From Caldivirga maquilingensis IC-167 (lineage in GTDB: Archaea; Thermoproteota; Thermoprotei; Thermoproteales; Thermocladiaceae): DNA of 32,000 nucleotides. Shown one piece after another: positions 1 through 32,000 of this stretch. Numbering within the stretch: position 1 is the stretch's first letter; the number at the start of each line of letters is the position of its first letter. Made by a program: the position numbers and the translations under genes. Location: positions 1,500,001 through 1,532,000 of the forward strand of contig NC_009954.1 in assembly GCF_000018305.1 (NCBI RefSeq), given 5' to 3'. The notes below the pieces were generated by a model that saw only the letters and a list, made by a program, of their open reading frames with translations, was not told where the DNA came from and searched no databases.

Positions 1-537
1 GTAGCTTAATTACTTAGAAATCTTTGATTTATCTCTGGATTTAGTTAATTTTAGATTACAATGGCTTAGTGAATCTATTATTATTTTAACCATAACAATG
101 AACATGCAGGTTAGTCCCAATCTTTAGATATGCATGTTAGAATACGATGGAGAATTTATTGATGATTAGTAGCTATTAACAAGGGCCTACATTAAAGCCC
201 ACGTAAGTGTTAATACTTAAGTAATAATCACTTAAGCTACTGTAGGCTTAGTAATTCAGCTTCTGCATAGCTGTCTTAAAGAATTCAGTGTACACCTGGG
301 TCTGACTATTCCCAGCCCTACTCATTGCCGGGGCACTGATTAAGAAGTGAAGGATAAAAAGGCTACTGCTAAGGATATGGACCCTTCTATTGTTTAAAAT
401 TTAGTAGCTTCTCTAGCAACTCCTTTTTTCTTTCCCTATCTATTATGGTGTTCCAAAGTAGCTCTACATTATTTAAATCTCCTCTTAGTTTATTCTTAAT
501 ATTTTCAAACTTATCTTTTATACTCACTACACTTTTT

Positions 538-1131
538 CTATTTTTTACACCCCTTAATATTTCTCAGTAGCGTGTCTTTATCTACATCTGGATTCCTCTT
601 AGATAAATTCTCATTTATAATTTCACTTAAATTATCTTGTTTTAATACTAGTACTGGTAATGTTGCAAATCTATATATATCTAGCAAATCAACTACGAAT
701 ATTCTCTTCTGTTTATTATTAAAGAAGAATTCCTCAGCTTCTGTTAGATCATTGAATACTCTATTGGCTAAACTTCTATTAGTGAGCAATGGTATGTCAA
801 ATCTTAGTATATTAAAACCCGTAAGTACGGCCGTAGCATCATTAGGTATATTCTCAATAAGTTTCTTGAAGCCGTTTAATAATTTCTGTTCAGCTTTGTT
901 GCACTCTTCGTCGTAATCGATCAAACTTTTAATTCCAAAATCCTCAAGTTGATTCTTTATATTCTCATTGCTTTTCGTATTCCTCATCGTATTTATTGAT
1001 CCTTTGTATTCAATTAGCTTTACCCCAATGGCAAGAACCTTATCATTAAGGTGAGGCAGTTTATCAGGTGAGCAAGTTTCTATATCAAAACCCAGTACAA
1101 TCCAAGGTCTTTTTCTTCCCCGATTTACCAC
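538..1131 (-). CDS. Stand-alone DEDD 3'-5' exonuclease related to the family-B DNA polymerase exonuclease domain (PF10108-like)
   Basis: 197-aa ORF. It has an ExoI-like LGFDIET motif near the N-terminus, an ExoII-like GFNILRFDIPLL (NxxxFD) motif, and a later VVDLLDIY acidic motif. No polymerase domain follows. Motifs were recognised by eye only. Confidence 0.6.
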   Translation of the reverse strand: MVNRGRKRPWIVLGFDIETCSPDKLPHLNDKVLAIGVKLIEYKGSINTMRNTKSNENIKNQLEDFGIKSLIDYDEECNKAEQKLLNGFKKLIENIPNDATAVLTGFNILRFDIPLLTNRSLANRVFNDLTEAEEFFFNNKQKRIFVVDLLDIYRFATLPVLVLKQDNLSEIINENLSKRNPDVDKDTLLRNIKGCKK

Positions 1132-1152
1132 TGTAGCTCACTATTACATTAT

Positions 1153-1160
1153 TTTATAAA
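1153..1160 (-). promoter_or_regulatory. TATA-like box (ttttataa / tttataaa) about 25-30 nt upstream of the exonuclease start codon, suggesting a leaderless mRNA
   Basis: An AT-rich palindromic tttataaa element lies at 1153-1160, with a second copy at 1165-1177. The start codon is at 1131 on the minus strand, which fits crenarchaeal TATA spacing. Confidence 0.35.
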
Positions 1161-1485
1161 TGTACTTTATAAATATAACTTCTTAGATCTTTATTCATAC
1201 TATCATTATTTCTTAATTCAATTAATTCATACGGCATAGACACCAGGAGTTTATTGATTCCAAACTCACTTAACACATTTAGGATGTACGTGATAACATC
1301 CTTTGATATTCACCGCCAGGAAATTTGGCATACGCAGTCAGCAGTACCTCACTTACCTTACCCCTACATTGAGCTCCAGTTATATAATCAAGTCTCCTTT
1401 TCCTAAGCCCTTCGGCTACCTTATGGAGTAATACATCCCCTTAACCTACTTAGTTACTGAAAGTATTAAAGGGGAGTTAGGGGGA

Positions 1486-2493
1486 ATGATTAACGTGGGT
1501 AGGATTAAGCTTAGTTTTGCGGGTATTCGAGTTGATTTCGTTGATAGGGAGTGGGCTCTTAGGCGTATTGAGAAATGGGCTGAGGGAGGTACTTATCCCG
1601 TTCAGGTTGTTTATGGTCCTGAGGGTTGTGGTAAGACTGCTTGGCTTAGGCAGTCTGTGGAGTTGCTTAGGGGTTTGGGTTTTGATGTTGTTTACGTTAA
1701 TCCAATTAATAGGGAGTTTTTAACGGGATTCAATGTTTTGAGGGATAGGTTCCTTGCCGTTATTAAGGAGACTATTAGCCAGGATGCGTTAGGTAGATTG
1801 GTTTGGTTAGCCTTCGATGTGGCTAAGGAGTTGATTAAGGTTACTAGGGGTAGGGTGGCTGTTATTGTTGATGATGCATTCCAGGTAATTGGGGTTAAGG
1901 AATCAACACTCTACGTTAAAGCACTACTAAACCTAATAGAATACCCACCAGAACAATACGAAAAAATAGTGGCCGTAACCGCTACCAGTGAGGGAGTCTC
2001 GAAGAGTGAGATTGGTAGGCATAGGTGGGCGAATTTACTAACAATGTGGAATATGACTAAGGATGGTTTTAAGGAGCTTTATGATCAAATACCAGGCGAT
2101 AAACCAAGTCTTGAGGAATTATGGAAACTAACTGGGGGAAATCCATGGATGCTTGAAATGCTCTATGAGGCCCACTGGAGTGTTGATCAAGTGGTTAATA
2201 GGATTATTAGGAGTAAGGGGTTGATAAGCTTCATTCAATCACTCAGTGAAAACGATAAGAAACTGCTTATGAAGGCATTAGAGGACCCGGACACACTCAT
2301 GAGTAGGGATGGGGTAATGCTCATGAATAAGTTAGTGGAGTTGAACCTAATAATCGACAACATATACCCCAGGGACGAGTACCTATGGGTGGATTCACCA
2401 CCACCTGAGAGGGATAATGAACTAGGTATTGGTAAGTATACGGCATGGCAAAGCCCACTCCACAGGGAGGCTGTAAGGAGGGTATTAAGTTAA
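1486..2493 (+). CDS. Archaeal ATPase family protein (PF01637/COG1672-like AAA-type NTPase with C-terminal wHTH-like region), paralog 1 of 4
   Basis: 335 aa. Walker A is YGPEGCGKTAWL and Walker B is VAVIVDDAFQ. The VTATSEG sensor-like motif and the C-terminal LGIGKYTAWQSPLHREAVRRVL tail are shared with ORFs 13623, 15554 and 17345. Confidence 0.8.
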   Translation: MINVGRIKLSFAGIRVDFVDREWALRRIEKWAEGGTYPVQVVYGPEGCGKTAWLRQSVELLRGLGFDVVYVNPINREFLTGFNVLRDRFLAVIKETISQDALGRLVWLAFDVAKELIKVTRGRVAVIVDDAFQVIGVKESTLYVKALLNLIEYPPEQYEKIVAVTATSEGVSKSEIGRHRWANLLTMWNMTKDGFKELYDQIPGDKPSLEELWKLTGGNPWMLEMLYEAHWSVDQVVNRIIRSKGLISFIQSLSENDKKLLMKALEDPDTLMSRDGVMLMNKLVELNLIIDNIYPRDEYLWVDSPPPERDNELGIGKYTAWQSPLHREAVRRVLS

Positions 2494-2616
2494 GTGACTA
2501 ATACAGGGTGATGATTCTAATTGTTGATTCCTTGAATTCCTTAATAAAGGTTTAGTGATGTTGATGAATTAATTATTAATATTCACTGTGTAAAGTAATG
2601 GTTAAGGGCCTTGAAT

Positions 2617-3336
2617 CTACTCATATGGGTATTGGTTAAGCCCAAGGTATTGGCTAAGCAACTTACGTAGGGCGTTCCTTAACTCGTGGTTAACAGTTGA
2701 TGGGGATAGGTTAAGTGCTTTACTTAGGTTAATTAGGTTAATTCCCCTAGGTTCATCGAAGAAGCCGCCTTTATGGGCAGCCTTGAGTACTTTTAATTCG
2801 TTCTTAGTTAATAATGCGTGAATACTCCTAGAGTTAACCAGGTTAAATGCGTCGTTTAAATCAATGTCCCTAACCCTGAAGGATAATACTCTACCACTGT
2901 CTTCTAATTGTCTCCTAAAGGTTTCAATGGAATCCTTATTCATGAATATGAAACCCCAGTTTTCAATACCATTAACTATGTGATCCTTAGTCTCAAAACC
3001 ACTTAGCTGCCATGCCTTATACCTAGTGGAGTCATTTAAACTGTTCTTCAACACGATGGCAATTCTCTTAGGGTACCCATAATTCAATTCCCTGAACCCA
3101 ACTACATCAATTATTGCGTCACTACTCCTAATAATGCGCATTATTCTCTTCAATGAATCCTTATCCCTAACCTTGAGTATTGAGAATTCAAGGGAGTAAC
3201 CCCTCAATGCATTAATATCAGATTTCATGACAACATACTCATAATCAAAGTTAACCCTTGAGGTCCAGTCGGATAAGTGAATTAAACTGAGTTCCACATA
3301 AGTTAATCTATCACTATTGATGTACATTAAACTCAA
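2617..3336 (-). CDS. HTH_10 (bacterio-opsin-activator-type) transcriptional regulator
   Basis: 239 aa. The C-terminal LTKNELKVLKAAHKGGFFDEPRGINLINLSKALNLSPSTVNHELRNALRKLL matches the classic HTH_10 pattern (T..e..L..A...GyF..PR...l..lA..l.is.st...hLR.a..Kl). The N-terminal domain is uncharacterised. Confidence 0.7.
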   Translation of the reverse strand: MSLMYINSDRLTYVELSLIHLSDWTSRVNFDYEYVVMKSDINALRGYSLEFSILKVRDKDSLKRIMRIIRSSDAIIDVVGFRELNYGYPKRIAIVLKNSLNDSTRYKAWQLSGFETKDHIVNGIENWGFIFMNKDSIETFRRQLEDSGRVLSFRVRDIDLNDAFNLVNSRSIHALLTKNELKVLKAAHKGGFFDEPRGINLINLSKALNLSPSTVNHELRNALRKLLSQYLGLNQYPYE

Positions 3337-3538
3337 TATGTTTTAAGAAATTTAAAAATTTTCCCAAAGCGCATTAGTTAATGTACTATATGTCATTTTT
3401 AAAAGCCGCATGCGATACCGTGGTGATACAATCTGGTGAATGTAATGGTTAATGTGAGGTAAAATATTACGTAATTTTATAGTGTACAGTGGGTTTACTT
3501 ACATATAATTATTGATATCGTAAGCTTTCTAATACTAG

Positions 3539-3546
3539 TTTATTAA
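3539..3546 (+). promoter_or_regulatory. TATA-like box tttattaa centred about 27 nt upstream of ATG 3569
   Basis: The spacing fits a leaderless transcript that starts at ATG 3569 (MSGVMKAVILLL...) rather than at the GTG at 3548 used by the ORF track. Confidence 0.35.
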
Positions 3547-3547
3547 G

Positions 3548-5908
3548 GTGATTGCAGCAAATAGTGTTATGAGCGGGGTCATGAAGGCAGTAATACTACT
3601 CCTTGCAGTAACACTACTGGTGACTACCGTGGTTTATGCGCAGCAGACTTTCACAGTTATTAATGCTGAATCAAGCACGTACATATATGCACCTGGAATA
3701 CCAGTGTTCAACCCCTACACACCCAGTAATCTAGTGGGTGTTGTTTCCACGTGGGTTCCCCTAGCGTTCTATAACCCAGTTACTAATCATTTCTGGCCTA
3801 TTCTTGCTGAGAATTGGACTATTCAGGTTTTGCCTAATGGTTCAGGTATTTTGACTGTTTACCTTAGGAGGGGCTTGTATTGGTTTAATGGTTCAGCGGT
3901 AATGCCTTTCACTGCTTGGGATGTTTACACATACTTCTATATTGGTGTTAAGGCGTTTAAATGGTACTACCCATACATGTTACCTCAATATGCTGATGAA
4001 GACATTAGGGTATTGGATAACTATACTATTCAATTCCTATTCCAGAAATGGAGCCCAACAGAGTGGATATTCTTGCTAGCAAGCCAGATTAGTACACCAT
4101 ACTCAGTATGGGAACCAATAGTGGATAAACTCAAAACAATGAACGTTACTCAGACGGCAAAGTACTCAACGAACGTAACGGAGTTTGTACCACCGTACTG
4201 GGGTTTAAGCCCATACTACTTAACCTTCATTAGCACTAATACTGTTGTTGAGAAGCTTGAGCCCATGTACTTTAACGGTAAGCCGTTATTAGCCATTTGG
4301 GATGAATTATTCCCATTCAACACATTCAACTACTACCCTGAAGTAGAGTCAGTGTACCCTGGTGGTAATACTCAAGACTTAGCCCTTGAAATCGCTGGTA
4401 AGGCTAATTGGGCATACGTTGGCTTATCATCACAGCAGATAGAGACAGCAATGCAGCATGGGTTTAAGAACATTAACCTTTACGCATGGTCAACCTACGC
4501 TATCGCCATTAACGCCTACAACTTCCCAACCAATAACATGTGGCTTAACCTTAAGTTTAGGCAAGCATTATTATGGGTCCTTAATAGGACTGAAATGGCA
4601 GCTGCATGGGGCTTACCTGGTGTACCTAATTCATCATGGATACTGCCTCTATGGCGTAACATACCAAGCCCAGACTACATACTCTCCACGTATCCTCAGC
4701 CAATACAGAACATGGTGTATGATTACATGACGTATACCGTTAATTGGACTAAGGCCGCTGAAATACTTGAGAGTGCTGGTTTCTATGAGAAGAATGGGCA
4801 ATGGTATACTCCAGGTGGTCAACCAATTAAGATGACGCTAATGATGCCTGCCCAATTCACTAACCAGGTCGCCGCTGTTTCTAATGCTGCGGAGCAGTTT
4901 AGTATCTTTGGTATACCAACCACTACACTTGCTGAGGATGTTGCAACATACTCAAGTCATATACTGATAACTGGTGATTACCAGGCTGCTGATTACTTCG
5001 GGCCTGGTTTAGTAAGTTACTACACTGGTTGGTCAATGTGGGTTAATCCCTTCGACAGTAACCTATTCATAAACACATCATTGCCTTACCCATTCCAGTG
5101 GCCTAATGGAACATGCACACCAGTGACGTTATCATTACCCATGCCTAACTCCACTATAGTTACATGCATTAACTCAACCCTCGGTTGGATTAACATAACC
5201 AATGCTGAGTACGCCTTCTACTCAGCCGTACCAGGTAGTCCACAGTATGAGGAGGCTGTGGAGGTATTGTTTGCATGGTGGAATTACTTTGTGCCTCAAC
5301 TAGAGTGGGGTGAGAAGCTTGAGCCGCAGCAGTGGGATCCTAATGTATTTGACTTGGATTGGGCGTATGAATGCTCCAATGCACCAACCGTTAATATGGC
5401 TATTGGTCCAGCCAACCTAATAGCTCAATACGTGGTTATGCCGCCTCAGCAGGTTTGGGGTGTTCCAGGTGTTTCAGGTGGCGTTTGGATGCCTGGTCCA
5501 TTATACTTCGGTGGTGTTGTTCCTCCTGGCGTAATACCACCATTAGCGGAAGCTATGCTTAATGGTTCACTTTGGACTAAGTACGCCAATTACGCAAACT
5601 TCCTCGGCATAACACCAGGCAGCTTTAACTTAGCTTGCGTTGCATCGTACTTCCATACAATATACACTCCAGTAACCGCATCAACCACTACCTCAACAAC
5701 CACTGTTACTTCAACTGCTGTTGCTACTGTGACTAGTACTGCCACTGTAACATCAACAAGCACAGTAGTAAGCACAACAACCACTACGGCTGTAAGCACA
5801 GTAACAATCACTAAACCAGTAGTATCAACAACACTAGTAATAGGAATAGTAATCATAGTAATAGTCATAGCAGCAGTAGCAGCAATAATAGTGTTAAGGA
5901 GGAGGTAA
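3548..5908 (+). CDS. ABC-transporter family-5 extracellular solute-binding protein (oligopeptide/oligosaccharide type) with Thr/Ser-rich linker and C-terminal membrane anchor
   Basis: 786 aa with an N-terminal signal/TM (AVILLLAVTLLVTTVVYA). The SBP_bac_5-like core is PILAENWTIQ...LTVYLRRGLYWFNGSAVMPFTAWDVYTYF. The C-terminus has a T/S/V-rich linker, then a hydrophobic helix (LVIGIVIIVIVIAAVAAIIVL) and RRR. There are many N-x-S/T sequons. The true start is probably ATG 3569. Confidence 0.75.
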   Translation: MIAANSVMSGVMKAVILLLAVTLLVTTVVYAQQTFTVINAESSTYIYAPGIPVFNPYTPSNLVGVVSTWVPLAFYNPVTNHFWPILAENWTIQVLPNGSGILTVYLRRGLYWFNGSAVMPFTAWDVYTYFYIGVKAFKWYYPYMLPQYADEDIRVLDNYTIQFLFQKWSPTEWIFLLASQISTPYSVWEPIVDKLKTMNVTQTAKYSTNVTEFVPPYWGLSPYYLTFISTNTVVEKLEPMYFNGKPLLAIWDELFPFNTFNYYPEVESVYPGGNTQDLALEIAGKANWAYVGLSSQQIETAMQHGFKNINLYAWSTYAIAINAYNFPTNNMWLNLKFRQALLWVLNRTEMAAAWGLPGVPNSSWILPLWRNIPSPDYILSTYPQPIQNMVYDYMTYTVNWTKAAEILESAGFYEKNGQWYTPGGQPIKMTLMMPAQFTNQVAAVSNAAEQFSIFGIPTTTLAEDVATYSSHILITGDYQAADYFGPGLVSYYTGWSMWVNPFDSNLFINTSLPYPFQWPNGTCTPVTLSLPMPNSTIVTCINSTLGWINITNAEYAFYSAVPGSPQYEEAVEVLFAWWNYFVPQLEWGEKLEPQQWDPNVFDLDWAYECSNAPTVNMAIGPANLIAQYVVMPPQQVWGVPGVSGGVWMPGPLYFGGVVPPGVIPPLAEAMLNGSLWTKYANYANFLGITPGSFNLACVASYFHTIYTPVTASTTTSTTTVTSTAVATVTSTATVTSTSTVVSTTTTTAVSTVTITKPVVSTTLVIGIVIIVIVIAAVAAIIVLRRR
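5675..5815 (+). repeat. Low-complexity ACN/GTN codon repeat encoding the Thr/Ser/Val-rich stalk of the binding protein
   Basis: It encodes TASTTTSTTTVTSTAVATVTSTATVTSTSTVVSTTTTTAVSTVTITKP. The antisense shadow ORF 5590..5970 is an artefact of this repeat. Confidence 0.8.
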
Positions 5909-6088
5909 TCGTTCCTTAATTCACTCTTAAAAACCCTTAAAAATATTATTTTCCTCCATACTTCCTTCATGTAATGTAGATTTAGGCTAATCTTAGATTT
6001 ATACCACTTGTGTGCTTCGAATATGCCTTTAGACTACTAGTAGATCCTCAGTTCTAAGTCTAATGGTGGGTTGGATTAGGCGTATTGT

Positions 6089-6334
6089 TTAGGCTAGTAT
6101 TGATATTATTTTAATGGTTGTGAAGTATATGAAGGCTATTATTAATGCGGCCGTGATAATGTTATTAATGATCCTAAGCCTCCTGGGTAATGGACTGTAG
6201 ACTAGTACCGTGGTTATGTATATTAAGGCTGTTACTGTTACGTAGACGCCTAGGTTGGTGACGCCTAGGTAGGCTAGGAATGCGTAGGCGATGCCGTATA
6301 GTACTGCCTGGGTGACTAGGAGTTCCTTAAGCAT
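6089..6334 (-). CDS. Small hypothetical integral membrane protein (about 3 TM helices)
   Basis: The 81-aa ORF consists almost entirely of hydrophobic helices. I recognise no family. Confidence 0.45.
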   Translation of the reverse strand: MLKELLVTQAVLYGIAYAFLAYLGVTNLGVYVTVTALIYITTVLVYSPLPRRLRIINNIITAALIIAFIYFTTIKIISILA

Positions 6335-6455
6335 TCAGGCTGGGTTGCTTGGGGTTTCTTTAATGGTTTACGCCCTTGGGGTGGTAGTAATGGGGTTATT
6401 GTTGAGGGGGCTTACTGGTTATTAGGATTCATGTTGACTTAAACTGGTAGACGTA

Positions 6456-7421
6456 GTGTCCTTACTTAATGCTTCTCATAATCGTAAGTGCCAAGCCTGT
6501 GTTAAGGTTTGTGAATTATGTAATTTTTATAATTGCTTAGGCGCTGGGTTAGTGATGATAATACTTGTGACTGGGGTTAGTTCATCACCGGGCTATAAGA
6601 CTGCTGTTAAATTGGCTGGGATTCATGAGGTTATTGGTGTCTATAATGAGCACCCTGTTAATGTGCCTAATGCCACTGTGGTTAAGGCTGATTTAACTAA
6701 GGATGCCTCAAGGTTGATTAATGAATATAAGCCCAATGTAGTTATTCACACGGCTGCCGTGGGTAATGTTGACCAGTGTGAGGATCAACCTGACTTATGC
6801 TATAGGGTTAATGTTGAGACCTCAAGGATACTCCTCAGGGAGGCTTATAGGGTTGGTTCAGCAATATACTACTTATCAACGGACTACGTCTTCGATGGTG
6901 AGAGGGGACTGTATAATGAGGATGATGCCCCAAGGCCAATTAACTACTACGGTTTAAGTAAGCTATTGGCCGAGGAGATAACTAGGGCCCTGGGTGGCTC
7001 AATTATTAGGGTTGCCTGGGTTTACGGCACTGGGCCTGGTAGGGTGAATTTCGGTAGGACTGTGGTTGAGAAGCTTTCAAGGGGTGAGGTGGTTAATGCC
7101 ATTATTGATCAGTGGTCTTCACCAACATTAAACACCATAATTGGTGAGGCAATGCTTAGGCTAGTGGAGTCAAGGTTCACTGGGGTTCTTCACGTAACCG
7201 GCCCTAGGATGAGTAGGTTTGATTTCGCTAAGGCCATAGCCAGGTACTTTAAGTTTAATGAGGATTTGGTTAAACCAATTAGGCTGAGTGATGTTAATTA
7301 TAAGGCTAGGAGACCGAGGGATAGTAGCTTAAGCAATAAGAGGGCTTTAGGCATCTTGAACATACCGTTGAATGACATAGATTACGCATTATCAATATTC
7401 AAGAGTGAACTAGGCATCTGA
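6456..7421 (+). CDS. rmlD: dTDP-4-dehydrorhamnose reductase-like NAD(P)-dependent SDR (RmlD substrate-binding family)
   Basis: The motifs are MIILVTGVSSSPG (Rossmann), HTAAVGNVDQCEDQP, LSTDYVFDGE and YGLSKLLAEE (YxxxK). The Cys-rich 33-aa N-terminal extension from GTG 6456 is probably not translated, and ATG 6555 (MIILVTG) is the likely start. Confidence 0.75.
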   Translation: MSLLNASHNRKCQACVKVCELCNFYNCLGAGLVMIILVTGVSSSPGYKTAVKLAGIHEVIGVYNEHPVNVPNATVVKADLTKDASRLINEYKPNVVIHTAAVGNVDQCEDQPDLCYRVNVETSRILLREAYRVGSAIYYLSTDYVFDGERGLYNEDDAPRPINYYGLSKLLAEEITRALGGSIIRVAWVYGTGPGRVNFGRTVVEKLSRGEVVNAIIDQWSSPTLNTIIGEAMLRLVESRFTGVLHVTGPRMSRFDFAKAIARYFKFNEDLVKPIRLSDVNYKARRPRDSSLSNKRALGILNIPLNDIDYALSIFKSELGI

Positions 7422-7447
7422 CTCCCGCGTTGGAAGAATTTATTGTG

Positions 7448-8719
7448 TTAGGTTAGTAGGCATTTAAAGTCCCTTAACCTTAAGCAAACCCAGTTAATCA
7501 AGTCCCCATCACCCACGATTACGGGGCTCCTTAAACCTGAGGTGGCTTGGGTTAGCCTACTGATTAATGCATTATGCATCACAGTTAAGTAACCCACGTA
7601 ATCACCCCCACCGAGGATGCTTGCATTAATGTTCTCTAGGTTAGTTAAAATGAGCCTCATGGTTTCATTAAAGTTCCCCTGAGTCACCTTGAAGAACATT
7701 AATTCACCACTCCTATTCACTAAGGCTACATTAACGTATTCACCACTCAATAATGCCTGGGTCACTGTGGCCACTATTAGGCTGCCTAGTTTATCAAGCT
7801 TAACGGCATTGGTTGCGTAGGAGAAGGCTAGCACGTCCCCTGGGGCGTATGGTTCATTAAGCAGCTTAACCACGGGCTTACCTAATTGAGCAGTCTTCTT
7901 CCAGTGAATCCTCCTAATTGGGTCACCTGGCTCATACTCCCTCAGGTCTGAGATATCCCCAACACCGTACACTGAGGCCCTGGCTAAAACACCCTCAGCT
8001 AATTCAAGGGCCTGCTGAGTCCTTGGGGTAACGATAATAGGTGGGTGCCTAATTACCTTAATGACCTTAACCAACCCCCTCACATCCCTTAACTGAACCC
8101 TGATTAAAGGCCTATAGACACCACCCAGTTCAAACAATGCCGTTAACCCAAGCCTCAATTCACCACTACCCCACGTAACCTCACTCACCCTGATGCCGCC
8201 TGGGGCCTCTATTGAGGCCTCTGCATTAACCCTAGGCCTAATAATGACCCTAAGCCTATACTGCAGCGGCGTCCCGGCTACGGTTCTTAATTCACCATCA
8301 GTAGTGGCCGTGAACCTAACCAGTGAAAGCTTAACGAGGCTAATAGCCATGGCTAATAGAATGTAGATTAACGGCACCGCTAATTGCAGTGCAGTGTATG
8401 GGTTAATGAGTATGTAGGCTATTAGCACTGAGGCGGCTATGGGTGTTATGTAGGCTAGGGGTTGGTTAATGCGCCTCAACCTAAGTACTGAGTCGAGTAT
8501 GGGTATTATGGCTAATTCCAATACTAAACCCAGCGGGAATTGGATTAAGCCTGCTACGGCTATGTTAACTAGCGTTAAGGCTTCATCACGCCTACCCCAG
8601 TGGGTTAATTCAAGGATTAGGAGTATTACTGATGAGGCAAGCACCACTGGGTTGCTTACACCAAGCAGTATGTATAATGCCGGTAGTATCTTCCTAACCA
8701 CACTGGTGTTAAGCCTCAT
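7448..8719 (-). CDS. DUF58 family protein (MoxR-associated, vWA-like) with extended multi-TM N-terminus
   Basis: 423 aa. The hallmark motif is LREYEPGDPIRRIHWKKTAQLGKPVVKL. The N-terminal ~130 aa are hydrophobic. It lies 10 nt downstream of the MoxR gene. Confidence 0.8.
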   Translation of the reverse strand: MRLNTSVVRKILPALYILLGVSNPVVLASSVILLILELTHWGRRDEALTLVNIAVAGLIQFPLGLVLELAIIPILDSVLRLRRINQPLAYITPIAASVLIAYILINPYTALQLAVPLIYILLAMAISLVKLSLVRFTATTDGELRTVAGTPLQYRLRVIIRPRVNAEASIEAPGGIRVSEVTWGSGELRLGLTALFELGGVYRPLIRVQLRDVRGLVKVIKVIRHPPIIVTPRTQQALELAEGVLARASVYGVGDISDLREYEPGDPIRRIHWKKTAQLGKPVVKLLNEPYAPGDVLAFSYATNAVKLDKLGSLIVATVTQALLSGEYVNVALVNRSGELMFFKVTQGNFNETMRLILTNLENINASILGGGDYVGYLTVMHNALISRLTQATSGLRSPVIVGDGDLINWVCLRLRDFKCLLT

Positions 8720-8729
8720 GGTTTAACCA

Positions 8730-9686
8730 TCACTCAGTTACCATATAGACTGGTGGCTGAACCCTATTGAGTGCATCGTTAATTACATCAATGGGCCTTA
8801 GAGTGTTGGCGAATTCAGGCCTTAGAATAATCCTATGGCTTAATGCCGGTGGTACAGCCACCTTAACGTCATCTGGGGTTACGTAATCCCTACCGTTGAG
8901 TAGGGCTATGGCCCTTGATAACTTAAGTACGCTTATTGAAGCCCTGGTGCTTAATGGTAGTAGAAGCCTCCCATCACTCCTAATGGCGTCAGTAATATTC
9001 ATTATGTAATCAATAACATCATCACTAGCGTAAACCCTAGAGGCTTGGTCCATTAAGTCCAGGAAGTCATCAATGACCTTAGGGTTATTATCCCGTGAAT
9101 TCACCATGGATTCAATACTATTGAGACTGGATAGGATGCGTCTCTCATTATCCCTATCAACGTAACCTATGGTTAAACTAGCCATGAACCTATCCAACAC
9201 GGCTATGGGTAATTGCCTAGTTATACCCAACTCCACCTCCTCAACATTCATCGTGGCTAAAATCACATGAGGTTTAGGTAATTGAAGCGGGTTTCCATCC
9301 AACGTAACCTGAGCCTCCTGCATTGCCTCAAGGAGGGCTGATAATGTCCTTGGCGGGGCCCTATTAATCTCATCTAGTAGAACAACGTTGGCGAATATTG
9401 GACCCTTAACAACCCTAGCCTCCCCATCCCTAGTATAGGCCACGAAGCCGAGTATGTCTGATGGGAGTGTCTCATTAGTTACCTGAACCCTCTTGAAACT
9501 ACCCCCAATGGCCTTGGCTAGGGCCTTGGCTAAGGTTGTCTTACCACTACCCACAGGCCCCATTAATAATGCGTGGCCACCAGCCATGACTGTGGCTAGG
9601 AGCACATTAATTGCGTAGTCGTTACCCATGAAGACTCCACTAATGAAACCCCTAATTCTGTTAAGGGCCTCAGTAACACTGCTCAT
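8730..9686 (-). CDS. MoxR-family AAA+ ATPase
   Basis: 318 aa. Walker A is LMGPVGSGKTTLAKALA, followed by FKRVQVTNETLPSDILG. Walker B/sensor is VVLLDEINRAPPRTLSALLEAMQE, and LPIAVLDRF is also present. Confidence 0.9.
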   Translation of the reverse strand: MSSVTEALNRIRGFISGVFMGNDYAINVLLATVMAGGHALLMGPVGSGKTTLAKALAKAIGGSFKRVQVTNETLPSDILGFVAYTRDGEARVVKGPIFANVVLLDEINRAPPRTLSALLEAMQEAQVTLDGNPLQLPKPHVILATMNVEEVELGITRQLPIAVLDRFMASLTIGYVDRDNERRILSSLNSIESMVNSRDNNPKVIDDFLDLMDQASRVYASDDVIDYIMNITDAIRSDGRLLLPLSTRASISVLKLSRAIALLNGRDYVTPDDVKVAVPPALSHRIILRPEFANTLRPIDVINDALNRVQPPVYMVTE

Positions 9687-9702
9687 TCAGTATGCGGGTT
9701 GA

Positions 9703-10542
9703 TTAAGTGTTTTTATGTTTTGCCAAAGCCAATGAGGCTATGATTAATGGAGCCATAACCATAATGTAGTTCACAGGCCTTAGACTTAAGTAGGCGTAGG
9801 CCTCAATGAAGAATCCCCTAAGCCTCAACTGGGGGTTATTGGCTAACAGTGGCTCAAGGAACCCCACAGTCCTATTAACGCATAACGCCTTTAGGAGTTG
9901 GGAATTATTGAATTCACCAATGAGTGAATTCATGAAGACTGATGGCGTTGAGGCAACAATCAAGTAACCCCTACCGTACTTAACATAAACCATGACTGGG
10001 TAAGGCCCCACAGTTGAGGAGACTAGGCTGGATTGGCTTGAATAAGCCATAACAGTGGCGCCACCTGAAACCACTATTGGTGACGCATTATCTAGGACTA
10101 CGGTTAATGACTCATTAACAATAGTAGTATTAACCACAGTACCTATTATCACGTAGGGGTTACCTAGGTTAAACAATGGATCCGTAATAACGCCACCACC
10201 AATAGTCACGTTAACGTGGAGCCCGCTTAAAACCGCGTTCCCATACATTAAACCATTACTCAACACTACTAACCAACCACCATTAGTCAAGAAGCCCCTT
10301 AACTCATTAATTAATCGAGCGGATGGAGGCGTCTGCGGTATCAGGATTAATAATGATGCATTATTCACATTACTCAAGCCGTATAATTGCTTAAACCCGC
10401 ATAGGGCTGAGGCCCTGGAGTAACCATCCCAATTGGGGTTATTGACATCATAAGGTATGTTAGTGGGCGCCATTGATACAGCAATCAGTATGGTTAATAA
10501 GACCACCATCGCCAAGGCTACGGCCACTAGGCTAGTCCTCAT
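9703..10542 (-). CDS. Membrane-anchored protein of the MoxR operon (DUF4350-like by position and architecture)
   Basis: 279 aa with N- and C-terminal TM helices flanking a soluble domain. It overlaps the upstream gene by 11 nt and ends 16 nt before MoxR. The family assignment is inferred from conserved operon position, not from motifs. Confidence 0.5.
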   Translation of the reverse strand: MRTSLVAVALAMVVLLTILIAVSMAPTNIPYDVNNPNWDGYSRASALCGFKQLYGLSNVNNASLLILIPQTPPSARLINELRGFLTNGGWLVVLSNGLMYGNAVLSGLHVNVTIGGGVITDPLFNLGNPYVIIGTVVNTTIVNESLTVVLDNASPIVVSGGATVMAYSSQSSLVSSTVGPYPVMVYVKYGRGYLIVASTPSVFMNSLIGEFNNSQLLKALCVNRTVGFLEPLLANNPQLRLRGFFIEAYAYLSLRPVNYIMVMAPLIIASLALAKHKNT

Positions 10543-12346
10543 GGTTAATCAACCCCCTAAGCAACTCCTCAACACGCTTAACGACACCCTGACTAATAAC
10601 CCTACTGGAGTATACTGCCTCCTCGTAAATACCCAATAACTCACTAACGGTGAGGTACTCCCCACTACTCAACAGGCCCCTGACCCTACTCAAGTACTCC
10701 CTTGGTGTCTCACTGGGGTTAGGTGCGTTACCAGTCTTGTTAATAATATGCCTTAAAGCCTTGGAGAATTGGGTTACGATTATTCTCACGTTGGGGTCAT
10801 TGAGCCTACTTGAATCATAGGGGATTAGTAATGGTAACTGCTTAACCTCAACCCCACTAACAGGGACCTTAACCTCATTAACCCCATGTTCACTAGGGCC
10901 ACTAATACTCCTCCTATTATACATTAGTAGTATGGTTAAGGCAAGGATCAAGGGTGCTGTTAATTGAATAGGGTTAATGACTAGTGCATTGAAGTAGAGT
11001 ATTGATTGAGCGTAGGGTGGTCTTCCACCAGCCACTATAGTGAATTTGTAGACCCCTGAACCAAGGGTTAACGGTAGTTTAACAGGGATGACTTCATGAC
11101 TCCTACTTAAAATGAATGACTCATTACCACTGGGAGTCACTAAGGTTACATTAACCCCAGTAGCATTAAGTGGAGTCAACTCAACCGCAATACCCGTAGG
11201 CATACCGGTGACTAGGGTTGGTGCCTTAACCTTAACACTGGGGCTTAGGGCGATTATTGTGGCGTTAATACTAAGTGAAACTGGGGCGTAGGGGCCCTTG
11301 GGTTCGGCGTACAGGGTGATATTGACTACACCAGGCCTTAGGGGGCTTGTGGGTATTGATGCGTTGAAGAACCCTAACTCATCAGTGGTTGTGTTAATCC
11401 TAATTGAACCAGCCTTAATTGAAACAACCCTACCTGAACCATTAACGAAACCCATTATTATTATTGGTGAACCCCATAGTGTTGGCTTAGCCTCAGCGAT
11501 GATTGTTGAGTTAAGGGTGTTAACAGTAATGTTAACAATACCCCTGGCTGGTAGGTAGGTTGAGTATATTGATGAGTTGAAGACTGCGGTTAAGTCAACC
11601 ACATGCCCGTAAACCCTCAGTGAACTTATGGTTAAGTTAAACCACCCACCTAGACTAGTCTTAGTCACGTTGATTAAGGTATCATTAATCATTACTGCTA
11701 TTGAGGCGTTAACAATGGGTTCACCCAGGGCGTTAATCAACCTACCCGTAACCACTAAACCCTCCCCGGGCACTACATTAGTGGCGTTAACGTGGATAAT
11801 AATCCTTGTTCCAGTGTAGTTCGTGTTCAGTACCCTTAGGAATGATTCATTAAGCCTAATCAAGTAATCCACCAGTGACTTATTATAGGATTCAATGTAC
11901 TGCCCATACTCAGGGGGTAGTATGCTAATGAGCTTAGCCAGGAGTGGGATTAGTGAATTATAGATGCTTGAAGCCTCATTAACACCATTAAGTGCAATTA
12001 ACCTAGCCCCAGTTAAGTTACCGTTAAGGAACGCCTTAGTCATGGATTCATTATACTGCCTCAACTCCAGGAGGCTAAGTAACGTGTTACCAGCCTCCCC
12101 GGTTATGGCGCCTTCAATGACCGGGGCTAGGTTAGTCTTGGCAATGGCCTTGATTAATGATGTTAATTGCGTATTATTCAGTAGTGATGGTTGATTAACG
12201 TAGTATTGGACGAGTGGTGCCGGTGTTGTTGAGGTTACTGTGTAGACGTGGGGGCTTGGTTGGGTGATTAGGCGCGTTAAGTATGCTGAGGTTAGTAGGA
12301 TCGCAACCATTGTTAAGGCTATGGCTATGCTTCTCACATTCACCAT
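10532..12346 (-). CDS. Large extracytoplasmic, sequon-rich protein with C-terminal TM helix and DUF4129 domain
   Basis: 604 aa. It has an N-terminal signal/TM and beta-rich repeats carrying 22 N-x-S/T sequons (hand count) before the TM LTAPLILALTILLMY. The cytoplasmic tail ETPREYLSRVRGLL...LLGIYEEAVYSSRVIS matches the DUF4129 pattern (TP.EY....l..ye.a.Y). Confidence 0.7.
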   Translation of the reverse strand: MVNVRSIAIALTMVAILLTSAYLTRLITQPSPHVYTVTSTTPAPLVQYYVNQPSLLNNTQLTSLIKAIAKTNLAPVIEGAITGEAGNTLLSLLELRQYNESMTKAFLNGNLTGARLIALNGVNEASSIYNSLIPLLAKLISILPPEYGQYIESYNKSLVDYLIRLNESFLRVLNTNYTGTRIIIHVNATNVVPGEGLVVTGRLINALGEPIVNASIAVMINDTLINVTKTSLGGWFNLTISSLRVYGHVVDLTAVFNSSIYSTYLPARGIVNITVNTLNSTIIAEAKPTLWGSPIIIMGFVNGSGRVVSIKAGSIRINTTTDELGFFNASIPTSPLRPGVVNITLYAEPKGPYAPVSLSINATIIALSPSVKVKAPTLVTGMPTGIAVELTPLNATGVNVTLVTPSGNESFILSRSHEVIPVKLPLTLGSGVYKFTIVAGGRPPYAQSILYFNALVINPIQLTAPLILALTILLMYNRRSISGPSEHGVNEVKVPVSGVEVKQLPLLIPYDSSRLNDPNVRIIVTQFSKALRHIINKTGNAPNPSETPREYLSRVRGLLSSGEYLTVSELLGIYEEAVYSSRVISQGVVKRVEELLRGLINHED

Positions 12347-12396
12347 GGTTCATTCACCGGTGGAAATTCATTAACGCATTCAATGCACGGCATCGT

Positions 12397-13128
12397 TCAC
12401 TGTGTGGTTAGGGGTCTTAGGTTTATTAAAATTGCGTTACCCCTAGCCTCCTCACCATCAATGACCACGGGCCTGCCTAGGGATTCCGCTACCAGGGATG
12501 CGACTATTGATGCCATTGGTGAACCAAGCACAGTATTCACTATTGTGCCGTCGTATGGGTTAATTAACCTAGGCCTATTAACCAAAACCACCACTGAGTC
12601 GCCTGTAAATGTTGCCTCAACACCCTTGGCTAAGGATAGGTGGTTCACAATGCAGTTGCTTAACGTTGAATTCAAGTCACTGGACACTGAGCCGACGCTT
12701 AGGCACTCCTCAACGGCCCTAGACCCCATTGACCTAACCTTAATCCCCACATCACCTGGACCGGGACCATACTTAACCATGAATCCCCTAGGCACAATAC
12801 CGCTTAACTTAACGTCACCCCACTGGGGTATGAGGGCGTAGGGCTTAGAGTCCTCAACCATGCTTGAGGGTAGGTAAATGGCCCTTGAAGCAGTGCCCAC
12901 GCTTTCTAGGAGTAGGGCTAGGTTATCCCATGATGAGGATGATAACCTAAGCTCAGTCTCCTGAAGCACACCCTCACCCCAATTAGCCAGTAAACCCACT
13001 AGTGCCGTTGATACGCCGAGTATCATTAATGGTGTTGAATCAATAACCAGTAACCCAATTACCGCAACCCCAATACCAAGGATGATTAGGCTTAGGCCTA
13101 ATTCACCATTCACATTAAACCAAGCCAC
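12397..13128 (-). CDS. Hypothetical membrane protein, first gene of the MoxR operon
   Basis: 243 aa with two N-terminal TM helices and then a soluble domain. It lies 50 nt upstream of the DUF4129 gene on the same strand. A tttaaattaa element at 13131-13140 sits too close to GTG 13128, so GTG 13113 may be the real leaderless start. Confidence 0.55.
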   Translation of the reverse strand: MAWFNVNGELGLSLIILGIGVAVIGLLVIDSTPLMILGVSTALVGLLANWGEGVLQETELRLSSSSWDNLALLLESVGTASRAIYLPSSMVEDSKPYALIPQWGDVKLSGIVPRGFMVKYGPGPGDVGIKVRSMGSRAVEECLSVGSVSSDLNSTLSNCIVNHLSLAKGVEATFTGDSVVVLVNRPRLINPYDGTIVNTVLGSPMASIVASLVAESLGRPVVIDGEEARGNAILINLRPLTTQ

Positions 13129-13170
13129 GTTTAATTTAAATGCTTAGCGCAAACCCAGTAACCGTTAACG

Positions 13171-13178
13171 CTTAAATA
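13171..13178 (+). promoter_or_regulatory. TATA-like box cttaaata centred about 27 nt upstream of ATG 13202
   Basis: It lies in the 73-nt divergent intergenic region between the MoxR operon and the plus-strand island. The spacing fits a leaderless transcript. Confidence 0.35.
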
Positions 13179-13201
13179 CCTGAATCAGCATCCTTAGTGG
13201 A

Positions 13202-13612
13202 ATGTTCACTTCCCTCAAGGAGGCCCAGTTACTGGTTAAGGAATTCCTAAGTAGGAGTATTGATAATGTTGGCTTAAGTCTCATTTCAACAATTAGGAGG
13301 AGGGCTATTAGGCTTAACGCGTGGTGGAGGCTTAACCCAATTAAGAGGGGCCTCCTTGAGGCGGCTTTAACCTACATGAGGCGTGGGGGTTCATTTAAGT
13401 CGAGGATTGCCTTAACCATGATTAAGGATGCCGTGGTGGATGCCTTAACAATAATACTCACAGGCAGCATCAGGTTCATGGCCTACGTAGTGGGGTTAAG
13501 GTTAATGAGTAGGCTTAGCCACATGCCCCACGCCTTAAAGTCCTGGGAATTAATCATACTGGGTATACAATGGTTAAACACACCCCTAATATACAGAGCA
13601 CCATTAATCTAA
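13202..13612 (+). CDS. Hypothetical protein, 10 nt upstream of archaeal ATPase paralog 2
   Basis: 136-aa basic, helical ORF. I recognise no motif. It has a good promoter context and is tightly spaced from the next gene. Confidence 0.45.
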   Translation: MFTSLKEAQLLVKEFLSRSIDNVGLSLISTIRRRAIRLNAWWRLNPIKRGLLEAALTYMRRGGSFKSRIALTMIKDAVVDALTIILTGSIRFMAYVVGLRLMSRLSHMPHALKSWELIILGIQWLNTPLIYRAPLI

Positions 13613-13622
13613 GCCATGCAAA

Positions 13623-14645
13623 ATGAGGCGCATTAAGCTAAGATTCTCAGGGCAGGAGATTGAATTCACAGACCGTGAAGTAGCCATTAGGCAGATTGAG
13701 AAATTGGCTGAGAAGGGTACGTGGAACCCAGTAGTCATATACGGGCCTGAGGGTTGCGGTAAGTCCGCGTTCTTAAAGCAAGCTGTTGAGGTTCTTGGGG
13801 AGTATGATTACTCTGTTGTTAAGGTAAGTCCACTTGAGGATGAGTCCAATGAGAAGTTAAGGTACTCTGAGGAGTTGAGGGGATTGTTCAGGGACATAAT
13901 GACCCGCATACCCACCCCCTTCAATGATGCGTCAGCCTTAATTGACATAGCTATCTCACTACTCTACGATGTGGTGAGGAGGAGGATTAGGCGAAAAATA
14001 GCCCTACTAGCCGATGACGTATTCCAGGCCATTGGCCTAGACAAGGCAGAACTACTAGTTAAAAGACTCCTAAACATGATAGAGTACTCATCGGTTGATT
14101 ATGAAAGGATTGTGGTGATAGTGGCCACAAGTGAGGGGGTGACTTGGGGGCGTATTGGGCGTCATAGGTGGGCTGAGATAATGGCAATGTGGAACATGCC
14201 CAGGGAGGGGTTTGGGAAGCTTTACAACGCATTGCCTGGGCCGAAACCACCATTTGAGGAAGTATGGAGGTGGACGGGCGGGAACCCTAAGGCATTGGAA
14301 ATGCTGTATAAGAAGGGATGGGATATAAATAATGTGGTGAATGAAGTAATCTTTCAACGTAAAGTAACGGAGCTAGTAAGTCAGCTGAACGAGACGGAAA
14401 AGGAGATACTGGAGCAGGCATTGGAGGATCCAGACGTATTACTGAGAAGAATCCGCGATGGAGAAAAACTACTGAACACGCTAATAGACATGAACCTCGT
14501 ATTGAGAGTGCCTGAATTCAGGACTGAGTACTTATGGGTCGACCAACCACCACCTGAGAGGGATCTTGGACTCGGCATTGGCAGGTACTACACGTGGCAG
14601 ACGCCGCTGCACAGGGAGGCTGTGAGGAGAGCCTTGGAAAACTGA
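13623..14645 (+). CDS. Archaeal ATPase family protein (PF01637-like), paralog 2
   Basis: 340 aa. Walker A is YGPEGCGKSAFL and Walker B is IALLADDVFQ. VATSEG and the LGIGRYYTWQTPLHREAVRRAL tail are present. Confidence 0.85.
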   Translation: MRRIKLRFSGQEIEFTDREVAIRQIEKLAEKGTWNPVVIYGPEGCGKSAFLKQAVEVLGEYDYSVVKVSPLEDESNEKLRYSEELRGLFRDIMTRIPTPFNDASALIDIAISLLYDVVRRRIRRKIALLADDVFQAIGLDKAELLVKRLLNMIEYSSVDYERIVVIVATSEGVTWGRIGRHRWAEIMAMWNMPREGFGKLYNALPGPKPPFEEVWRWTGGNPKALEMLYKKGWDINNVVNEVIFQRKVTELVSQLNETEKEILEQALEDPDVLLRRIRDGEKLLNTLIDMNLVLRVPEFRTEYLWVDQPPPERDLGLGIGRYYTWQTPLHREAVRRALEN

Positions 14646-14800
14646 ACATGTTAACGCTAATTCATGGATTATTAAATGAGAGTAATGTGGAGTACACTGT
14701 TCAGTTTAACCATAGCCCTCAAGTACTAGTTAAAGTAATTGAATCAAGTCATGTTGCAGTACACTACCATTCCTAAGGAAATAGAATTAGACTATTTAGA

Positions 14801-15226
14801 GTGAGCGGCGAGTACCCTGCTATTCTTAGGAGGAGGGCCGAGGCCATGCTGGCACTAGCTCAGAGGTTACTGAATGAGGGTGAGTATGATCTGGCAGTAC
14901 TCAATGCGGAGTACGCAGCACAACTATACCTCAAAAGCCTACTCTATAGGTTAACTGGGGAGGAGTGGCGAGGGCACGGTATACGTGAACTCCTTGGGGC
15001 ACTGGCCGTGGCGTTAAAAAACCTAAACCAGGATGAAGGGGCTGATGAGGTGGCGGAGTACGTTAGGAGGTATAGGGCGTATCTAGCGGAGTTGGAGGAG
15101 GGGCATGTTAGGTCCGTGTACGGTGTTTACAGCTACGGGAGGGACCAGGCGGAGGCCCTGGTCTCCACGGCAGGAAACCTCATAAGCTTCCTCCAAAAAA
15201 TAGAGAGGGGGGTTTTCGGCGAATGA
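14801..15226 (+). CDS. HEPN domain protein (PF05168 type), partner of the downstream minimal nucleotidyltransferase
   Basis: 141 aa. LNEGEYDLAVLNAEYAAQLYLKSLLYRLTG...GHGIRELL and LEEGHVRSVYG...DQAEALV fit the HEPN four-helix pattern. No canonical Rx4-6H motif is visible. It starts at a GTG and has an ATGA overlap with the next gene. Confidence 0.7.
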   Translation: MSGEYPAILRRRAEAMLALAQRLLNEGEYDLAVLNAEYAAQLYLKSLLYRLTGEEWRGHGIRELLGALAVALKNLNQDEGADEVAEYVRRYRAYLAELEEGHVRSVYGVYSYGRDQAEALVSTAGNLISFLQKIERGVFGE

Positions 15227-15552
15227 TGGATGAGAGGTTAAGCATGCTCAGGGAGTGGAGGGAATGGGCGAGGGCGGTGGCGGAGGCGGTGAAGAGGGTT
15301 AGGGGGGATGCGGAGGTTTACGTAATTGGGGGTGCAGTCGAGGGTAGGCTTACGGTACTAAGCGACATAGATGTACTCATAGCCCTACCACAAAGCCCAA
15401 GCCTCCAGGAGGCTGCAAAACTAAGGGCAGAGGTATGGGTTGAGATGGAGAGGATGGGACTACCACCACACTTACCAATAGAGCTGCACATAATAGGTAC
15501 GGAACAACTAGCCAGGTACATCAAGGGGAAGCCCGTGGTGAGGTTAGCGTAG
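15223..15552 (+). CDS. Minimal nucleotidyltransferase (MNT, Pol-beta superfamily)
   Basis: 109 aa. VYVIGGAVEGRLTVLSDIDVLIA matches the G[GS]x9-13DxD motif. The stop codon lies 1 nt before the start of ATPase paralog 3. Confidence 0.8.
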   Translation: MMDERLSMLREWREWARAVAEAVKRVRGDAEVYVIGGAVEGRLTVLSDIDVLIALPQSPSLQEAAKLRAEVWVEMERMGLPPHLPIELHIIGTEQLARYIKGKPVVRLA

Positions 15553-15553
15553 C

Positions 15554-16579
15554 ATGAAGCGGGTAAAACTCAGGTTTGCGGACCGTGAGGTGGAGTTCGT
15601 GGATAGGGAGGTGGCAATAAGGCAAATTGAGGAATTGGCTGGAAAAGGCACATGGTGGCCCCTGGTAATCTACGGGCCTGAGGGTTGCGGGAAATCAGCA
15701 CTCCTTAAACAAGCCATTGAGGTGCTTAGAGAATATGGTTACGAAGTTTCATACATAAGCCCACTGTCCAGGTCTGGGGAGGATAGGTTCACCCTCACAG
15801 AGGGATTGAGGCGGTTAGTAACGGGCGTTGGCTCACTGCTAATTGGCGATGCATCAAGACTGATTAACATAGCCGTGGAGTTACTCTATGACGCGGTCAG
15901 GAAAAGGCTCACAGGGAGGATAGCCTTATTAGCCGATGATGTCTTCCAAGCCATTGGACTAGATAAAGCGGAATTGCTCGTAAAGGGACTACTAAACATG
16001 GTAGAGTACCCATCAGTTGATTATGAGAAAATCGTCATACTCGTATCCTCAAGTGAAGGAATAACCTGGGAACGTATTGGGCGTCATAGGTGGGCTGAGA
16101 TAAAGATCATGTGGAGCATGCCCAAGGAGGGGTTTAGGCAATTATATGAGCAAGTACCGGGACCAAAGCCGGACTTTGAACAAGTATGGAGATGGACTGG
16201 TGGAAACCCAGAAATGTTAGAGAGACTCTATGGGGCAGGCTGGGACATTAACGGCATAATCAACGACATGATTAAGGACAGGAAACTAGACATTATGGTG
16301 AAAACCCTAGACAGGGAGCAGGTGCAGATACTAAGGCGGGCCATTGAGGACCCAGATGTGATTTATGATGAGGCGGCTAGGGCTATGCCGCTAATGGATA
16401 AATTAATCGAGAATAACCTAATCATCAGGATATGGTACAGGGAGCAAAGGGTGTGGATCGATCAACCACCTGAAAAAGACCCAGAACTGGGCATAGGCAC
16501 CCACTTCGCCTGGCAGACGCCAATGCACAGGGAGGCCGTGAGGAGGGTGCTGGGCAATGAACTTGAAAGGCATAGATGA
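15554..16579 (+). CDS. Archaeal ATPase family protein (PF01637-like), paralog 3
   Basis: 341 aa. It has YGPEGCGKSALL, IALLADDVFQ and LGIGTHFAWQTPMHREAVRRVL. It shares a 31-nt identical tract with paralog 2. Confidence 0.85.
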   Translation: MKRVKLRFADREVEFVDREVAIRQIEELAGKGTWWPLVIYGPEGCGKSALLKQAIEVLREYGYEVSYISPLSRSGEDRFTLTEGLRRLVTGVGSLLIGDASRLINIAVELLYDAVRKRLTGRIALLADDVFQAIGLDKAELLVKGLLNMVEYPSVDYEKIVILVSSSEGITWERIGRHRWAEIKIMWSMPKEGFRQLYEQVPGPKPDFEQVWRWTGGNPEMLERLYGAGWDINGIINDMIKDRKLDIMVKTLDREQVQILRRAIEDPDVIYDEAARAMPLMDKLIENNLIIRIWYREQRVWIDQPPEKDPELGIGTHFAWQTPMHREAVRRVLGNELERHR

Positions 16580-16967
16580 AAACTACGTGACAAGCCTAAT
16601 GAGGGACATTGAGGGTGTAATAAATGAAATCGTAAACATATCCTCAAAACCATTCAATGAACTATCCACTGCGGAGAAATACGCAATTAGATACGGCATA
16701 ATAGTAATCGCAGAAGCACTAACAGCCCTGGGCATCGAGCCCGAACCCCCAATCCACGCACTCAGGGTACTAAGGGACAACGGACTTTTAACCCTAAACG
16801 AGTGTGATGAACTCGAAAGGCTCATAAGGCTAAGGAACCTCCTCGTACATAGGTACTGGACCGTGGATGATAGGAGGATTTACGAAAACATAAAGGGAGA
16901 CTTCAAACACATACTCAACCTAATTGATAGATTAAAGAGGGTGCAAAACCATGACAACAGTATTTAA
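16557..16967 (+). CDS. hepT: DUF86/HepT-type HEPN toxin
   Basis: 136 aa. RLIRLRNLLVHRYWTVDDRRIYE contains the canonical Rx4H (RNLLVH) motif of DUF86 HEPN RNases. It overlaps the ATPase 3' end by 23 nt; an alternative start is ATG 16599. Confidence 0.8.
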   Translation: MNLKGIDENYVTSLMRDIEGVINEIVNISSKPFNELSTAEKYAIRYGIIVIAEALTALGIEPEPPIHALRVLRDNGLLTLNECDELERLIRLRNLLVHRYWTVDDRRIYENIKGDFKHILNLIDRLKRVQNHDNSI

Positions 16968-17340
16968 GTACTACAGGCTTAATGAGGAGGAGAGGAGGAG
17001 GGTCGCCGAGAAACTGAGGGAGGTCCTCGTAACCGAGGGGGTGAAGTTAGCAATAATCTTCGGAAGCTTCATAGAGCTAGGGAGCTTCAGGGACATAGAC
17101 ATCGCAGTATACCTAGAAGACCCAGGGGACCTTGACAAAATCCTAAGGCTAGGAGTAAAACTCGAAGACACAATCAAAATCCCGGTGGACGTAGTCCCAA
17201 TCCAGGAACTACCACCAAAGCTCAGGCATAAAATACTAACCAAGGGCATGGTCATACTAGAGGAACCAGGCATGTACGAGGCGCTATGGTCTCAAACAAT
17301 GGATGAATTAACAATAATGAACACAACAAACACCCACTGA
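16951..17340 (+). CDS. mntA: MntA-type nucleotidyltransferase antitoxin
   Basis: 129 aa. LAIIFGSFIELGSFRDIDIAVYL gives the GSx10DxD motif, and PVDVVPIQELPPKLRHKILTKG is also present. It overlaps hepT by 17 nt and stops 4 nt before ATPase paralog 4. Confidence 0.8.
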   Translation: MTTVFKYYRLNEEERRRVAEKLREVLVTEGVKLAIIFGSFIELGSFRDIDIAVYLEDPGDLDKILRLGVKLEDTIKIPVDVVPIQELPPKLRHKILTKGMVILEEPGMYEALWSQTMDELTIMNTTNTH

Positions 17341-17344
17341 GCAC

Positions 17345-18361
17345 ATGAAGAGGGTAAGGCTGAGGTTCGCTGGGCGCGAGGTGGAGTTCGTGGATAGAGA
17401 AGCCGCTATTAAGTGGATCGGGGAGCTGGCTGAGAGGGGCACCGGCTTAGTCCGCGTAGTTTATGGGCCCGAGGGTTGTGGTAAGTCTGCGTTGTTTAAG
17501 CAAGCCGTGGAGGTCCTCAGGGACCACGGCTACGAGGTCTCGTACATAAGCCCACTGTCTAGAGCCGATGAGGACAGGCTAATCCTCACCGAGGGGCTTA
17601 GGAAATTGTTCGTGGACCTTGGGTCCGTCTTCGTTGGTGACGCAGCAAGACTAATCGACACAGCCGTGAAATTGCTATACGACGCAGTGAGGAGGAGGCT
17701 TACAGGGAGGATAGCCCTACTCGCCGATGACGTATTCCAAGCAGTAGGGCTGGACAAAGCTGAGCTGTTAGTCAAAGGATTCCTAAACATGATAGAGTAC
17801 CCGCCGGTTGATTATGAGAAGATAGTCGTAATAGTGGCGTCGAGCGAAGGCGTCACAAGGGGGAGAGTGGGTAGGCACAGGTGGGCGTTTTTACACATCA
17901 TGTGGAACATGCCCAGGGAAGGCTTCGAGAAACTCTACGAGGAAATACCTGGGCCAAAGCCCCCGTTTGAAGACGTGTGGAAATGGACCGGTGGGAACCC
18001 CAAGGCGCTGGAAACCCTCTGGGAATTAAACTGGGACGTAGACAGATACGTAGACAACGTGATAAAGTCGAGAGAGCTTATGAAAATGGCGGCGGAGCTA
18101 AGCAGCGCAGAAACCGAAATACTGACACAGTCGCTGGATGACCCGGACGTCCTCTTAAAACGGTACAGGGAGGCCAAGGGACTCGTGCAGAGACTTATAG
18201 AGAACAACTTGATAATAGAGATATGGAAAAGGGACCAGGACTGGGTGGACGTGCCGCCGCCCGAGAGGGATCCCGAGCTGGGCATCGGAAAATACTTCGC
18301 CTGGCAAACACCAATGCACAGGGAAGTGGTAAAGAGGGTACTCGAGGAAACAAAAACATAA
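17345..18361 (+). CDS. Archaeal ATPase family protein (PF01637-like), paralog 4
   Basis: 338 aa. It has YGPEGCGKSALF, IALLADDVFQ and LGIGKYFAWQTPMHREVVKRVL. The 5' end is about 60% GC by hand count. Confidence 0.85.
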   Translation: MKRVRLRFAGREVEFVDREAAIKWIGELAERGTGLVRVVYGPEGCGKSALFKQAVEVLRDHGYEVSYISPLSRADEDRLILTEGLRKLFVDLGSVFVGDAARLIDTAVKLLYDAVRRRLTGRIALLADDVFQAVGLDKAELLVKGFLNMIEYPPVDYEKIVVIVASSEGVTRGRVGRHRWAFLHIMWNMPREGFEKLYEEIPGPKPPFEDVWKWTGGNPKALETLWELNWDVDRYVDNVIKSRELMKMAAELSSAETEILTQSLDDPDVLLKRYREAKGLVQRLIENNLIIEIWKRDQDWVDVPPPERDPELGIGKYFAWQTPMHREVVKRVLEETKT

Positions 18362-18383
18362 ACCCCCACACAACCAAACACAC

Positions 18384-18941
18384 ATGGCAACCATAACAAT
18401 ACCCAAGAAACTATACGAAGCACTAAGGAAACACGGAATAGACGTAGAGACAAAGGCAATTGAGGCACTACTAAAAGAAGCCCAACTAGACCCCAATGAA
18501 GAAGCCGAGATACACCTAGAACTAGCACAAAAACTCCTCAATGAAGGCGAAGCACTGATCGAGAAGGACCCCATACAAGCAGGCGAGAAGCTGTATAAGG
18601 CGGCCGAGGAAAGCGTCAAGGCGCTAGCCATACACTACAACCTAAAGGACATACTCGAAAAAGCGAGAGATAGAGGTAGATGGACAGTTACGGAGCTCGA
18701 AAAAGCAGTCCTCCAGATCTCGAGCAGAGCCGGCGAGTGGTTCAGAAGAGCCTGGGACGCAGCATGGACACTACATGTATGGGGATTCCACGAAGCAAAA
18801 TTCGACAGCGAGGACGTGAGGGAGAGGGAGCCCGACATTAAGAGAATAATTGAGGAGGCGATAAAAGCGATAGGCAGGGACGGGGAGAACAAAGACTTTA
18901 AAGACACCACGGACAATAAACACAGTGAAACTACACATTAA
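18384..18941 (+). CDS. PaREP1-like protein (archaeal PaREP1/PaREP8 family, HEPN-clan-like helical protein)
   Basis: 185 aa. EAEIHLELAQKLLNEGEALIEKDPIQAGEKLYKAAEESVKALA...RGRWTV...WFRRAWDAAWTLHVWGFHEAKFDSEDV resembles my recollection of the PaREP1 consensus. No Rx4-6H motif is visible. Confidence 0.55.
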   Translation: MATITIPKKLYEALRKHGIDVETKAIEALLKEAQLDPNEEAEIHLELAQKLLNEGEALIEKDPIQAGEKLYKAAEESVKALAIHYNLKDILEKARDRGRWTVTELEKAVLQISSRAGEWFRRAWDAAWTLHVWGFHEAKFDSEDVREREPDIKRIIEEAIKAIGRDGENKDFKDTTDNKHSETTH

Positions 18942-19848
18942 GAACTGGAGAAGCATAGAGGAAGTAGAGATAGAACTAAAGCCAGTAACAATAATCATGG
19001 GGCCAAACGACGCAGGGAAATCAAGCCTCGCATACGCACCGTACTTCCTAACAAAAACCATCAAGTGGAGAGACGCAAACAAAGTACTAAAATTACTATA
19101 CGGCACAGAACTAAACAACATCGCAAGGCACGAATACGACAAACCACAATACCCAGTAATAATCGAAGTAGACGGAGCACGCTTCAAGGCTCAAAACCCC
19201 AACGATGTAAAGAAAGCCGACATAGAGATAGCTGGGGAAAGTCCCTGGAACGACGGCTACCTACTACCATCGGGAAGGCTTACCTTCATGAAAATGCTAC
19301 GAATAGTGCCTAGAATCCTCAGACAGATAACAAGAACACGAGACTATTCAGCATTTCCACCACCGATGTACCTATTCCTCGATGATTTAGTGAGGATTCA
19401 CGGGATTGGCCCCCTACTACTGGAGCATGAACTAACCGAGTACACAGACCCATTTGCAAAAGCAAAACTACCACTAAACCTAGCACCAGACGGAACCACA
19501 GACCACTCACTAATAAACCTCTTCATAAACAACGTCCAGGAAGGCAGCCTACTAATCATCGAGGAACCAGAAATACACAAAAACCCAACCCTAGTGATAG
19601 AACTCACAAGACAAATAACACAGGAAGCAATAAACAAAAAACTAACAATAATAATAACAACACACAGCGACATAATACCACAAACAATAGCCAAAACCGT
19701 GGAAGAAGGCAAAACAAAGCCGAACAACGTAGCAATCTACTACCTAGAGAGAAAACCCTGGACACAGGCAAGGGAACTAAAGATCCACGAAGACGGCACA
19801 ATAGAGGAACTACCAGACGTGGAGAAAATAATCACGGAATTATTCTAA
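18925..19848 (+). CDS. Compact ABC/SMC-type ATPase (AAA_15/AAA_21-like, no coiled coil)
   Basis: 307 aa. NWRSIEEVEIELKPVTIIMGPNDAGKSSL gives the N-terminal strand and Walker A. LAPDGTTDHSLINL is signature-like. LLIIEEPEIHKNPTLV gives Walker B and the EEPE.h.hP motif typical of AAA_21. IIITTHSD is the H-loop. It overlaps the upstream gene by 17 nt. Confidence 0.7.
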   Translation: MKLHIKNWRSIEEVEIELKPVTIIMGPNDAGKSSLAYAPYFLTKTIKWRDANKVLKLLYGTELNNIARHEYDKPQYPVIIEVDGARFKAQNPNDVKKADIEIAGESPWNDGYLLPSGRLTFMKMLRIVPRILRQITRTRDYSAFPPPMYLFLDDLVRIHGIGPLLLEHELTEYTDPFAKAKLPLNLAPDGTTDHSLINLFINNVQEGSLLIIEEPEIHKNPTLVIELTRQITQEAINKKLTIIITTHSDIIPQTIAKTVEEGKTKPNNVAIYYLERKPWTQARELKIHEDGTIEELPDVEKIITELF

Positions 19849-19849
19849 C

Positions 19850-20404
19850 ATGACCCTACACGTAATCCTAGACCACTCAGCACTCATACCCTGCGGAGAC
19901 AAGCCAAAGGAGGAGAAAGAGGCGATAAGAGAGATCATGAATAGGATCATGGACATAGACGTAACATGGCACGTAACCGGATACTACCTTAAAGTACTAA
20001 ACACGGTACTCAACAAAAACCTAAAGAACCACCACCCACTCCCCAGGTTACTAGCATCATTAGAAAGAACAAAAAGATACCTCCTGGAACTCTCAAGGAG
20101 CAAACAAATTATATGCAAACCACGCAGGCTTAAAAGCTTAAAAATACACGTAATAGCAAGGAAGGCCTCGGAAAGGGTAGAGATACCCCATAGCGAAAGA
20201 CTAAACGAGATAAACAACGAAGACGTAGAAATAATCGCAATAGGATTGACAATTGCAGAAAGAATAAAAGGCGAAAAACCAGTGTACATAGTCACGACAG
20301 ACACAAAACTTGAAGAAGCCATAGATGAACTAGAGAAACTAGGAATAAAAGAATTAAAGGCAATAACACCAAGCAAATTATTAGAAGAATTACCAAAACA
20401 ATGA
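19850..20404 (+). CDS. PIN-like domain protein (putative nuclease partner of the ABC-type ATPase)
   Basis: 184 aa. It has an N-terminal HVILDHSAL (strand plus Asp), internal acidic positions (EEKEAIRE, NEDVEIIAIGL) and a C-terminal VYIVTTDTKLEEA, matching the spacing of the PIN acidic quartet by eye. It starts 1 nt after the ATPase stop. Confidence 0.5.
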   Translation: MTLHVILDHSALIPCGDKPKEEKEAIREIMNRIMDIDVTWHVTGYYLKVLNTVLNKNLKNHHPLPRLLASLERTKRYLLELSRSKQIICKPRRLKSLKIHVIARKASERVEIPHSERLNEINNEDVEIIAIGLTIAERIKGEKPVYIVTTDTKLEEAIDELEKLGIKELKAITPSKLLEELPKQ

Positions 20405-20416
20405 AAGCATAGAAGC

Positions 20417-21508
20417 ATGAGGATAGTACACGTAGCACCATTTTATAAACCGGTAATAGGCGGCGTGGAGGAGGTAGTGCAAAGAATAGCGGAGTACACA
20501 GCAGCTAGGGGGCATGAGGTACACGTAATCACATACAATAGGCTCAGGACAGGAGGCAAAGGTGCACTACCAAGGGAGGAATGGATCAATGGGGTGCATG
20601 TAATAAGGCTGAAACCAAACTTAACATGGAGTCACGGAACATACAGTAGGGAACTACCTGAAGTACTTAGGAAACTAAAGCCAGACCTAGTCCATGTGCA
20701 CGTGTGGAGGCACCCACATGTAATCCAGGTGGCAAGGCTAAGGAGGGAGATGGGATTCAAAGCGATACTGCATGGTCATGCACCATTCCATAAACTAAAC
20801 CAAGTGGGGCCAATAACCTGGACATATTATAAACTCGTAGACACAACGCTAAGAAGCATCCTAAAGAATTACGACACATACATAGCATTAACGAAACATG
20901 AAGCAGAAACAATAAGGAGAATGGGACTAGAAGAAGACAAAATAATGGTAATACCGAATGGAATAAACCAGGATCAATGCATACTAAGCAATGAAAGAGA
21001 GGACATGGTACTTTACCTGGGTAGAATCAGTAAGGTAAAGAACATTGAATTACTAGTAAAGGCCGCGAAATACATAAAGCATGCACAATTAGTAATTGCA
21101 GGGCCAGATGAAGGACTAATAAATACAATACTACAATATGCAGGAAAACACAACATAGAAGTAAAGTATCTAGGCGCAGTGAGTGAGGAAAAGAAACATG
21201 AATTATACCTAAAAGCCAAGGCCTATGCACTACCATCAATATATGAACCATTTGGAATAACACTACTCGAAGCAGGAATACACGCAACACCAAGCGTGAT
21301 AACGGGGAATGGGGGACAAGTCTACGCAGCACCACCAGGTAAGGCAAGCCTATGGGCAGAACCAAAGCCGGAGAAATACGCTGAAGCCATCATACAACTG
21401 CTAACCGACCAAGAGCTACATAGGAGATTAAGCCAAGGCGCTCTTCAGCACGCTGAACAACACCTATGGAGCAAAATACTACCAAGGTACGAGGAAATAT
21501 ATGGCTAA
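20417..21508 (+). CDS. Glycosyltransferase family 4 (GT-B, Glyco_trans_4 + Glycos_transf_1)
   Basis: 363 aa. The N-terminus is MRIVHVAPFYKPVIGGVEEVV...GHEVHVIT. The C-terminal motif is PSIYEPFGITLLEAGIHATPSVIT (Ex7E). Confidence 0.85.
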   Translation: MRIVHVAPFYKPVIGGVEEVVQRIAEYTAARGHEVHVITYNRLRTGGKGALPREEWINGVHVIRLKPNLTWSHGTYSRELPEVLRKLKPDLVHVHVWRHPHVIQVARLRREMGFKAILHGHAPFHKLNQVGPITWTYYKLVDTTLRSILKNYDTYIALTKHEAETIRRMGLEEDKIMVIPNGINQDQCILSNEREDMVLYLGRISKVKNIELLVKAAKYIKHAQLVIAGPDEGLINTILQYAGKHNIEVKYLGAVSEEKKHELYLKAKAYALPSIYEPFGITLLEAGIHATPSVITGNGGQVYAAPPGKASLWAEPKPEKYAEAIIQLLTDQELHRRLSQGALQHAEQHLWSKILPRYEEIYG

Positions 21509-22493
21509 ACCATTAATCAGTGTAGTAATTACGGCATATAATAGGAGGGAGTACTTAAGGTACGCTGTTAAATCGGTGCTAAACCAAACCTTGGATAGAA
21601 ACTTCTATGAAGTAATAGTCATAAAGAACTTCGAAGACTCATACACAGACAAATTAATTGAAGGAGTGGGTAGAACAATAAACGTAGACATAGCATCAAT
21701 AGGCGCAAAAATAGCCCTGGGAATAAGGGAGTCTGAGGGTGAAGTGGTGGCATTCCTTGAAGATGACGACTTATGGCATAGTAGGAAGCTAGAGCATGTA
21801 GCCGAGGCATTCAGAAATAACAATGACCTAATGTACTACCACCACAATACATACGCAATAGATAAATACGGAAACATAATACATGACTCGCTCATTGAGA
21901 GGACGAACATAAATAATTACGTATATGCCAGCAACGAAGATGAGAAAATGAAAGTATTCAAACAGTATGGTTGGGGCCTTGGTCTCAGGAACAGCTCCAT
22001 AGCCGTAAGAAGGGATGTATACGAAAAATACGCACCTATAATAAGACTCCTCCCAGATGCGGTGGATGTGGCACTATACCTGGTAGCGTTAAGCGTAAAG
22101 GGTTCAATAATTCATGAACCACGGAGATTAATGTTCTTTAGAATACACGAGACAAACACAAGTAGCGTGAGATTCGCACCACAGAGTGAAAGGCTACATA
22201 GGGTAGCCGTGAACTCTGTAAAACATACCATAGCAAGATATGCACTAGCAACCATCGCCAGGCACATAAAGCCCCAACTAACCAGATACGCAGGCTATGA
22301 CGAAGCATCAATAGTAGCGGGCATATTAGCAAATTGGAGGGGATACACGGCAGTAATGAGTTTAAATTTATTAAATCATTGTAAATCACTAACATGCCTA
22401 GCAACGGCAATACTAGGCATTATAAACACAATAAGCCCAGAACTAACGAAGAGAATCATCACACTATACTACACTAAAGGATTCAGACTCTAA
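21501..22493 (+). CDS. Glycosyltransferase family 2 (GT-A)
   Basis: 330 aa. It has ISVVITAYNRREYLRYAVKSVLNQT and the DxD motif AFLEDDDLW. It overlaps the upstream gene by 8 nt. Confidence 0.85.
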   Translation: MAKPLISVVITAYNRREYLRYAVKSVLNQTLDRNFYEVIVIKNFEDSYTDKLIEGVGRTINVDIASIGAKIALGIRESEGEVVAFLEDDDLWHSRKLEHVAEAFRNNNDLMYYHHNTYAIDKYGNIIHDSLIERTNINNYVYASNEDEKMKVFKQYGWGLGLRNSSIAVRRDVYEKYAPIIRLLPDAVDVALYLVALSVKGSIIHEPRRLMFFRIHETNTSSVRFAPQSERLHRVAVNSVKHTIARYALATIARHIKPQLTRYAGYDEASIVAGILANWRGYTAVMSLNLLNHCKSLTCLATAILGIINTISPELTKRIITLYYTKGFRL

Positions 22494-23632
22494 TGATAAT
22501 AGTACACACGCATCATCACTACTGGCCGGTAGCGGGAGGAATAGAAAATGCAATTAAATACCTCGCCGAGGAACAGGCAAAACTTGGTCACGAGGTGCAC
22601 ATAGTAACGGGCACCTATGGAGCCCAGAAAAGACCTAGGGAGGAAGAAATAAACGGTGTGCACGTACATAGAATTAAGGCGTGGAGATTAGGCTACCCAG
22701 ACCTAACAATACCAAGGGAAACACCTAGGGAACTGCTCAAGAGGGCTGACGTGATTCATGCTCACTCACAAAACAGCTTATTCTCAGTGAGAATAGCCCA
22801 GGAGGCACATGAGCTAGGTGTTAAGGTAGCCATACACTACATGGCTGTCGACACCCTCCAAACACACCCAAACCCAGCCATAAGGCTCCTTGGACCAATA
22901 TACGCCAGGAGAAACCTAGAAATGGCAAAGGAAATAGCGGACATACACCTAGCAAGAAGCAAAAGGGACGTAGAAAAACTAAGAAAATACGGAATACAAG
23001 CACACTACCTACCAGACGCAATACCAAAACACTACCTAACAAAACCCAAAGCAGACCCAGAGGAATTCAGGAGGAAATACGGAATAACACAGGACAAACT
23101 ATTCATATACATAGGAAGAATACACAAACTCAAGGGACCACACGTACTAGTCAAGGCGCTACCATACCTAAGCAACGACATAGCAATAATAATGGCAGGA
23201 CCAGACAACGGATACCTAAAACAAACCCTAGAACTAGCCAATAAACTACACGTGAAAGACAGACTATATTACCTAGGCTACGTAGACGAAGATACAAAAA
23301 TAAACGCCATAGACGCATCAACGGCGCTAGTCCTACCATCAACCACAGACTATGTAGAGGTATACCCCATGACAATAACCGAGGCATGGGCAAGAGAAAA
23401 ACCAGTAATAGCCACAAACGTAGGAGGAATACCATACAGGGTAACACACGGCATAAACGGACTAATAATACCACCAAACAACCCACAGGAACTAGCCAAA
23501 GCAATACAACAACTAGCAAACAACCCAGAAAAGACACAACAAATGGGTAAGGAGGGTAAAAAGGAAATCAAGACATGGGACGAAATCGCAAAAGAAACCA
23601 TAAAAATATACAACACCACAAACAACCCATGA
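22493..23632 (+). CDS. Glycosyltransferase family 4
   Basis: 379 aa. It has MIIVHTHHHYWPVAGGIENAIKYL...GHEVHIVT and VEVYPMTITEAWAREKPVIATNVGGIPYRVTHGINGLII. The junction with the upstream gene is a TAATG overlap. Confidence 0.85.
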   Translation: MIIVHTHHHYWPVAGGIENAIKYLAEEQAKLGHEVHIVTGTYGAQKRPREEEINGVHVHRIKAWRLGYPDLTIPRETPRELLKRADVIHAHSQNSLFSVRIAQEAHELGVKVAIHYMAVDTLQTHPNPAIRLLGPIYARRNLEMAKEIADIHLARSKRDVEKLRKYGIQAHYLPDAIPKHYLTKPKADPEEFRRKYGITQDKLFIYIGRIHKLKGPHVLVKALPYLSNDIAIIMAGPDNGYLKQTLELANKLHVKDRLYYLGYVDEDTKINAIDASTALVLPSTTDYVEVYPMTITEAWAREKPVIATNVGGIPYRVTHGINGLIIPPNNPQELAKAIQQLANNPEKTQQMGKEGKKEIKTWDEIAKETIKIYNTTNNP

Positions 23633-24564
23633 AAGCCCTAATAACAGGAGGGGCAGGATTCATAGGAAGCCACCTAGTAGATAAACTACTAGCAAGGGGC
23701 TACCAAGTCAAGGTAATAGACAACCTAAGCACGGGAAGAATAGAAAACATAACCCACGTACTAAACAAAATACAATTCACCAAAACAGACCTAAAAAACA
23801 TAGAAGACACACTAAAAGCACTCAAAGACACAGACGTAATATTCCACTTCGCGGCAAACCCGGAGGTCAGGGTCAGCACAGTCAGCCCTGAGGTGCACTT
23901 CAACGAGAACGTGGTCGCCACGTTCAACCTGCTCGAGGCAATGAGGAGGATGGACGTGAGGGAGATTGTGTTCGCGTCGTCTAGCTCGGTCTACGGGGAG
24001 CCTGAGGAAATACCGGTAAGCGAGGACGCGCCAACAAGGCCCGTCTCGGTCTACGGAGCGAGTAAGGCGGCCTGCGAAAATCTGATACACGCGTACTCAA
24101 GGCTCTACGGGATGAAGGCGGTGATCCTGAGGTACGCGAACGTGGTTGGGCTGAGGCTGAGGCACGGTGTAATATACGACTTAATCATGAAATTAAGGAA
24201 GGACCCAACCAGGCTGGAGGTGCTCGGCGATGGGACCCAGGTCAGGAGCTACATACACGTGGATGACGCCGTGGAGGCAACGTTAATAGCCCACGAGAGG
24301 ACTGGAGGCGGCTACCACGTATTCAACGTGGCGAGCGAGGACTGGATAACCGTGGACGAAGTCGTAAACATAATCACGGAGGAACTCGGGGCAAAGCCAG
24401 AGATAATCCACAAACCAATCCTACATGGCGTTGGCTGGCCAGGGGACGTGAAGAGGATAGCCCTGAGGATAGACAGGCTCAGGGAGCTGGGCTTCAAGCC
24501 GAGAATGAATAGTAAAGAAGCCGTGAGGGTTACCGTAAAGGCACTAATCAGGGAATCAGGATAA
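23629..24564 (+). CDS. NAD-dependent epimerase/dehydratase (extended SDR; UDP-sugar 4-epimerase or decarboxylase-like)
   Basis: It has MKALITGGAGFIGSHLV, FASSSSVYG and YGASKAACE (YxxxK). I prefer ATG 23629, which forms an ATGA overlap with the upstream stop, over the ORF-track start 23575, whose 18-aa extension overlaps the GT4 gene. Confidence 0.85.
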   Translation: MKALITGGAGFIGSHLVDKLLARGYQVKVIDNLSTGRIENITHVLNKIQFTKTDLKNIEDTLKALKDTDVIFHFAANPEVRVSTVSPEVHFNENVVATFNLLEAMRRMDVREIVFASSSSVYGEPEEIPVSEDAPTRPVSVYGASKAACENLIHAYSRLYGMKAVILRYANVVGLRLRHGVIYDLIMKLRKDPTRLEVLGDGTQVRSYIHVDDAVEATLIAHERTGGGYHVFNVASEDWITVDEVVNIITEELGAKPEIIHKPILHGVGWPGDVKRIALRIDRLRELGFKPRMNSKEAVRVTVKALIRESG

Positions 24565-24591
24565 TCATGGAATTAGCCATAAGTTAGGAGG

Positions 24592-25173
24592 ATGATGAAG
24601 ATTTTCTATAAGTTAGGAGTACAAACTGCTGGTAGGCTTGGACTCTACGTTGAGAGAACAAGAACTTACTTAAAAATTATTTTGAGGTTGATACGCGTTT
24701 TAAGGACATTAAGAAGTAAGTGTATAGCCTTAGACTTAGGCTGCGGTGATGGCTACTTTGCTTATAAAGTATCACGTCTTTGCATGTATGTTTTAGGTAT
24801 CGATATAAAATTTCACAATTCCTGGAAATCTAAACATAATGTAAATACGGAATATATTGTGGCTGATGCACGCTATTTACCGCTACGGTCTAATAGTATT
24901 GACCTTATTTACGCACTTTCACTCTTGGAGCTAGTGGAACCCCATACTAAGTTACCATTACTAGGTCTAGTACCGAAGACCCTGAGGAGAGTAATTTTGC
25001 ATCATTCTAACTATTCTGATTTACAATTTAATATACACTTAAAGAACTTAATCAGAGAGTTAAGAAAACAGTACTTTAATGTAATCGGTATAGTTCCTCA
25101 TTACCATTCTAAACATTTAAGAGTTATTCCCATAGCACCATCATATTTTATAATAGCATTAAAGGAATTATGA
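24592..25173 (+). CDS. Class I SAM-dependent methyltransferase (Methyltransf_11-like)
   Basis: 193 aa. Motif I is ALDLGCGDGYFAYKV and the post-I region is VADARYLPLRSNSIDLIYALSLLELV. Its composition differs from both neighbours (about 32% T and 34% GC in a hand-counted 120 nt). Confidence 0.6.
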   Translation: MMKIFYKLGVQTAGRLGLYVERTRTYLKIILRLIRVLRTLRSKCIALDLGCGDGYFAYKVSRLCMYVLGIDIKFHNSWKSKHNVNTEYIVADARYLPLRSNSIDLIYALSLLELVEPHTKLPLLGLVPKTLRRVILHHSNYSDLQFNIHLKNLIRELRKQYFNVIGIVPHYHSKHLRVIPIAPSYFIIALKEL

Positions 25174-25220
25174 TAATTTCAGTTTTTAAAGAACCCATGA
25201 GAGTTACCTAACAAAGGGCC

Positions 25221-26237
25221 ATGCTTAAGATAGCCCTAGCCCTAGGCTACTATGAAATCGGCGGCTTCAAAACAGTAATAGACAACCTAGCAGCAAAACT
25301 CAGCGAAAAAGGACACGAAGTCACAGTATACGCAAGGGTAATAAGAACAAAACCGCCAAAGGATGTTAACGTTATCAAAGCATCACCACAGGAATTCTAT
25401 AGAGAAACTAGAAAACACGACATAATACACGTACATACATCATACCCATACCTAAAAGTACTCGCTGACAACAACGCACTAGACAACGTAGTATTCACAT
25501 ACCATGGATACGCACCTTGGTATGAAGTACCAGGCACAACAAGCAAACTAATAAACCTATACCTACTGATTATGTACAAAAGACTACTCAAGAAGGTCAA
25601 AGTAGTAACCGCAGTCAGTAATTACGTAAAAGAACAAGTAAGAAAATTATTCAATAGGGAGGCCATAGTGATTTACAATGGCGTAAATCTCACAGTATTT
25701 AAACCAAATATGAATATAAATAAGCAGACTAACGAAATAATAATATTCAATGCAACTGCGTGGAACAGATTCAAGGGGCAGGAACGCCTAATTAAATATT
25801 ACAGGGTAATAAAAAGACAATACCCAAATGCAAAACTAATGATGAGGGGCAACTACCAAGGTAACTCTGAGGATATACAAGTGCTCCCGCCCATGGACCC
25901 AACGGAACTAGCCAAGTACTACTCAATGGCAACATTCTATTTACTAGTATCATCGTGGGAGAGCTTCGGCTTACCAATAATTGAAAGCATGGCATGCGGA
26001 ACCCCAGTAATAGCCTGGGACAGACCAGACGCCAGGCGCGAACACATACTCAACTCAGGTGCGGGCTACTTATTCAGGAACGAGGAAGAATTGCTACAGG
26101 CGGTTAAGAATGTAATAGAAAACAGAGAGGAACTGTCACAAAAAGCCATAAACTACGCAAGGCAATTTGACTGGGAAAATATTGTCAATAAATACCTAGA
26201 TGCCTACGGTGTGATCATCAATGAGGAAATACAATAA
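25221..26237 (+). CDS. Glycosyltransferase family 4
   Basis: 338 aa. It has IGGFKTVIDNLAAKLSEKGHEVTVYA and SSWESFGLPIIESMACGTPVIAWD. Confidence 0.8.
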   Translation: MLKIALALGYYEIGGFKTVIDNLAAKLSEKGHEVTVYARVIRTKPPKDVNVIKASPQEFYRETRKHDIIHVHTSYPYLKVLADNNALDNVVFTYHGYAPWYEVPGTTSKLINLYLLIMYKRLLKKVKVVTAVSNYVKEQVRKLFNREAIVIYNGVNLTVFKPNMNINKQTNEIIIFNATAWNRFKGQERLIKYYRVIKRQYPNAKLMMRGNYQGNSEDIQVLPPMDPTELAKYYSMATFYLLVSSWESFGLPIIESMACGTPVIAWDRPDARREHILNSGAGYLFRNEEELLQAVKNVIENREELSQKAINYARQFDWENIVNKYLDAYGVIINEEIQ

Positions 26238-27840
26238 AGTCGCCATATTACTAACCTCCGCCTCGATAATACTATTTACCTACTCAACAATCTCCATGAC
26301 TAAATTCACAGTTAATGTAATAACCCAATCACCATTTTACCTATACAATAACACACCATATATAGTAACAATAATCCTCACACTAATCACAACAATAATA
26401 TTAACACTCATAAATACCGGCGCAAAGAAAACATTGAACGCAATATTAATAATCATACTATGGTTCATGGTACTGGCCGAACCATACTTAACATACATAA
26501 ATGCACTACCCCTATACAACGACCAGCTAGGCTTCGTAGAAGAAGTACTGGCAATGATAAACACAGGCAGAGCAGTAGCCATACAAGGTGGTGTAACAAC
26601 ACTTGGACACGCATATTTCACATCATCACTAGCACTTCTAACAGGAATAAACGGAATAAATGCGGCAATTCTCGTTCAGCTCATAATGCCAATAATATAC
26701 GCAGTAACATACCTAGCCTTAACATCAGACATAGAAGACGTAAGAGCACGAATCCTAACCTCACTAATAATCCTAGCATCATTCCTAAACCCATTTTGGT
26801 ACGGAAGAACGCCCTTCGCCTTGATCTTCCTCGCGCTACTAACATTAATAATTTATAAACTATTCACAAAAGGAGTCAGCTACGAACAAAACACCCTGAG
26901 AATCACAATGTACATATTATACGCAGCCTACGCAATATCGGACCCCACATCACTATTCATACCATTAATATTCATGGCAGCATCTATATTTAATAAAAGA
27001 TATACATTAATATTCATAGCAACCTCACTAATATGGATCACAATTAATCTAATAGCTATGGTATCAGGAAGCCTATACTCAGCACTAATGGAACTAATAG
27101 ATCTATTCACCGCACCATCAAATCCAGTGCTCTCGCTACTAACGCCCGGCGTTAACGAAGTAATAATGATATACTACCGATTACGTGAATTAAACGTATT
27201 ACTGATGTACATAGTAGGCCTAATAATAATATACTATATAATAAATAGAATAAAAAAGAGAAATCAAGACTTCGTCAAGGATTTACTAATATTAATTTAC
27301 ATTATTTCAGTAATAACTGAAGCGGCAGCTCTCGCAATAAACAGGTGGGGAATGGTGCCATATACACTCTATACATTAAGCATAATACCAATAATGTTAA
27401 TAATATACAGGGAATACTACAACACAAAGAAAATACCCCTAGCCGCAATAATGGCAATAACCCTTTCACTTATCATAATGGCACCCGCAGTCAAATGGGG
27501 CTATGCAGCAATAGCATTCCCAACACCACATGATATAGCAGAATCACAATTCCTAACCAACTATACACAAATAAACACCCAAATATGCACCGCAGGAGCA
27601 CACCAAATCCTACAATTCTATTCATATATAAATAACAAAACACTGAACCAATATGCATTAAACCTACCAATGGGTAGCAACATACCCAGTACATGCCATA
27701 TCATAGCCATATTCTACAGGGCAATGAATACGTACAGAATGGACATGACATTAAACCAACTAATGCAAACAATAAACCAACTCGACAACAATTACAACAT
27801 AATCTACAAGGATGAAACATGGACAGTGTGGGCAAAGTAA
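26221..27840 (+). CDS. Large polytopic membrane protein with C-terminal soluble domain; candidate glycan polymerase or GT-C-type transferase
   Basis: 539 aa with about 12 or more hydrophobic helices, followed by a ~110-aa hydrophilic C-terminus. It is embedded in the GT cluster with overlaps on both sides. No AglB WWDxG motif was seen. The function is inferred from context only. Confidence 0.45.
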   Translation: MRKYNKVAILLTSASIILFTYSTISMTKFTVNVITQSPFYLYNNTPYIVTIILTLITTIILTLINTGAKKTLNAILIIILWFMVLAEPYLTYINALPLYNDQLGFVEEVLAMINTGRAVAIQGGVTTLGHAYFTSSLALLTGINGINAAILVQLIMPIIYAVTYLALTSDIEDVRARILTSLIILASFLNPFWYGRTPFALIFLALLTLIIYKLFTKGVSYEQNTLRITMYILYAAYAISDPTSLFIPLIFMAASIFNKRYTLIFIATSLIWITINLIAMVSGSLYSALMELIDLFTAPSNPVLSLLTPGVNEVIMIYYRLRELNVLLMYIVGLIIIYYIINRIKKRNQDFVKDLLILIYIISVITEAAALAINRWGMVPYTLYTLSIIPIMLIIYREYYNTKKIPLAAIMAITLSLIIMAPAVKWGYAAIAFPTPHDIAESQFLTNYTQINTQICTAGAHQILQFYSYINNKTLNQYALNLPMGSNIPSTCHIIAIFYRAMNTYRMDMTLNQLMQTINQLDNNYNIIYKDETWTVWAK

Positions 27841-28760
27841 CATACATAACTTACTCTGGGATACCGCACCTGGGACATGTAACATGGGTTTCACTGCTTA
27901 AGCTCATAGCAAAAACAAGGGTTATAAGTTATAAGGAGGTACTAATAAAACTACCCACAAATGAGATAATAATAGCAGAGGGTTTAAGACCAACATTAAT
28001 AAGCATGTCATTAAAACCATTGAATAAATGTATAGTAGCCATAGCCCTCTCACCATCAATCCTGAATAAAAAGGCACACATGCTGTACTCGAGGGCTGAC
28101 GTAATAATAGCTGTATCGGAAATGGTGAGACAATTATTTAATCCAGAAAAAATCGTGGTTGTACACCCAAGACCACCTGACCTAGAGCATTTAATAAAAC
28201 TGAACGTAGACGATAAAAAACCCTGGATATGCTACTCAGGCCCGTTAATACCAATAAAGGGGATCCACATCATACCCGAGGTGGTAAAACACATCACAAG
28301 GAGTGCAAATAATGTGAAAATGATAGTAATGGGCGCAGGGGACACGATGTCACTAAGAAGAAAAAGCAAGGAACTCGGAGTCGAGGATAAAATAGTCATA
28401 GCAGGACCACTCCCAAGACCAAAGGTAATAAATACATTACGCCACTGCAGCATCTACATGCAACCATCATTATTTGACGCATTCTCAATAGCTGTTGCTG
28501 AAGCAATGGCACTCGCAAACGTACCCATCATAACTAAGAATGTGGGATCAAAAGACCTAGTAGAAAAACTAGATAGATCGCTGATTGTAAGTTATGATAG
28601 CGAAGCCATAGCTCAAATAATACTAACAATCCTGAGCCCCAAAAACACGCAGGAGCTCGGTAAAAATGCCAGGGAAATAGTGGCCAGGGAGCTATCCCTG
28701 AAAAATACGGCAAGGAAACTAACAGAGGTACTTGAAAGATGCCTAAAGCATGCATATTAA
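27819..28760 (+). CDS. Glycosyltransferase (GT4-like, Glycos_transf_1 C-domain)
   Basis: 313 aa. It has PSLFDAFSIAVAEAMALANVPIITKNVGSKDLV and overlaps the upstream gene by 22 nt. Confidence 0.7.
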   Translation: MDSVGKVTYITYSGIPHLGHVTWVSLLKLIAKTRVISYKEVLIKLPTNEIIIAEGLRPTLISMSLKPLNKCIVAIALSPSILNKKAHMLYSRADVIIAVSEMVRQLFNPEKIVVVHPRPPDLEHLIKLNVDDKKPWICYSGPLIPIKGIHIIPEVVKHITRSANNVKMIVMGAGDTMSLRRKSKELGVEDKIVIAGPLPRPKVINTLRHCSIYMQPSLFDAFSIAVAEAMALANVPIITKNVGSKDLVEKLDRSLIVSYDSEAIAQIILTILSPKNTQELGKNAREIVARELSLKNTARKLTEVLERCLKHAY

Positions 28761-29743
28761 TTAGGCACCCCACGTATATAGAAGGACAAACAACATACGC
28801 AAGAAACTTCCTAAAGGTATTAAGCATGATATACGGCAAAGACCTCAAGATAATCGTTTCAACACGCAATGCTCACAATACACCTTACGAACTCTATATC
28901 AGGGAATCACTATTACTAATTAAGTATCAAAGCTGTGATGACATACATATATTAAATATAAATAAAGTGCTACCACTGGCAACCAGGGTAATTATGAAAA
29001 TACATGCACGTACAATAACGTACCAATTCTCATACCTACCCACAATACATAGCGACTGGCGTATAAAAAGAGCAATAATCGAAAAGGGATCACAGATAAT
29101 CATCGGCACATCGAGAAGAATAGCCGAACTATTCAGCAAAGCCTACTTCATACACCCACCAATAAACATAGAATTATTCAAACCAGGAAACAAGAAAAAA
29201 GCCAAAGAAACACTAGGCTTGCCAGGAAACACTAAACTAATAGGCTATATAGGTGACATAGATATGAAGAGAGGAATAGATATAGTAATCGACACGGCAA
29301 TTAAATACTCGAGAGAGGGAGTTAAAACGCTAATGGTAACACCACGACTCGACTCAATAACAAAAGAAACCCTAGAAAAACTCAAACAAGCATACAAGGA
29401 CAAAGCAATAATCTGGATTACAAAACCAACCCCCATATGGCTAATCTATAACGCAATAGATGTGCTACTGCTCCCAATAAGGGGCGAGTACCCCACAGAA
29501 CCACCAGCAACACTACTAGAAGCGCTCTCATCAGGAACTCCAGTCATAGGCACAAAAAGCTCCAGCATGAGTGATTATGAAGAACTTTACATAGCAGTTA
29601 ATGAGAACGAAATACCAGAGGTAATAGATGTAGCATTCGAAAACGAGGATTTAAGGGCAAAAGCTAGGGACTTTGCAGTGAAAAACTTAAGTTATGAGGC
29701 GGTAGCGAATAAACTCAGCAGGGTTTTACACATATGTCAATAA
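28739..29743 (+). CDS. Glycosyltransferase (GT4-like)
   Basis: 334 aa. It has IGYIGDIDMKRGIDIVI and EYPTEPPATLLEALSSGTPVIGTKSSSMSDY, and overlaps the upstream gene by 22 nt. Confidence 0.7.
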   Translation: MPKACILIRHPTYIEGQTTYARNFLKVLSMIYGKDLKIIVSTRNAHNTPYELYIRESLLLIKYQSCDDIHILNINKVLPLATRVIMKIHARTITYQFSYLPTIHSDWRIKRAIIEKGSQIIIGTSRRIAELFSKAYFIHPPINIELFKPGNKKKAKETLGLPGNTKLIGYIGDIDMKRGIDIVIDTAIKYSREGVKTLMVTPRLDSITKETLEKLKQAYKDKAIIWITKPTPIWLIYNAIDVLLLPIRGEYPTEPPATLLEALSSGTPVIGTKSSSMSDYEELYIAVNENEIPEVIDVAFENEDLRAKARDFAVKNLSYEAVANKLSRVLHICQ

Positions 29744-29801
29744 TAGTCACACGAGATACCCAAGGAGTGGATTATTCGAGGTTGCCCGTACAATAAGCCA
29801 C

Positions 29802-30757
29802 GTGACCAACATACCATTCACAACGCTTAATTTACTCATAAAATCATCAAGGAGTTTTAAATTAGCCATGACTTATACAAACATGTTATATCTAGGTCAT
29901 TTTGTTAATGCCCATGCCTTCTTAATCCTTAGAAGAATTAGAATTTTAGGCAATACTATCATGTACTTAGTTACAGAGGGACCCTTAGATAATAAACTAT
30001 TAAAGTTCCTATTAAAGCTAAAGCCTTTGAAAGGCAGAACCCTAATCTATGTACCATCACATTACGTAGCTGAGGAAGCCCTGAAAGCTGGTATTGAAAT
30101 CGATAAAATACTGCCTCACGGTATTGACTTCTGCGAGGTACCTAGCATTGAACCACCACAGAATACATCAGACGTAGTAAAGATACTAATGATACTTAGT
30201 AGTACTGATATTTATAAACTATATGGCGTAGCATTATTCATGAGGGCATTAAGTAAGTTAAAGCCTAAGGCTAAATATCAAGTAACCCTTAAGGTCCCAC
30301 GGGGCCAGGATTTGTATTTCATGAATTATCTAAAAAGTACGATATAAATGCCGTGGTTATAGACGAGTACCTAAGTAAAAGGGAGCTTTATACGTTAATA
30401 TCCCAACATGACTTATACATTCATGGCTCATTGAGTGACGGTTTTGGCTTACCAGTCATTGAGAGTATGGCTGTGGGGGTACCGCCTGTAGTATTAGATG
30501 CACCACCATGGAATGAGGTAGTAAACGATTCCGTAGGTTTCCTGGTTAAAGTAGGCAGAGAGAATATTATAATGCGAAAACCATATAAGTTTAAGATAAG
30601 GATATTTAGAGAAGACAATGCTTTAGATACGCTGGAATACGCATTAAATGAAGTTATGAACAACAGGATGGGGTGGTTCACGAAGGTTAGGAAGTACATA
30701 AGGCAAAGATACGATGCACACAGTCTTTATAAAGAATTTGCAAAACTCTTAGAATAG
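29802..30757 (+). pseudogene. GT4-like glycosyltransferase split by a frameshift into ORFs 29802..30347 and 30353..30757
   Basis: ORF 1 ends ...KAKYQVTLKVPRGQDLYF..*. The frame of ORF 2 is already open from 30293 (GPTGPGFVFHELSKKYDINAVVIDEYLSKRELYTLISQHDLYIHGSLSDGFGLPVIESMAVGVPPVV). Joining the two near 30290-30300 restores a normal GT4 central and C-terminal region. Confidence 0.6.
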
Positions 30758-30758
30758 G

Positions 30759-31655
30759 GTGAGTGAAATACCAATGAAGATAGCCAAGGTTTTGAGGAGT
30801 TGTTCGTTCTTTAGGAACTGCTTTAATGCGGCTCTTGCATACCTAAGGGGCGCTAAATTCATTCCTGTAATATGTAATAACGGTAACATGGTTAACTTAT
30901 ACAGAGCATATTACGTCGCTATACTTAATGGGCTTTATCGTGGATTCATAAAGAACTTAAAGTGCGATAGTAGTGGTAATGTAATAGTCATTAATGGTAT
31001 CAAACTATATGCGCAGCCAGTAATTAGTGAAAATGGGTTTGTGGACTTAGGATGCTGCAAATTCACAAGACTTCACTACACCATTCTACAGGTTTTTGTT
31101 AAGCAGGAGTACGCGTTTACTGAGGTACGTGGTGAAACGGTTATTGACATTGGGGCTTTCGTGGGCGACTCAGCCATTTACTTCGCACTGAGGGGTGCGA
31201 GGAGGGTTTATGCGGTTGAGCCTCATCCTGAGGCTTATGCGGAGATGCTTATGAATATATCATTAAATCATTTAAACGATAAAATCATACCAATAAATGC
31301 CGCTGTAGGTAAGGGCGGATTTACATGCGTAAACATTGATGTTAATTATGCAGATATCACCTACTTCAAAACCGCAGACAATAGGTGCGATGGTGTTAGG
31401 ATACCAAGTATTGGACTTAGCGATTTAATGCAGAAGTACGGTATTGAGCCCGATGTGCTTAAAATGGATTGTGAGGGCTGTGAATTCGACGTATTAATGA
31501 ATGAGTATGATGTGATCAAAAAGAAATTTAACGAAATAATTCTAGAATGCCATGACGCCGCTGGTTCATGTAGAGATTTATTACGCAAACTTTCAAAAGA
31601 TTTTAAGTGTCATAAAGTAAGTATGGGCGGATCCAAAATCATTAATTGTAGTTAG
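30759..31655 (+). CDS. FkbM-family SAM-dependent methyltransferase (Methyltransf_21)
   Basis: 298 aa. It has VIDIGAFVGDSAIYFALRGARRVYAVEPHPEAYAEMLMNISLN and LKMDCEGCEFDVL. An alternative start is ATG 30774. Confidence 0.75.
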   Translation: MSEIPMKIAKVLRSCSFFRNCFNAALAYLRGAKFIPVICNNGNMVNLYRAYYVAILNGLYRGFIKNLKCDSSGNVIVINGIKLYAQPVISENGFVDLGCCKFTRLHYTILQVFVKQEYAFTEVRGETVIDIGAFVGDSAIYFALRGARRVYAVEPHPEAYAEMLMNISLNHLNDKIIPINAAVGKGGFTCVNIDVNYADITYFKTADNRCDGVRIPSIGLSDLMQKYGIEPDVLKMDCEGCEFDVLMNEYDVIKKKFNEIILECHDAAGSCRDLLRKLSKDFKCHKVSMGGSKIINCS

Positions 31656-31658
31656 GGT

Positions 31659-32000
31659 ATGAATGTGGCTATTACGTTTGATGACGGTTACAAGGAGCAA
31701 TTAAGTATTGCTAAGTGGCTAGCTAGTAGAGGGATTAAGGCTACATTCTTCGTAATAGTTGGCTTAAGGGAGTATATGGGGAGAGCGTTACTAACTCCTA
31801 GCGATCTAAGGTATATTCGTAGTCTTGGTCATGAAATCGGTAGTCATACGATGACCCATATAGACATGGTAAATACTGATGCTGAGTTAATACGTAGGGA
31901 GCTCGTTGAGAGCAAGCGTATGCTTGAGGACATGCTTAATGAATCTATCACCTCTTTTGCGTATCCATTTGGCCCTCACACGGCTGTTGCAGCGCAGATT
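31659..32000 (+). CDS. Polysaccharide deacetylase (NodB homology domain), 5' part; continues past the window end
   Basis: My own translation from ATG 31659 gives MNVAITFDDGYKEQLSIAKWLASRGIKATFFVIVG...LGHEIGSHTMTHIDM...SFAYPFGPH with no stop codon to 32000. It contains the TFDDG, HxxxH and YPFG NodB motifs. It is not in the ORF track because it is open-ended. Confidence 0.8.
   Translation, partial: MNVAITFDDGYKEQLSIAKWLASRGIKATFFVIVGLREYMGRALLTPSDLRYIRSLGHEIGSHTMTHIDMVNTDAELIRRELVESKRMLEDMLNESITSFAYPFGPHTAVAAQI

What the first reader, a model, noticed from the sequence alone, without database searches (positions are those of the whole stretch)
1486..2493. Synonymous-codon style flips mid-gene in ATPase paralog 1 (NNT/NNG to NNA/NNC near 1900)
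Seen:
- 1501-1620 is G+T 68% (T 42 and G 40 of 120), with third positions dominated by T (ggt att cga gtt gat ttc gtt...).
- 1901-1980 is A+C 71% (A 36 and C 21 of 80; tca aca ctc tac ... cta cta aac cta ata gaa tac cca cca gaa caa).
- The switch falls right after the Walker B region, which is conserved among all four paralogs.
- Similar but less sharp patchiness is visible in the binding-protein gene (T3-rich 3780-3960 versus A/C3-rich 3990-4200).

Inference: this suggests mosaic gene structure produced by gene conversion or recombination between paralogs or alleles of different compositional background.
Basis: partly seen in the sequence, partly recalled or inferred. Interest (0 to 1): 0.45.

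Follow-up and report, generated by a model that had tools for sequence, protein, structure and literature searches.

The report
Mirror-image codon patches in mosaic gene
An ATPase gene of the hot-spring archaeon Caldivirga maquilingensis switches abruptly from G/T-ending to A/C-ending codons; the two halves of the gene have different relatives, so the switch most likely marks a recombination joint between pieces carrying opposite strand-specific mutation biases, which are patchy throughout this group of archaea.

Summary
In the PF01637 ATPase gene at 1486-2493, codons 1-138 (1486-1899) end in G or T 83% of the time. Codons 139-165 (1900-1980) do so 7% of the time, and the rest 57%. The switch lies between 1899 and 1900, eight codons after the Walker B aspartates. 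It is synonymous and far beyond synonymous-shuffle expectation.

The two styles are mirror images at four-fold sites (T .71, G .14, A .10, C .05 against A .64, C .21). That is the same strand-asymmetric mutational equilibrium read from opposite DNA strands.

The patchiness is not specific to this gene. It runs through the window, including single-copy genes, and through Vulcanisaeta, Pyrobaculum and Desulfurococcales loci. It follows the DNA strand rather than the sense strand, and also shifts codon positions 1 and 2. E. coli and Nezhaarchaeales/Methanomethylicota controls lack it.

The gene is a mosaic at protein level:
- The N-terminal module is closest to a V. thermophila protein (81%).
- The C-terminal module is closest to V. 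distributa proteins (about 70%).
- Breakpoint estimates (codons 123-164) bracket the switch.

No donor tract was found, and the three in-window paralogs are not donors. What causes the strand asymmetry remains inferred.

The parts
1486..2493 (+). PF01637 'archaeal ATPase' (ATPase_2) gene, 335 aa, from Caldivirga maquilingensis. The finding calls it paralog 1.
   Evidence: Pfam ATPase_2 E=7.4e-73, 245 bits against a cut-off of 33. It is 100% identical to an NCBI C. maquilingensis protein on a 2,077,567-bp contig.
1486..1899 (+). G/T-ending ('K') codon tract, codons 1-138. It begins at about the start codon and contains Walker A and Walker B.
   Evidence: Third positions are G/T in 111 of 133 informative codons. 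Positions 1 and 2 are also G/T-shifted (K1 0.61, K2 0.62). Four-fold sites are T .71, G .14, A .10, C .05. All sites are 68.8% G+T. The DNA upstream (1300-1450) is 40-50% G+T.
1615..1638 (+). Walker A motif, GPEGCGKT (codons 44-51).
   Evidence: Read directly from the sequence. E46, G47, C48, G49 and K50 are invariant in the 23-sequence alignment A1.
1855..1875 (+). Walker B motif, VAVIVDD (codons 124-130).
   Evidence: Read directly from the sequence. D129 and D130 are invariant in A1.
1900..1980 (+). A/C-ending ('M') codon tract, codons 139-165. The 5' edge is sharp and the 3' edge is less sharp.
   Evidence: Third positions are G/T in 2 of 27 codons; K2 is 0.33. Four-fold sites are A .64, C .21, T .07, G .07. 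All sites are 70.4% A+C.
1981..2493 (+). Remainder of the gene, with mixed codon style. Its nearest relatives differ from those of the N-terminal module.
   Evidence: K3 is 0.57. Nearest relatives are P0022 and P0036 at about 70%, and P0003 ranks about 58th.
3779..3952 (+). Same phenomenon in a single-copy gene: a G/T-ending run in the solute-binding-protein gene (codons about 78-135).
   Evidence: K/m strings. Third positions are T 33, G 15, A 4, C 7. Shuffle p=0.003 for the gene.
22853..23860 (+). Same phenomenon crossing a gene boundary: an almost pure A/C-ending tract. It covers the 3' two-thirds of glycosyltransferase gene 22493-23632 and the first 95 or so codons of epimerase gene 23575-24564.
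   Evidence: K/m strings. Both genes have shuffle p<0.0005.
18384..24000 (+). A/C-skewed domain (PaREP1, an AAA_15 ATPase, glycosyltransferases). Its composition is the mirror image of the 1486-1899 tract.
   Evidence: K3 is 0.20-0.36 with T3 at 4-17%. Four-fold sites are A .61, C .18, G .14, T .07. AT skew reaches 0.5.
25221..29743 (+). Second A/C-skewed domain (glycosyltransferase cluster).
   Evidence: K3 is 0.22-0.34. Four-fold sites are A .59, C .20, G .11, T .09.
13623..18361 (+). Three further ATPase_2 paralogs (13623-14645, 15554-16579, 17345-18361), interleaved with HEPN/MNT pairs. They are not donors of the patches in paralog 1.
   Evidence: They are 45-48% identical in amino acids to paralog 1. 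Longest shared tracts with paralog 1 are not significant (p=0.13-0.91), whereas 13623 against 15554 gives p=0.001.

Best explanation
The gene is a recombinant mosaic within a large, frequently exchanging family of archaeal ATPase genes. Its pieces carry different states of a DNA-strand-specific mutational skew.

In Caldivirga and its relatives, one DNA strand of a region drifts towards T (and G) while its complement drifts towards A (and C). This shifts all unconstrained sites: third positions most, positions 1 and 2 and intergenic DNA as well. A gene piece that spent its history on the 'T-sink' strand uses NNT/NNG codons. A piece from the opposite orientation uses NNA/NNC.

Part of an open reading frame cannot be inverted on its own. 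Mirror-image states inside one frame are therefore most simply produced by homologous recombination between family members, or alleles, that evolved in opposite strand contexts. On this view the 1899|1900 switch is a recombination joint.

Status of each step:
- Shown: the flip, the mirror symmetry, the strand-level nature and lineage-wide spread of the skew, the protein-level mosaicism with a breakpoint interval that includes the flip, and exchange tracts in homologs.
- Inferred: that the joint and the codon switch are the same event, that the donors were oppositely oriented, and what drives the strand asymmetry. The driver could be replication-linked or other single-strand exposure with C deamination, A deamination and purine loss.
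For: 1. Flip and significance.

2. Mirror-image four-fold composition. The K tract is T .71, G .14, A .10, C .05. The M tract is A .64, C .21, T .07, G .07. The M-rich gene clusters are A .60, C .19, G .12, T .08.

3. The skew acts on DNA, not on codon choice.
- Gene-level K3 correlates with K1 (0.79) and K2 (0.69). Within genes, local K3 correlates with local K1+K2 at r=0.27-0.31. The purine and GC axes show nothing comparable.
- A 3.4 kb tract in Vulcanisaeta sp. AZ3 (L029) is 70-80% G+T on one strand, intergenic DNA included. Its genes have K3 of 0.92 and 0.95.

4. The skew follows the DNA strand, not the sense strand. Sense K3 of same-strand neighbours correlates at +0.66. For opposite-strand neighbours the values are -0.28 (Caldivirga and Vulcanisaeta), -0.48 (Pyrobaculum and Thermoproteus) and -0.35 (Desulfurococcales).

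5. It is lineage-wide and specific to the G/T-versus-A/C axis.
- Residual K3 autocorrelation is 0.10, 0.06, 0.04 and 0.03 at lags 1, 2, 3 and 5. Purine and GC third positions give about zero.
- It persists when the ATPase genes are excluded.
- It is present in Vulcanisaeta, Pyrobaculum, Thermoproteus and Desulfurococcales loci and absent in Nezhaarchaeales/Methanomethylicota loci.
- It is absent in E. coli, where gene-level K3 has an sd of 0.038 against 0.134 in the window.

6. Mosaic ancestry of this gene.

7. Exchange tracts in the family.
- L003 against L005: 97-98% nucleotide identity over about 100 codons (roughly aligned codons 160-260), inside genes that are otherwise 42-77% identical.
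- L080 genes 10001 and 11598: 97-98% identical over codons 41-80 and 101-120, below 60% over most of the stretch after codon 220. Their codon styles diverge over codons 181-240, from just before the drop in identity.
- Window paralogs 13623 and 15554: shared tract with p=0.001.

8. The K tract is not matched by its flanks, which are 40-55% G+T. This fits an imported piece.
Against: - No donor or near-identical tract exists in any searched collection. The best homolog is 70% identical. DNA of the key relative P0003 could not be retrieved.
- With the N-module 19% diverged from its nearest sampled relative, synonymous sites would be saturated if the exchange were that old. Either the real donor is unsampled and closer, or the skew is being maintained in place.
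- The protein breakpoint interval (123-164) is broad, because residues 121-170 are conserved in all homologs.
- The 27-codon A/C tract cannot be assigned an ancestry. It coincides with a family-wide mild dip in K3.
- Similar flips occur in single-copy genes and across gene boundaries. Those need allelic rather than paralog exchange, or an in-place process.
- The A/C style of the glycosyltransferase cluster is shared with the syntenic V. souniana cluster at 68% amino-acid identity. Skew states can therefore be stably maintained in place.
Confidence: 0.55

Rival explanations
1. In-place tract-wise mutation, with no exchange. A strand-asymmetric damage or repair process acts on tracts of 0.1-3 kb of DNA where they sit. 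One candidate is long-lived single-stranded DNA in recombination, replication or R-loop intermediates at 85 C and low pH, giving C-to-T, A-to-G and purine-loss changes on the exposed strand. The 1899|1900 switch would mark where the exposed strand changes.
For: - Tracts ignore gene boundaries and occur in single-copy genes.
- Positions 1 and 2 and intergenic DNA are also shifted.
- Substitutions between close Pyrobaculum and Vulcanisaeta sequences are weakly clustered by strand sign: z=-2.1, -1.8, -1.3 and -1.4, giving Stouffer z of about -3.3 by my own combination. Three control pairs show none.
- The AZ3 permease has K3 of 0.95, whereas its 72-74% identical homologs have normal K3 (0.41-0.52). 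Extreme skew can therefore arise after divergence.
Against: - This rival does not explain why the N and C modules have different nearest relatives.
- No known mechanism holds a mutation-bias boundary at one base pair inside a gene long enough to saturate both sides.
- The double-strand-break resection version predicts that sharp switches run G/T-rich to A/C-rich only. The counts are 3 against 3 and 3 against 4 (small numbers).
- The flanks of the K tract are not skewed.
Confidence: 0.27
2. Ordinary replication-strand skew plus rearrangement history. The two styles are leading-strand and lagging-strand equilibria, as in Borrelia. The patchwork reflects inversions, translocations and horizontal transfer of whole genes or clusters. 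The intragenic flip would be a rare by-product of exchange between inverted copies. This is a more specific version of the best explanation that names replication as the source.
For: - The skew follows the DNA strand and is mirror-symmetric.
- Thirteen-kb loci of Pyrobaculum sp. WP30 have internally coherent G+T fractions. The sign changes between 1.04-1.05 Mb (0.44) and 1.07-1.08 Mb (0.57).
- Strand-specific G/T-ending against A/C-ending codon usage is established for Borrelia (McInerney 1998 and Lafay 1999, as cited in PMC2839124).
- Pyrobaculum islandicum is listed in that paper among genomes with a large gap between modal and average codon usage.
Against: - Within the 32 kb window the plus-strand G+T fraction changes repeatedly on a 0.1-6 kb scale. 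That is far finer than any replichore.
- No genome-scale data were available for Caldivirga.
- By my recollection, replication skews reported for Crenarchaeota are weak. This was not tested here.
Confidence: 0.12
3. Selection on the mRNA or on translation: a codon ramp, tRNA usage, or an RNA structure pairing the G/U-rich segment with the A/C-rich segment.
For: - There is a family-wide positional K3 profile: higher in the first fifth of the gene, lower just after Walker B.
- Genes in several lineages show a mild 5'-to-3' decline in K3.
Against: - The RNA fold of 1780-2020 is no more stable than shuffles (z=+1.21).
- The family profile ranges only from 0.35 to 0.67, against 0.83 to 0.07 in this gene. 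Homologs place their runs at different positions.
- Selection on codons does not predict mirror-symmetric four-fold composition. It does not predict shifts at positions 1 and 2 and in intergenic DNA. It does not predict sign reversal for opposite-strand neighbours.
Confidence: 0.04
4. Chance, or an amino-acid composition artefact.
For: The stretch LYVKALLNLIEYPPE is rich in residues whose favoured codons end in A or C. The following stretch is rich in Arg, Gly and Trp.
Against: Shuffles that keep every amino acid in place give p<0.0005 and p<=0.003. The same amino acids use opposite codons in the two tracts.
Confidence: 0.01

Closest known systems
DNA-strand-specific mutational bias shaping codon usage (Borrelia burgdorferi and other bacteria; McInerney 1998, Lafay et al. 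1999, as cited in PMC2839124)
   Same: G/T-ending and A/C-ending codon preferences are mirror images on the two DNA strands. The amino-acid positions are also shifted. The sign depends on the DNA strand, not on the gene's function.
   Different: In Borrelia the state changes only at the origin and terminus, and whole genes belong to one class. Here it changes on a 0.1-6 kb scale, inside reading frames, in an archaeon. A link to replication direction has not been shown.
Heavy/light-strand asymmetry of vertebrate mitochondrial DNA (single-strand deamination during replication). This comparison rests on my own knowledge.
   Same: One strand is G+T-rich and the other A+C-rich. Third positions are nearly saturated, and genes on the opposite strand show the mirror style. 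This is a model for how single-strand exposure could drive the skew.
   Different: The mitochondrial asymmetry covers the whole molecule, with a gradient. Here there are short tracts with sharp edges. T is the sink at four-fold sites rather than the result of transitions alone.
Mosaic genes formed by homologous recombination or gene conversion (for example mosaic penicillin-binding-protein genes, or multigene-family conversion detected by GENECONV or maximum chi-square). This comparison rests on my own knowledge.
   Same: Blocks within one reading frame have different nearest relatives, with a significant maximum chi-square breakpoint. Near-identical tracts occur between otherwise divergent family members.
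   Different: For this gene no donor tract is known. The blocks are recognised by mirrored strand composition rather than by a step in divergence from a known donor.
Strand-coordinated clustered mutation at resected breaks (kataegis-type clusters). This comparison rests on my own knowledge.
   Same: Changes are strand-coordinated, and the affected strand can switch at a point.
   Different: Those clusters are sparse, recent events dominated by a single mutation type. Here composition is near equilibrium, includes transversions, and shows no polarity bias among sharp switches.
PF01637 ATPase_2 ('archaeal ATPase') family
   Same: Full-length HMM match, with Walker A GPEGCGKT and Walker B VAVIVDD. 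The family is multi-copy, and its genes sit beside HEPN/MNT pairs and PaREP1 genes, as in V. souniana.
   Different: Nothing unusual at the protein level. The finding concerns the DNA.

Membership tests
PF01637 ATPase_2 | Full-length match to the family HMM above the gathering score | tested here: met
   E=7.4e-73, 245.5 bits against a cut-off of 33.2; profile positions 1-225 of 225.
PF01637 ATPase_2 | P-loop NTPase Walker A and Walker B motifs | tested here: met
   GPEGCGKT at 1615-1638 and VAVIVDD at 1855-1875. These residues are invariant in A1.
Recombinant (mosaic) gene | Segments of the gene have significantly different nearest relatives | tested here: met
   For the N module, P0003 is nearest in 1993 of 2000 bootstraps. 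For the C module, P0003 has a median rank of 58 and the nearest relatives are P0022 and P0036. Identities in the N-terminal part and the rest are uncorrelated, r=-0.05.
Recombinant (mosaic) gene | Statistically supported breakpoint (maximum chi-square) | tested here: met
   Five triplets give p from 0.0005 to 0.005, with breakpoints at residues 123-164. The test is at protein level only.
Recombinant (mosaic) gene | An identified donor sharing an unusually long, near-identical nucleotide tract (GENECONV-type) | tested here: not met
   Against the three in-window paralogs p=0.13-0.91. The longest exact matches to any held sequence are 23-37 nt, in conserved motifs. No homolog above 70% identity exists in the protein database.
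Recombinant (mosaic) gene | Breakpoint coincides with the compositional switch | tested here: inconclusive
   The switch is at codon 138|139. Breakpoint estimates are 123/124, 123-137, 135/137 (twice) and 161/164. They are consistent with the switch but broad.
DNA-strand-specific mutational skew (Borrelia type) | G/T-ending and A/C-ending codon classes with mirror-image composition | tested here: met
   Four-fold site compositions.
DNA-strand-specific mutational skew (Borrelia type) | The sign follows the DNA strand, so opposite-strand neighbouring genes have opposite styles | tested here: met
   Same-strand neighbours r=+0.66. Opposite-strand neighbours r=-0.28, -0.48 and -0.35.
DNA-strand-specific mutational skew (Borrelia type) | Also affects non-synonymous positions and non-coding DNA | tested here: met
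   K3 correlates with K1 and K2. Intergenic DNA in L029 is G/T-rich.
DNA-strand-specific mutational skew (Borrelia type) | The sign switches at replication origins and termini and is uniform across a replichore | not testable with these tools
   Only 32 kb of Caldivirga is held, and the genome-collection scan did not return the source genome. Pyrobaculum WP30 loci give only a hint. Kb-scale flips inside the window argue against uniformity.
Transcription-associated strand asymmetry | The sense strand is consistently enriched in G+T, whatever DNA strand the gene is on | tested here: not met
   Mean sense K3 is 0.52, ranging from 0.20 to 0.95. Opposite-strand neighbours are anti-correlated.
Translational codon adaptation | The bias is confined to synonymous choice and tied to the gene rather than to the DNA tract | tested here: not met
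   Positions 1 and 2 and intergenic DNA are shifted. Tracts cross gene boundaries. The two styles are mirror-symmetric.

The most novel reading that the evidence does not exclude
Thermoproteales chromosomes are subject to a strong, tract-wise, strand-asymmetric mutational process that operates in place on stretches of 0.1-3 kb. It could arise from long-lived single-stranded DNA in recombination or replication intermediates at high temperature, with T as the sink on the exposed strand. It would write mirror-image codon 'dialects' irrespective of gene boundaries. The sharp intragenic flips would then mark the edges of single-strand exposure rather than joints between foreign pieces.
Probability: 0.25. 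Interest if true: 0.75.

Novelty: new variant of a known kind. Interest (0 to 1): 0.5.

Why it matters
The two ingredients, strand-specific mutational skew and recombination within gene families, are both known. What appears unusual is skew strong enough to push third positions to 5-95% G/T while being distributed as a kb and sub-kb patchwork inside reading frames, in a whole archaeal order. Five full-text literature searches found no description of this. The nearest was Pyrobaculum islandicum listed among genomes with a large gap between average and modal codon usage.

If the mosaic reading is right, mirrored codon style works as a built-in barcode. It would reveal recombination tracts and past orientation of DNA in organisms where close relatives are not sequenced.

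If the in-place reading is right, it points to a strong single-strand damage process in hyperthermophiles. That could be tested by mutation-accumulation sequencing.

In practice, this heterogeneity will confuse gene finders and composition-based detectors of horizontal transfer in these genomes.

Tried and rejected
- **RNA structure** pairing the G/U-rich and A/C-rich segments: rejected. The fold of 1780-2020 is no better than shuffles (z=+1.21).
- **Embedded non-coding RNA or tRNA:** none found in the window.
- **Assembly or sequencing artefact:** rejected. Two independent assemblies are identical to the window.
- **Strain variants to polarise substitutions:** none exist. The Logan contigs are the same strain.
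- **DNA of key sequences:** the nearest N-module relative P0003 and the source protein P0001 are not on record. The genome-collection scan did not return the Caldivirga genome.
- **Gene conversion from the three in-window paralogs:** not supported.
- **Shared internal switch in homologs:** not seen. Runs sit at different positions.
- **Transcription-associated asymmetry:** rejected by the anti-correlation of opposite-strand neighbours.
- **Polarity of sharp switches** predicted by a break-resection model: no bias, with small counts.
- **The extreme G/T tract in Vulcanisaeta sp. AZ3:** followed up hoping for a close orthologue to polarise the changes. Its permease is closest to Thermoplasmata proteins at only 72-74% identity, with normal composition. 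This shows that extreme skew is derived, but not how it arose.
- **Pyrobaculum spherical virus** as a possible skewed replicon: only moderately G/T-rich on its coding strand (56% G+T, K3 of 0.5-0.7). Uninformative.
- **Literature searches** for prior descriptions found nothing specific.
Full report
**What is there**

The window comes from Caldivirga maquilingensis. The protein encoded at 1486-2493 is 100% identical to an NCBI protein of that species on a 2,077,567-bp contig. The gene is a full-length member of Pfam PF01637, the 'ATPase domain predominantly from Archaea' (E=7e-73). Walker A (GPEGCGKT) lies at 1615-1638 and Walker B (VAVIVDD) at 1855-1875.

Three further paralogs lie at 13623-14645, 15554-16579 and 17345-18361. 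They are 45-48% identical to the first and 58-66% identical to each other. HEPN/nucleotidyltransferase pairs are interleaved with them. A PaREP1 gene and a glycosyltransferase cluster follow.

**Check of the observation**

I write K for G or T and M for A or C, and K3 for the fraction of codons ending in K.

A maximum-likelihood three-segment fit to third positions gives:
- Codons 1-138 (1486-1899): K3 0.83 (111 of 133 informative codons).
- Codons 139-165 (1900-1980): K3 0.07 (2 of 27).
- Codons 166-335: K3 0.57.

The first boundary is pinned to 1899|1900. The second is looser (codon 160-168). The likelihood gain of about 32-33 compares with a maximum of 12.2 in 300 shuffles that only permute synonymous codons within each amino acid. 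A cusum test with 2000 such shuffles gives p<0.0005.

The same amino acids use opposite codons on the two sides: GAG 8/8 against GAA 4/4, ATT 10/10 against ATA 2/2, CAG 4/4 against CAA, CTT/TTG against CTA/CTC. The step is the sharpest K/M step in the whole window.

Two independent public assemblies are identical to the window across this region, so it is not an artefact.

**The two styles are mirror images**

At four-fold degenerate sites:

| Region | T | G | A | C |
|---|---|---|---|---|
| K tract, 1486-1899 | .71 | .14 | .10 | .05 |
| M tract, 1900-1980 | .07 | .07 | .64 | .21 |
| A/C-rich genes, 18925-23632 | .07 | .14 | .61 | .18 |
| A/C-rich genes, 25221-29743 | .09 | .11 | .59 | .20 |

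The K composition is the reverse complement of the M composition. Selection on codons gives no reason for such symmetry. One strand-asymmetric mutational equilibrium seen from opposite strands does.

In line with this, codon positions 1 and 2 shift in the same direction. K1 and K2 are 0.61 and 0.62 in the K tract, against 0.48 and 0.33 in the M tract.

**The phenomenon is general in this lineage**

- Gene-level K3 in the window ranges from 0.20 to 0.66, with T3 as low as 4%.
- After removing gene and amino-acid effects, neighbouring codons share K/M style. The autocorrelation is 0.10, 0.06, 0.04 and 0.03 at lags 1, 2, 3 and 5. Purine/pyrimidine and GC/AT indicators show none. It holds with the ATPase genes excluded.
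- The same signal appears in loci from Vulcanisaeta, Pyrobaculum, Thermoproteus and Desulfurococcales that were fetched through homologs.
- It is absent in Nezhaarchaeales/Methanomethylicota loci and in a 50 kb E. coli control. There, gene K3 has an sd of 0.038 against 0.134 in the window.
- Gene-level K3 correlates with K1 (0.79) and K2 (0.69). Local K3 correlates with local K1+K2 within genes at r of about 0.3.
- Many other window genes contain long K or M runs. One almost pure M tract (about 22853-23860) runs across the boundary between two genes.
- Homologs of the ATPase in other genera also contain long K or M runs, but at different positions.
- The most extreme case found is in a Vulcanisaeta sp. 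AZ3 contig (L029). About 3.4 kb is 70-80% G+T on one strand, intergenic DNA included. It carries an amino-acid permease with K3 of 0.95. The permease's 72-74% identical homologs have ordinary composition.

**Strand of DNA, not sense strand**

Sense-strand K3 of adjacent genes is positively correlated when they share a strand: +0.66 in Caldivirga and Vulcanisaeta. It is negatively correlated when they are on opposite strands: -0.28 there, -0.48 in Pyrobaculum and Thermoproteus, and -0.35 in Desulfurococcales.

This rules out transcription-associated asymmetry and codon adaptation as the main cause. It places the phenomenon with DNA-strand-specific mutational skews of the Borrelia type, which were described for bacteria (cited in PMC2839124).

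Whether replication is the source could not be tested for Caldivirga. Loci of Pyrobaculum sp. WP30 show coherent 13 kb values with a sign change near 1.05-1.07 Mb. The window itself changes state on a 0.1-6 kb scale.

**Is the gene a mosaic?**

Independent protein-level evidence says yes.

- Residues 1-146 are 81% identical to V. thermophila P0003, with the next best at 70%.
- Residues 147-335 are only 61% identical to P0003. They are closest to V. distributa P0036 (70%) and P0022 (69%).
- Across about 120 homologs, identities in the N-terminal part and the rest are uncorrelated (r=-0.05).
- P0003 is the nearest N-module relative in 1993 of 2000 bootstraps, but ranks about 58th in the C module. 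The relationships are reciprocal.
- Maximum chi-square tests give p from 0.0005 to 0.005. Breakpoints fall at residues 123/124, 123-137, 135/137 (twice) and 161/164. This interval contains the codon switch at 138|139.

Exchange tracts are directly visible elsewhere in the family.

- Two V. distributa genes (L003, L005) are 97-98% identical over about 100 codons and 42-77% identical elsewhere.
- Two tandem V. souniana genes are 97-98% identical over codons 41-80 and 101-120, and below 60% over most of the stretch after codon 220. Their codon styles diverge over codons 181-240, from just before the drop in identity.
- Window paralogs 13623 and 15554 share a significant tract (p=0.001).

**Limits of the mosaic evidence**

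- No donor was found. Nothing above 70% identity exists in a database of 5.8 billion proteins.
- The three in-window paralogs share no significant tract with paralog 1.
- DNA of P0003 could not be obtained.
- The 27-codon M tract is too short to place.
- The nearest sampled relative of the N module is 19% diverged. An exchange that old would not preserve a frozen codon style. So either the true donor is unsampled, or the skew is maintained where it is.
- The A/C style of the glycosyltransferase cluster is shared with the syntenic V. souniana cluster at 68% amino-acid identity. Skew states can therefore be stable in place over long times.

**Rivals**

An in-place, tract-wise strand-asymmetric mutation process is the main rival.

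- In its favour: tracts that ignore gene boundaries, and weak strand-sign clustering of substitutions between close Pyrobaculum and Vulcanisaeta sequences that is absent in three control pairs.
- Against it: it does not explain the different ancestry of the two modules. Its break-resection version predicts a polarity of sharp switches that is not seen.

The other rivals fare worse.

- An mRNA-structure explanation fails (z=+1.21).
- No RNA gene is embedded in the region.
- The family-wide positional K3 profile is far too shallow to account for the flip (0.35-0.67).

**Verdict**

The gene is a mosaic, and the flip lies within the breakpoint interval.

I rate it a new variant of known kinds (strand-specific skew plus family recombination), of moderate interest.

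Noticed in passing
L029:1-3400 (Vulcanisaeta sp. AZ3 MAG, JZWU02000018.1), minus strand: About 3.4 kb is 70-80% G+T on one strand, intergenic DNA included. It carries an amino-acid permease (877-2466, K3 0.95, T3 0.62) and an eRF1-domain gene (190-864, K3 0.92). The permease's nearest homologs are Thermoplasmata proteins at 72-74% identity with normal composition. The tract may be a horizontally acquired or mis-binned island.
   Followed up: partly
window 538-1131 (-): A 197-aa ORF matches only part of the family-B DNA polymerase exonuclease domain (PF03104, E=4e-9). It looks like a truncated PolB fragment or stand-alone exonuclease remnant, and lies upstream of the ATPase gene on the opposite strand.
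   Followed up: no
window 3820: Two independent Logan assemblies (SRR253096, SRR9435970) both end exactly at window position 3820. That position is inside the solute-binding-protein gene and inside its G/T-rich run. The cause of the shared assembly break is unknown.
   Followed up: no
window 13623-14645 and 15554-16579: The tandem ATPase paralogs share a run of 15 consecutive matching variable sites (alignment nt 547-577, p=0.001). Paralogs 15554 and 17345 give p=0.04. This is evidence of gene conversion within the tandem trio.
   Followed up: partly
window 13200-30000 and L080 (V. souniana BMNM01000011.1): Gene order is conserved between genera: tandem ATPase_2 genes, PaREP1, a methyltransferase and a GT4/GT2 glycosyltransferase cluster. 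V. souniana has five ATPase_2 copies. The glycosyltransferase genes are A/C-ending in both genomes (T3 about 4%).
   Followed up: partly
L080:12656-13222 (+): A V. souniana PaREP1 gene shows its own sharp intragenic flip: about 50 mostly G/T-ending codons followed by about 75 A/C-ending codons.
   Followed up: no
window 14801-15552 and 16557-17340: Two HEPN-type/nucleotidyltransferase pairs (HEPN+NTP_transf_2 and HepT-like+Polbeta) are interleaved with the ATPase paralogs. The 15223-15552 gene has its own G/T run, mainly codons 10-32, followed by an A/C-rich stretch (shuffle p=0.0025).
   Followed up: no
window 7448-12346 (-): A MoxR-type operon (AAA_3 MoxR, a weak DUF58 match, DUF4350, DUF4129). 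The 7448-8719 gene flips from A/C-ending (codons 1-120) to G/T-ending (codons 121-290), p<0.0005.
   Followed up: no
L039, L076, L018, L041 (Pyrobaculum sp. WP30, 1.03-1.10 Mb): Genome-strand G+T fraction is 0.44-0.46 at 1.03-1.05 Mb and 0.53-0.57 at 1.07-1.10 Mb. This A/C-to-G/T sign change would fit a replication origin nearby. It was not checked against mapped origins.
   Followed up: no
L003 and L005 (V. distributa JCM 11216 / JCM 11217): Two ATPase_2 genes from different strains are 97-98% identical over about 100 codons (roughly aligned codons 160-260) and 42-77% identical elsewhere. This is a clear recombination tract within the family.
   Followed up: partly

Follow-up and report, generated by a model that had tools for sequence, protein, structure and literature searches.

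The genes analysed here have counterparts in several described systems. Menshen is an anti-phage system composed of NsnA, NsnB and NsnC (Millman 2022; analysed in PMC12065111), and the N-terminal PIN-like domain of NsnC is predicted to dock on DUF3696 (PMC12065111). PARIS (AriA/AriB), Septu (PtuA/PtuB), AbiL and Gabija (GajA) have an ATPase of the same family as the one found in our locus. Other relatives are the HEPN-MNT and type VII HepT-MntA pairs and the PaREP1/PaREP8 family, which the available text of Anantharaman 2013 (PMC3710099) assigns to the HEPN-T clade.

At a larger scale, the locus compares with defence islands (Makarova 2011) and flexible glycosylation islands. We analysed a stretch of 32,000 nucleotides of the Caldivirga maquilingensis IC-167 genome (the window). 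Like these islands, the window clusters several conflict modules beside co-oriented polysaccharide genes, is atypical in composition and varies in content between species. Unlike them, it has a frame (an ATPase_2 array, GT4 and epimerase genes, next to a MoxR operon) conserved between genera, with changing cargo, and we found no att-like flanking repeats, tRNA genes or integrase marking an island in the window. We think it reasonably probable that a mosaic variable island occupies the window from 13.2 kb to 31.7 kb or beyond, with defence and glycan modules carried on several short transcription units.

A long co-directional run of defence and glycan genes

From the ORF list, we re-obtained 13 consecutive plus-strand ORFs at positions 14801-24564. 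The twelve junction values given in the original prediction for these co-directional genes are reproduced exactly: -4 (ATGA), +1, -23, -17, +4, +22, -17, +1, +12, -8, -1 (TAATG) and -4 (ATGA). GenBank numbering fits the same 13 genes as ABW02259 to ABW02271, based on accessions ABW02259, 02261, 02264, 02265, 02266 and 02268.

The co-directional run is wider than this: 23 genes, starting at 13202 and reaching at least 31655, follow one another on the plus strand. Among the first ten genes of the window, the strand changes five times. The boundaries at 14801 and 24564 are arbitrary. Two co-directional genes (13202-13612 and 13623-14645, an ATPase_2) lie 5′ of a 155-nt gap, and downstream of 24564 there are ten further plus-strand ORFs as far as 31655, spaced by 27, 47, -17, -22, -22, 58, 5 and 1 nt. 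The features are as follows, with the 13 genes numbered.

13202..13612, plus strand: X136, a small all-helical protein, recurrent upstream partner of ATPase_2
13623..14645, plus strand: ATPase_2 paralogue b, P-loop, STAND/AAA+-like (PF01637, 6e-74)
14646..14800, no strand: spacer of 155 nt, the largest gap of the run, with a possible promoter of the HEPN unit
14801..15226, plus strand: gene 1, HEPN protein of PF05168 type (Pfam HEPN, 5.9e-22; GenBank ABW02259)
15223..15552, plus strand: gene 2, minimal nucleotidyltransferase, HEPN partner (NTP_transf_2, 1.6e-7; ATGA overlap with the HEPN gene)
15554..16579, plus strand: gene 3, ATPase_2 paralogue c (PF01637, 1.9e-74)
16557..16967, plus strand: gene 4, predicted HepT-like HEPN RNase toxin (PF01934, 6.8e-16; NCBIfam HepT_toxin, 1.5e-9)
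16951..17340, plus strand: gene 5, predicted MntA-like nucleotidyltransferase antitoxin (Polbeta, 9e-16; NCBIfam MntA, 1.2e-14)
17345..18361, plus strand: gene 6, ATPase_2 paralogue d (PF01637, 3.7e-72)
18384..18941, plus strand: gene 7, PaREP1, HEPN-T clade (PF05942, 2.9e-35)
18925..19848, plus strand: gene 8, NsnB-like OLD/ABC-type ATPase without a nuclease domain (AAA_15, 2.6e-19; AAA_21; weak DUF3696)
19850..20404, plus strand: gene 9, PIN-like partner of the ABC ATPase, 184 aa, always after the ABC gene
20417..21508, plus strand: gene 10, first GT4 glycosyltransferase (Pfam), 72% identical to an N-terminal GT4 fragment of Vulcanisaeta distributa JCM 11216 (locus L045)
21501..22493, plus strand: gene 11, GT2 glycosyltransferase (Pfam), GAGG at -10 to -7
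22493..23632, plus strand: gene 12, GT4 glycosyltransferase (Pfam)
23629..24564, plus strand: gene 13, NAD-dependent sugar epimerase/dehydratase (Pfam Epimerase, 2.8e-61), 71% identical to the L045 gene
24592..25187, plus strand: methyltransferase (Methyltransf_11, 2e-11), followed by a T5 tract at 25183-25187
25221..31655, plus strand: continuation of the glycan cluster, with GT4, a 539-aa protein, GT4, GT4, a split GT4 (29802-30757) and an FkbM methyltransferase (Pfam)

Pfam thus confirms HEPN, NTP_transf_2, ATPase_2 (three copies), the HepT-like protein, Polbeta/MntA and PaREP1, and also AAA_15/AAA_21, GT4, GT2, GT4 and the epimerase in the run.

The ABC-PIN pair resembles the core of Menshen

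The best PADLOC model for the ABC protein is NsnB (6.4e-25), ahead of AriA (2.4e-21), with PD-T4-4_A, GajA, Old and AbiLi matching as well; its PDB relatives are PtuA, OLD and GajA. The PIN-like partner has no Pfam match at E<=0.01, and a Foldseek search against the PDB returned none that was significant. It belongs to a tiny family (12 proteins in 5.8 billion), whose members give weak PIN_3, PIN_4 and DUF5615 matches and share invariant D8, D125, E127 and D151. Its AF2 model has an alpha/beta fold (pLDDT 86). Both genes are adjacent in 21 of the 21 loci found, among varied neighbours, and this gene order indicates that ABC-PIN is an autonomous two-gene module.

The pair resembles the NsnB-NsnC core of Menshen, and a defence role is predicted for it here. 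Like NsnB, the ABC protein is an OLD-type ABC ATPase, nuclease-free and with a weak C-terminal DUF3696, and the small PIN-like protein directly follows it as NsnC follows NsnB. Unlike in Menshen, neither the window nor any related locus that we examined has a gene for NsnA (ParB/DUF262), the partner consists of one 184-aa domain devoid of a C-terminal effector domain, and the host is a crenarchaeon. The partner also retains its four acidic residues whereas the inPIN domains of NsnC are 'inactive', and the Walker B of the ABC protein reads IIEEPE whereas NsnB is described with an EN variant (PMC12065111). PARIS, Septu, AbiL and Gabija share with the pair an architecture in which a small, tightly coupled effector follows an ATPase. 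They differ in that the effector of the pair is PIN-like and neither TOPRIM/DUF4435 nor HNH, the ABC protein lacks the fused TOPRIM of GajA/OLD, and no PADLOC model matches the partner.

ATPase_2 paralogues and HEPN-clan partners

The pairs 14801/15223 and 16557/16951 overlap and carry the defining domains and motifs of HEPN-MNT and type VII HepT-MntA systems, namely G-G...SDID in the nucleotidyltransferase at 15223-15552, RNLLVH (Rx4H) in the HepT-like protein and GSF...RDIDI in the MntA-like protein. They differ from the described systems in that the NCBIfam HepT_toxin and MntA scores (37.8 and 54.1 bits) are below the equivalog cut-off of 60, the HEPN gene leads in both pairs, and an ATPase_2, which is no part of the known system, comes after each pair. 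Elsewhere, HEPN or MNT beside ATPase_2 is scarce (1 of 45 neighbours, plus one case in locus L086).

The identity between ATPase_2 paralogues b and c is 60%, and among all paralogues only 47-65%; they are therefore not recent duplicates. The copy at 13623-14645 counts as the fourth in the window. Searches of X136, the gene before it, against Pfam, PADLOC and NCBIfam gave no match, nor did fold and profile searches; its AF2 model has six helices (pLDDT 75), and in four other loci (L028, L061, L041 and L054) a homologue precedes ATPase_2.

In the related loci, ATPase_2 is immediately followed by a PaREP1-like gene 14 times, compared to 2.8 expected, and 0 of 3000 permutations reached 14 when paralogous and overlapping loci were counted as independent. 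Pfam assigns 15 of 45 small genes adjoining ATPase_2 to PaREP1, compared to 3 of 45 in controls. Judging from this neighbourhood, the PaREP1 at 18384 most likely pairs with the ATPase_2 immediately upstream. Its Pfam match is shared with the described family; what differs is the preferential placement beside ATPase_2 in the window and related genomes, an association of which we found no mention in the available text on PaREP1 (Anantharaman 2013, PMC3710099).

The first nine genes had been read as three triplets (HEPN-NTase-ATPase, HepT-MntA-ATPase and PaREP1-ABC ATPase-PIN), each opening with a HEPN-clan-type protein. The three openers do all fall in the HEPN clan, but the triplets themselves hold less well: adjacency of HEPN/MNT to ATPase_2 is rare, and PaREP1-ABC-PIN was rejected as one unit because PaREP1 recurs with the upstream ATPase_2 and ABC-PIN is autonomous. 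The better-supported modules are X136-ATPase_2, HEPN-NTase, HepT-MntA, ATPase_2 followed by PaREP1, and ABC-PIN.

The triplets could still be functional units if ATPase_2 were a STAND-like NTP-dependent sensor or switch, with the adjoining HEPN, HepT, PaREP1 or X136 as effector. This would agree with the significant enrichment of PaREP1 on both sides of ATPase_2 (with the dependence between loci noted above), with HEPN-NTase preceding ATPase_2 again in L086 in divergent sequences, with weak nSTAND_NTPase5 and NB-ARC matches of ATPase_2, with the ABC-type defence ATPases that the same arrays often hold, and with no antitoxin being known for PaREP1 in the available text. We nonetheless consider it unlikely. 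HEPN and MNT neighbours are scarce and NTP_transf_2 is absent from the top families, many ATPase_2 genes lack a small partner (the neighbour is on the opposite strand in 26 cases, distant in 16 and another ATPase_2 in 22), the STAND matches fall below curated cut-offs, and ATPase_2 has neither a PADLOC model match nor a PDB relative.

A conserved frame with variable cargo

Third-position T (T3) is extremely low, 0.04-0.17, in the genes of 16951-24564, compared to about 0.3 in flanking genes, and the codon usage of the run is unlike that of flanking core genes and heterogeneous within the run. The T3 depletion extends from MntA through the epimerase, across the boundary between defence and glycan genes. 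The methyltransferase at 24592 has a host-like composition (T3 of 0.35).

Related loci show the same neighbourhood in other forms. In a metagenomic relative (L082), ABC (49% identity) and PIN (46%) are followed by a GT2, whose start is overlapped by the PIN stop, and then by a full-length likely orthologue of the GT4 at 22493-23632 (43%, E 1e-95). In V. distributa (L045), the order is an ATPase_2 array, ABC fragments, ATPase_2, PaREP1, ParE, the GT4 fragment, GT4 and epimerase. L086 has ATPase_2-ABC-PIN, then RmlC, then HEPN-NTase and an ATPase_2 remnant. Two Vulcanisaeta species have ATPase_2 on the divergent side of the MoxR operon anchor, with different intervening genes.

The proposed joining of defence genes to a glycan locus in one variable region is thus borne out at the genus or family level, by L082, L045, L103 and L104, and these comparisons indicate that the linkage is conserved in related archaea and its cargo variable. 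For 8 of 8 window proteins checked, we found no relative at 90% identity from another named genome.

We propose that three diverged ATPase_2 paralogues form an array, flanked and interspersed by conflict modules that move independently: X136 before the first ATPase_2, HEPN-NTase, the type VII HepT-MntA pair, PaREP1 after the third ATPase_2, and ABC-PIN. All would be co-oriented with, and directly upstream of, the glycosyltransferase/epimerase cluster. Defence and glycan genes would have accumulated in one long-lived hot-spot beside the conserved MoxR operon, where addictive toxin modules probably help to keep a dispensable glycan cluster. We found no evidence that they form one biochemical pathway.

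A closer relation, in which the glycan genes depend on the defence modules for stability or regulation, or in which both are co-transferred as a 'virus-interface' cassette, appears rather improbable. The abutment of ABC-PIN and the first glycosyltransferase in L082, where the likely GT4 orthologue shows a similar divergence, and the shared T3 depletion could point to a link closer than co-location, by function or by co-transfer. The ParE toxin of L045 directly abuts the GT4 fragment, and sugar-nucleotide genes adjoin ATPase_2-ABC-PIN in L083 and L084 and lie near it in L086. Nevertheless, distant ABC-PIN loci (L087, L092, L093, L097 and L099) have no detectable GT or ATPase_2 neighbours, GT or epimerase genes are not clearly enriched near ATPase_2 overall (10 of 76 loci, close to our own estimate of their density in the genome), and the toxin cargo differs from species to species.

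Promoter motifs suggest several transcription units

Upstream of the 13 starts, internal ones included, the interval from -40 to -18 is enriched in TATA-like boxes (p ~0.0006 compared to local background, 0.01 compared to the whole run), and across all 23 starts 0 of 20000 resamplings matched this; the TATA and Shine-Dalgarno calls use a home-made score on a small sample. Across genomes, an A+T peak is found at -28 to -21 of 89 ATPase_2 and 12 ABC genes. This spacing is that of leaderless promoters in crenarchaea. PIN genes have no such peak, consistent with coupling to ABC.

The 155-nt gap is AT-rich and does contain the TATA-like box previously noted (aaatagaa), but at about -24 to -17 of 14801 the box is nearer the start than the canonical distance. 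Gene 13202 has a better one, TTAAATA at -30. Internal boxes include TTAACAATAAT at -37 to -27 of paralogue d (17345), CTTTAAAG at -29 of the ABC gene (18925) and ATAAAAATATA at -30 to -20 of the epimerase (23629). Paralogue c (15554) has no TATA-like box and has GGTGAGG at -17 to -11, one of the Shine-Dalgarno-like motifs that precede five internal genes. The methyltransferase (24592) has GGAGG immediately before its ATG and TTTTT 10 nt past its stop.

Of the two readings offered originally, that of promoters hidden inside coding sequence fits the TATA-like enrichment and the A+T peak. On these motifs, several transcription units are most likely and a single 10-kb operon is unlikely. In the arrangement that we infer, leaderless units would start at TATA-like boxes within the 3′ ends of the preceding genes (13202, 14801, 17345, 18384, 18925, 20417, 23629 and 25221), and the genes within units (15554, 16557, 16951, 21501 and 24592) would be translationally coupled via overlaps or Shine-Dalgarno-like GGTG/GAGG.

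The other reading, one operon of at least 13 genes driven from a promoter within the 155-nt gap, with co-expression of toxins, ATPases and glycosyltransferases, is not favoured and seems very improbable: every junction is at most 22 nt or overlapping, five internal genes have Shine-Dalgarno-like motifs, and the lone sense-strand T5 tract interrupting 14801-25183 (at 17888, the next being at 25183 just after the methyltransferase stop) would permit long read-through, but most module-initial genes have a TATA-like box at the canonical distance, ATPase_2 and ABC genes carry the signal family-wide whatever their upstream neighbour, the modules are found independently elsewhere, toxin-antitoxin pairs are normally autoregulated units (Makarova 2009/2013), and the scarcity of T tracts (1 observed compared to about 1.4 expected) is due to base composition alone, T content being low.

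Two start codons have alternatives. The RefSeq form of the first GT4 (20417), of 347 aa, would widen the preceding gap from 12 to 60 nt. An earlier in-frame ATG of the epimerase, at 23575, would overlap the upstream gene by 58 nt; the 23629 form is favoured, with the Pfam domain beginning at residue 3 and other gene callers using 23629 too.

Gene content and limits of the co-directional run

The ORF list reproduced the thirteen consecutive plus-strand genes of the original prediction (14801-24564) and every one of its junctions (-4, +1, -23, -17, +4, +22, -17, +1, +12, -8, -1 and -4 nt). The limits of this run are arbitrary. Upstream of the 155-nt gap before 14801 lie two further plus-strand genes (13202-13612 and an ATPase_2 gene at 13623-14645), and ten more plus-strand ORFs extend downstream to 31655. 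The full run has 23 genes over 18.5 kb and zero strand switches; the window's first ten genes include five strand changes.

Genes of the run (families by Pfam, except X136 and the PIN-like gene)
13202-13612, +, X136 family
13623-14645, +, ATPase_2 copy b
start 14801, +, HEPN
start 15223, +, NTP_transf_2 (NTase)
15554-16579, +, ATPase_2 copy c
start 16557, +, HepT-like
start 16951, +, Polbeta/MntA
17345-18361, +, ATPase_2 copy d
18384-18941, +, PaREP1
18925-19848, +, ABC ATPase (AAA_15/AAA_21)
19850-20404, +, PIN-like
20417-23632, +, glycosyltransferases (GT) GT4, GT2, GT4
23629-24564, +, epimerase
24592-25173, +, methyltransferase
25221-29743, +, GT4, 539-aa protein without an assigned family, two more GT4
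29802-31655, +, split GT4, then FkbM methyltransferase

The window's proteins correspond to GenBank ABW02258 to ABW02273, and the numbering of 02259, 02261, 02264, 02265, 02266 and 02268 fits the same thirteen genes. An alternative in-frame ATG for the epimerase exists upstream, at 23575; 23629 is the start supported by its Pfam domain and by other gene callers. The start of the first GT4 is debatable (347 aa in RefSeq, the shorter form). GenBank 02271 is followed by 02273 (the 539-aa protein), which leaves a single accession for the methyltransferase at 24592 and the next GT4; one of the two may have been unannotated in the original record. Near the end of the run, a 181-aa ORF without a match (29802-30347) is followed 5 nt later by a 134-aa ORF (30353-30757) matched only by the C-terminal part of Glycos_transf_1. 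Together they are probably a split or pseudogenised GT4.

Besides the three ATPase_2 copies in the run, Pfam identifies a fourth in the window at 1486-2493. These paralogues share 47-65% protein identity (about 72-78% at the DNA level), and are thus old copies rather than recent duplications. The fourth copy and an HTH_10 regulator (2617-3336) adjoin a 197-aa minus-strand fragment (538-1131) that resembles the exonuclease of family-B DNA polymerases, lies in very AT-rich DNA (GC 0.32) and may be a mobile-element remnant.

ATPase_2 genes and their small partners

The first nine genes had been read as three triplets: HEPN-NTase-ATPase, HepT-MntA-ATPase and PaREP1-ABC-PIN. The third dissolves, its last two genes being a pair of their own; HEPN/MNT genes beside ATPase_2 are uncommon, although the arrangement recurs at locus L086.

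Our comparison set was 76 loci with ATPase_2 homologues in Thermoproteales and Desulfurococcales genomes, collected by an alignment-based scan that did not return the source genome. Among 45 small co-directional genes directly adjoining ATPase_2, 15 are PaREP1 and one is HEPN, versus 3 PaREP1 among 45 size-matched controls at least five genes away. PaREP1-like genes were also counted with two local profiles from two seeds, an earlier single profile having missed a subfamily of about 185 aa. They lie directly downstream of ATPase_2 in 14 cases against 2.8 expected (0 of 3000 permutations) and directly upstream in 8 against 2.8 expected (p about 0.007). The intervening gaps are typically 37-109 nt across loci; in the window, 22 nt separate ATPase_2 d from the following PaREP1.

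PaREP1 is an established HEPN-T member, for which two papers give neither a known antitoxin nor an association with MNT (PMC3710099, PMC3632139). The recurrent pairing with ATPase_2 might provide a "missing partner" for this orphan HEPN family. That ATPase_2 and HEPN-clan proteins form functional systems is a possible minority reading.

X136-ATPase_2 is a further recurrent pair: homologues of X136 lie upstream of ATPase_2 at L028:9567-9926, L061:9522-9944, L041:117-386 and L054:8410-8853. X136 is all-helical in its structure model, and no relatives were detected in Pfam, in the PDB or by fold search (zero PDB sequence matches; Foldseek non-significant). A hidden HEPN-clan protein was considered and rejected on present evidence (hhalign probability 0.07 against PaREP1). 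The family carries a conserved C-terminal G(L/I)QWLNTPxxYR motif.

At L086 a HEPN-NTase pair is likewise followed by an ATPase_2 remnant, with divergent sequences. The remnant (L086:7163-7369) retains 68 N-terminal residues and a degenerate P-loop, YSLEECGKT, which suggests a HEPN-NTase-ATPase_2 arrangement decaying in another organism. ATPase_2 genes also occur in tandem, in arrays of as many as about nine ORFs (L035, from Vulcanisaeta sp. JCM 14467; L045, from V. distributa JCM 11216; L013; L036), some of them fragmented in draft assemblies, and AAA_15/21-type ABC ATPases are often found within or beside these arrays.

In type VII HepT-MntA systems, the toxin is neutralised by its antitoxin through AMPylation. 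The window's HepT-like protein matches PF01934 (6.8e-16) and contains RNLLVH, in agreement with the Rx4-6H motif of HepT/DUF86 toxins; the MntA-like protein matches Polbeta (9.3e-16) and contains GSF...RDIDI, in agreement with GSx(n)DxD. The two genes overlap by 17 nt. Both proteins score below the NCBIfam cut-offs of 60 bits (37.8 for HepT_toxin and 54.1 for MntA). That such toxin-antitoxin modules stabilise the adjoining glycan cluster is another possible minority reading.

The ATPase_2 proteins are clear PF01637 members and do not qualify as STAND NTPases (nSTAND_NTPase5 at most 25.6 bits, cut-off 34; NB-ARC at most 20, cut-off 23.5). No sensor repeat domain was detected in the window's copies, no PDB relatives of this subfamily at E<=0.01, and nothing informative in the literature on PF01637, COG1672 or Arch_ATPase.

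An autonomous ABC-PIN pair

The label of the PIN gene stood in part: the gene has no Pfam match at E<=0.01, but weak matches of its relatives and Foldseek lend weak support to a PIN-like nature. The family counts 12 proteins in a collection of 5.8 billion sequences. In all 21 loci with the gene, an ABC-ATPase ORF lies directly upstream, usually overlapping, and the wider neighbourhood varies. Accordingly, ABC-PIN is an autonomous two-gene module and the third triplet is no unit.

In PIN domain nucleases, the PIN fold carries a D-E-D-D site of conserved acidic residues. The family alignment has invariant D8, D125, E127 and D151 as well as a VapC-like "EDxEV...LVxTD" motif, and some members have weak PIN_3, PIN_4 or DUF5615 matches. 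The 184-aa protein is modelled as one alpha/beta domain (AlphaFold2, pLDDT 86). Foldseek returned nothing from the PDB at E<=0.001; chain M of an exosome complex, which we suspect to be the PIN-bearing DIS3 subunit, had the highest match probability (0.93).

For the 307-aa ABC ATPase, the best PADLOC model is NsnB (6.4e-25), followed by AriA, PD-T4-4_A, HEC-01A, GajA and Old, with AriA and others scoring nearly as well. Its C-terminus has a weak DUF3696 match (18.4 bits, cut-off 22), and its PDB relatives are PtuA, OLD and GajA. TOPRIM (DUF4435), expected of PARIS, Gabija or OLD, is absent from the ATPase and from its partner.

The Menshen system comprises the ParB/DUF262 protein NsnA; NsnB, which is an OLD-ABC ATPase carrying DUF3696; and NsnC, whose inactive PIN-like N-domain is predicted to dock on DUF3696 and is followed by a C-terminal effector (PMC12065111). 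Unlike NsnC, the window's partner is a single 184-aa domain lacking the second (effector) domain. NsnA is absent: the neighbours are all otherwise assigned, and no NsnA occurs in the gene tables of L082-L086. We therefore class the genes as a putative PIN-like and Menshen-core-like pair, not as a Menshen member. As a lead, the pair might be related to the NsnB-NsnC core as a minimal archaeal version that lacks NsnA, possibly with an active PIN-like effector.

Defence and glycan genes stay joined while their cargo changes

The claim that defence genes are joined to a glycan locus, within a variable region, was borne out in three comparisons. First, in a 36-kb metagenome contig (L082), ABC and PIN are 49% and 46% identical to the window's and the PIN stop overlaps a GT2 start; a short GT4 fragment follows, then a GT4 of full length, with 43% identity (E 1e-95) to the window's GT4 at 22493-23632, and further GT4 genes. 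Second, the co-directional genes of V. distributa JCM 11216 (L045) run from an ATPase_2 array through ABC-ATPase fragments, ATPase_2, PaREP1 and a ParE toxin to a GT4 fragment (72% identical to the window's first GT4), another GT4 and an epimerase (71%). Third, a sugar nucleotidyltransferase directly precedes ATPase_2-ABC-PIN at L083/L084, and RmlC lies 2.5 kb downstream of the same genes at L086. The linkage thus appears maintained rather than accidental. At more distant ABC-PIN loci GT or ATPase_2 neighbours are absent, and a general GT enrichment around ATPase_2 is not evident.

The upstream flank is a MoxR operon (7448-13128; a 243-aa protein (243/241 aa), DUF4129, DUF4350, MoxR and a DUF58-like gene). 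Its conservation extends over Caldivirga, Vulcanisaeta and Pyrobaculum, the Vulcanisaeta cases being V. distributa DSM 14429 and V. souniana. In Vulcanisaeta its neighbours on either side include Polysacc_synt, DUF1616 and GT2 genes, with ATPase_2 on the divergent side; between the operon and ATPase_2 lie a thermopsin gene in one species and three unassigned genes in the other. Within 20 kb, Pyrobaculum WP30 combines MoxR-operon genes, an epimerase and repeats of X136-ATPase_2-PaREP1. Overall, the neighbourhood looks like a super-locus for cell envelope and glycans, and the comparisons together show an old frame with changing cargo.

The best-supported reading is therefore a long-lived variable island adjoining the MoxR operon. 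In this island, an array of ATPase_2 paralogues with small partners would have collected toxin-antitoxin pairs and the Menshen-core-like ABC-PIN, and a mosaic glycan cluster lies directly downstream, co-oriented. As for a genomic island, composition is atypical and content varies between relatives. Exact-protein look-ups with the window's genes returned only contigs 100% identical to it (SRR253096, SRR9435970/1), and the 90% identity clusters of its proteins are singletons. A search for boundary marks found zero tRNAs, Rfam matches or flanking repeats, and no integrase domain among the ORFs scanned by Pfam. That the defence and glycan block is a co-transferred cassette is a possible minority reading.

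For now, the locus can be described as a well-behaved island of defence and glycosylation genes, with nothing categorically new. Three parts merit follow-up: the archaeal ABC-PIN pair that lacks NsnA, the association of ATPase_2 with PaREP1, and the block of biased codon usage. Should the linkage be functional, or at least maintained in evolution, it offers a testable archaeal case of intracellular immunity and receptor-glycan diversity genes travelling together. In a Desulfurococcales contig, the ATPase_2-ABC-PIN genes have an IS605-type OrfB/Y1 transposase pair (L083:2698-4366) some 3.5 kb upstream.

Predicted transcription units

The original prediction left a choice between one long operon and several units with promoters hidden in coding sequence. 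A single operon would fit the common strand of the genes and their overlapping or very short junctions; against it, the block order is not conserved elsewhere, where only sub-modules are kept and the order and cargo between them differ. The second option found support in promoter motifs. Before the 13 starts, a simple TATA score at -40 to -18 exceeds that of random positions in the same sequence (p about 0.0006 locally, 0.01 run-wide), and for all 23 starts the observed mean was reached in 0 of 20000 resamplings. A+T content peaks at -30 to -21 before the run's starts. Clear TATA-like boxes precede 13202 (TTAAATA), 17345, 18925 (CTTTAAAG), 23629 (ATAAAAATATA), 25221, 26221 and 30759; box-less starts have GGTG/GAGG Shine-Dalgarno-like motifs (15554, 16557, 16951, 21501 and 24592).

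The pattern extends to other genomes: A+T peaks (0.64-0.69) at -28 to -21 before 89 ATPase_2 genes and likewise before 12 ABC genes, and PIN-like genes have no peak. Such a geometry fits promoters of the leaderless crenarchaeal type and a translational coupling of PIN to ABC. Going by these motifs, transcription of the island probably proceeds in about seven units.

Predicted transcription units of the island
Unit 1: X136, with or without ATPase_2 b
Unit 2: HEPN-NTase-ATPase_2 c-HepT-MntA
Unit 3: ATPase_2 d alone
Unit 4: PaREP1 alone
Unit 5: ABC-PIN
Unit 6: GT4-GT2-GT4
Unit 7: epimerase-methyltransferase, ending at the T5 tract at 25183

The literature search for Caldivirga transcriptomes yielded nothing usable, and the ends of the contigs from the exact-protein look-ups coincide with paralogous repeats and are thus uninformative on transcripts. 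T tracts are nearly absent (one T5, at 17888); their scarcity was rejected as independent support for read-through because low T content predicts it. The methyltransferase at 24592 has GGAGG right before its ATG, and the region's first clear T5 tract (25183) lies 10 nt past its stop.

A block depleted of T at third codon positions

From module to module, GC content changes in steps: 0.52, down to 0.41, up to 0.51 and down to 0.37. The fraction of T at third codon positions (T3) is 0.24-0.39 in flanking genes, including the ATPase_2 at 1486 (0.35). Across 13202-16967 it drops to 0.11-0.20, and from MntA through the epimerase (16951-24564) to 0.04-0.17; in the latter stretch the corresponding fraction of A reaches 0.54. 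Further downstream T3 is 0.35 in the methyltransferase (24592-25173), 0.11-0.14 in the next four genes (25221-29743) and 0.26-0.36 at the end (29802-31655); the methyltransferase thus has a host-like, AT-rich composition inside the T-depleted block. The in-island ATPase_2 copies show progressively lower T3 (0.19, 0.16 and 0.10).

In every four-fold codon family, NNT is down 4- to 10-fold and NNA roughly doubled. The L045 counterpart shows the same tendency, which GT clusters of other taxa do not. The signature spans the defence/glycan boundary and marks a block whose history or selective regime differs from that of core genes. As a lead, a very strong strand-specific codon bias may mark the island.

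One far-reaching reading, which we consider very improbable as a whole, takes about 16.9-24.6 kb (less strongly to 29.7) as an anciently co-inherited Thermoproteales "virus-interface cassette". HEPN/HepT/PaREP1 RNase-type effectors under ATPase_2 and a PIN-like nuclease under the NsnB-like ABC would be functionally tied to the glycan genes, and the extreme scarcity of U in the sense transcripts (T3 as low as 0.04) would be adaptive, for instance by letting the mRNAs survive the locus's own RNases or run through T-tract terminators; surface-glycan remodelling could then continue during infection while other translation stops. Avoidance of RNase sites through UA/UU dinucleotides was not seen (odds ratios TA 1.24, TT 0.81).

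T3 depletion accounts for the AT skew (0.3-0.5) and for the long ORFs on the antisense strand. These minus-strand ORFs (17935-18528, 18155-18631, 18771-19187, 19984-20418 and 23151-23537) encode low-complexity, S/L-rich sequences of 128-197 aa; we rejected them as genes, as they are a by-product of a T-poor sense strand with few antisense stop codons.

What the first reader, a model, noticed from the sequence alone, without database searches (positions are those of the whole stretch)
18362..23850. Extreme T-depletion and A+C skew of the coding strand across about 5.5 kb
Seen (hand counts of 120-nt samples):
- 19561-19680 has A 66, C 28, G 13 and T 13 (A+C 78%, T 11%, GC 34%).
- 23401-23520 has A 56, C 32, G 19 and T 13 (A+C 73%, T 11%).
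- The same style resumes in the GT genes after 25221 (6 T in 25261-25320).
- By contrast, 1501-1620 is G+T 68% (T 35%) and 24601-24720 is T 32%.
- The skew creates the long antisense shadow ORFs in the track.

Inference: this is not ordinary purine loading, because the bias is A+C rather than A+G. One possibility is a distinct evolutionary origin for the segment. Another is a strand-specific mutational regime. A third is selection against oligo-T/U tracts, which act as intrinsic archaeal terminators. That would suit a very long read-through operon.
Basis: partly seen in the sequence, partly recalled or inferred. Interest (0 to 1): 0.5.

Follow-up and report, generated by a model that had tools for sequence, protein, structure and literature searches.

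The report
T-starved, A/C-rich archaeal gene island
A 16-kb block of accessory genes (defence-like and sugar-transferase genes) in the hot-spring archaeon Caldivirga maquilingensis has lost most T from its coding strand through one-sided mutation pressure on a probably imported island, not through selection against T-rich stop signals.

Summary
At four-fold sites the core has A .60, C .19, G .14, T .07. Neighbouring native genes have A .29, C .20, G .15, T .36.

The skew is not genome-wide, not the codon usage of highly expressed genes, and not specific avoidance of T-runs. It acts at nucleotide level:
- all three codon positions are affected;
- amino-acid composition is shifted;
- a 22-nt spacer is pure A/C.

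Ortholog comparisons show an asymmetric excess of sense-strand G>A and T>C changes. That equals C>T and A>G on the template strand, the deamination spectrum.

The same locus in Vulcanisaeta thermophila carries the same skew. There and in two other lineages, opposite-strand genes carry the complementary skew, so it is a property of the DNA strand. Equivalent clusters in other relatives lack it.

Best reading: a mosaic, horizontally exchanged island carrying the imprint of strand-asymmetric mutation. What exposes the template strand is unknown. This is a new variant of a known kind, of moderate interest.

The parts
13202..29743 (+). Whole T-poor block: 20 tightly packed or overlapping co-directional genes, all skewed except the methyltransferase at 24592-25173
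   Evidence: Per-gene T3 is .04-.20, against .24-.39 elsewhere in the window. AT skew profile. Only two T5+ runs on the + strand (17888, 25183) against 43 A5+ runs.
18362..23850 (+).
   Evidence: Four-fold sites: A .60, C .19, G .14, T .07.
13202..13612 (+). Small conserved ORF that opens the block. It has orthologs at the head of the V. thermophila, V. moutnovskia and Thermoproteus/Pyrobaculum loci.
   Evidence: tblastn 35-47% identity. T3 is .20 here and .01-.04 in V. thermophila.
13623..14645 (+). Archaeal ATPase (PF01637), island copy 1, mildly skewed (T3 .19, G3 .36)
   Evidence: Pfam E 6e-74; composition.
14801..15552 (+). HEPN / nucleotidyltransferase (MNT) pair
   Evidence: Pfam PF05168 and PF01909. 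T3 .18 and .11.
15554..16579 (+). ATPase_2, island copy 2. It is 81% aa and 78% nt identical to the V. thermophila island copy.
   Evidence: Difference spectrum: G>A 92 against A>G 16; T>C 49 against C>T 10.
16557..17340 (+). HepT-like RNase / MNT pair (T3 .14 and .05)
   Evidence: Pfam PF01934 and PF18765; composition.
17345..18361 (+). ATPase_2, island copy 3 (T3 .10)
18362..18383 (+). 22-nt intergenic spacer made only of A and C (ACCCCCACACAACCAAACACAC)
   Evidence: Analogous A/C spacers occur in V. thermophila.
18384..18941 (+). PaREP1-family gene (A3 .40, T3 .08). Homologs elsewhere have T3 .22-.44.
   Evidence: Pfam E 3e-35.
18925..19848 (+). AAA_15/AAA_21 ABC-type ATPase, defence-like (A3 .50, T3 .05)
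   Evidence: Pfam. PADLOC NsnB/AriA-like, E 6e-25.
19850..20404 (+). 184-aa partner protein with no family match; the most skewed gene (A3 .54, T3 .04)
   Evidence: The pair is conserved in L017 at 45% and 42% identity.
20417..21508 (+). GT4 glycosyltransferase (A3 .48, T3 .13)
   Evidence: Pfam. A V. distributa JCM 11216 fragment is 69% identical, with T3 .03.
21501..22493 (+). GT2 glycosyltransferase (A3 .42, T3 .17)
   Evidence: Pfam.
22493..23632 (+). GT4 glycosyltransferase (A3 .51, T3 .07). Its amino-acid composition is an outlier among its 120 closest homologs.
23629..24564 (+). NAD-dependent epimerase, widely conserved (65-72% identity). T3 is .05 here and ranges from .03 to .28 in orthologs.
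24592..25173 (+). Methyltransferase with normal composition (T3 .34), followed by a T5 run at 25183. It interrupts the block and is probably a later insertion.
25221..29743 (+). Second skewed stretch: GT4, a 539-aa membrane protein and two GT1-type genes (A3 .44-.52, T3 .11-.14)
   Evidence: Four-fold sites: A .59, C .20, G .11, T .09.
29802..31655 (+). Right flank with normal composition (T3 .26-.36): a split GT remnant and an FkbM methyltransferase

Best explanation
The segment is the core of a roughly 16.5-kb mosaic accessory island of Caldivirga maquilingensis. The island holds ATPase_2, HEPN-MNT, PaREP1 and AAA_15 modules, followed by a glycosyltransferase/epimerase cluster.

Shown:
- The sense strand has been pushed towards A and C and away from T and G by a nucleotide-level, strand-asymmetric substitution pressure.
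- On the sense strand the changes are G>A and T>C, with some T>A and C>A. On the template strand these are C>T and A>G, the spectrum of hydrolytic deamination.
- The pressure acts at all three codon positions, shifts amino-acid composition towards K/N/T/Q/H/P, and leaves unconstrained spacers as pure A/C.
- In three related loci it crosses genes of opposite orientation, so there it is a property of the DNA strand, not of the mRNA.

Inferred:
- The island belongs to a horizontally exchanged locus that carries the same skew in Vulcanisaeta thermophila and part of it in two other Vulcanisaeta.
- It probably arrived in Caldivirga already skewed.
- The 13.6-18.4 kb part is now drifting back towards native composition.

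Guess: the template strand was repeatedly the exposed single strand at high temperature. This could happen during asymmetric replication or single-strand transfer of the island lineage, or during head-on replication of the array.

Selection against T-tract terminators and translational codon selection are not the cause.
For: Foreign composition:
- Four-fold sites are A .60, C .19, G .14, T .07 in the core and A .29, C .20, G .15, T .36 in native window genes, at the same GC.
- Core loci of the congener Caldivirga sp. UBA161, including POR, ribosomal protein P1 and IleRS, have T3 .22-.46.

Mutational signature:
- Cmaq 15554 compared with V. thermophila 3852: G>A 92 against A>G 16; T>C 49 against C>T 10. 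The asymmetry appears at codon positions 1, 2 and 3, and transversions are few and symmetric.
- Epimerase, V. distributa DSM 14429 compared with V. thermophila: G>A 107/22, T>C 62/6.
- GT4, Thermoproteus compared with Cmaq: G>A 126/26.
- Control pair Thermoproteus/Pyrobaculum is symmetric: 46/41 and 18/16.
- Amino-acid index (KNTQHP minus GVWCFL) of the Cmaq GT4 is +0.121. The median of its 120 closest homologs is -0.069 and the next highest value is +0.005.
- Spacers: window 18362-18383 is pure A/C. V. thermophila 3788-3851 has A32 C23 G5 T4.

Strand-level domains:
- V. thermophila minus-strand genes have sense A3 .03-.04 and T3 .40-.43, next to plus-strand genes with A3 .33-.52 and T3 .03-.13.
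- Pyrobaculum sp. DRTY-8: minus-strand genes including a Pfam-supported GT2 have A3 .02-.05 and T3 .17-.24. They flank a plus-strand gene with A3 .29 and T3 .02.
- Metagenome locus L118 shows the same pattern.

Horizontal origin:
- Nearest relatives lie outside the genus.
- The epimerase identity matrix is star-like, 65-72% between nearly all pairs.
- Boundaries fall at gene junctions, and an unskewed gene is inserted at 24592-25173.
- The same locus is unskewed in V. distributa DSM 14429, L086 and L089.

Relaxation: parsimony assigns C>T 18 and A>G 14 to the Cmaq lineage of gene 15554.
Against: - No integrase, tRNA gene, att-like repeat or plasmid/virus homology marks the island as mobile.
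- No DNA more than 80% identical was found in any other genome, so neither a donor nor a recent transfer is demonstrated.
- The window holds no minus-strand gene inside the block. The strand-level nature is therefore shown only in related loci.
- One 155-nt spacer inside the block (14646-14800) is not skewed (A56, T48).
- In all 21 strongly skewed domains found in 1.6 Mb, the query gene lies on the A-rich strand. This ties the polarity to the direction of the main gene array and leaves room for a transcription-linked cause.
- The outgroups used for polarisation are themselves skewed and partly saturated.
- The rest of the C. maquilingensis genome could not be read. Absence of the skew genome-wide rests on 15 window genes and 34 genes of a congener.
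Confidence: 0.6

Rival explanations
1. Selection against oligo-T (U-tract) intrinsic terminators. T is purged from the sense strand so that one very long operon can be read through.
For: There are only two T5+ runs on the sense strand in 16.5 kb, against 43 on the antisense strand. One of the two lies exactly after the inserted methyltransferase, at 25183. The genes are tightly packed or overlapping.
Against: T3+, T4+ and T5+ runs are as frequent as in synonymous-codon shuffles: 10 observed against 13.7 +/- 2.5 expected; 1 against 2.1; 0 against 0.3. Depletion therefore affects single T bases, not runs.

Homologous co-directional GT clusters of 13-18 kb (L086, L089, L083) carry 0.55-1.9 T5+ runs per kb.

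This reading does not explain loss of G at synonymous sites. It also does not explain the T-rich, A-poor sense strands of opposite-strand genes inside the domains.
Confidence: 0.06
2. Selection on the mRNA or codons: translational optimisation, or thermophile purine (A) loading of transcripts.
For: The sense strand is 62% purine. NNC is preferred over NNT, as expected where GNN anticodons read both codons. All 21 skewed domains have the query gene on the A-rich strand.
Against: Highly expressed genes of a congener (POR, ribosomal protein P1) and the solute-binding protein gene in the window have T3 .24-.39.

G3 is depleted and C3 exceeds G3, the opposite of purine loading.

Positions 1 and 2, amino-acid composition and spacers are also shifted.

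Opposite-strand genes carry the complementary skew, not the same one.
Confidence: 0.1
3. In-situ chromosomal process in Caldivirga. The block is persistently replicated in one direction, head-on to its transcription or next to a local origin or fork barrier. Its template strand is then the lagging-strand template and deaminates in place.
For: The spectrum matches deamination of an exposed strand. Related loci show strand-level domains. The locus sits at a syntenic position in Caldivirga and Vulcanisaeta.
Against: The adjacent 13 kb shows no strand-level skew in either gene orientation. The block ends at gene junctions, and a single unskewed gene sits inside it. The Cmaq lineage of gene 15554 appears to be losing the skew. 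No origin-type features were seen in the window.
Confidence: 0.14
4. Plain horizontal transfer from a donor whose whole genome uses A/C-ending codons, with no strand-asymmetric mutation involved.
For: Thermoproteaceae genomes are T3-poor (.03-.12), with A3 above T3. The nearest relatives of several island genes are Thermoproteus or Pyrobaculum. Low-GC contigs L074 and L118 show A3 .5-.65.
Against: No sampled genome combines the island's GC3 (about .43) with A3 of about .5 and T3 of about .05 outside such islands.

Orthologs at the same locus range from unskewed to extreme, at similar protein distance.

Within the skewed domains, opposite-strand genes have the complementary skew. A sense-strand codon habit would not produce that.
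Confidence: 0.1

Closest known systems
Strand asymmetry of vertebrate mitochondrial DNA (A+C-rich L-strand sense, G+T-rich H strand), attributed to deamination of the H strand while single-stranded during strand-displacement replication (own knowledge; reviewed in PMC3269012)
   Same: The sense strand is rich in A and C and poor in G and T at synonymous sites. The driving changes are sense G>A and T>C, that is C>T and A>G on the template strand. Amino-acid composition is dragged along. The few genes on the other strand carry the complementary skew.
   Different: Here the skew is a 10-17 kb domain embedded in a 2-Mb archaeal chromosome, with mosaic gene-level boundaries. It is not a whole replicon with a known asymmetric replication mode. 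No gradient with position was seen.
Replication-associated GC/AT skew of bacterial replichores (leading strand G+T-rich; lagging-strand-template cytosine deamination; Lobry 1996 and Bhagwat 2016, as cited in PMC12999951)
   Same: The skew is strand-level, dominated by transitions, and independent of gene orientation in three related loci.
   Different: It is local, not replichore-wide. The amplitude is far larger, with AT skew +0.4 to +0.5. The flanking 13 kb is unskewed. Archaeal skews are reported to be generally weak (PMC12999951).
Compositionally atypical, horizontally exchanged surface-polysaccharide loci (for example bacterial O-antigen and capsule clusters), and amelioration of foreign DNA (own knowledge)
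   Same: This is a variable glycosyltransferase cluster at a conserved position, with a star-like gene tree, gene-by-gene mosaic composition and signs of drift back towards host composition.
   Different: The atypical feature is not GC content, which equals the host's at four-fold sites. It is a one-strand A-for-T and C-for-G replacement.
Purine loading of thermophile mRNAs (Szybalski's rule; Lao and Forsdyke 2000; own knowledge)
   Same: The sense strand is A-rich and 62% purine in a hyperthermophile.
   Different: G is depleted, not loaded. C3 exceeds G3. Spacers are A/C rather than A/G. Opposite-strand genes are pyrimidine-rich on their sense strand.
Strand skew of Pyrobaculum spherical virus (Globuloviridae)
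   Same: It shows a strand-level keto/amino skew in a Thermoproteales mobile replicon. Plus-strand genes have A3 .09-.17 and T3 .26-.40. Minus-strand genes have A3 .31-.34 and T3 .15-.17.
   Different: The skew is weaker, and the majority of genes sit on the keto-rich strand, the opposite polarity. There is no sequence similarity to the island.

Membership tests
Strand-asymmetric mutational skew (exposed-strand deamination type) | Reciprocal substitution classes are unequal: G>A far above A>G and T>C far above C>T on one strand | tested here: met
   92/16 and 49/10 for the ATPase_2 pair; 107/22 and 62/6 for the epimerase; the control pair is symmetric.
Strand-asymmetric mutational skew (exposed-strand deamination type) | Acts on all sites: codon positions 1 and 2, amino-acid composition and non-coding DNA | tested here: met
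   Position-wise asymmetry; amino-acid index outlier; A/C spacers. One spacer, 14646-14800, is not skewed.
Strand-asymmetric mutational skew (exposed-strand deamination type) | Genes on the opposite strand carry the complementary skew | tested here: inconclusive
   Met in related loci L085, L016 and L118. Not testable in the window, which has no minus-strand gene inside 13.2-29.7 kb.
Replichore-scale replication skew | The skew extends over the whole replichore and switches sign at the origin or terminus | tested here: not met
   The block is 16.5 kb. The flanks on both sides and one internal gene are unskewed, and no mirrored skew appears to the left.
Horizontally acquired genomic island | Composition atypical for the host genome | tested here: met
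   The host background was sampled only from the window and a congener.
Horizontally acquired genomic island | Phylogenetic incongruence, or absence from close relatives | tested here: met
   The best non-self hits of GT4 are Thermoproteus/Pyrobaculum MAG proteins (75/73%), and no other Caldivirga hit ranks above them. The island ATPase_2 groups with V. thermophila and Thermoproteus copies, not with the native copy. The epimerase matrix is star-like.
Horizontally acquired genomic island | Mobility hallmarks: integrase, tRNA target, flanking direct repeats | tested here: not met
   No tRNA gene, no flanking repeats, no integrase or transposase among the Pfam hits.
Terminator (T-tract) avoidance | T-runs are rarer than expected from the genes' own codon usage | tested here: not met
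   Observed counts lie within the shuffle distributions.
Terminator (T-tract) avoidance | Comparable long co-directional clusters also avoid T-runs | tested here: not met
   L086, L089 and L083 carry 0.55-1.9 T5+ runs per kb.
Translational codon bias / purine loading | Shared with highly expressed genes of the genome; confined to synonymous choice; the same on both strands | tested here: not met
   POR, ribosomal protein P1 and the solute-binding protein gene are not T3-poor. Non-synonymous sites are shifted. Opposite-strand genes are complementary.

The most novel reading that the evidence does not exclude
Hyperthermophilic Thermoprotei may have a so far undescribed process that repeatedly exposes one defined strand of whole accessory islands (defence and glycosylation loci) as single-stranded DNA. 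Candidates are single-strand transfer, asymmetric replication of excised island copies, and long-tract break-induced synthesis from a conserved flank. The extreme A/C-rich sense strand would be the heat-deamination footprint of that process. The skew would then be a genomic tracer of an unknown archaeal route of DNA mobility or replication.
Probability: 0.25. Interest if true: 0.75.

Novelty: new variant of a known kind. Interest (0 to 1): 0.55.

Why it matters
Strand skews in archaea are usually weak and hard to interpret. Here the skew is local and extreme, recurs at the same type of locus in at least four lineages, and has a clean deamination-type spectrum.

- If the cause is exposure of one strand as single-stranded DNA, the skew points to how variable surface-glycan and defence islands move or replicate in hyperthermophiles. 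It also gives a simple compositional marker to find such islands.
- The skew is strong enough to reshape protein composition towards K/N/T/Q/H/P. This matters for phylogeny and for composition-based binning.
- It generates long spurious antisense ORFs, which matters for gene calling. In a T-poor block the A-poor strand lacks stop codons.

Tried and rejected
- T-run test against synonymous-codon shuffles: no extra depletion.
- High-expression codon usage: rejected from congener core loci and the solute-binding protein gene in the window.
- Similarity to phage and plasmid records by blastn: none.
- Relatives of AAA_15 and GT4 in IMG/VR: none.
- tRNA genes, att-like repeats and Rfam families in the window: none.
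- Source genome in genome contigs: absent, best hit 59%.
- Exact-protein look-ups for the window-end genes and for a second V. thermophila locus failed. The window could not be extended, and neither genome could be sampled further.
- Metagenome scan for closer relatives of the island ATPase_2: best 53%, so no donor was found, though the scan added further strand-level examples.
- blastn of the window against all 160 fetched loci: nothing above 80% identity.
- Neighbour-base context of G>A and T>C changes: no strong motif (30-46% and 14-31%). There is therefore no sign of a motif-specific deaminase, though the test is confounded by codon structure.
- Amelioration from a GC-rich Thermoproteaceae donor under native Caldivirga pressure: rejected as the sole cause. 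Native genes are T3- and G3-rich, so drift would raise T, not A.
- Literature search for a prior description in Vulcanisaeta, Caldivirga or Crenarchaeota found nothing specific.

Full report
OBSERVATION

Region 18362-23850 has A .405, C .219, G .213 and T .163, with an AT skew of +0.3 to +0.5. In 500-nt windows, T averages .167 (maximum .224) inside the segment and .296 (minimum .228) in 1-13200.

Per gene, third-position T (T3) is .04-.19 for 18 plus-strand genes between 13623 and 29743. It is .24-.39 for the other 14 genes of the window, on both strands (Mann-Whitney p = 9e-7).

The feature is therefore larger than reported. It spans 13.2-29.7 kb and holds 20 tightly packed or overlapping co-directional genes. 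One of them, the methyltransferase at 24592-25173, is a normal gene (T3 .34) followed by a T5 run.

Over the whole segment G is about equal to C, so the bulk skew is A over T. At synonymous sites the skew is truly A+C: A3 about .50, C3 .27, G3 .16, T3 .06.

The antisense shadow ORFs are real. Nine minus-strand ORFs of 100 aa or more lie under Pfam-supported plus-strand genes. The likely reason is that all three stop codons need an A, and the antisense strand is A-poor.

In 1.6 Mb of related Thermoprotei loci, only 0.86% of 1.5-kb windows reach |AT skew| of 0.4 or more. In this window, 8 of 62 do.

WHAT THE GENES ARE

The source is Caldivirga maquilingensis. Three window proteins are 100% identical to NCBI proteins of that species, on a 2,077,567-bp contig. 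Two independent Logan assemblies are 100% identical to 20.3-29.6 kb of the window, so the skew is not an assembly artefact.

Contents of the block:
- a small conserved ORF;
- three ATPase_2 genes, interleaved with a HEPN/MNT pair and a HepT/MNT pair;
- a PaREP1 gene;
- an AAA_15 ABC-type ATPase (PADLOC NsnB/AriA-like) with an unknown 184-aa partner;
- GT4, GT2, GT4 and a conserved NAD-dependent epimerase;
- the unskewed methyltransferase;
- GT4, a 539-aa membrane protein and two GT1-type genes.

The left 13 kb holds native-looking genes: an ATPase_2, an HTH regulator, a solute-binding protein, RmlD, and a MoxR/DUF58/DUF4350/DUF4129 cluster.

NOT GENOME-WIDE, NOT EXPRESSION-LINKED, NOT T-RUN AVOIDANCE

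Native window genes have four-fold sites at A .29, C .20, G .15, T .36. The core of the block has A .60, C .19, G .14, T .07, at the same GC.

Two 21-kb core loci of Caldivirga sp. UBA161 have T3 .22-.46 in all 34 ORFs. These loci include pyruvate:ferredoxin oxidoreductase, ribosomal protein P1, IleRS and TBP. The solute-binding protein gene in the window has T3 .31. The island usage is therefore not the codon usage of highly expressed genes.

T-runs of 3, 4 or 5 and more are as frequent as in shuffles that permute synonymous codons: 10 observed against 13.7 expected, 1 against 2.1, and 0 against 0.3. Homologous co-directional GT clusters of 13-18 kb without the skew carry 0.55-1.9 T5+ runs per kb on the sense strand (L086, L089, L083). 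A long GT operon evidently does not need T depletion.

A NUCLEOTIDE-LEVEL, ONE-STRAND PRESSURE

Four lines of evidence point to pressure on the DNA and not on codons.

1. Ortholog comparisons, from the less skewed copy to the more skewed copy, are strongly asymmetric.
   - Cmaq ATPase_2 (15554) and its V. thermophila relative are 81% aa and 78% nt identical. They differ by G>A 92 against A>G 16, and T>C 49 against C>T 10. The asymmetry is present at codon positions 1, 2 and 3, and transversions are few and symmetric.
   - Epimerase, V. distributa DSM 14429 to V. thermophila: G>A 107/22, T>C 62/6, T>A 48/6.
   - GT4, Thermoproteus to Cmaq: G>A 126/26, C>A 46/14.
   - The control pair Thermoproteus/Pyrobaculum is symmetric: 46/41 and 18/16.
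2. Amino-acid composition follows.
   - The Cmaq GT4 has KNTQHP .34 and GVWCFL .22. Its V. moutnovskia ortholog has .22 and .35.
   - Among the 120 closest homologs, the Cmaq GT4 is the extreme outlier, at +0.121 against a median of -0.069.
   - Several proteins end in A/C-codon tails such as ...NTTNTH...NTTNNP and ...KHSETTH.
3. Spacers are affected.
   - Window 18362-18383 is 22 nt of pure A/C.
   - V. thermophila spacers are A32 C23 G5 T4 and A35 C23 G8 T13.
   - The 155-nt spacer at 14646-14800 is an exception (A56, T48).
4. In related loci the skew crosses gene orientation.
   - V. thermophila: two minus-strand genes have sense A3 .03-.04 and T3 .40-.43. One is an ORF of 501 codons that runs off the locus end and has G1 .37, so it is probably a real gene. 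They lie beside plus-strand genes with A3 .33-.52 and T3 .03-.13.
   - Pyrobaculum sp. DRTY-8: minus-strand genes, including a Pfam-supported GT2, have A3 .02-.05 and T3 .17-.24. They flank a plus-strand gene with A3 .29 and T3 .02. The background of that MAG is A3 about .14 and T3 about .09 in both orientations.
   - Metagenome locus L118: three minus-strand genes with T3 .48-.54 lie beside six plus-strand genes with A3 .49-.66.

On the template strand the changes are C>T and A>G, with some G>T and A>T. These are the products of deamination and, less so, of depurination or oxidation. From general knowledge, such damage is much faster in single-stranded DNA and at high temperature. No strong neighbour-base motif was seen, which argues against a motif-specific deaminase.

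A MOSAIC, EXCHANGED LOCUS

The same arrangement recurs in V. distributa DSM 14429, V. moutnovskia, V. thermophila, V. distributa JCM 11216, and Thermoproteus and Pyrobaculum MAGs. It consists of the small ORF, ATPase_2, PaREP1 and AAA_15 modules, and then a long co-directional GT cluster around the conserved epimerase.

The epimerase is 65-72% identical between almost all pairs, a star-like pattern. Its composition nevertheless varies widely:

| Source | A3 | T3 |
|---|---|---|
| V. thermophila | .52 | .03 |
| C. maquilingensis | .29 | .05 |
| V. distributa JCM 11216 | .31-.32 | .05-.06 |
| V. moutnovskia | .22 | .14 |
| V. distributa DSM 14429 | .20 | .28 |

In V. thermophila the skewed domain is at least 17 kb long.

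The island ATPase_2 genes group with V. thermophila (up to 81%) and Thermoproteus (58-62%) copies. They do not group with the native Cmaq copy at 1486 (46-48%), whose own relatives are Vulcanisaeta proteins at 64-70%. The GT4 at 22493 is 75% and 73% identical to Thermoproteus and Pyrobaculum MAG proteins, but 51% to V. moutnovskia. No other Caldivirga protein ranks above these.

Third positions at conserved residues are only about 50% identical between these orthologs, yet T3 stays at .05-.07 in all three. The T-poverty is therefore long-lived.

Parsimony suggests that V. thermophila is still being driven (G>A 24, T>C 8). It also suggests that the Cmaq copy at 15554 is relaxing (C>T 18, A>G 14). 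This fits the weaker skew of 13.6-18.4 kb. The polarisation is weak because the outgroups are themselves skewed.

Gene-junction boundaries and the single unskewed gene inside the block fit assembly from pieces of different history better than a regional process acting in place.

No integrase, tRNA gene, flanking repeat, or virus or plasmid similarity was found. No DNA from another genome is more than 80% identical. The donor and the vehicle remain unknown.

MECHANISM: SHOWN AND INFERRED

Shown:
- a directional, strand-asymmetric, mostly transitional substitution pressure;
- independence from gene orientation in three related loci;
- absence from the flanks and from homologous clusters in other genomes.

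Inferred:
- the island lineage acquired the skew outside its present context and was imported;
- the exposed strand is the template strand of the main gene array.

Open: what exposes that strand.

Transcription exposes the non-template strand and would give the opposite sign. From general knowledge, and from the references listed in PMC12999951, that sign matches the mild G+T excess at third positions of native genes. Replichore-scale replication skew is excluded by the local extent.

Pyrobaculum spherical virus shows that strand-level keto/amino skew exists in Thermoproteales replicons. It is weaker there and has the opposite gene polarity.

All 21 strongly skewed domains in 1.6 Mb have the query gene on the A-rich strand. 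The polarity is therefore tied to the direction of the gene array. A replicon or transfer origin with fixed orientation, or persistent head-on replication, could explain this, but it keeps a transcription-linked cause alive.

COMPARISON WITH KNOWN SYSTEMS AND NOVELTY

The closest analogue is the mitochondrial L/H-strand asymmetry. It shares the sign, the spectrum, the effect on proteins, and the complementary skew of the minority-strand genes.

The skew fails the tests for replichore skew, purine loading, translational bias and terminator avoidance. It meets two of three criteria for a horizontally acquired island; mobility hallmarks are absent.

I found no description of such local domains in Crenarchaeota in the searchable literature. 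I rate it a new variant of a known kind, with interest 0.55.

The most novel reading still open is that the skew is the footprint of an unknown single-strand replication or transfer route for accessory islands (probability about 0.25).

Noticed in passing
window 538-1131 (-): A 197-aa ORF with only a family-B DNA polymerase exonuclease domain (PF03104, E 4e-9). It may be a fragment or a split/inactivated PolB paralog, and lies next to AT-rich non-coding DNA.
   Followed up: no
window 5909-6455: A 547-nt non-coding stretch that is T- and G-rich on the + strand (A129 C84 G137 T197). It lies between the solute-binding protein gene and RmlD. There is no Rfam hit.
   Followed up: partly
window 7448-12346 (-): A MoxR-type AAA_3 ATPase with DUF58, DUF4350 and DUF4129 proteins in one minus-strand cluster. 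Its composition is normal, and it served as the internal control.
   Followed up: no
window 18925-20404 (+); L017 2042-3637: An AAA_15/AAA_21 ATPase (PADLOC NsnB/AriA-like, E 6e-25) paired with an unknown 184-aa protein that matches no family. The pair is conserved in a Desulfurococcales MAG at 45% and 42% identity. It may be a two-gene defence module.
   Followed up: partly
window 29802-30757 (+): Two adjacent short ORFs (181 aa and 134 aa). The second is only the C-terminal part of a GT1 domain. Together they look like a disrupted glycosyltransferase gene, with normal composition.
   Followed up: no
window 13623-18361 (+): A threefold repeat of ATPase_2 genes (59-65% aa identity). A HEPN/MNT pair lies between copies 1 and 2, and a HepT/MNT pair between copies 2 and 3. 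The skew differs gene by gene (T3 .05-.19).
   Followed up: partly
L083 (V. distributa DSM 14429) 8683-9963 and 14767-15795: Glycosyltransferase-cluster genes with the opposite extreme on their sense strand: A3 .06-.10 and T3 .47-.49. They include a pyruvyl transferase. The minus-strand genes nearby have T3 .08-.19, so the + strand is A-poor throughout.
   Followed up: no
L087 (Pyrobaculum spherical virus, AJ635161): The genome has a strand-level keto/amino skew. Plus-strand genes have A3 .09-.17 and T3 .26-.40. The three minus-strand genes examined have A3 .31-.34 and T3 .15-.17.
   Followed up: partly
L074 1-14525 and L118 1-10940: Low-GC Desulfurococcales-type contigs full of ATPase_2, AAA_15 and Toprim-like genes, with + strand A .40-.42 and T .21-.25. 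In L118 the skew runs through three minus-strand genes. This may be a lineage with a genome-wide strand skew.
   Followed up: partly
L120 5983-7005: A single GT4 gene, the ortholog of window 20417, with A3 .55 and T3 .05. Its neighbours have T3 .18-.28. This is a one-gene mosaic piece with the same skew in a metagenome contig.
   Followed up: no

Follow-up and report, generated by a model that had tools for sequence, protein, structure and literature searches.

A major theme of bacterial immunity is the dyad of an ABC ATPase and a nuclease, as in PARIS, Septu, Gabija and Menshen. To our knowledge, archaeal dyads of this kind are almost unstudied, and we know of no established mechanism for Menshen. 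The AAA15/21 ABC ATPases have been described as sensors that are coupled to varied effectors (PMC11464382). In AF3 models of the Menshen proteins, the PIN-like domain of NsnC lies between two DUF3696 tails, and NsnB was reported with an Arg replacing the Q motif (PMC12065111). Dyads in which an OLD-ABC ATPase is combined with a PIN endoRNase, which replaces Toprim, have already been noted by comparative genomics (10.1101/2025.10.09.681413, citing Krishnan et al. 2020, NAR 48:10045).

The locus studied here lies on the Caldivirga maquilingensis chromosome, in a stretch of 32,000 nucleotides that was analysed as a whole and is called the window below. The three ORFs which the first-pass annotation had described are present on the plus strand. 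They and the features within them are the following (residue numbers refer to the respective protein).

18384..18941, plus strand: PaREP1 gene, 185 aa
18925..19848, plus strand: ATPase gene, 307 aa, GTG start
19000..19023, plus strand: Walker A GPNDAGKS, ATPase residues 26-33; G26, G31, K32 and S33 invariant in 26 homologues
19261..19278, plus strand: LLPSGR, ATPase residues 113-118; L113, L114, P115, S116 and R118 invariant
19483..19494, plus strand: signature-like APDG, ATPase residues 187-190; D189 and G190 invariant, P188 nearly so
19549..19572, plus strand: Walker B LLIIEEPE, ATPase residues 209-216, with strand 209-213; L209, E213, E214, P215 and E216 invariant
19657..19671, plus strand: H-loop TTHSD, ATPase residues 245-249, after strand 241-246; T245 invariant, T246, H247 and D249 nearly so
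19717..19845, plus strand: C-terminal beta-hairpin and terminal helix of the ATPase, a DUF3696-like tail; candidate partner-docking site
19850..20404, plus strand: PIN-like gene, 184 aa
19871..19873, plus strand: Asp8 (LDHS), first PIN acidic position, at the end of strand 1 (3-7 in the model); D in 40/42 members, S10 in 39/42
20222..20224, plus strand: Asp125 ([ED]-D-x-E), third PIN acidic position, at the start of helix 123-138; D in 43/44 members
20300..20302, plus strand: Asp151 (V-T-x-D), fourth PIN acidic position, just after strand 145-148; D in 43/44 members

The PaREP1 and ATPase ORFs share 17 nt and the ATPase and PIN-like ORFs are separated by 1 nt; the overlap and the gap proposed earlier are both real. 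The first residues of the ATPase (MKLHIKNWRSIEE) align with the N-termini of 25 homologues, which supports its GTG start. The tight spacing of the three genes is not distinctive, since it is the local norm even between clearly unrelated genes: among the 14 co-directional genes from 13202 to 23632, 12 of the 13 boundaries have junctions of -23 to +22 nt. A sigma-70 promoter and terminator scan remained at background level, and the sigma-70 model does not apply to archaea. No tRNA gene, a possible marker of an integration site, is present in the window.

The ATPase and PIN-like genes form a strictly syntenic, co-diverging and dispensable two-gene unit of thermophilic archaea. They are adjacent in 22 of 22 distinct loci (the window included), and their junction measures 1-12 nt wherever both genes are intact. 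By their record titles, these loci belong to Desulfurococcales, Pyrodictium, Pyrobaculum, Thermoprotei, Archaeoglobales, Nitrososphaeria, Bathyarchaeia and Ca. Methanodesulfokora. The genes upstream of the pair vary (PaREP1, ATPase_2, DUF4276, helicase, metallo-beta-lactamase and others), and the flanks are otherwise unrelated: permease, DUF2240, SF1 helicase, nitroreductase, metallo-beta-lactamase, THUMP methyltransferase, GatB, MFS transporter and SpoU methylase genes were found. Over 12 loci the pairwise identities of the ATPases correlate with those of the PIN-like proteins (Pearson 0.84, Spearman 0.70), the PIN-like partner evolving faster (mean identity 35% versus 45% for the ATPase). 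Loss and decay are frequent. At locus L020 the pair is deleted except for 82 ATPase codons, which are bordered by the genes that also flank the pair in L014, L015 and L017. Frameshifts disrupt the PIN-like gene in L031-L034, its copies in L008 and L019 are truncated, and the ATPase gene is split in L017 and L018. The pair is rare and patchily distributed: there are about 85 ATPase clusters, and 15 loci among 185,579 species genomes. Viral contigs yielded a single weak partial match to the ATPase (42/307 residues).

HEPN/MNT modules lie directly upstream in the window, and HEPN-MNT pairs together with a second ABC-plus-partner dyad occur near the pair in the window and in L002, L021, L022, L030, L031 and L033. 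The HEPN/MNT neighbourhood that had been claimed is thereby confirmed, and the setting of the pair often resembles a defence or toxin-antitoxin island. Several loci, especially in Archaeoglobaceae, Bathyarchaeia and Archaeoglobales, are surrounded by housekeeping genes and not by defence islands.

The first gene was correctly recognised as a HEPN-like PaREP1 protein. It matches Pfam PaREP1 (PF05942) with 2.9e-35 and 121 bits (cut-off 24.4) and PDB 2jpu/2q00 with E = 3.3e-20, and it contains the conserved PaREP1 motif LHVWGFHEAK. The PaREP1 family has been assigned to the HEPN-T clade (PMC3710099). Its inclusion in a three-gene module did not hold. PaREP1 is a neighbour and not a member of the conserved module: 19 of the 21 other distinct loci have no PaREP1 gene upstream of the pair, and the other two, which are the related contigs L021 and L022, have intact ATPase and PIN-like genes next to an upstream PaREP1 that has decayed through stops, a frameshift and the loss of about 290 nt. 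The pair is syntenic elsewhere, and the intact trio is not. In L022 the PaREP1 pseudogene lies directly upstream in the same orientation, and L021 has a remnant, which shows that the arrangement of PaREP1 and the pair is older than C. maquilingensis. The last 16-20 residues of the Caldivirga PaREP1 (RDGENKDFKDTTDNKHSETTH) are unique to this copy, and it is this C-terminal tail, absent from homologues, that produces the 17-nt overlap with the ATPase. At E <= 1e-10 there are 382 PaREP1 homologues, which are typically about 166 aa long among the 120 listed. The three closest ones that were looked up (60-62% identity) are solitary and adjoin MNT-HEPN, GT2 or TENA genes.

The middle gene encodes a compact OLD-family (AAA_15/AAA_21) ABC ATPase of NsnB-like type. 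Pfam assigns it to AAA_15 (2.6e-19, 70.5 bits, cut-off 32.1) and AAA_21 (8.5e-10, 39.6 bits, cut-off 27). Its top PADLOC matches are NsnB (6.4e-25) and AriA (2.4e-21), and the same order holds for the family: NsnB, with the best E-value of any PADLOC family, is matched by 26/26 members (best 6.8e-27) and AriA, the second best, also by 26/26 (best E = 3e-24). The AF2 model (pLDDT 86.8, pTM 0.88) is a compact head without a coiled coil, in agreement with the earlier claim that no coiled-coil insert is present. Foldseek placed this model closest to the OLD nuclease 6p74 (E = 8.8e-11), followed by the heads of retron Eco8, Rad50, SMC, GajA (8x5i, 1.4e-8) and PtuA (8sux, 5e-8). A RecF/Rad50/SMC housekeeping enzyme was considered and rejected, as the NCBIfam scores were 24.2 versus a cut-off of 172 for RecF and 12-14 versus 700-1087 for Rad50 and the coiled coil is absent. 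The assignment to AAA_15/AAA_21 was accordingly upheld.

The Walker A, APDGT, Walker B and TTHSD motifs read earlier from the sequence are all present, and the family columns that they occupy are invariant or nearly so. In the model, LLPSGR follows strand 111-114 and precedes the helical insert; judged from this position, Arg118 would occupy the site where the Q-loop glutamine is expected. The N-terminal end of helix 191-203 carries APDG (residues 187-191 with the following Thr), some 20 residues ahead of Walker B. The latter has EE where DE is usual, which leaves ATP hydrolysis putative; in the segment comprising residues 209-221 (LLIIEEPEIHKNP), K219, N220 and P221 also stand on invariant or nearly invariant columns. 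The helical insert of the Caldivirga ATPase is about 35 aa shorter than in its relatives (the family has about 340 aa), and with these residues missing this particular copy may be impaired. DUF3696 matched residues 265-298 with 18.4 bits, below the cut-off of 22, and matches at E <= 0.01 were obtained for 10/26 family members. The C-terminal tail also carries the conserved motifs YY..R..PWT and EDGT.E.LPD. By analogy with the AF3 models of NsnB-NsnC (PMC12065111), this tail is a candidate docking site for the PIN-like partner.

The third protein is a member of a small archaeal family for which no Pfam, PADLOC or NCBIfam model exists; a set of 1.84 billion proteins contains only 82 representatives of it. 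With these three collections the Caldivirga protein of 184 aa gave no family match above threshold, a Foldseek search of its model against PDB and BFVD returned nothing at E <= 0.001, and the profile of 44 family members found no relevant match among PDB sequences. UniRef labels it 'PIN domain-containing protein'. Among the 44 members, matches to DUF5615 (10 members), PIN_3 (7, best 4.9e-5), PIN_4 (2), PIN_12 (1) and PIN (1) were obtained, and TIGR00305 was matched by three. The PIN_3 alignments run end to end (4-144 to 2-114/115, 22-160 to 2-114/115 and 5-138 to 1-105/115), with scores for PIN_3 (PF13470) of up to 22.7 bits versus a gathering threshold of 27 in ten members scanned singly. With hhalign the family aligned to seven enterobacterial VapC sequences with a probability of 0.2, for a shallow profile and a PIN family that is not the nearest one. 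That VapC alignment was built from plasmid genes, and its starting sequence is 100% identical to a Shigella gene.

The landmarks HVILDHSAL, NEDVEIIAIGL and IVTTDTKL, on which the PIN-like reading had been founded, are present, and their residues D8, D125 and D151 are kept in nearly all family members. Around Asp125, position 124 is E or D in 42/44 members and E127 is found in 36/44; position 149 is T or S in 41/44. No acidic residue is conserved at the second canonical position, where an invariant Ser/Thr43 after strand 2 replaces Glu. Positions 60-120 of the family form an insert of about 60 residues, in which Cys89 and His100 are conserved. At a mean identity of 29%, the retention of D8, D125, D151, E/D124 and T/S149 in at least 93% of the members argues for catalysis. 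From the sub-threshold profile matches and these residue positions, the protein is most likely a PIN-like putative nuclease. The claim that its combination with an ABC ATPase is uncharacterised was overstated, as a pairing of OLD-ABC ATPase and PIN endoRNase had been noted in 10.1101/2025.10.09.681413 and as NsnB-NsnC binding involves a PIN-like domain (PMC12065111).

We consider it probable that the functional unit is a two-gene operon, in which the gene of an NsnB-like ATPase precedes that of a stand-alone PIN-like nuclease, and that it serves thermophilic archaea as an accessory, horizontally mobile conflict module. By analogy we infer a role in defence, and with it a physical complex of the two proteins, an RNase activity and a trigger. 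A possible mechanism, modelled on PARIS, Septu and Menshen NsnB-NsnC, is that the ATPase gates a PIN-like RNase. The ATPase would oligomerise via its ABC head, and its C-terminal DUF3696-like tails would hold the PIN-like protein. ATP binding or hydrolysis would then change in response to a viral or stress cue, whereupon the PIN-like enzyme would be released or switched on and would cut RNA (tRNA, rRNA or mRNA) via Asp8, Asp125 and Asp151, so that the infected cell stops growing. PaREP1, coming from a large and mostly solitary crenarchaeal HEPN-T family, would have settled beside the pair in one sub-lineage and would not be required.

PIN domains are the commonest type II toxins. The pair could also be a toxin-antitoxin or addiction module whose PIN-like toxin is kept neutralised by the ATPase and which serves selfish persistence or a stress response. 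The frameshifted PIN-like genes beside intact ATPase genes in L031-L034 would fit selection against a toxic gene, HEPN-MNT toxin-antitoxin modules surround the pair, and the annotation of AAA_21 relates that family to AbiEii/type IV toxin-antitoxin systems. However, an ABC ATPase of about 340 aa would be an unusual antitoxin, its nearest relatives are sensor or regulator subunits of immune systems, and the putative toxin gene is located downstream, as in PARIS, Septu and Menshen. We regard this explanation as rather improbable, although it overlaps heavily with the conflict-module reading, since abortive infection and toxin-antitoxin action differ mainly in the trigger. It is quite unlikely that PaREP1, the ATPase and the PIN-like protein make up one system of three components, to which the HEPN-like PaREP1 would contribute a further sensor or a second effector. 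The 17-nt overlap on the same strand, the same-orientation pseudogene and the remnant in L022 and L021, and PaREP1 genes within a few kb of the pair in L021, L022, L033 and L034 would speak for it. Yet the overlap stems from a copy-specific tail and such spacings are locally normal, PaREP1 has decayed beside intact pairs in L021 and L022 and is missing upstream in the other 19 distinct loci, its three closest homologues looked up are solitary, and its subfamily, with 382 matches, is several times larger than the families of the pair.

The PIN-like protein could instead have no catalytic activity and serve as an adaptor, as the inPIN domain of Menshen NsnC does; the pair would then depend on another, unlinked effector or sensor, e. 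g. the ATPase_2/STAND-like gene that adjoins it upstream in several Thermoproteota loci. All 35 NsnC inPIN families are inactive NsnB-binding adaptors (PMC12065111), the second canonical acidic residue is missing here too, and ATPase_2 (PF01637) precedes the pair in L002, L005, L031 and weakly in L008; in the window it lies one gene further upstream. This is unlikely in view of the residues mentioned above, which at least 93% of the family has kept despite a mean identity of 29%. ATPase_2 itself is a hugely expanded family with tandem copies in the window, it is not found beside the closest relatives of the ATPase (L021, L022, L030), and outside Thermoproteota there is no conserved third gene, so that it was rejected as a third component. 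A housekeeping function in RNA processing, ribosome maturation or DNA repair, exerted by a Rad50/RecF/SMC-like ATPase with a processing nuclease, would be suggested by the Archaeoglobaceae pair, which is flanked by a metallo-beta-lactamase gene and shares 4 nt with a SpoU rRNA methylase gene, and by the Rad50 and SMC heads among the structural matches. This is highly unlikely, as RecF and Rad50 scored far below their NCBIfam cut-offs (24 versus 172, and 14 versus 700 or more), a coiled coil is lacking, the distribution is very patchy with flanks that differ in almost every lineage, and the pair has been deleted in L020 and pseudogenised in several genomes. An accessory conflict module of two genes hence remains the preferred reading.

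Within that reading it is conceivable, though we hold it only tentatively, that the pair represents an archaea-specific relative of Menshen and PARIS which works without NsnA and whose PIN-like domain has remained the catalytic effector. If so, the pair would resemble an ancestral arrangement that could have given rise to the inactive inPIN adaptor of bacterial NsnC, and archaea would possess a thermostable ATPase-gated RNase immune module. The PIN-like fold may further contain an extra Cys/His metal site (C15, C89, H100) that couples the protein to the ATPase tail. Being small, compact (about 340 + 190 aa), thermostable and self-contained, the family offers a tractable system for the control of a PIN-like partner by an NsnB-type ATPase, and it is suited to asking whether the PIN-like domain started out as an effector. 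The list of candidate archaeal defence systems thereby gains a family without a Pfam, PADLOC or NCBIfam model, and the idea of PaREP1 as a member of the system is corrected.

How does the pair compare with the known systems? The partner resembles VapC and PIN_3 in its co-linear full-length PIN_3 matches and in the acidic residues that are conserved behind strands 1 and 4 and at the helix that comes after strand 3. It differs by scores that are all sub-threshold and by the insert of about 60 residues with Cys89 and His100, and no VapB-type antitoxin gene is found at the pair. With Septu and Gabija the pair has in common that an ATPase regulates a nuclease (putatively so in the archaeal pair), and the PtuA and GajA heads are structural neighbours of its ATPase. 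Those systems, however, have larger ATPases and HNH or Toprim nuclease folds; PtuA scored 18 bits versus an NCBIfam cut-off of 500, and the archaeal partner has no HNH match. PARIS is likewise a dyad of two genes, the first for an AAA_15/21 ATPase and the second for a small metal-dependent nuclease (putative in the archaeal pair), and in the mechanism proposed above the release or activation of an effector that cuts RNA is modelled on it (PMC11464382). In contrast to PARIS, the archaeal effector is PIN-like, without a Toprim/DUF4435 match and with a residue pattern of PIN type instead of E...DxD, the ATPase has about 340 aa and not about 480 as AriA, and the pair is not phage- or satellite-borne. 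The OLD-ABC and PIN dyads noted in 10.1101/2025.10.09.681413 have the same general architecture as the pair but are BREX- or restriction-modification-associated versions, none of which is known to be experimentally characterised.

Menshen is catalogued in bacteria only, whereas the family of the pair is archaeal. There is no NsnA (ParB-DUF262) gene in the window or at any of the 22 loci. The archaeal partner, to which the PADLOC NsnC models do not match, is a stand-alone protein of 185-200 aa without a C-terminal toxin or nuclease domain, and it keeps the acidic residues which the NsnC inPIN domains have lost. As both NsnA and the effector domain of NsnC are missing, the pair is not Menshen, and true membership was rejected. 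There are also points of likeness: among the PADLOC families the ATPase family matches NsnB best, with AriA close behind, and it has about 340 aa versus an NsnB profile of 345 positions; both ATPases are AAA_15 heads with a C-terminal tail (putatively DUF3696-like in the archaeal family), an Arg at the presumed place of the Q-loop Gln and a non-canonical signature motif and Walker B; and in both systems a PIN-like domain is encoded by the next downstream gene.

The three open reading frames that the first-pass annotation had combined into one candidate defence module lie exactly at the positions claimed, all on the plus strand:

18384-18941, plus strand, PaREP1 ORF (gene 1)
18925-19848, plus strand, ABC ATPase ORF with a GTG start (gene 2)
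19850-20404, plus strand, PIN-like ORF (gene 3)

Genes 1 and 2 share a 17-nt overlap and genes 2 and 3 are separated by 1 nt. The motifs quoted for genes 2 and 3 are all present, on invariant or nearly invariant columns of their families. The GTG start of the ATPase is credible, since the opening residues of the protein can be aligned with those of 25 homologues. Among the 14 co-directional genes at 13202-23632, 12 of the 13 junctions measure -23 to +22 nt, also where the neighbours are unrelated, as with the PIN-like gene and a glycosyltransferase. Close spacing is the local norm and therefore uninformative on a functional trio. Between 16000 and 24000, A greatly outnumbers T on the plus strand (AT skew 0.27-0.50), which produces long 'shadow' ORFs on the minus strand overlapping the real genes.

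The related loci numbered 34: 19 with the ATPase and PIN-like genes as a pair (L001-L019), one with a degraded pair (L020), eight added through look-ups of close ATPase homologues (L021, L022, L030-L034) and a viral scan (L023), and six with PaREP1 homologues only (L024-L029). After removal of duplicates, 22 distinct ATPase-carrying places remained, the window included. In all 22 the gene following the ATPase is a member of the PIN-like family, and the junction measures 1-12 nt wherever both genes are intact. According to the record titles, these loci span Desulfurococcales, Pyrodictium, Pyrobaculum, Thermoprotei, Archaeoglobales, Nitrososphaeria, Bathyarchaeia and Ca. Methanodesulfokora. Otherwise the neighbouring genes are unrelated from locus to locus (permease, DUF2240, SF1 helicase, nitroreductase, metallo-beta-lactamase, THUMP methyltransferase, GatB, MFS transporter, SpoU methylase). 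Pairwise identities of ATPase and partner correlate (Pearson 0.84), with the partner evolving faster. Synteny holds for the ATPase and the PIN-like gene but not for PaREP1: 19 of the 21 other distinct loci have none upstream of the pair.

The only exceptions are L021 and L022, which represent one lineage (~84% DNA identity). In L022 the PaREP1 copy directly upstream of the ATPase, in the same orientation, is a pseudogene (1914-2290) broken by in-frame stops and a frameshift; L021 has only a remnant of ~37 residues (about 2380-2500) after a ~290-nt deletion. The arrangement is thus older than C. maquilingensis. In both loci the ATPase and PIN-like genes are intact; PaREP1 decayed where the pair did not. 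The three closest PaREP1 homologues looked up were solitary, with MNT-HEPN pairs, a GT2 gene or a TENA gene as neighbours. The 17-nt overlap with the ATPase exists only because of a 16-20-residue C-terminal tail of the Caldivirga copy that is found in no homologue. PaREP1 is thus a neighbour of the pair and not its third component.

The assignment of gene 1 itself as PaREP1-like and HEPN-clan-like was confirmed. It matches PaREP1 in Pfam (PF05942, E = 2.9e-35) and PDB 2jpu/2q00 (E = 3.3e-20), and Anantharaman et al. placed the family in the HEPN-T clade (PMC3710099). Makarova et al. described PaREP1 as a crenarchaeal expansion without MNT linkage (PMC3632139). The subfamily is large (382 matches at E <= 1e-10) and strongly conserved. 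Its members share an N-terminal segment of ~35 residues, ITIPxKLxEEL.RRGID...IIDLL (18384-18490, residues 1-35), outside the Pfam domain (residues 44-156); this may be a separate small domain.

The pair is lost or damaged in several places. At L020 (Archaeoglobaceae, 5538-5850) an internal deletion left 82 ATPase codons and an apparent C-terminal piece of the PIN-like gene, with metallo-beta-lactamase and SpoU methylase genes on either side. The intact pair in L014, L015 and L017 is flanked by the same two gene types, and the SpoU of L020 shares 89% identity with that of L014. Frameshifts interrupt the PIN-like gene in L031-L034 (L031 6026-6596; L033 3421-3981), and it is truncated in L008 (1547-2179) and L019 (7210-7620); the ATPase is split in L017 (3915-4936) and L018 (1952-2970). 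Assembly errors may explain part of these cases, but L031/L032 and L033/L034 derive from separate samples. The pair is dispensable and behaves as an accessory, horizontally moving two-gene module, not as the surprising three-component system that had been put forward.

In the Archaeoglobaceae the genes keep the order metallo-beta-lactamase, ATPase, PIN-like, SpoU rRNA methylase (L014 5342-8317; L015 5341-8351; L017 3199-6412), with a 4-nt overlap of the last two genes.

An ATPase_2 gene (PF01637) precedes the pair in L002, L005 and L031, weakly in L008, and lies one gene further upstream in the window. It was rejected as a component: neither the closest relatives (L021, L022, L030) nor the loci outside Thermoproteota have it beside the pair, and it is therefore taken as island company. 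The window carries three tandem ATPase_2 paralogues (STAND-like, 58-66% identical to each other) at 13202-18361. A HEPN/HepT and MNT pair stands before two of them (14801-15552; 16557-17340) and an unannotated 136-aa ORF (13202-13612) before the remaining one. L031/L032 have a like mix, three ATPase_2 genes and an MNT-HEPN fusion, and L005 has HEPN-MNT followed by an ATPase_2 fragment; HEPN-MNT-ATPase_2 may be a recurrent cassette. Five lineages have, adjoining the pair, another ABC ATPase of a different kind (DUF2813/AAA_15/AAA_21, ~330-390 aa) that comes with a small partner of its own. This partner is DUF3226/OLD-Toprim-like in L033 and has no credible Pfam match in the other four.

Second ABC ATPase with partner, beside the pair
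L002, 6838-8459
L021, 4684-6293, minus strand
L022, 4412-6030, minus strand
L030, 587-2172
L033, 43-1756

Gene 3 has no match in Pfam, PADLOC or NCBIfam, and its UniRef label is 'PIN domain-containing'. The protein is 100% identical to a hypothetical protein of C. maquilingensis, and the window is chromosome of this crenarchaeon. Its family is tiny: an indexed search gave 12 matches, and 1.84 billion proteins yielded 82 representatives at E <= 0.001. The AF2 model (pLDDT 86, pTM 0.83) has the order beta1, alpha, beta2, alpha, alpha, beta-hairpin, alpha, beta4, alpha, beta5, alpha. Across 44 members (29% mean identity), D8 (40 of 42) is kept with S10 at the end of strand 1, [E/D]124 and D125 (43/44) open the helix after the hairpin and T/S149-x-D151 (43/44) follows strand 4. 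D8, D125 and D151 are the first, third and fourth acidic positions of PIN domains; at the second, Glu is replaced by an invariant Ser/Thr43. Conservation extends to K18, C89 and H100. A Pfam scan of every one of the 44 members gave DUF5615 ten times, PIN_3 seven times (best 4.9e-5), PIN_4 twice and PIN_12, PIN and 5_3_exonuc_N in one member each; no other family recurred. Apart from DUF5615, which we take to be a PIN-clan member, all of them belong to the PIN or PIN-like families. Alignments with PIN_3 cover the whole profile (e.g. residues 4-144 against profile positions 2-114 of 115), and the recurrent NCBIfam matches were PRK12496 and the PIN-toxin model TIGR00305.

Cys15 (36/43), Cys89 (40/44), His100 (41/44) and often His62 are conserved. 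The Cys/His residues (C15, H61, H62, C89, H100) lie in or around an insert of ~60 residues and form a candidate metal-binding site. Outside the window, the 2197-aa protein P0154, probably a repeat protein, has 13 separate stretches matching profile positions 131-167 of this family.

Gene 2 is an AAA_15/AAA_21 ABC ATPase in Pfam, with Menshen NsnB (6.4e-25) and PARIS AriA (2.4e-21) as best PADLOC matches. With the NCBIfam models for RecF, Rad50 and PtuA it scores far below the cut-offs, and a housekeeping type of the RecF/Rad50 kind is thereby set aside. The AF2 model (pLDDT 86.8, pTM 0.88) has a compact ABC head followed by a C-terminal beta-hairpin and a terminal helix. Its best Foldseek match in the PDB is the OLD-family nuclease 6p74 (8.8e-11); heads of retron Eco8, Rad50, SMC, GajA and PtuA come next. 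LLPSxR is invariant in the family, APDG replaces the LSGGQ signature and Walker B reads EEPE; the C-terminal tail matches DUF3696 in 10 of 26 members. The Caldivirga protein is ~35 residues shorter than almost all relatives (307 vs ~340 aa) owing to two in-frame deletions in the helical insert around residues 140-175, where model confidence is lower (pLDDT 60-74), and has Ser in place of the nearly invariant Cys10.

Comparative genomics has already noted the pairing of OLD-ABC ATPases with PIN endoRNases (10.1101/2025.10.09.681413, citing Krishnan et al. 2020), so the combination is not novel in kind. What is new is an archaeal family with clear limits, in which the two genes are strictly syntenic and the partner family has no existing model; the pair is a good experimental target. 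PARIS, Septu and Gabija were rejected since the effector fold differs. The closest described system is Menshen. Its NsnB, an AAA_15 head of ~345 residues, ends in a DUF3696 tail, carries Arg where the Q-loop Gln would stand and has signature and Walker B motifs that are altered (PMC12065111). The archaeal ATPases resemble it in length, in the altered motifs, in the tail where it matches DUF3696 (10 of 26 members) and in LLPSxR, whose placement at the Q-loop is inferred from position. In AF3 models of an NsnB tetramer, two of the DUF3696 tails enclose the PIN-like N-domain of NsnC between them (PMC12065111). In view of the features common with NsnB, we propose that the C-terminal tails of an ATPase oligomer would hold the PIN-like protein. 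Infection or stress could then act through the ATPase cycle as the cue that releases or activates this protein, which would parallel AriA and AriB of PARIS (PMC11464382). Since the partner consists of the PIN-like domain alone and its acidic residues are conserved, it should itself be the nuclease, most likely an RNase. Yet the pair falls outside Menshen: it lacks NsnA, and the PIN-like partner has no C-terminal effector and is not 'inactive'. Whereas the PIN-like domain of Menshen is an inactive adaptor, the archaeal partner, and this is likewise new, retains putative catalytic residues.

What the first reader, a model, noticed from the sequence alone, without database searches (positions are those of the whole stretch)
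23629..24564. Abrupt intragenic GC jump (35% to 61%) inside the SDR epimerase gene
Seen:
- Hand count of 23701-23820 gives 42/120 G+C (35%, A-rich, T-poor).
- 23941-24060 gives 73/120 (61%).
- The switch occurs near 23850, within one continuous reading frame that encodes a normal extended-SDR (GGAGFIGS ... YGASK).
- The GC-rich style resembles that of the ATPase/TA island, for example 17341-17460 at 72/120 (60%).

Inference: the gene looks like a recombinant between alleles from lineages or replicons with very different base composition. If the sequence comes from a metagenome, it could instead be a chimeric assembly joined at a conserved motif.
Basis: partly seen in the sequence, partly recalled or inferred. 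Interest (0 to 1): 0.55.

Follow-up and report, generated by a model that had tools for sequence, protein, structure and literature searches.

The report
Mosaic sugar-epimerase gene from recombination
One sugar-epimerase gene of the hot-spring archaeon Caldivirga maquilingensis is stitched from two differently composed alleles, joined at a conserved motif. This is a real but fairly ordinary trace of recombination in a variable cell-surface glycosylation gene cluster, which itself lies in an unexplained stretch of strongly strand-skewed DNA.

Summary
Inside ORF 23629-24564 (+), GC rises from about 36-39% to 56-60% at nt 23842 (support 23839-23860). The change is at third codon positions: A3 falls 0.61 to 0.20, G3 rises 0.07 to 0.39, and T3 stays at or below 0.07. 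It is the largest GC step in the 32-kb window, and none of about 80 homologues has one.

The window comes from the complete genome of the isolate Caldivirga maquilingensis. Two independent read-set assemblies reproduce the junction at 100% identity, so misassembly is excluded.

The halves have different relatives. Residues 1-78 group with Vulcanisaeta thermophila (bootstrap 94-97%, including composition-robust recoding), whose whole gene is A-rich. Residues 100-260 sit instead with GC3-rich alleles (a hot-spring contig and a 'Pyrobaculum sp.' MAG). The junction lies at the start of the conserved block IFHFAANPEVRVST. No parent above 77% identity was found and synonymous sites are saturated, so the donors are unsampled or the event is old.

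Verdict: a mosaic gene made by homologous recombination or gene conversion in a hypervariable glycosylation cluster, a known kind of event.

More unusual is the A-rich, T-poor style around it. It is a DNA-strand property (AT skew up to 0.7 over 13-17 kb) shared with V. thermophila and is unexplained.

The parts
23629..24564 (+). NAD-dependent epimerase/dehydratase gene (extended SDR, UDP-sugar 4-epimerase-like), 311 aa. It is intact. The start ATG overlaps the stop codon of the upstream GT4 gene (ATGA).
   Evidence: 100% identical to the C. maquilingensis protein P0001. Pfam PF01370 E = 2.8e-61. Closest PDB entry 3ICP/3KO8, E = 1.4e-93. No NCBIfam equivalog reaches its cut-off.
23629..23841 (+). 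5' segment with the A-rich, T-poor style. It is V. thermophila-like.
   Evidence: GC3 0.38, A3 .61, T3 .01. V. thermophila is the nearest relative (74.7%, rank 1 of 119), with bootstrap 94-97%. Two length differences are shared with V. thermophila; the loop one is also found in 21 other homologues.
23839..23883 (+). Junction. The composition change point is at 23842 (support 23839-23860), at the start of the conserved block V-IFHFAANPEVRVST.
   Evidence: Likelihood change-point analysis. Alleles are 76-87% identical at nucleotide level in alignment columns 76-105, against 40-58% in columns 61-75. Codon alignment.
23842..24501 (+). GC3-rich segment. A3 is replaced by G3 while T3 stays low. It is nearest to the P0018, P0024 and P0020 alleles.
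   Evidence: GC3 0.77, A3 .17, G3 .41, T3 .06. P0018 ranks 1 in residues 161-260 and V. thermophila ranks 93-119. The epimerases of L029, L030 and L034 have the same style over their whole length.
24502..24591 (+). Poorly resolved 3' boundary zone of the GC-rich patch: the last 20 codons plus the 27-nt spacer.
   Evidence: A GC step of -0.195 at about 24504. The second change point, at codon 291, is not significant (p = 0.10).
24592..25173 (+). Class I methyltransferase gene with a third, AT-rich and T3-rich style. It is absent from this position in the colinear relatives.
   Evidence: Pfam PF08241. GC 0.34, T3 .35. No tblastn match in any fetched locus. Not present between the epimerase and GT4 genes in L028, L029 or L030.
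22493..23632 (+). Upstream GT4 glycosyltransferase gene, which is itself mosaic.
   Evidence: Composition shift at codon 118, about nt 22847. The N-terminal 100 aa are 70-80% identical to the V. thermophila, 'Pyrobaculum sp.' and V. moutnovskia homologues. After that the V. thermophila homologue falls to about 0.3 while the other two stay at 0.4-0.76.
20417..29743 (+). Glycosyltransferase cluster colinear with that of a 'Pyrobaculum sp.' MAG (L030). GT2 21501-22493 and the methyltransferase are extra genes.
   Evidence: tblastn colinearity at 39-71% identity. Pfam annotation.
16000..29750 (.). Domain of strong strand asymmetry (plus strand A>>T, C>G). It is interrupted at about 23850-25200 by the GC-rich patch and the methyltransferase gene.
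   Evidence: AT skew 0.19-0.50 in 1-kb windows and up to 0.71 in 120-nt windows, dipping to 0.13 at 24.0-25.5 kb. T3 is 0.04-0.17 in the genes of this domain other than the methyltransferase gene (T3 .35). Four-fold sites are A .60, T .07, against A .29, T .36 in genes at 1-13 kb.

Best explanation
The epimerase gene is a mosaic made by homologous recombination (a crossover or a gene-conversion patch) between two diverged alleles of the same gene with very different codon composition.

One allele is A-rich and T-poor, of the type now seen in Vulcanisaeta thermophila, and supplies codons 1-71. The other is GC3-rich, of the type seen in a hot-spring metagenome contig, in Logan contig L034 and in a 'Pyrobaculum sp.' MAG. 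It supplies codon 72 to roughly codon 290-311.

The exchange resolved at the first long conserved nucleotide block of the gene (IFHFAANPEVRVST), so the frame and the Rossmann fold stayed intact.

Shown: the sharp synonymous-site switch, the conflicting nearest relatives of the two parts, the match between each part's style and that of its relatives, the absence of the step in about 80 homologues, and the reproducibility of the junction.

Inferred:
- The mechanism. Homologous recombination after DNA import is plausible because Thermoproteales, including Caldivirga, carry the Ted DNA-import system.
- The direction. I favour (about 60:40) that the GC-rich 0.65-0.7 kb patch, perhaps together with the adjacent methyltransferase gene, overwrote part of an originally A-rich gene. 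The patch interrupts an otherwise continuous strand-skewed domain, and the V. thermophila gene is A-rich throughout.
- The age. The parents are unsampled or the event is old, but it is younger than compositional homogenisation.
For: - Composition: third-position change point at nt 23842, chi-square p = 2e-11, permutation p <= 5e-4. It is the largest GC step in the window.
- Raw identity: residues 1-75 are 74.7% identical to V. thermophila P0002 and at most 65% to 118 others. Residues 76-311 are 71% identical to P0002 and 77% to P0018.
- Rank along the gene: P0002 moves from rank 1 to rank 93-119, and P0018 moves the opposite way. This holds after Dayhoff-6 recoding, which removes K/R, I/V and D/N effects.
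- Bootstrap for the window gene grouping with P0002: 94% (raw) and 97% (recoded) in the N part, against 0% and 12.5% in the C part.
- MaxChi on the triplet: p = 0.001 (amino acids) and p = 0.03 (recoded).
- Style of the relatives: the V. thermophila gene is A3 .52, G3 .09, T3 .03 throughout. The L029, L030 and L034 genes are A3 .18-.22, G3 .34-.36, T3 .09-.12 throughout.
- No step in 28 + 52 homologues.
- The junction sits where alleles become 76-87% identical at nucleotide level.
- Independent assemblies L001 and L002 are 100% identical over 20306-29559.
- Mosaicism is general in this cluster: the GT4 gene 22493-23632 has its own coincident composition and similarity break, and other intragenic change points occur in related loci.
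- Substrates for conversion exist: two close epimerase paralogues share one cluster in L033, and L032 has a frameshifted copy.
- Literature: the Ted system, likely importing single-stranded DNA, is present in all five Thermoproteales genera (PMC9905601). Within-gene recombination has been reported in archaeal glycosylation genes (PMC5867893).
Against: - No parental allele was found. The best hits in 5.8 billion proteins and in JGI metagenomes are 75% (N part, V. thermophila) and 77% (C part). The N-part protein search was odd: it listed only short fragments and returned neither the self-match nor P0002.
- Synonymous sites are close to saturation against every relative. Same-codon fractions are 0.73 against 0.65 expected, and 0.61 against 0.51 expected. 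The event therefore cannot be tied to any sampled donor.
- The C part has no well-supported sister (the best clade has about 30-40% bootstrap).
- After recoding, the signal against the 'Pyrobaculum sp.' allele alone is not significant (p = 0.44).
- The last 50 residues look V. thermophila-like again after recoding, and a rare 1-residue deletion is shared with V. thermophila. That deletion is also shared with P0003, P0033 and P0094.
- Composition-driven amino-acid convergence (K/(K+R) is 0.80 in the 5' part and 0.33 in the 3' part) inflates raw similarity in both directions.
Confidence: 0.7

Rival explanations
1. There was no recombination. The gene is vertically inherited, and the boundary is the edge of a local strand-specific mutational domain (the process that makes the surrounding 13 kb A-rich and T-poor) which happens to end inside the gene. 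Amino-acid similarities then follow composition.
For: The A-rich style is a DNA-strand property that ignores gene boundaries and orientation. It also shifts amino-acid usage, for example K/R and I/V. T3 stays low on both sides of the junction, so only the A/G ratio changes. After recoding, the C-terminal tail is V. thermophila-like.
Against: After Dayhoff-6 recoding, the V. thermophila protein still drops from rank 1 to rank 93-115 in residues 161-220, and the bootstrap falls from 97% to 12.5%. The switch is complete within about 7 codons. The V. thermophila orthologue is A-rich along its whole length, so there is no conserved domain edge. The A-rich style resumes at 25221 after a 1.35-kb interruption, which looks like a patch rather than a domain end.
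Confidence: 0.15
2. The junction is an assembly or cloning chimera that joins DNA of two organisms at a conserved motif.
For: The junction sits at a conserved motif, where chimeras tend to form.
Against: The protein and its contig belong to the 2,077,567-bp complete genome of an isolate. Two independent sequencing runs (SRR253096 and SRR9435970), assembled separately, give 8.5-kb and 4.8-kb contigs that are 100% identical to the window across the junction and both flanks.
Confidence: 0.01
3. The GC-rich 3' part is maintained by selection for an overlapping functional element, such as a structured RNA or an antisense gene, which are typically GC-rich in hyperthermophiles.
For: Antisense ORFs of 92 and 61 aa lie in the GC-rich part. 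GC-rich islands in AT-rich hyperthermophile genomes often mark RNA genes (general knowledge).
Against: There is no Rfam hit and no tRNA in the window. The GC enrichment is at third positions of the sense frame. Related alleles are GC3-rich over their whole length without any step. It does not explain the change of nearest relatives.
Confidence: 0.03
4. Chance or ordinary heterogeneity: the genes of this region are all compositionally patchy, and this is simply the most extreme example.
For: Other ORFs in the window and in related loci have change-point statistics nearly as high (27.5, 27.1 and 26.9 against 29.6).
Against: Permutation p <= 5e-4 within the gene. The GC3 difference lies 4 SD outside the distribution of 52 homologues. 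The composition break coincides with a break in phylogenetic affinity. The other patchy genes are most simply further recombination mosaics.
Confidence: 0.05

Closest known systems
Within-gene recombination in archaeal protein-glycosylation genes (Haloferax aglJ, aglD, aglB and S-layer glycoprotein genes; PMC5867893), and more generally mosaic genes and cassette exchange in bacterial O-antigen and capsule loci with junctions in conserved genes (general knowledge)
   Same: A variable cell-surface glycosylation cluster; exchange between diverged alleles by homologous recombination; a breakpoint inside a conserved gene; atypical composition relative to the genome.
   Different: This case is in a hyperthermophilic crenarchaeon (Thermoproteales/Thermocladiaceae). 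The two parts differ enormously in synonymous composition (GC3 0.38 against 0.74) rather than only in sequence. The parents are unsampled. No strain comparison is available to show cassette swapping at the population level.
Archaeal UDP-sugar 4-epimerase-like extended SDRs with solved structures (PDB 3ICP/3KO8 and 3AW9, 'NAD-dependent epimerase/dehydratase'; 3EHE, 'UDP-glucose 4-epimerase GalE-1')
   Same: Full-length match (E = 1.4e-93 to 3.8e-83, residues 1-309). GxxGxxG and YxxxK motifs present. Same length.
   Different: The substrate is unknown. No NCBIfam equivalog (GalE, RmlB and others) reaches its cut-off. This gene is a chimera within the Rossmann domain.
Ted/Ced DNA-import systems of Crenarchaeota (PMC9905601)
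   Same: They provide a documented route for chromosomal DNA exchange followed by homologous recombination in Thermoproteales, including Caldivirga and Vulcanisaeta. The imported DNA is probably single-stranded.
   Different: No Ted genes lie in this window. The link to this event is inference only.
Strand-asymmetric composition of genomes with a long-lived single-stranded intermediate (vertebrate mitochondrial H/L strands, rolling-circle replicons; general knowledge)
   Same: One strand is A+C-rich and the other G+T-rich, irrespective of gene orientation. Third positions and spacers are both affected. The magnitude is comparable.
   Different: Here the asymmetry is a 13-17 kb chromosomal island in genomes whose overall skew is about 0.001 (PMC2780954). 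The main axis is A against T (purine loss to T) rather than the two transitions alone. No replicon features were found.

Membership tests
Extended SDR, NAD-dependent epimerase/dehydratase (PF01370) | N-terminal Rossmann dinucleotide-binding motif GxxGxxG | tested here: met
   GGAGFIGS at residues 7-14.
Extended SDR, NAD-dependent epimerase/dehydratase (PF01370) | Catalytic Ser/Thr ... YxxxK | tested here: met
   The SSSS run (about residues 117-120) and YGASK (about residues 142-146) are conserved in all aligned homologues.
Extended SDR, NAD-dependent epimerase/dehydratase (PF01370) | Full-length profile match above the curated threshold | tested here: met
   PF01370: 207 bits against a cut-off of 20.9, covering residues 3-235 of a 240-position profile. 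PF16363: 192 bits.
UDP-glucose 4-epimerase GalE (TIGR01179 equivalog) | Score at or above the equivalog cut-off | tested here: not met
   194.9 bits against a cut-off of 262.3. The gene is therefore described only as epimerase-like; the substrate is unknown.
UDP-glucose 4-epimerase GalE (TIGR01179 equivalog) | Enzymatic 4-epimerase activity on a UDP-hexose | not testable with these tools
   Needs a biochemical assay.
Recombinant (mosaic) gene | Abrupt, statistically supported change of sequence character along the gene | tested here: met
   Third-position change point at nt 23842, permutation p <= 5e-4, chi-square p = 2e-11.
Recombinant (mosaic) gene | Phylogenetic incongruence between the segments, robust to compositional bias | tested here: met
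   N part groups with V. thermophila at 94-97% bootstrap; C part at 0-12.5%. The rank reversal persists after Dayhoff-6 recoding. MaxChi p = 0.001 (raw) and 0.03 (recoded).
Recombinant (mosaic) gene | The composition breakpoint and the phylogenetic breakpoint coincide | tested here: inconclusive
   The composition break is at codon 71-77. The MaxChi break falls between alignment columns 96 and 116. The interval between them is the conserved block, which has almost no informative sites, so the two are compatible but not pinned down.
Recombinant (mosaic) gene | Identifiable parental sequences | tested here: not met
   The best relatives are 75% (N part) and 77% (C part) identical, and synonymous sites are near saturation.
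Recombinant (mosaic) gene | Not an assembly artefact | tested here: met
   Isolate genome, plus two independent assemblies that are 100% identical across the junction.
Hypervariable glycosylation / genomic island | Cluster of glycosyltransferase and sugar-modifying genes with atypical composition | tested here: met
   Seven complete GT genes (six GT4/GT1-type, one GT2), a further GT1-domain fragment ORF (30353-30757), two methyltransferases and the epimerase on one strand. GC and skew differ from the genes at 1-13 kb.
Hypervariable glycosylation / genomic island | Presence/absence or allelic variation between strains of the species | not testable with these tools
   No second Caldivirga genome could be retrieved. 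The nearest orthologue in any database is 72% identical.
Hypervariable glycosylation / genomic island | Mobility hallmarks (tRNA target, integrase, flanking direct repeats) | tested here: not met
   No tRNA, no integrase domain among the annotated ORFs, and no significant repeats in the 22000-26500 stretch that was scanned (the ends of the whole domain were not scanned). No relatives on viral contigs.

The most novel reading that the evidence does not exclude
The GC jump is the edge of a repair or conversion patch inside a 13-17 kb chromosomal domain with an extreme strand asymmetry that ignores gene orientation. On the plus strand A>>T and C>G, with AT skew 0.3-0.7. This domain is shared by the glycosylation/defence islands of Caldivirga maquilingensis and Vulcanisaeta thermophila, and it appears as mirror-image single genes in V. 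distributa and in a Bathyarchaeia MAG.

The most novel reading not excluded is that this asymmetry is a mutational scar of one strand repeatedly existing as single-stranded DNA at 85 C or above. The damage would be depurination read as T, plus A-to-G and C-to-T deamination. The cause could be strand-specific intercellular DNA transfer (Ted-type import) or a strand-displacement-replicating ancestor. If so, frequently exchanged surface and defence islands in hyperthermophiles would carry a readable signature of how they travel.
Probability: 0.2. Interest if true: 0.7.

Novelty: new member of a known kind. Interest (0 to 1): 0.35.

Why it matters
For the gene itself, this is a clean and unusually visible example of intragenic homologous recombination between deeply diverged alleles in Thermoproteales. 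The group is genetically intractable, and DNA exchange in it (the Ted system) has only recently been proposed. It shows that surface-glycosylation clusters in hyperthermophilic Crenarchaeota evolve as mosaics, as they do in bacteria and haloarchaea. It also warns that composition-based HGT detectors and single-gene trees will mislead for such genes.

The context may matter more. A multi-kilobase island with mitochondrion-like strand asymmetry, in genomes that obey strand parity overall, is not explained by replication, transcription or codon selection. If it reflects a single-stranded phase, it would give a sequence-level handle on how DNA moves between hyperthermophilic archaea.

Tried and rejected
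- Assembly chimera: rejected because independent assemblies are identical across the junction.
- Family-wide 5' low-GC 'ramp' or a shared internal step: rejected because none of about 80 homologues has it.
- Searching each half separately for a near-identical donor. The C part gave at most 77%. The N-part protein search returned only short fragments at 67% or less and missed even the self-match, so it was uninformative. A metagenome scan with N-part peptides gave at most 61%. The genome-contig scan did not return Caldivirga or Vulcanisaeta at all.
- Recent transfer from sampled relatives: rejected because synonymous sites are saturated.
- Intragenomic conversion from a close paralogue still present: no second Caldivirga protein appears among the top hits.
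- Embedded ncRNA or tRNA: none found.
- Flanking repeats or att-like sites around the patch: only short chance-level repeats.
- Viral or proviral origin of the cluster: no relatives in IMG/VR for the epimerase or the GT4 gene.
- Codon selection or mRNA-level selection (purine loading, avoidance of U-tract terminators) as the cause of the A-rich, T-poor style. This is rejected because the minus-strand genes in the V. thermophila domain are the mirror image and the spacers are skewed too. T-run depletion is no stronger than codon usage predicts.
- Pure deamination (transitions only) as the cause of the skew: it does not fit, because four-fold sites show a purine-to-pyrimidine shift with G and C unchanged.
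- The rare C-terminal deletion as proof of V. thermophila ancestry of the tail: weakened because P0003, P0033 and P0094 share it.
- Literature search for codon-usage or skew anomalies in Caldivirga or Vulcanisaeta: nothing specific found.
Full report
**Source and observation.** The window is from the complete genome of the isolate Caldivirga maquilingensis. The product of ORF 23629-24564 is 100% identical to its 'NAD-dependent epimerase/dehydratase family protein', which sits on a 2,077,567-bp contig. In 120-nt windows, GC goes from 0.36 at 23740-23859 to 0.60 at 23860-23979. The boundary at 23850 is the largest adjacent 200-nt GC step in the whole 32-kb window (+0.22).

The change is at synonymous positions of one intact reading frame. 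Codons 1-71 have GC3 0.38 (A3 .61, C3 .31, G3 .07, T3 .01). Codons 72-311 have GC3 0.74 (A3 .20, C3 .35, G3 .39, T3 .07). Chi-square is 52.5, p = 2e-11. A multinomial change-point analysis puts the switch at codon 71/72, nt 23842, with 2-lnL support 23839-23860 and permutation p <= 5e-4. In effect A3 is exchanged for G3, while C3 stays at about 0.3-0.35 and T3 stays very low on both sides.

Among 275 ORFs of at least 200 aa in the window and 31 related loci, this gene has the highest change-point statistic. Several other genes of these clusters come close. Towards the 3' end the GC-rich style fades about 60 nt before the stop codon, but that second boundary is not significant (p = 0.10).

**Not an artefact.** Two contigs assembled independently from two different sequencing runs (SRR253096, 8.5 kb; SRR9435970, 4.8 kb) are 100% identical to the window over 20306-29559, including the junction and both flanks. 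Together with the isolate origin, this excludes a chimeric assembly.

**The gene.** It is an intact extended SDR. The motifs GGAGFIGS and YGASK are present. PF01370 scores E = 2.8e-61. The closest solved structures are 3ICP/3KO8, E = 1.4e-93, over the full length. No NCBIfam equivalog reaches its cut-off, so the substrate is unknown.

The gene lies in a co-directional cluster of seven complete glycosyltransferase genes plus a short GT1-domain fragment ORF, a 539-aa membrane protein and two methyltransferases. Upstream of that lies a defence-like stretch:
- three PF01637 ATPase paralogues (a fourth lies at 1486-2493),
- two HEPN/nucleotidyltransferase pairs,
- a PaREP1 gene,
- an AAA_15/21 ATPase.

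The cluster from 20417 to 29743 is colinear with that of a 'Pyrobaculum sp.' MAG (L030). The ATPase/toxin-antitoxin/epimerase arrangement recurs in Vulcanisaeta thermophila (L028/L116).

**Do relatives show the step?** No. Twenty genome loci, the loci of V. thermophila, V. distributa, V. moutnovskia, the 'Pyrobaculum sp.' MAG and four metagenome or Logan contigs, and 52 further full-length metagenome homologues were checked. In the last set, the GC3 difference (3' minus 5') has mean 0.01, SD 0.074 and maximum 0.17. The window gene shows 0.32-0.36.

**Do the halves have the same relatives?** No.
- Residues 1-75 are 74.7% identical to the V. thermophila protein (P0002) and at most 65% identical to the other 118 top homologues.
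- Residues 76-311 are 71% identical to P0002 but 77% identical to P0018, from a JGI hot-spring contig.
- In 40-residue windows, P0002 ranks 1 of 119 over residues 1-80. It falls to rank 113-119 in residues 101-140 and 161-220. P0018 moves from rank 95-114 to rank 1.
- The reversal persists after Dayhoff-6 recoding, which neutralises the K/R, I/V and D/N exchanges that composition drives.
- Neighbour-joining bootstrap support for the window gene plus P0002 is 94% (raw) and 97% (recoded) for residues 1-78. For residues 79-311 it is 0% and 12.5%, and there the gene sits, without strong support, among P0018, P0010, P0024 and P0003.
- A MaxChi test on the triplet gives p = 0.001 (amino acids) and p = 0.03 (recoded). 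Against the 'Pyrobaculum sp.' allele alone, the recoded test is not significant.
- The window gene and P0002 also share two length differences in the N part. The one in the loop is found in 22 of 119 homologues.

**Style of each half.** Each half has the codon style of its relatives' genes. The V. thermophila gene is A3 .52, C3 .36, G3 .09, T3 .03 along its whole length. The L029, L030 and L034 genes are A3 .18-.22, C3 .34-.36, G3 .34-.36, T3 .09-.12 along theirs.

**Where the junction lies.** The switch coincides with the start of the first long conserved block of the gene, (V)IFHFAANPEVRVST. There the diverged alleles are 76-87% identical at nucleotide level. In the 15 codons immediately upstream they are only 40-58% identical. 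That is where homologous pairing between such alleles could first be sustained. It also explains why the frame and the fold survive, even though the joint lies inside the Rossmann domain.

**Limits of the inference.** Neither parent was found. The best matches in 5.8 billion proteins and in JGI metagenomes are 75% and 77%. The N-part protein search behaved oddly and is not counted as evidence. At conserved residues, same-codon fractions barely exceed what codon usage predicts: 0.73 against 0.65, and 0.61 against 0.51. The relationship to every sampled relative is therefore old. The event is only 'recent' in the sense that the two styles have not blended.

The last 50 residues look V. thermophila-like after recoding. 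A rare one-residue deletion is shared with V. thermophila, but also with P0003, P0033 and P0094. The GC-rich donor may therefore itself have been a relative of that lineage, or there may be a second, unresolved breakpoint.

**Direction.** I favour, at about 60:40, that the GC-rich 0.65-0.7 kb stretch overwrote part of an originally A-rich gene. Three observations point that way:
- The stretch and the adjacent methyltransferase gene (24592-25173) form a 1.35-kb interruption of an otherwise continuous skewed domain. The methyltransferase has a third, T3-rich style and is absent from this position in L028, L029 and L030.
- The V. thermophila gene is A-rich throughout.
- The 5' part is specifically V. 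thermophila-like.

Against this, the cluster's gene order matches L030, whose epimerase and upstream GT4 genes are GC3-rich.

**Mosaicism is general here.** The upstream GT4 gene (22493-23632) has its own composition shift at codon 118. At the same place its similarity to the V. thermophila homologue falls from 0.8 to about 0.3, while the L030 and V. moutnovskia homologues stay similar. Comparable intragenic change points occur in a V. thermophila ATPase gene and a V. moutnovskia GT4 gene.

Clusters of this type can carry two close epimerase paralogues (L033) or a frameshifted copy (L032), which are ready substrates for conversion. A route for exchange exists: the Ted DNA-import system, probably moving single-stranded DNA for homologous recombination, is present in all five Thermoproteales genera, including Caldivirga (PMC9905601). 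Within-gene recombination in archaeal glycosylation genes is already documented in Haloferax (PMC5867893). The finding is therefore a new member of a known kind.

**The unexplained context.** The 'A-rich, T-poor' style is not a codon preference.
- In the window, the plus strand has AT skew 0.19-0.50 (1-kb windows) from about 16 to 29.7 kb, peaking at 0.7 just upstream of the junction. Genes at 1-13 kb are balanced.
- At four-fold sites the skewed genes have A .60, C .19, G .14, T .07, against A .29, C .21, G .15, T .36 in the balanced genes. First and second positions and amino-acid usage shift too.
- In V. thermophila the same kind of domain covers about 17 kb. Its 16 plus-strand genes are A3-rich and T3-poor. 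Its two minus-strand genes are the exact mirror image on their own coding strand (A3 .03-.04, T3 .40-.43). The spacers are skewed as well.
- V. distributa has single genes of the mirror type inside its glycosylation cluster. One Bathyarchaeia MAG carries a mirror-type allele of this very epimerase among normal neighbours.
- Genome-wide, C. maquilingensis obeys strand parity, with |AT skew| of 0.0015 (PMC2780954).

Because the skew ignores gene orientation, transcription, translation and mRNA-level selection are excluded as causes. T-run avoidance is no stronger than composition predicts. Transitions alone cannot produce it either, because purines are lost to T on the minus strand.

One speculative fit is hydrolytic damage (depurination plus deamination) to a strand that is repeatedly single-stranded at 85 C or above. 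That could happen during DNA transfer or in a strand-displacement replicon. I found no tRNA, integrase, Rfam family, viral relatives or literature bearing on this.

**Verdict.** The event is an ordinary type, intragenic homologous recombination in a hypervariable glycosylation cluster, seen in an unusually vivid form because the two alleles differ so much in composition. The strand-skewed island around it is the part that deserves a follow-up.

Noticed in passing
window ~16000-29750; L116 (V. thermophila BCLI01000005.1) 1-17000: A 13-17 kb domain of extreme strand asymmetry: on the plus strand A>>T and C>G, with AT skew 0.2-0.7. It ignores gene orientation. Plus-strand genes have A3 about .5 and T3 about .05. 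Minus-strand genes in V. thermophila are the mirror image (A3 .03, T3 .42). Spacers are skewed too. No explanation was found.
   Followed up: partly
L031 (V. distributa CP002100) 3414-4361, 8683-9963, 14767-15795; L015 6001-6927: Single glycosylation genes with the mirror-image style (A3 .04-.10, T3 .39-.56) sit among normally composed neighbours. One is an allele of this same epimerase family in a Bathyarchaeia MAG. This suggests that gene-sized pieces of skewed DNA move between clusters.
   Followed up: partly
window 22493-23632: The upstream GT4 glycosyltransferase gene is itself mosaic. T3 drops from .15-.20 to 0-.07 at codon 118 (about nt 22847). At the same place its similarity to the V. 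thermophila GT4 falls from 0.8 to about 0.3, while the 'Pyrobaculum sp.' and V. moutnovskia homologues remain similar.
   Followed up: partly
window 24592-25173: A class I methyltransferase gene with a third style (GC .34, T3 .35) lies between the epimerase and GT4 genes. Colinear relatives have no gene there, and it has no homologue in any fetched locus. It is probably a separate insertion, and together with the GC-rich patch it interrupts the skewed domain.
   Followed up: partly
window 1486-2493, 13623-14645, 15554-16579, 17345-18361: Four PF01637 (archaeal ATPase/STAND-like) paralogues, 45-65% identical to one another, each have a different third-position style. The orthologue pair 15554-16579 and V. 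thermophila L028 1852-2862 is 81% identical in protein but differs in style (A3 .29, T3 .16 against A3 .42, T3 .07).
   Followed up: partly
window 14801-15552 and 16557-17340; 18384-18941; 18925-19848: Two HEPN/HepT plus nucleotidyltransferase (MNT) toxin-antitoxin pairs, a PaREP1 gene and an AAA_15/AAA_21 (AbiEii/OLD-like) ATPase lie directly upstream of the glycosyltransferase cluster. The same association of ATPase_2, PaREP1 or toxin-antitoxin genes with GT clusters recurs in V. thermophila, V. distributa, V. moutnovskia and the 'Pyrobaculum sp.' MAG.
   Followed up: no
window 23575-23628: the ORF listing extends the epimerase ORF to an upstream ATG at 23575 (MGRNRKRNHKNIQHHKQP...). That extension lies within the 3' end of the GT4 gene. 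The annotated 311-aa protein and all homologues start at 23629, where the ATG overlaps the GT4 stop codon (ATGA).
   Followed up: yes
window 538-1131 (-): A 197-aa ORF matches only part of the family B DNA polymerase exonuclease domain (PF03104 positions 63-181). It looks like a fragment or a stand-alone exonuclease-like remnant at the AT-rich left end of the window.
   Followed up: no
L032 (V. moutnovskia CP002529) 19360-20288; L033 5743-6717 and 10001-10957; P0139 (V. souniana): These glycosylation clusters hold additional epimerase copies. L032 has a copy split into three frames, L033 has two close paralogues 3.3 kb apart, and V. souniana has an annotated 80-aa N-terminal fragment. All are potential substrates or debris of recombination.
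   Followed up: partly
(tool behaviour): The protein search with the 75-residue N-terminal query listed only short (60-132 aa) fragments. It returned neither the 100% self-match nor the 75% V. thermophila protein, so it cannot be used to exclude a close N-part donor.
   Followed up: yes
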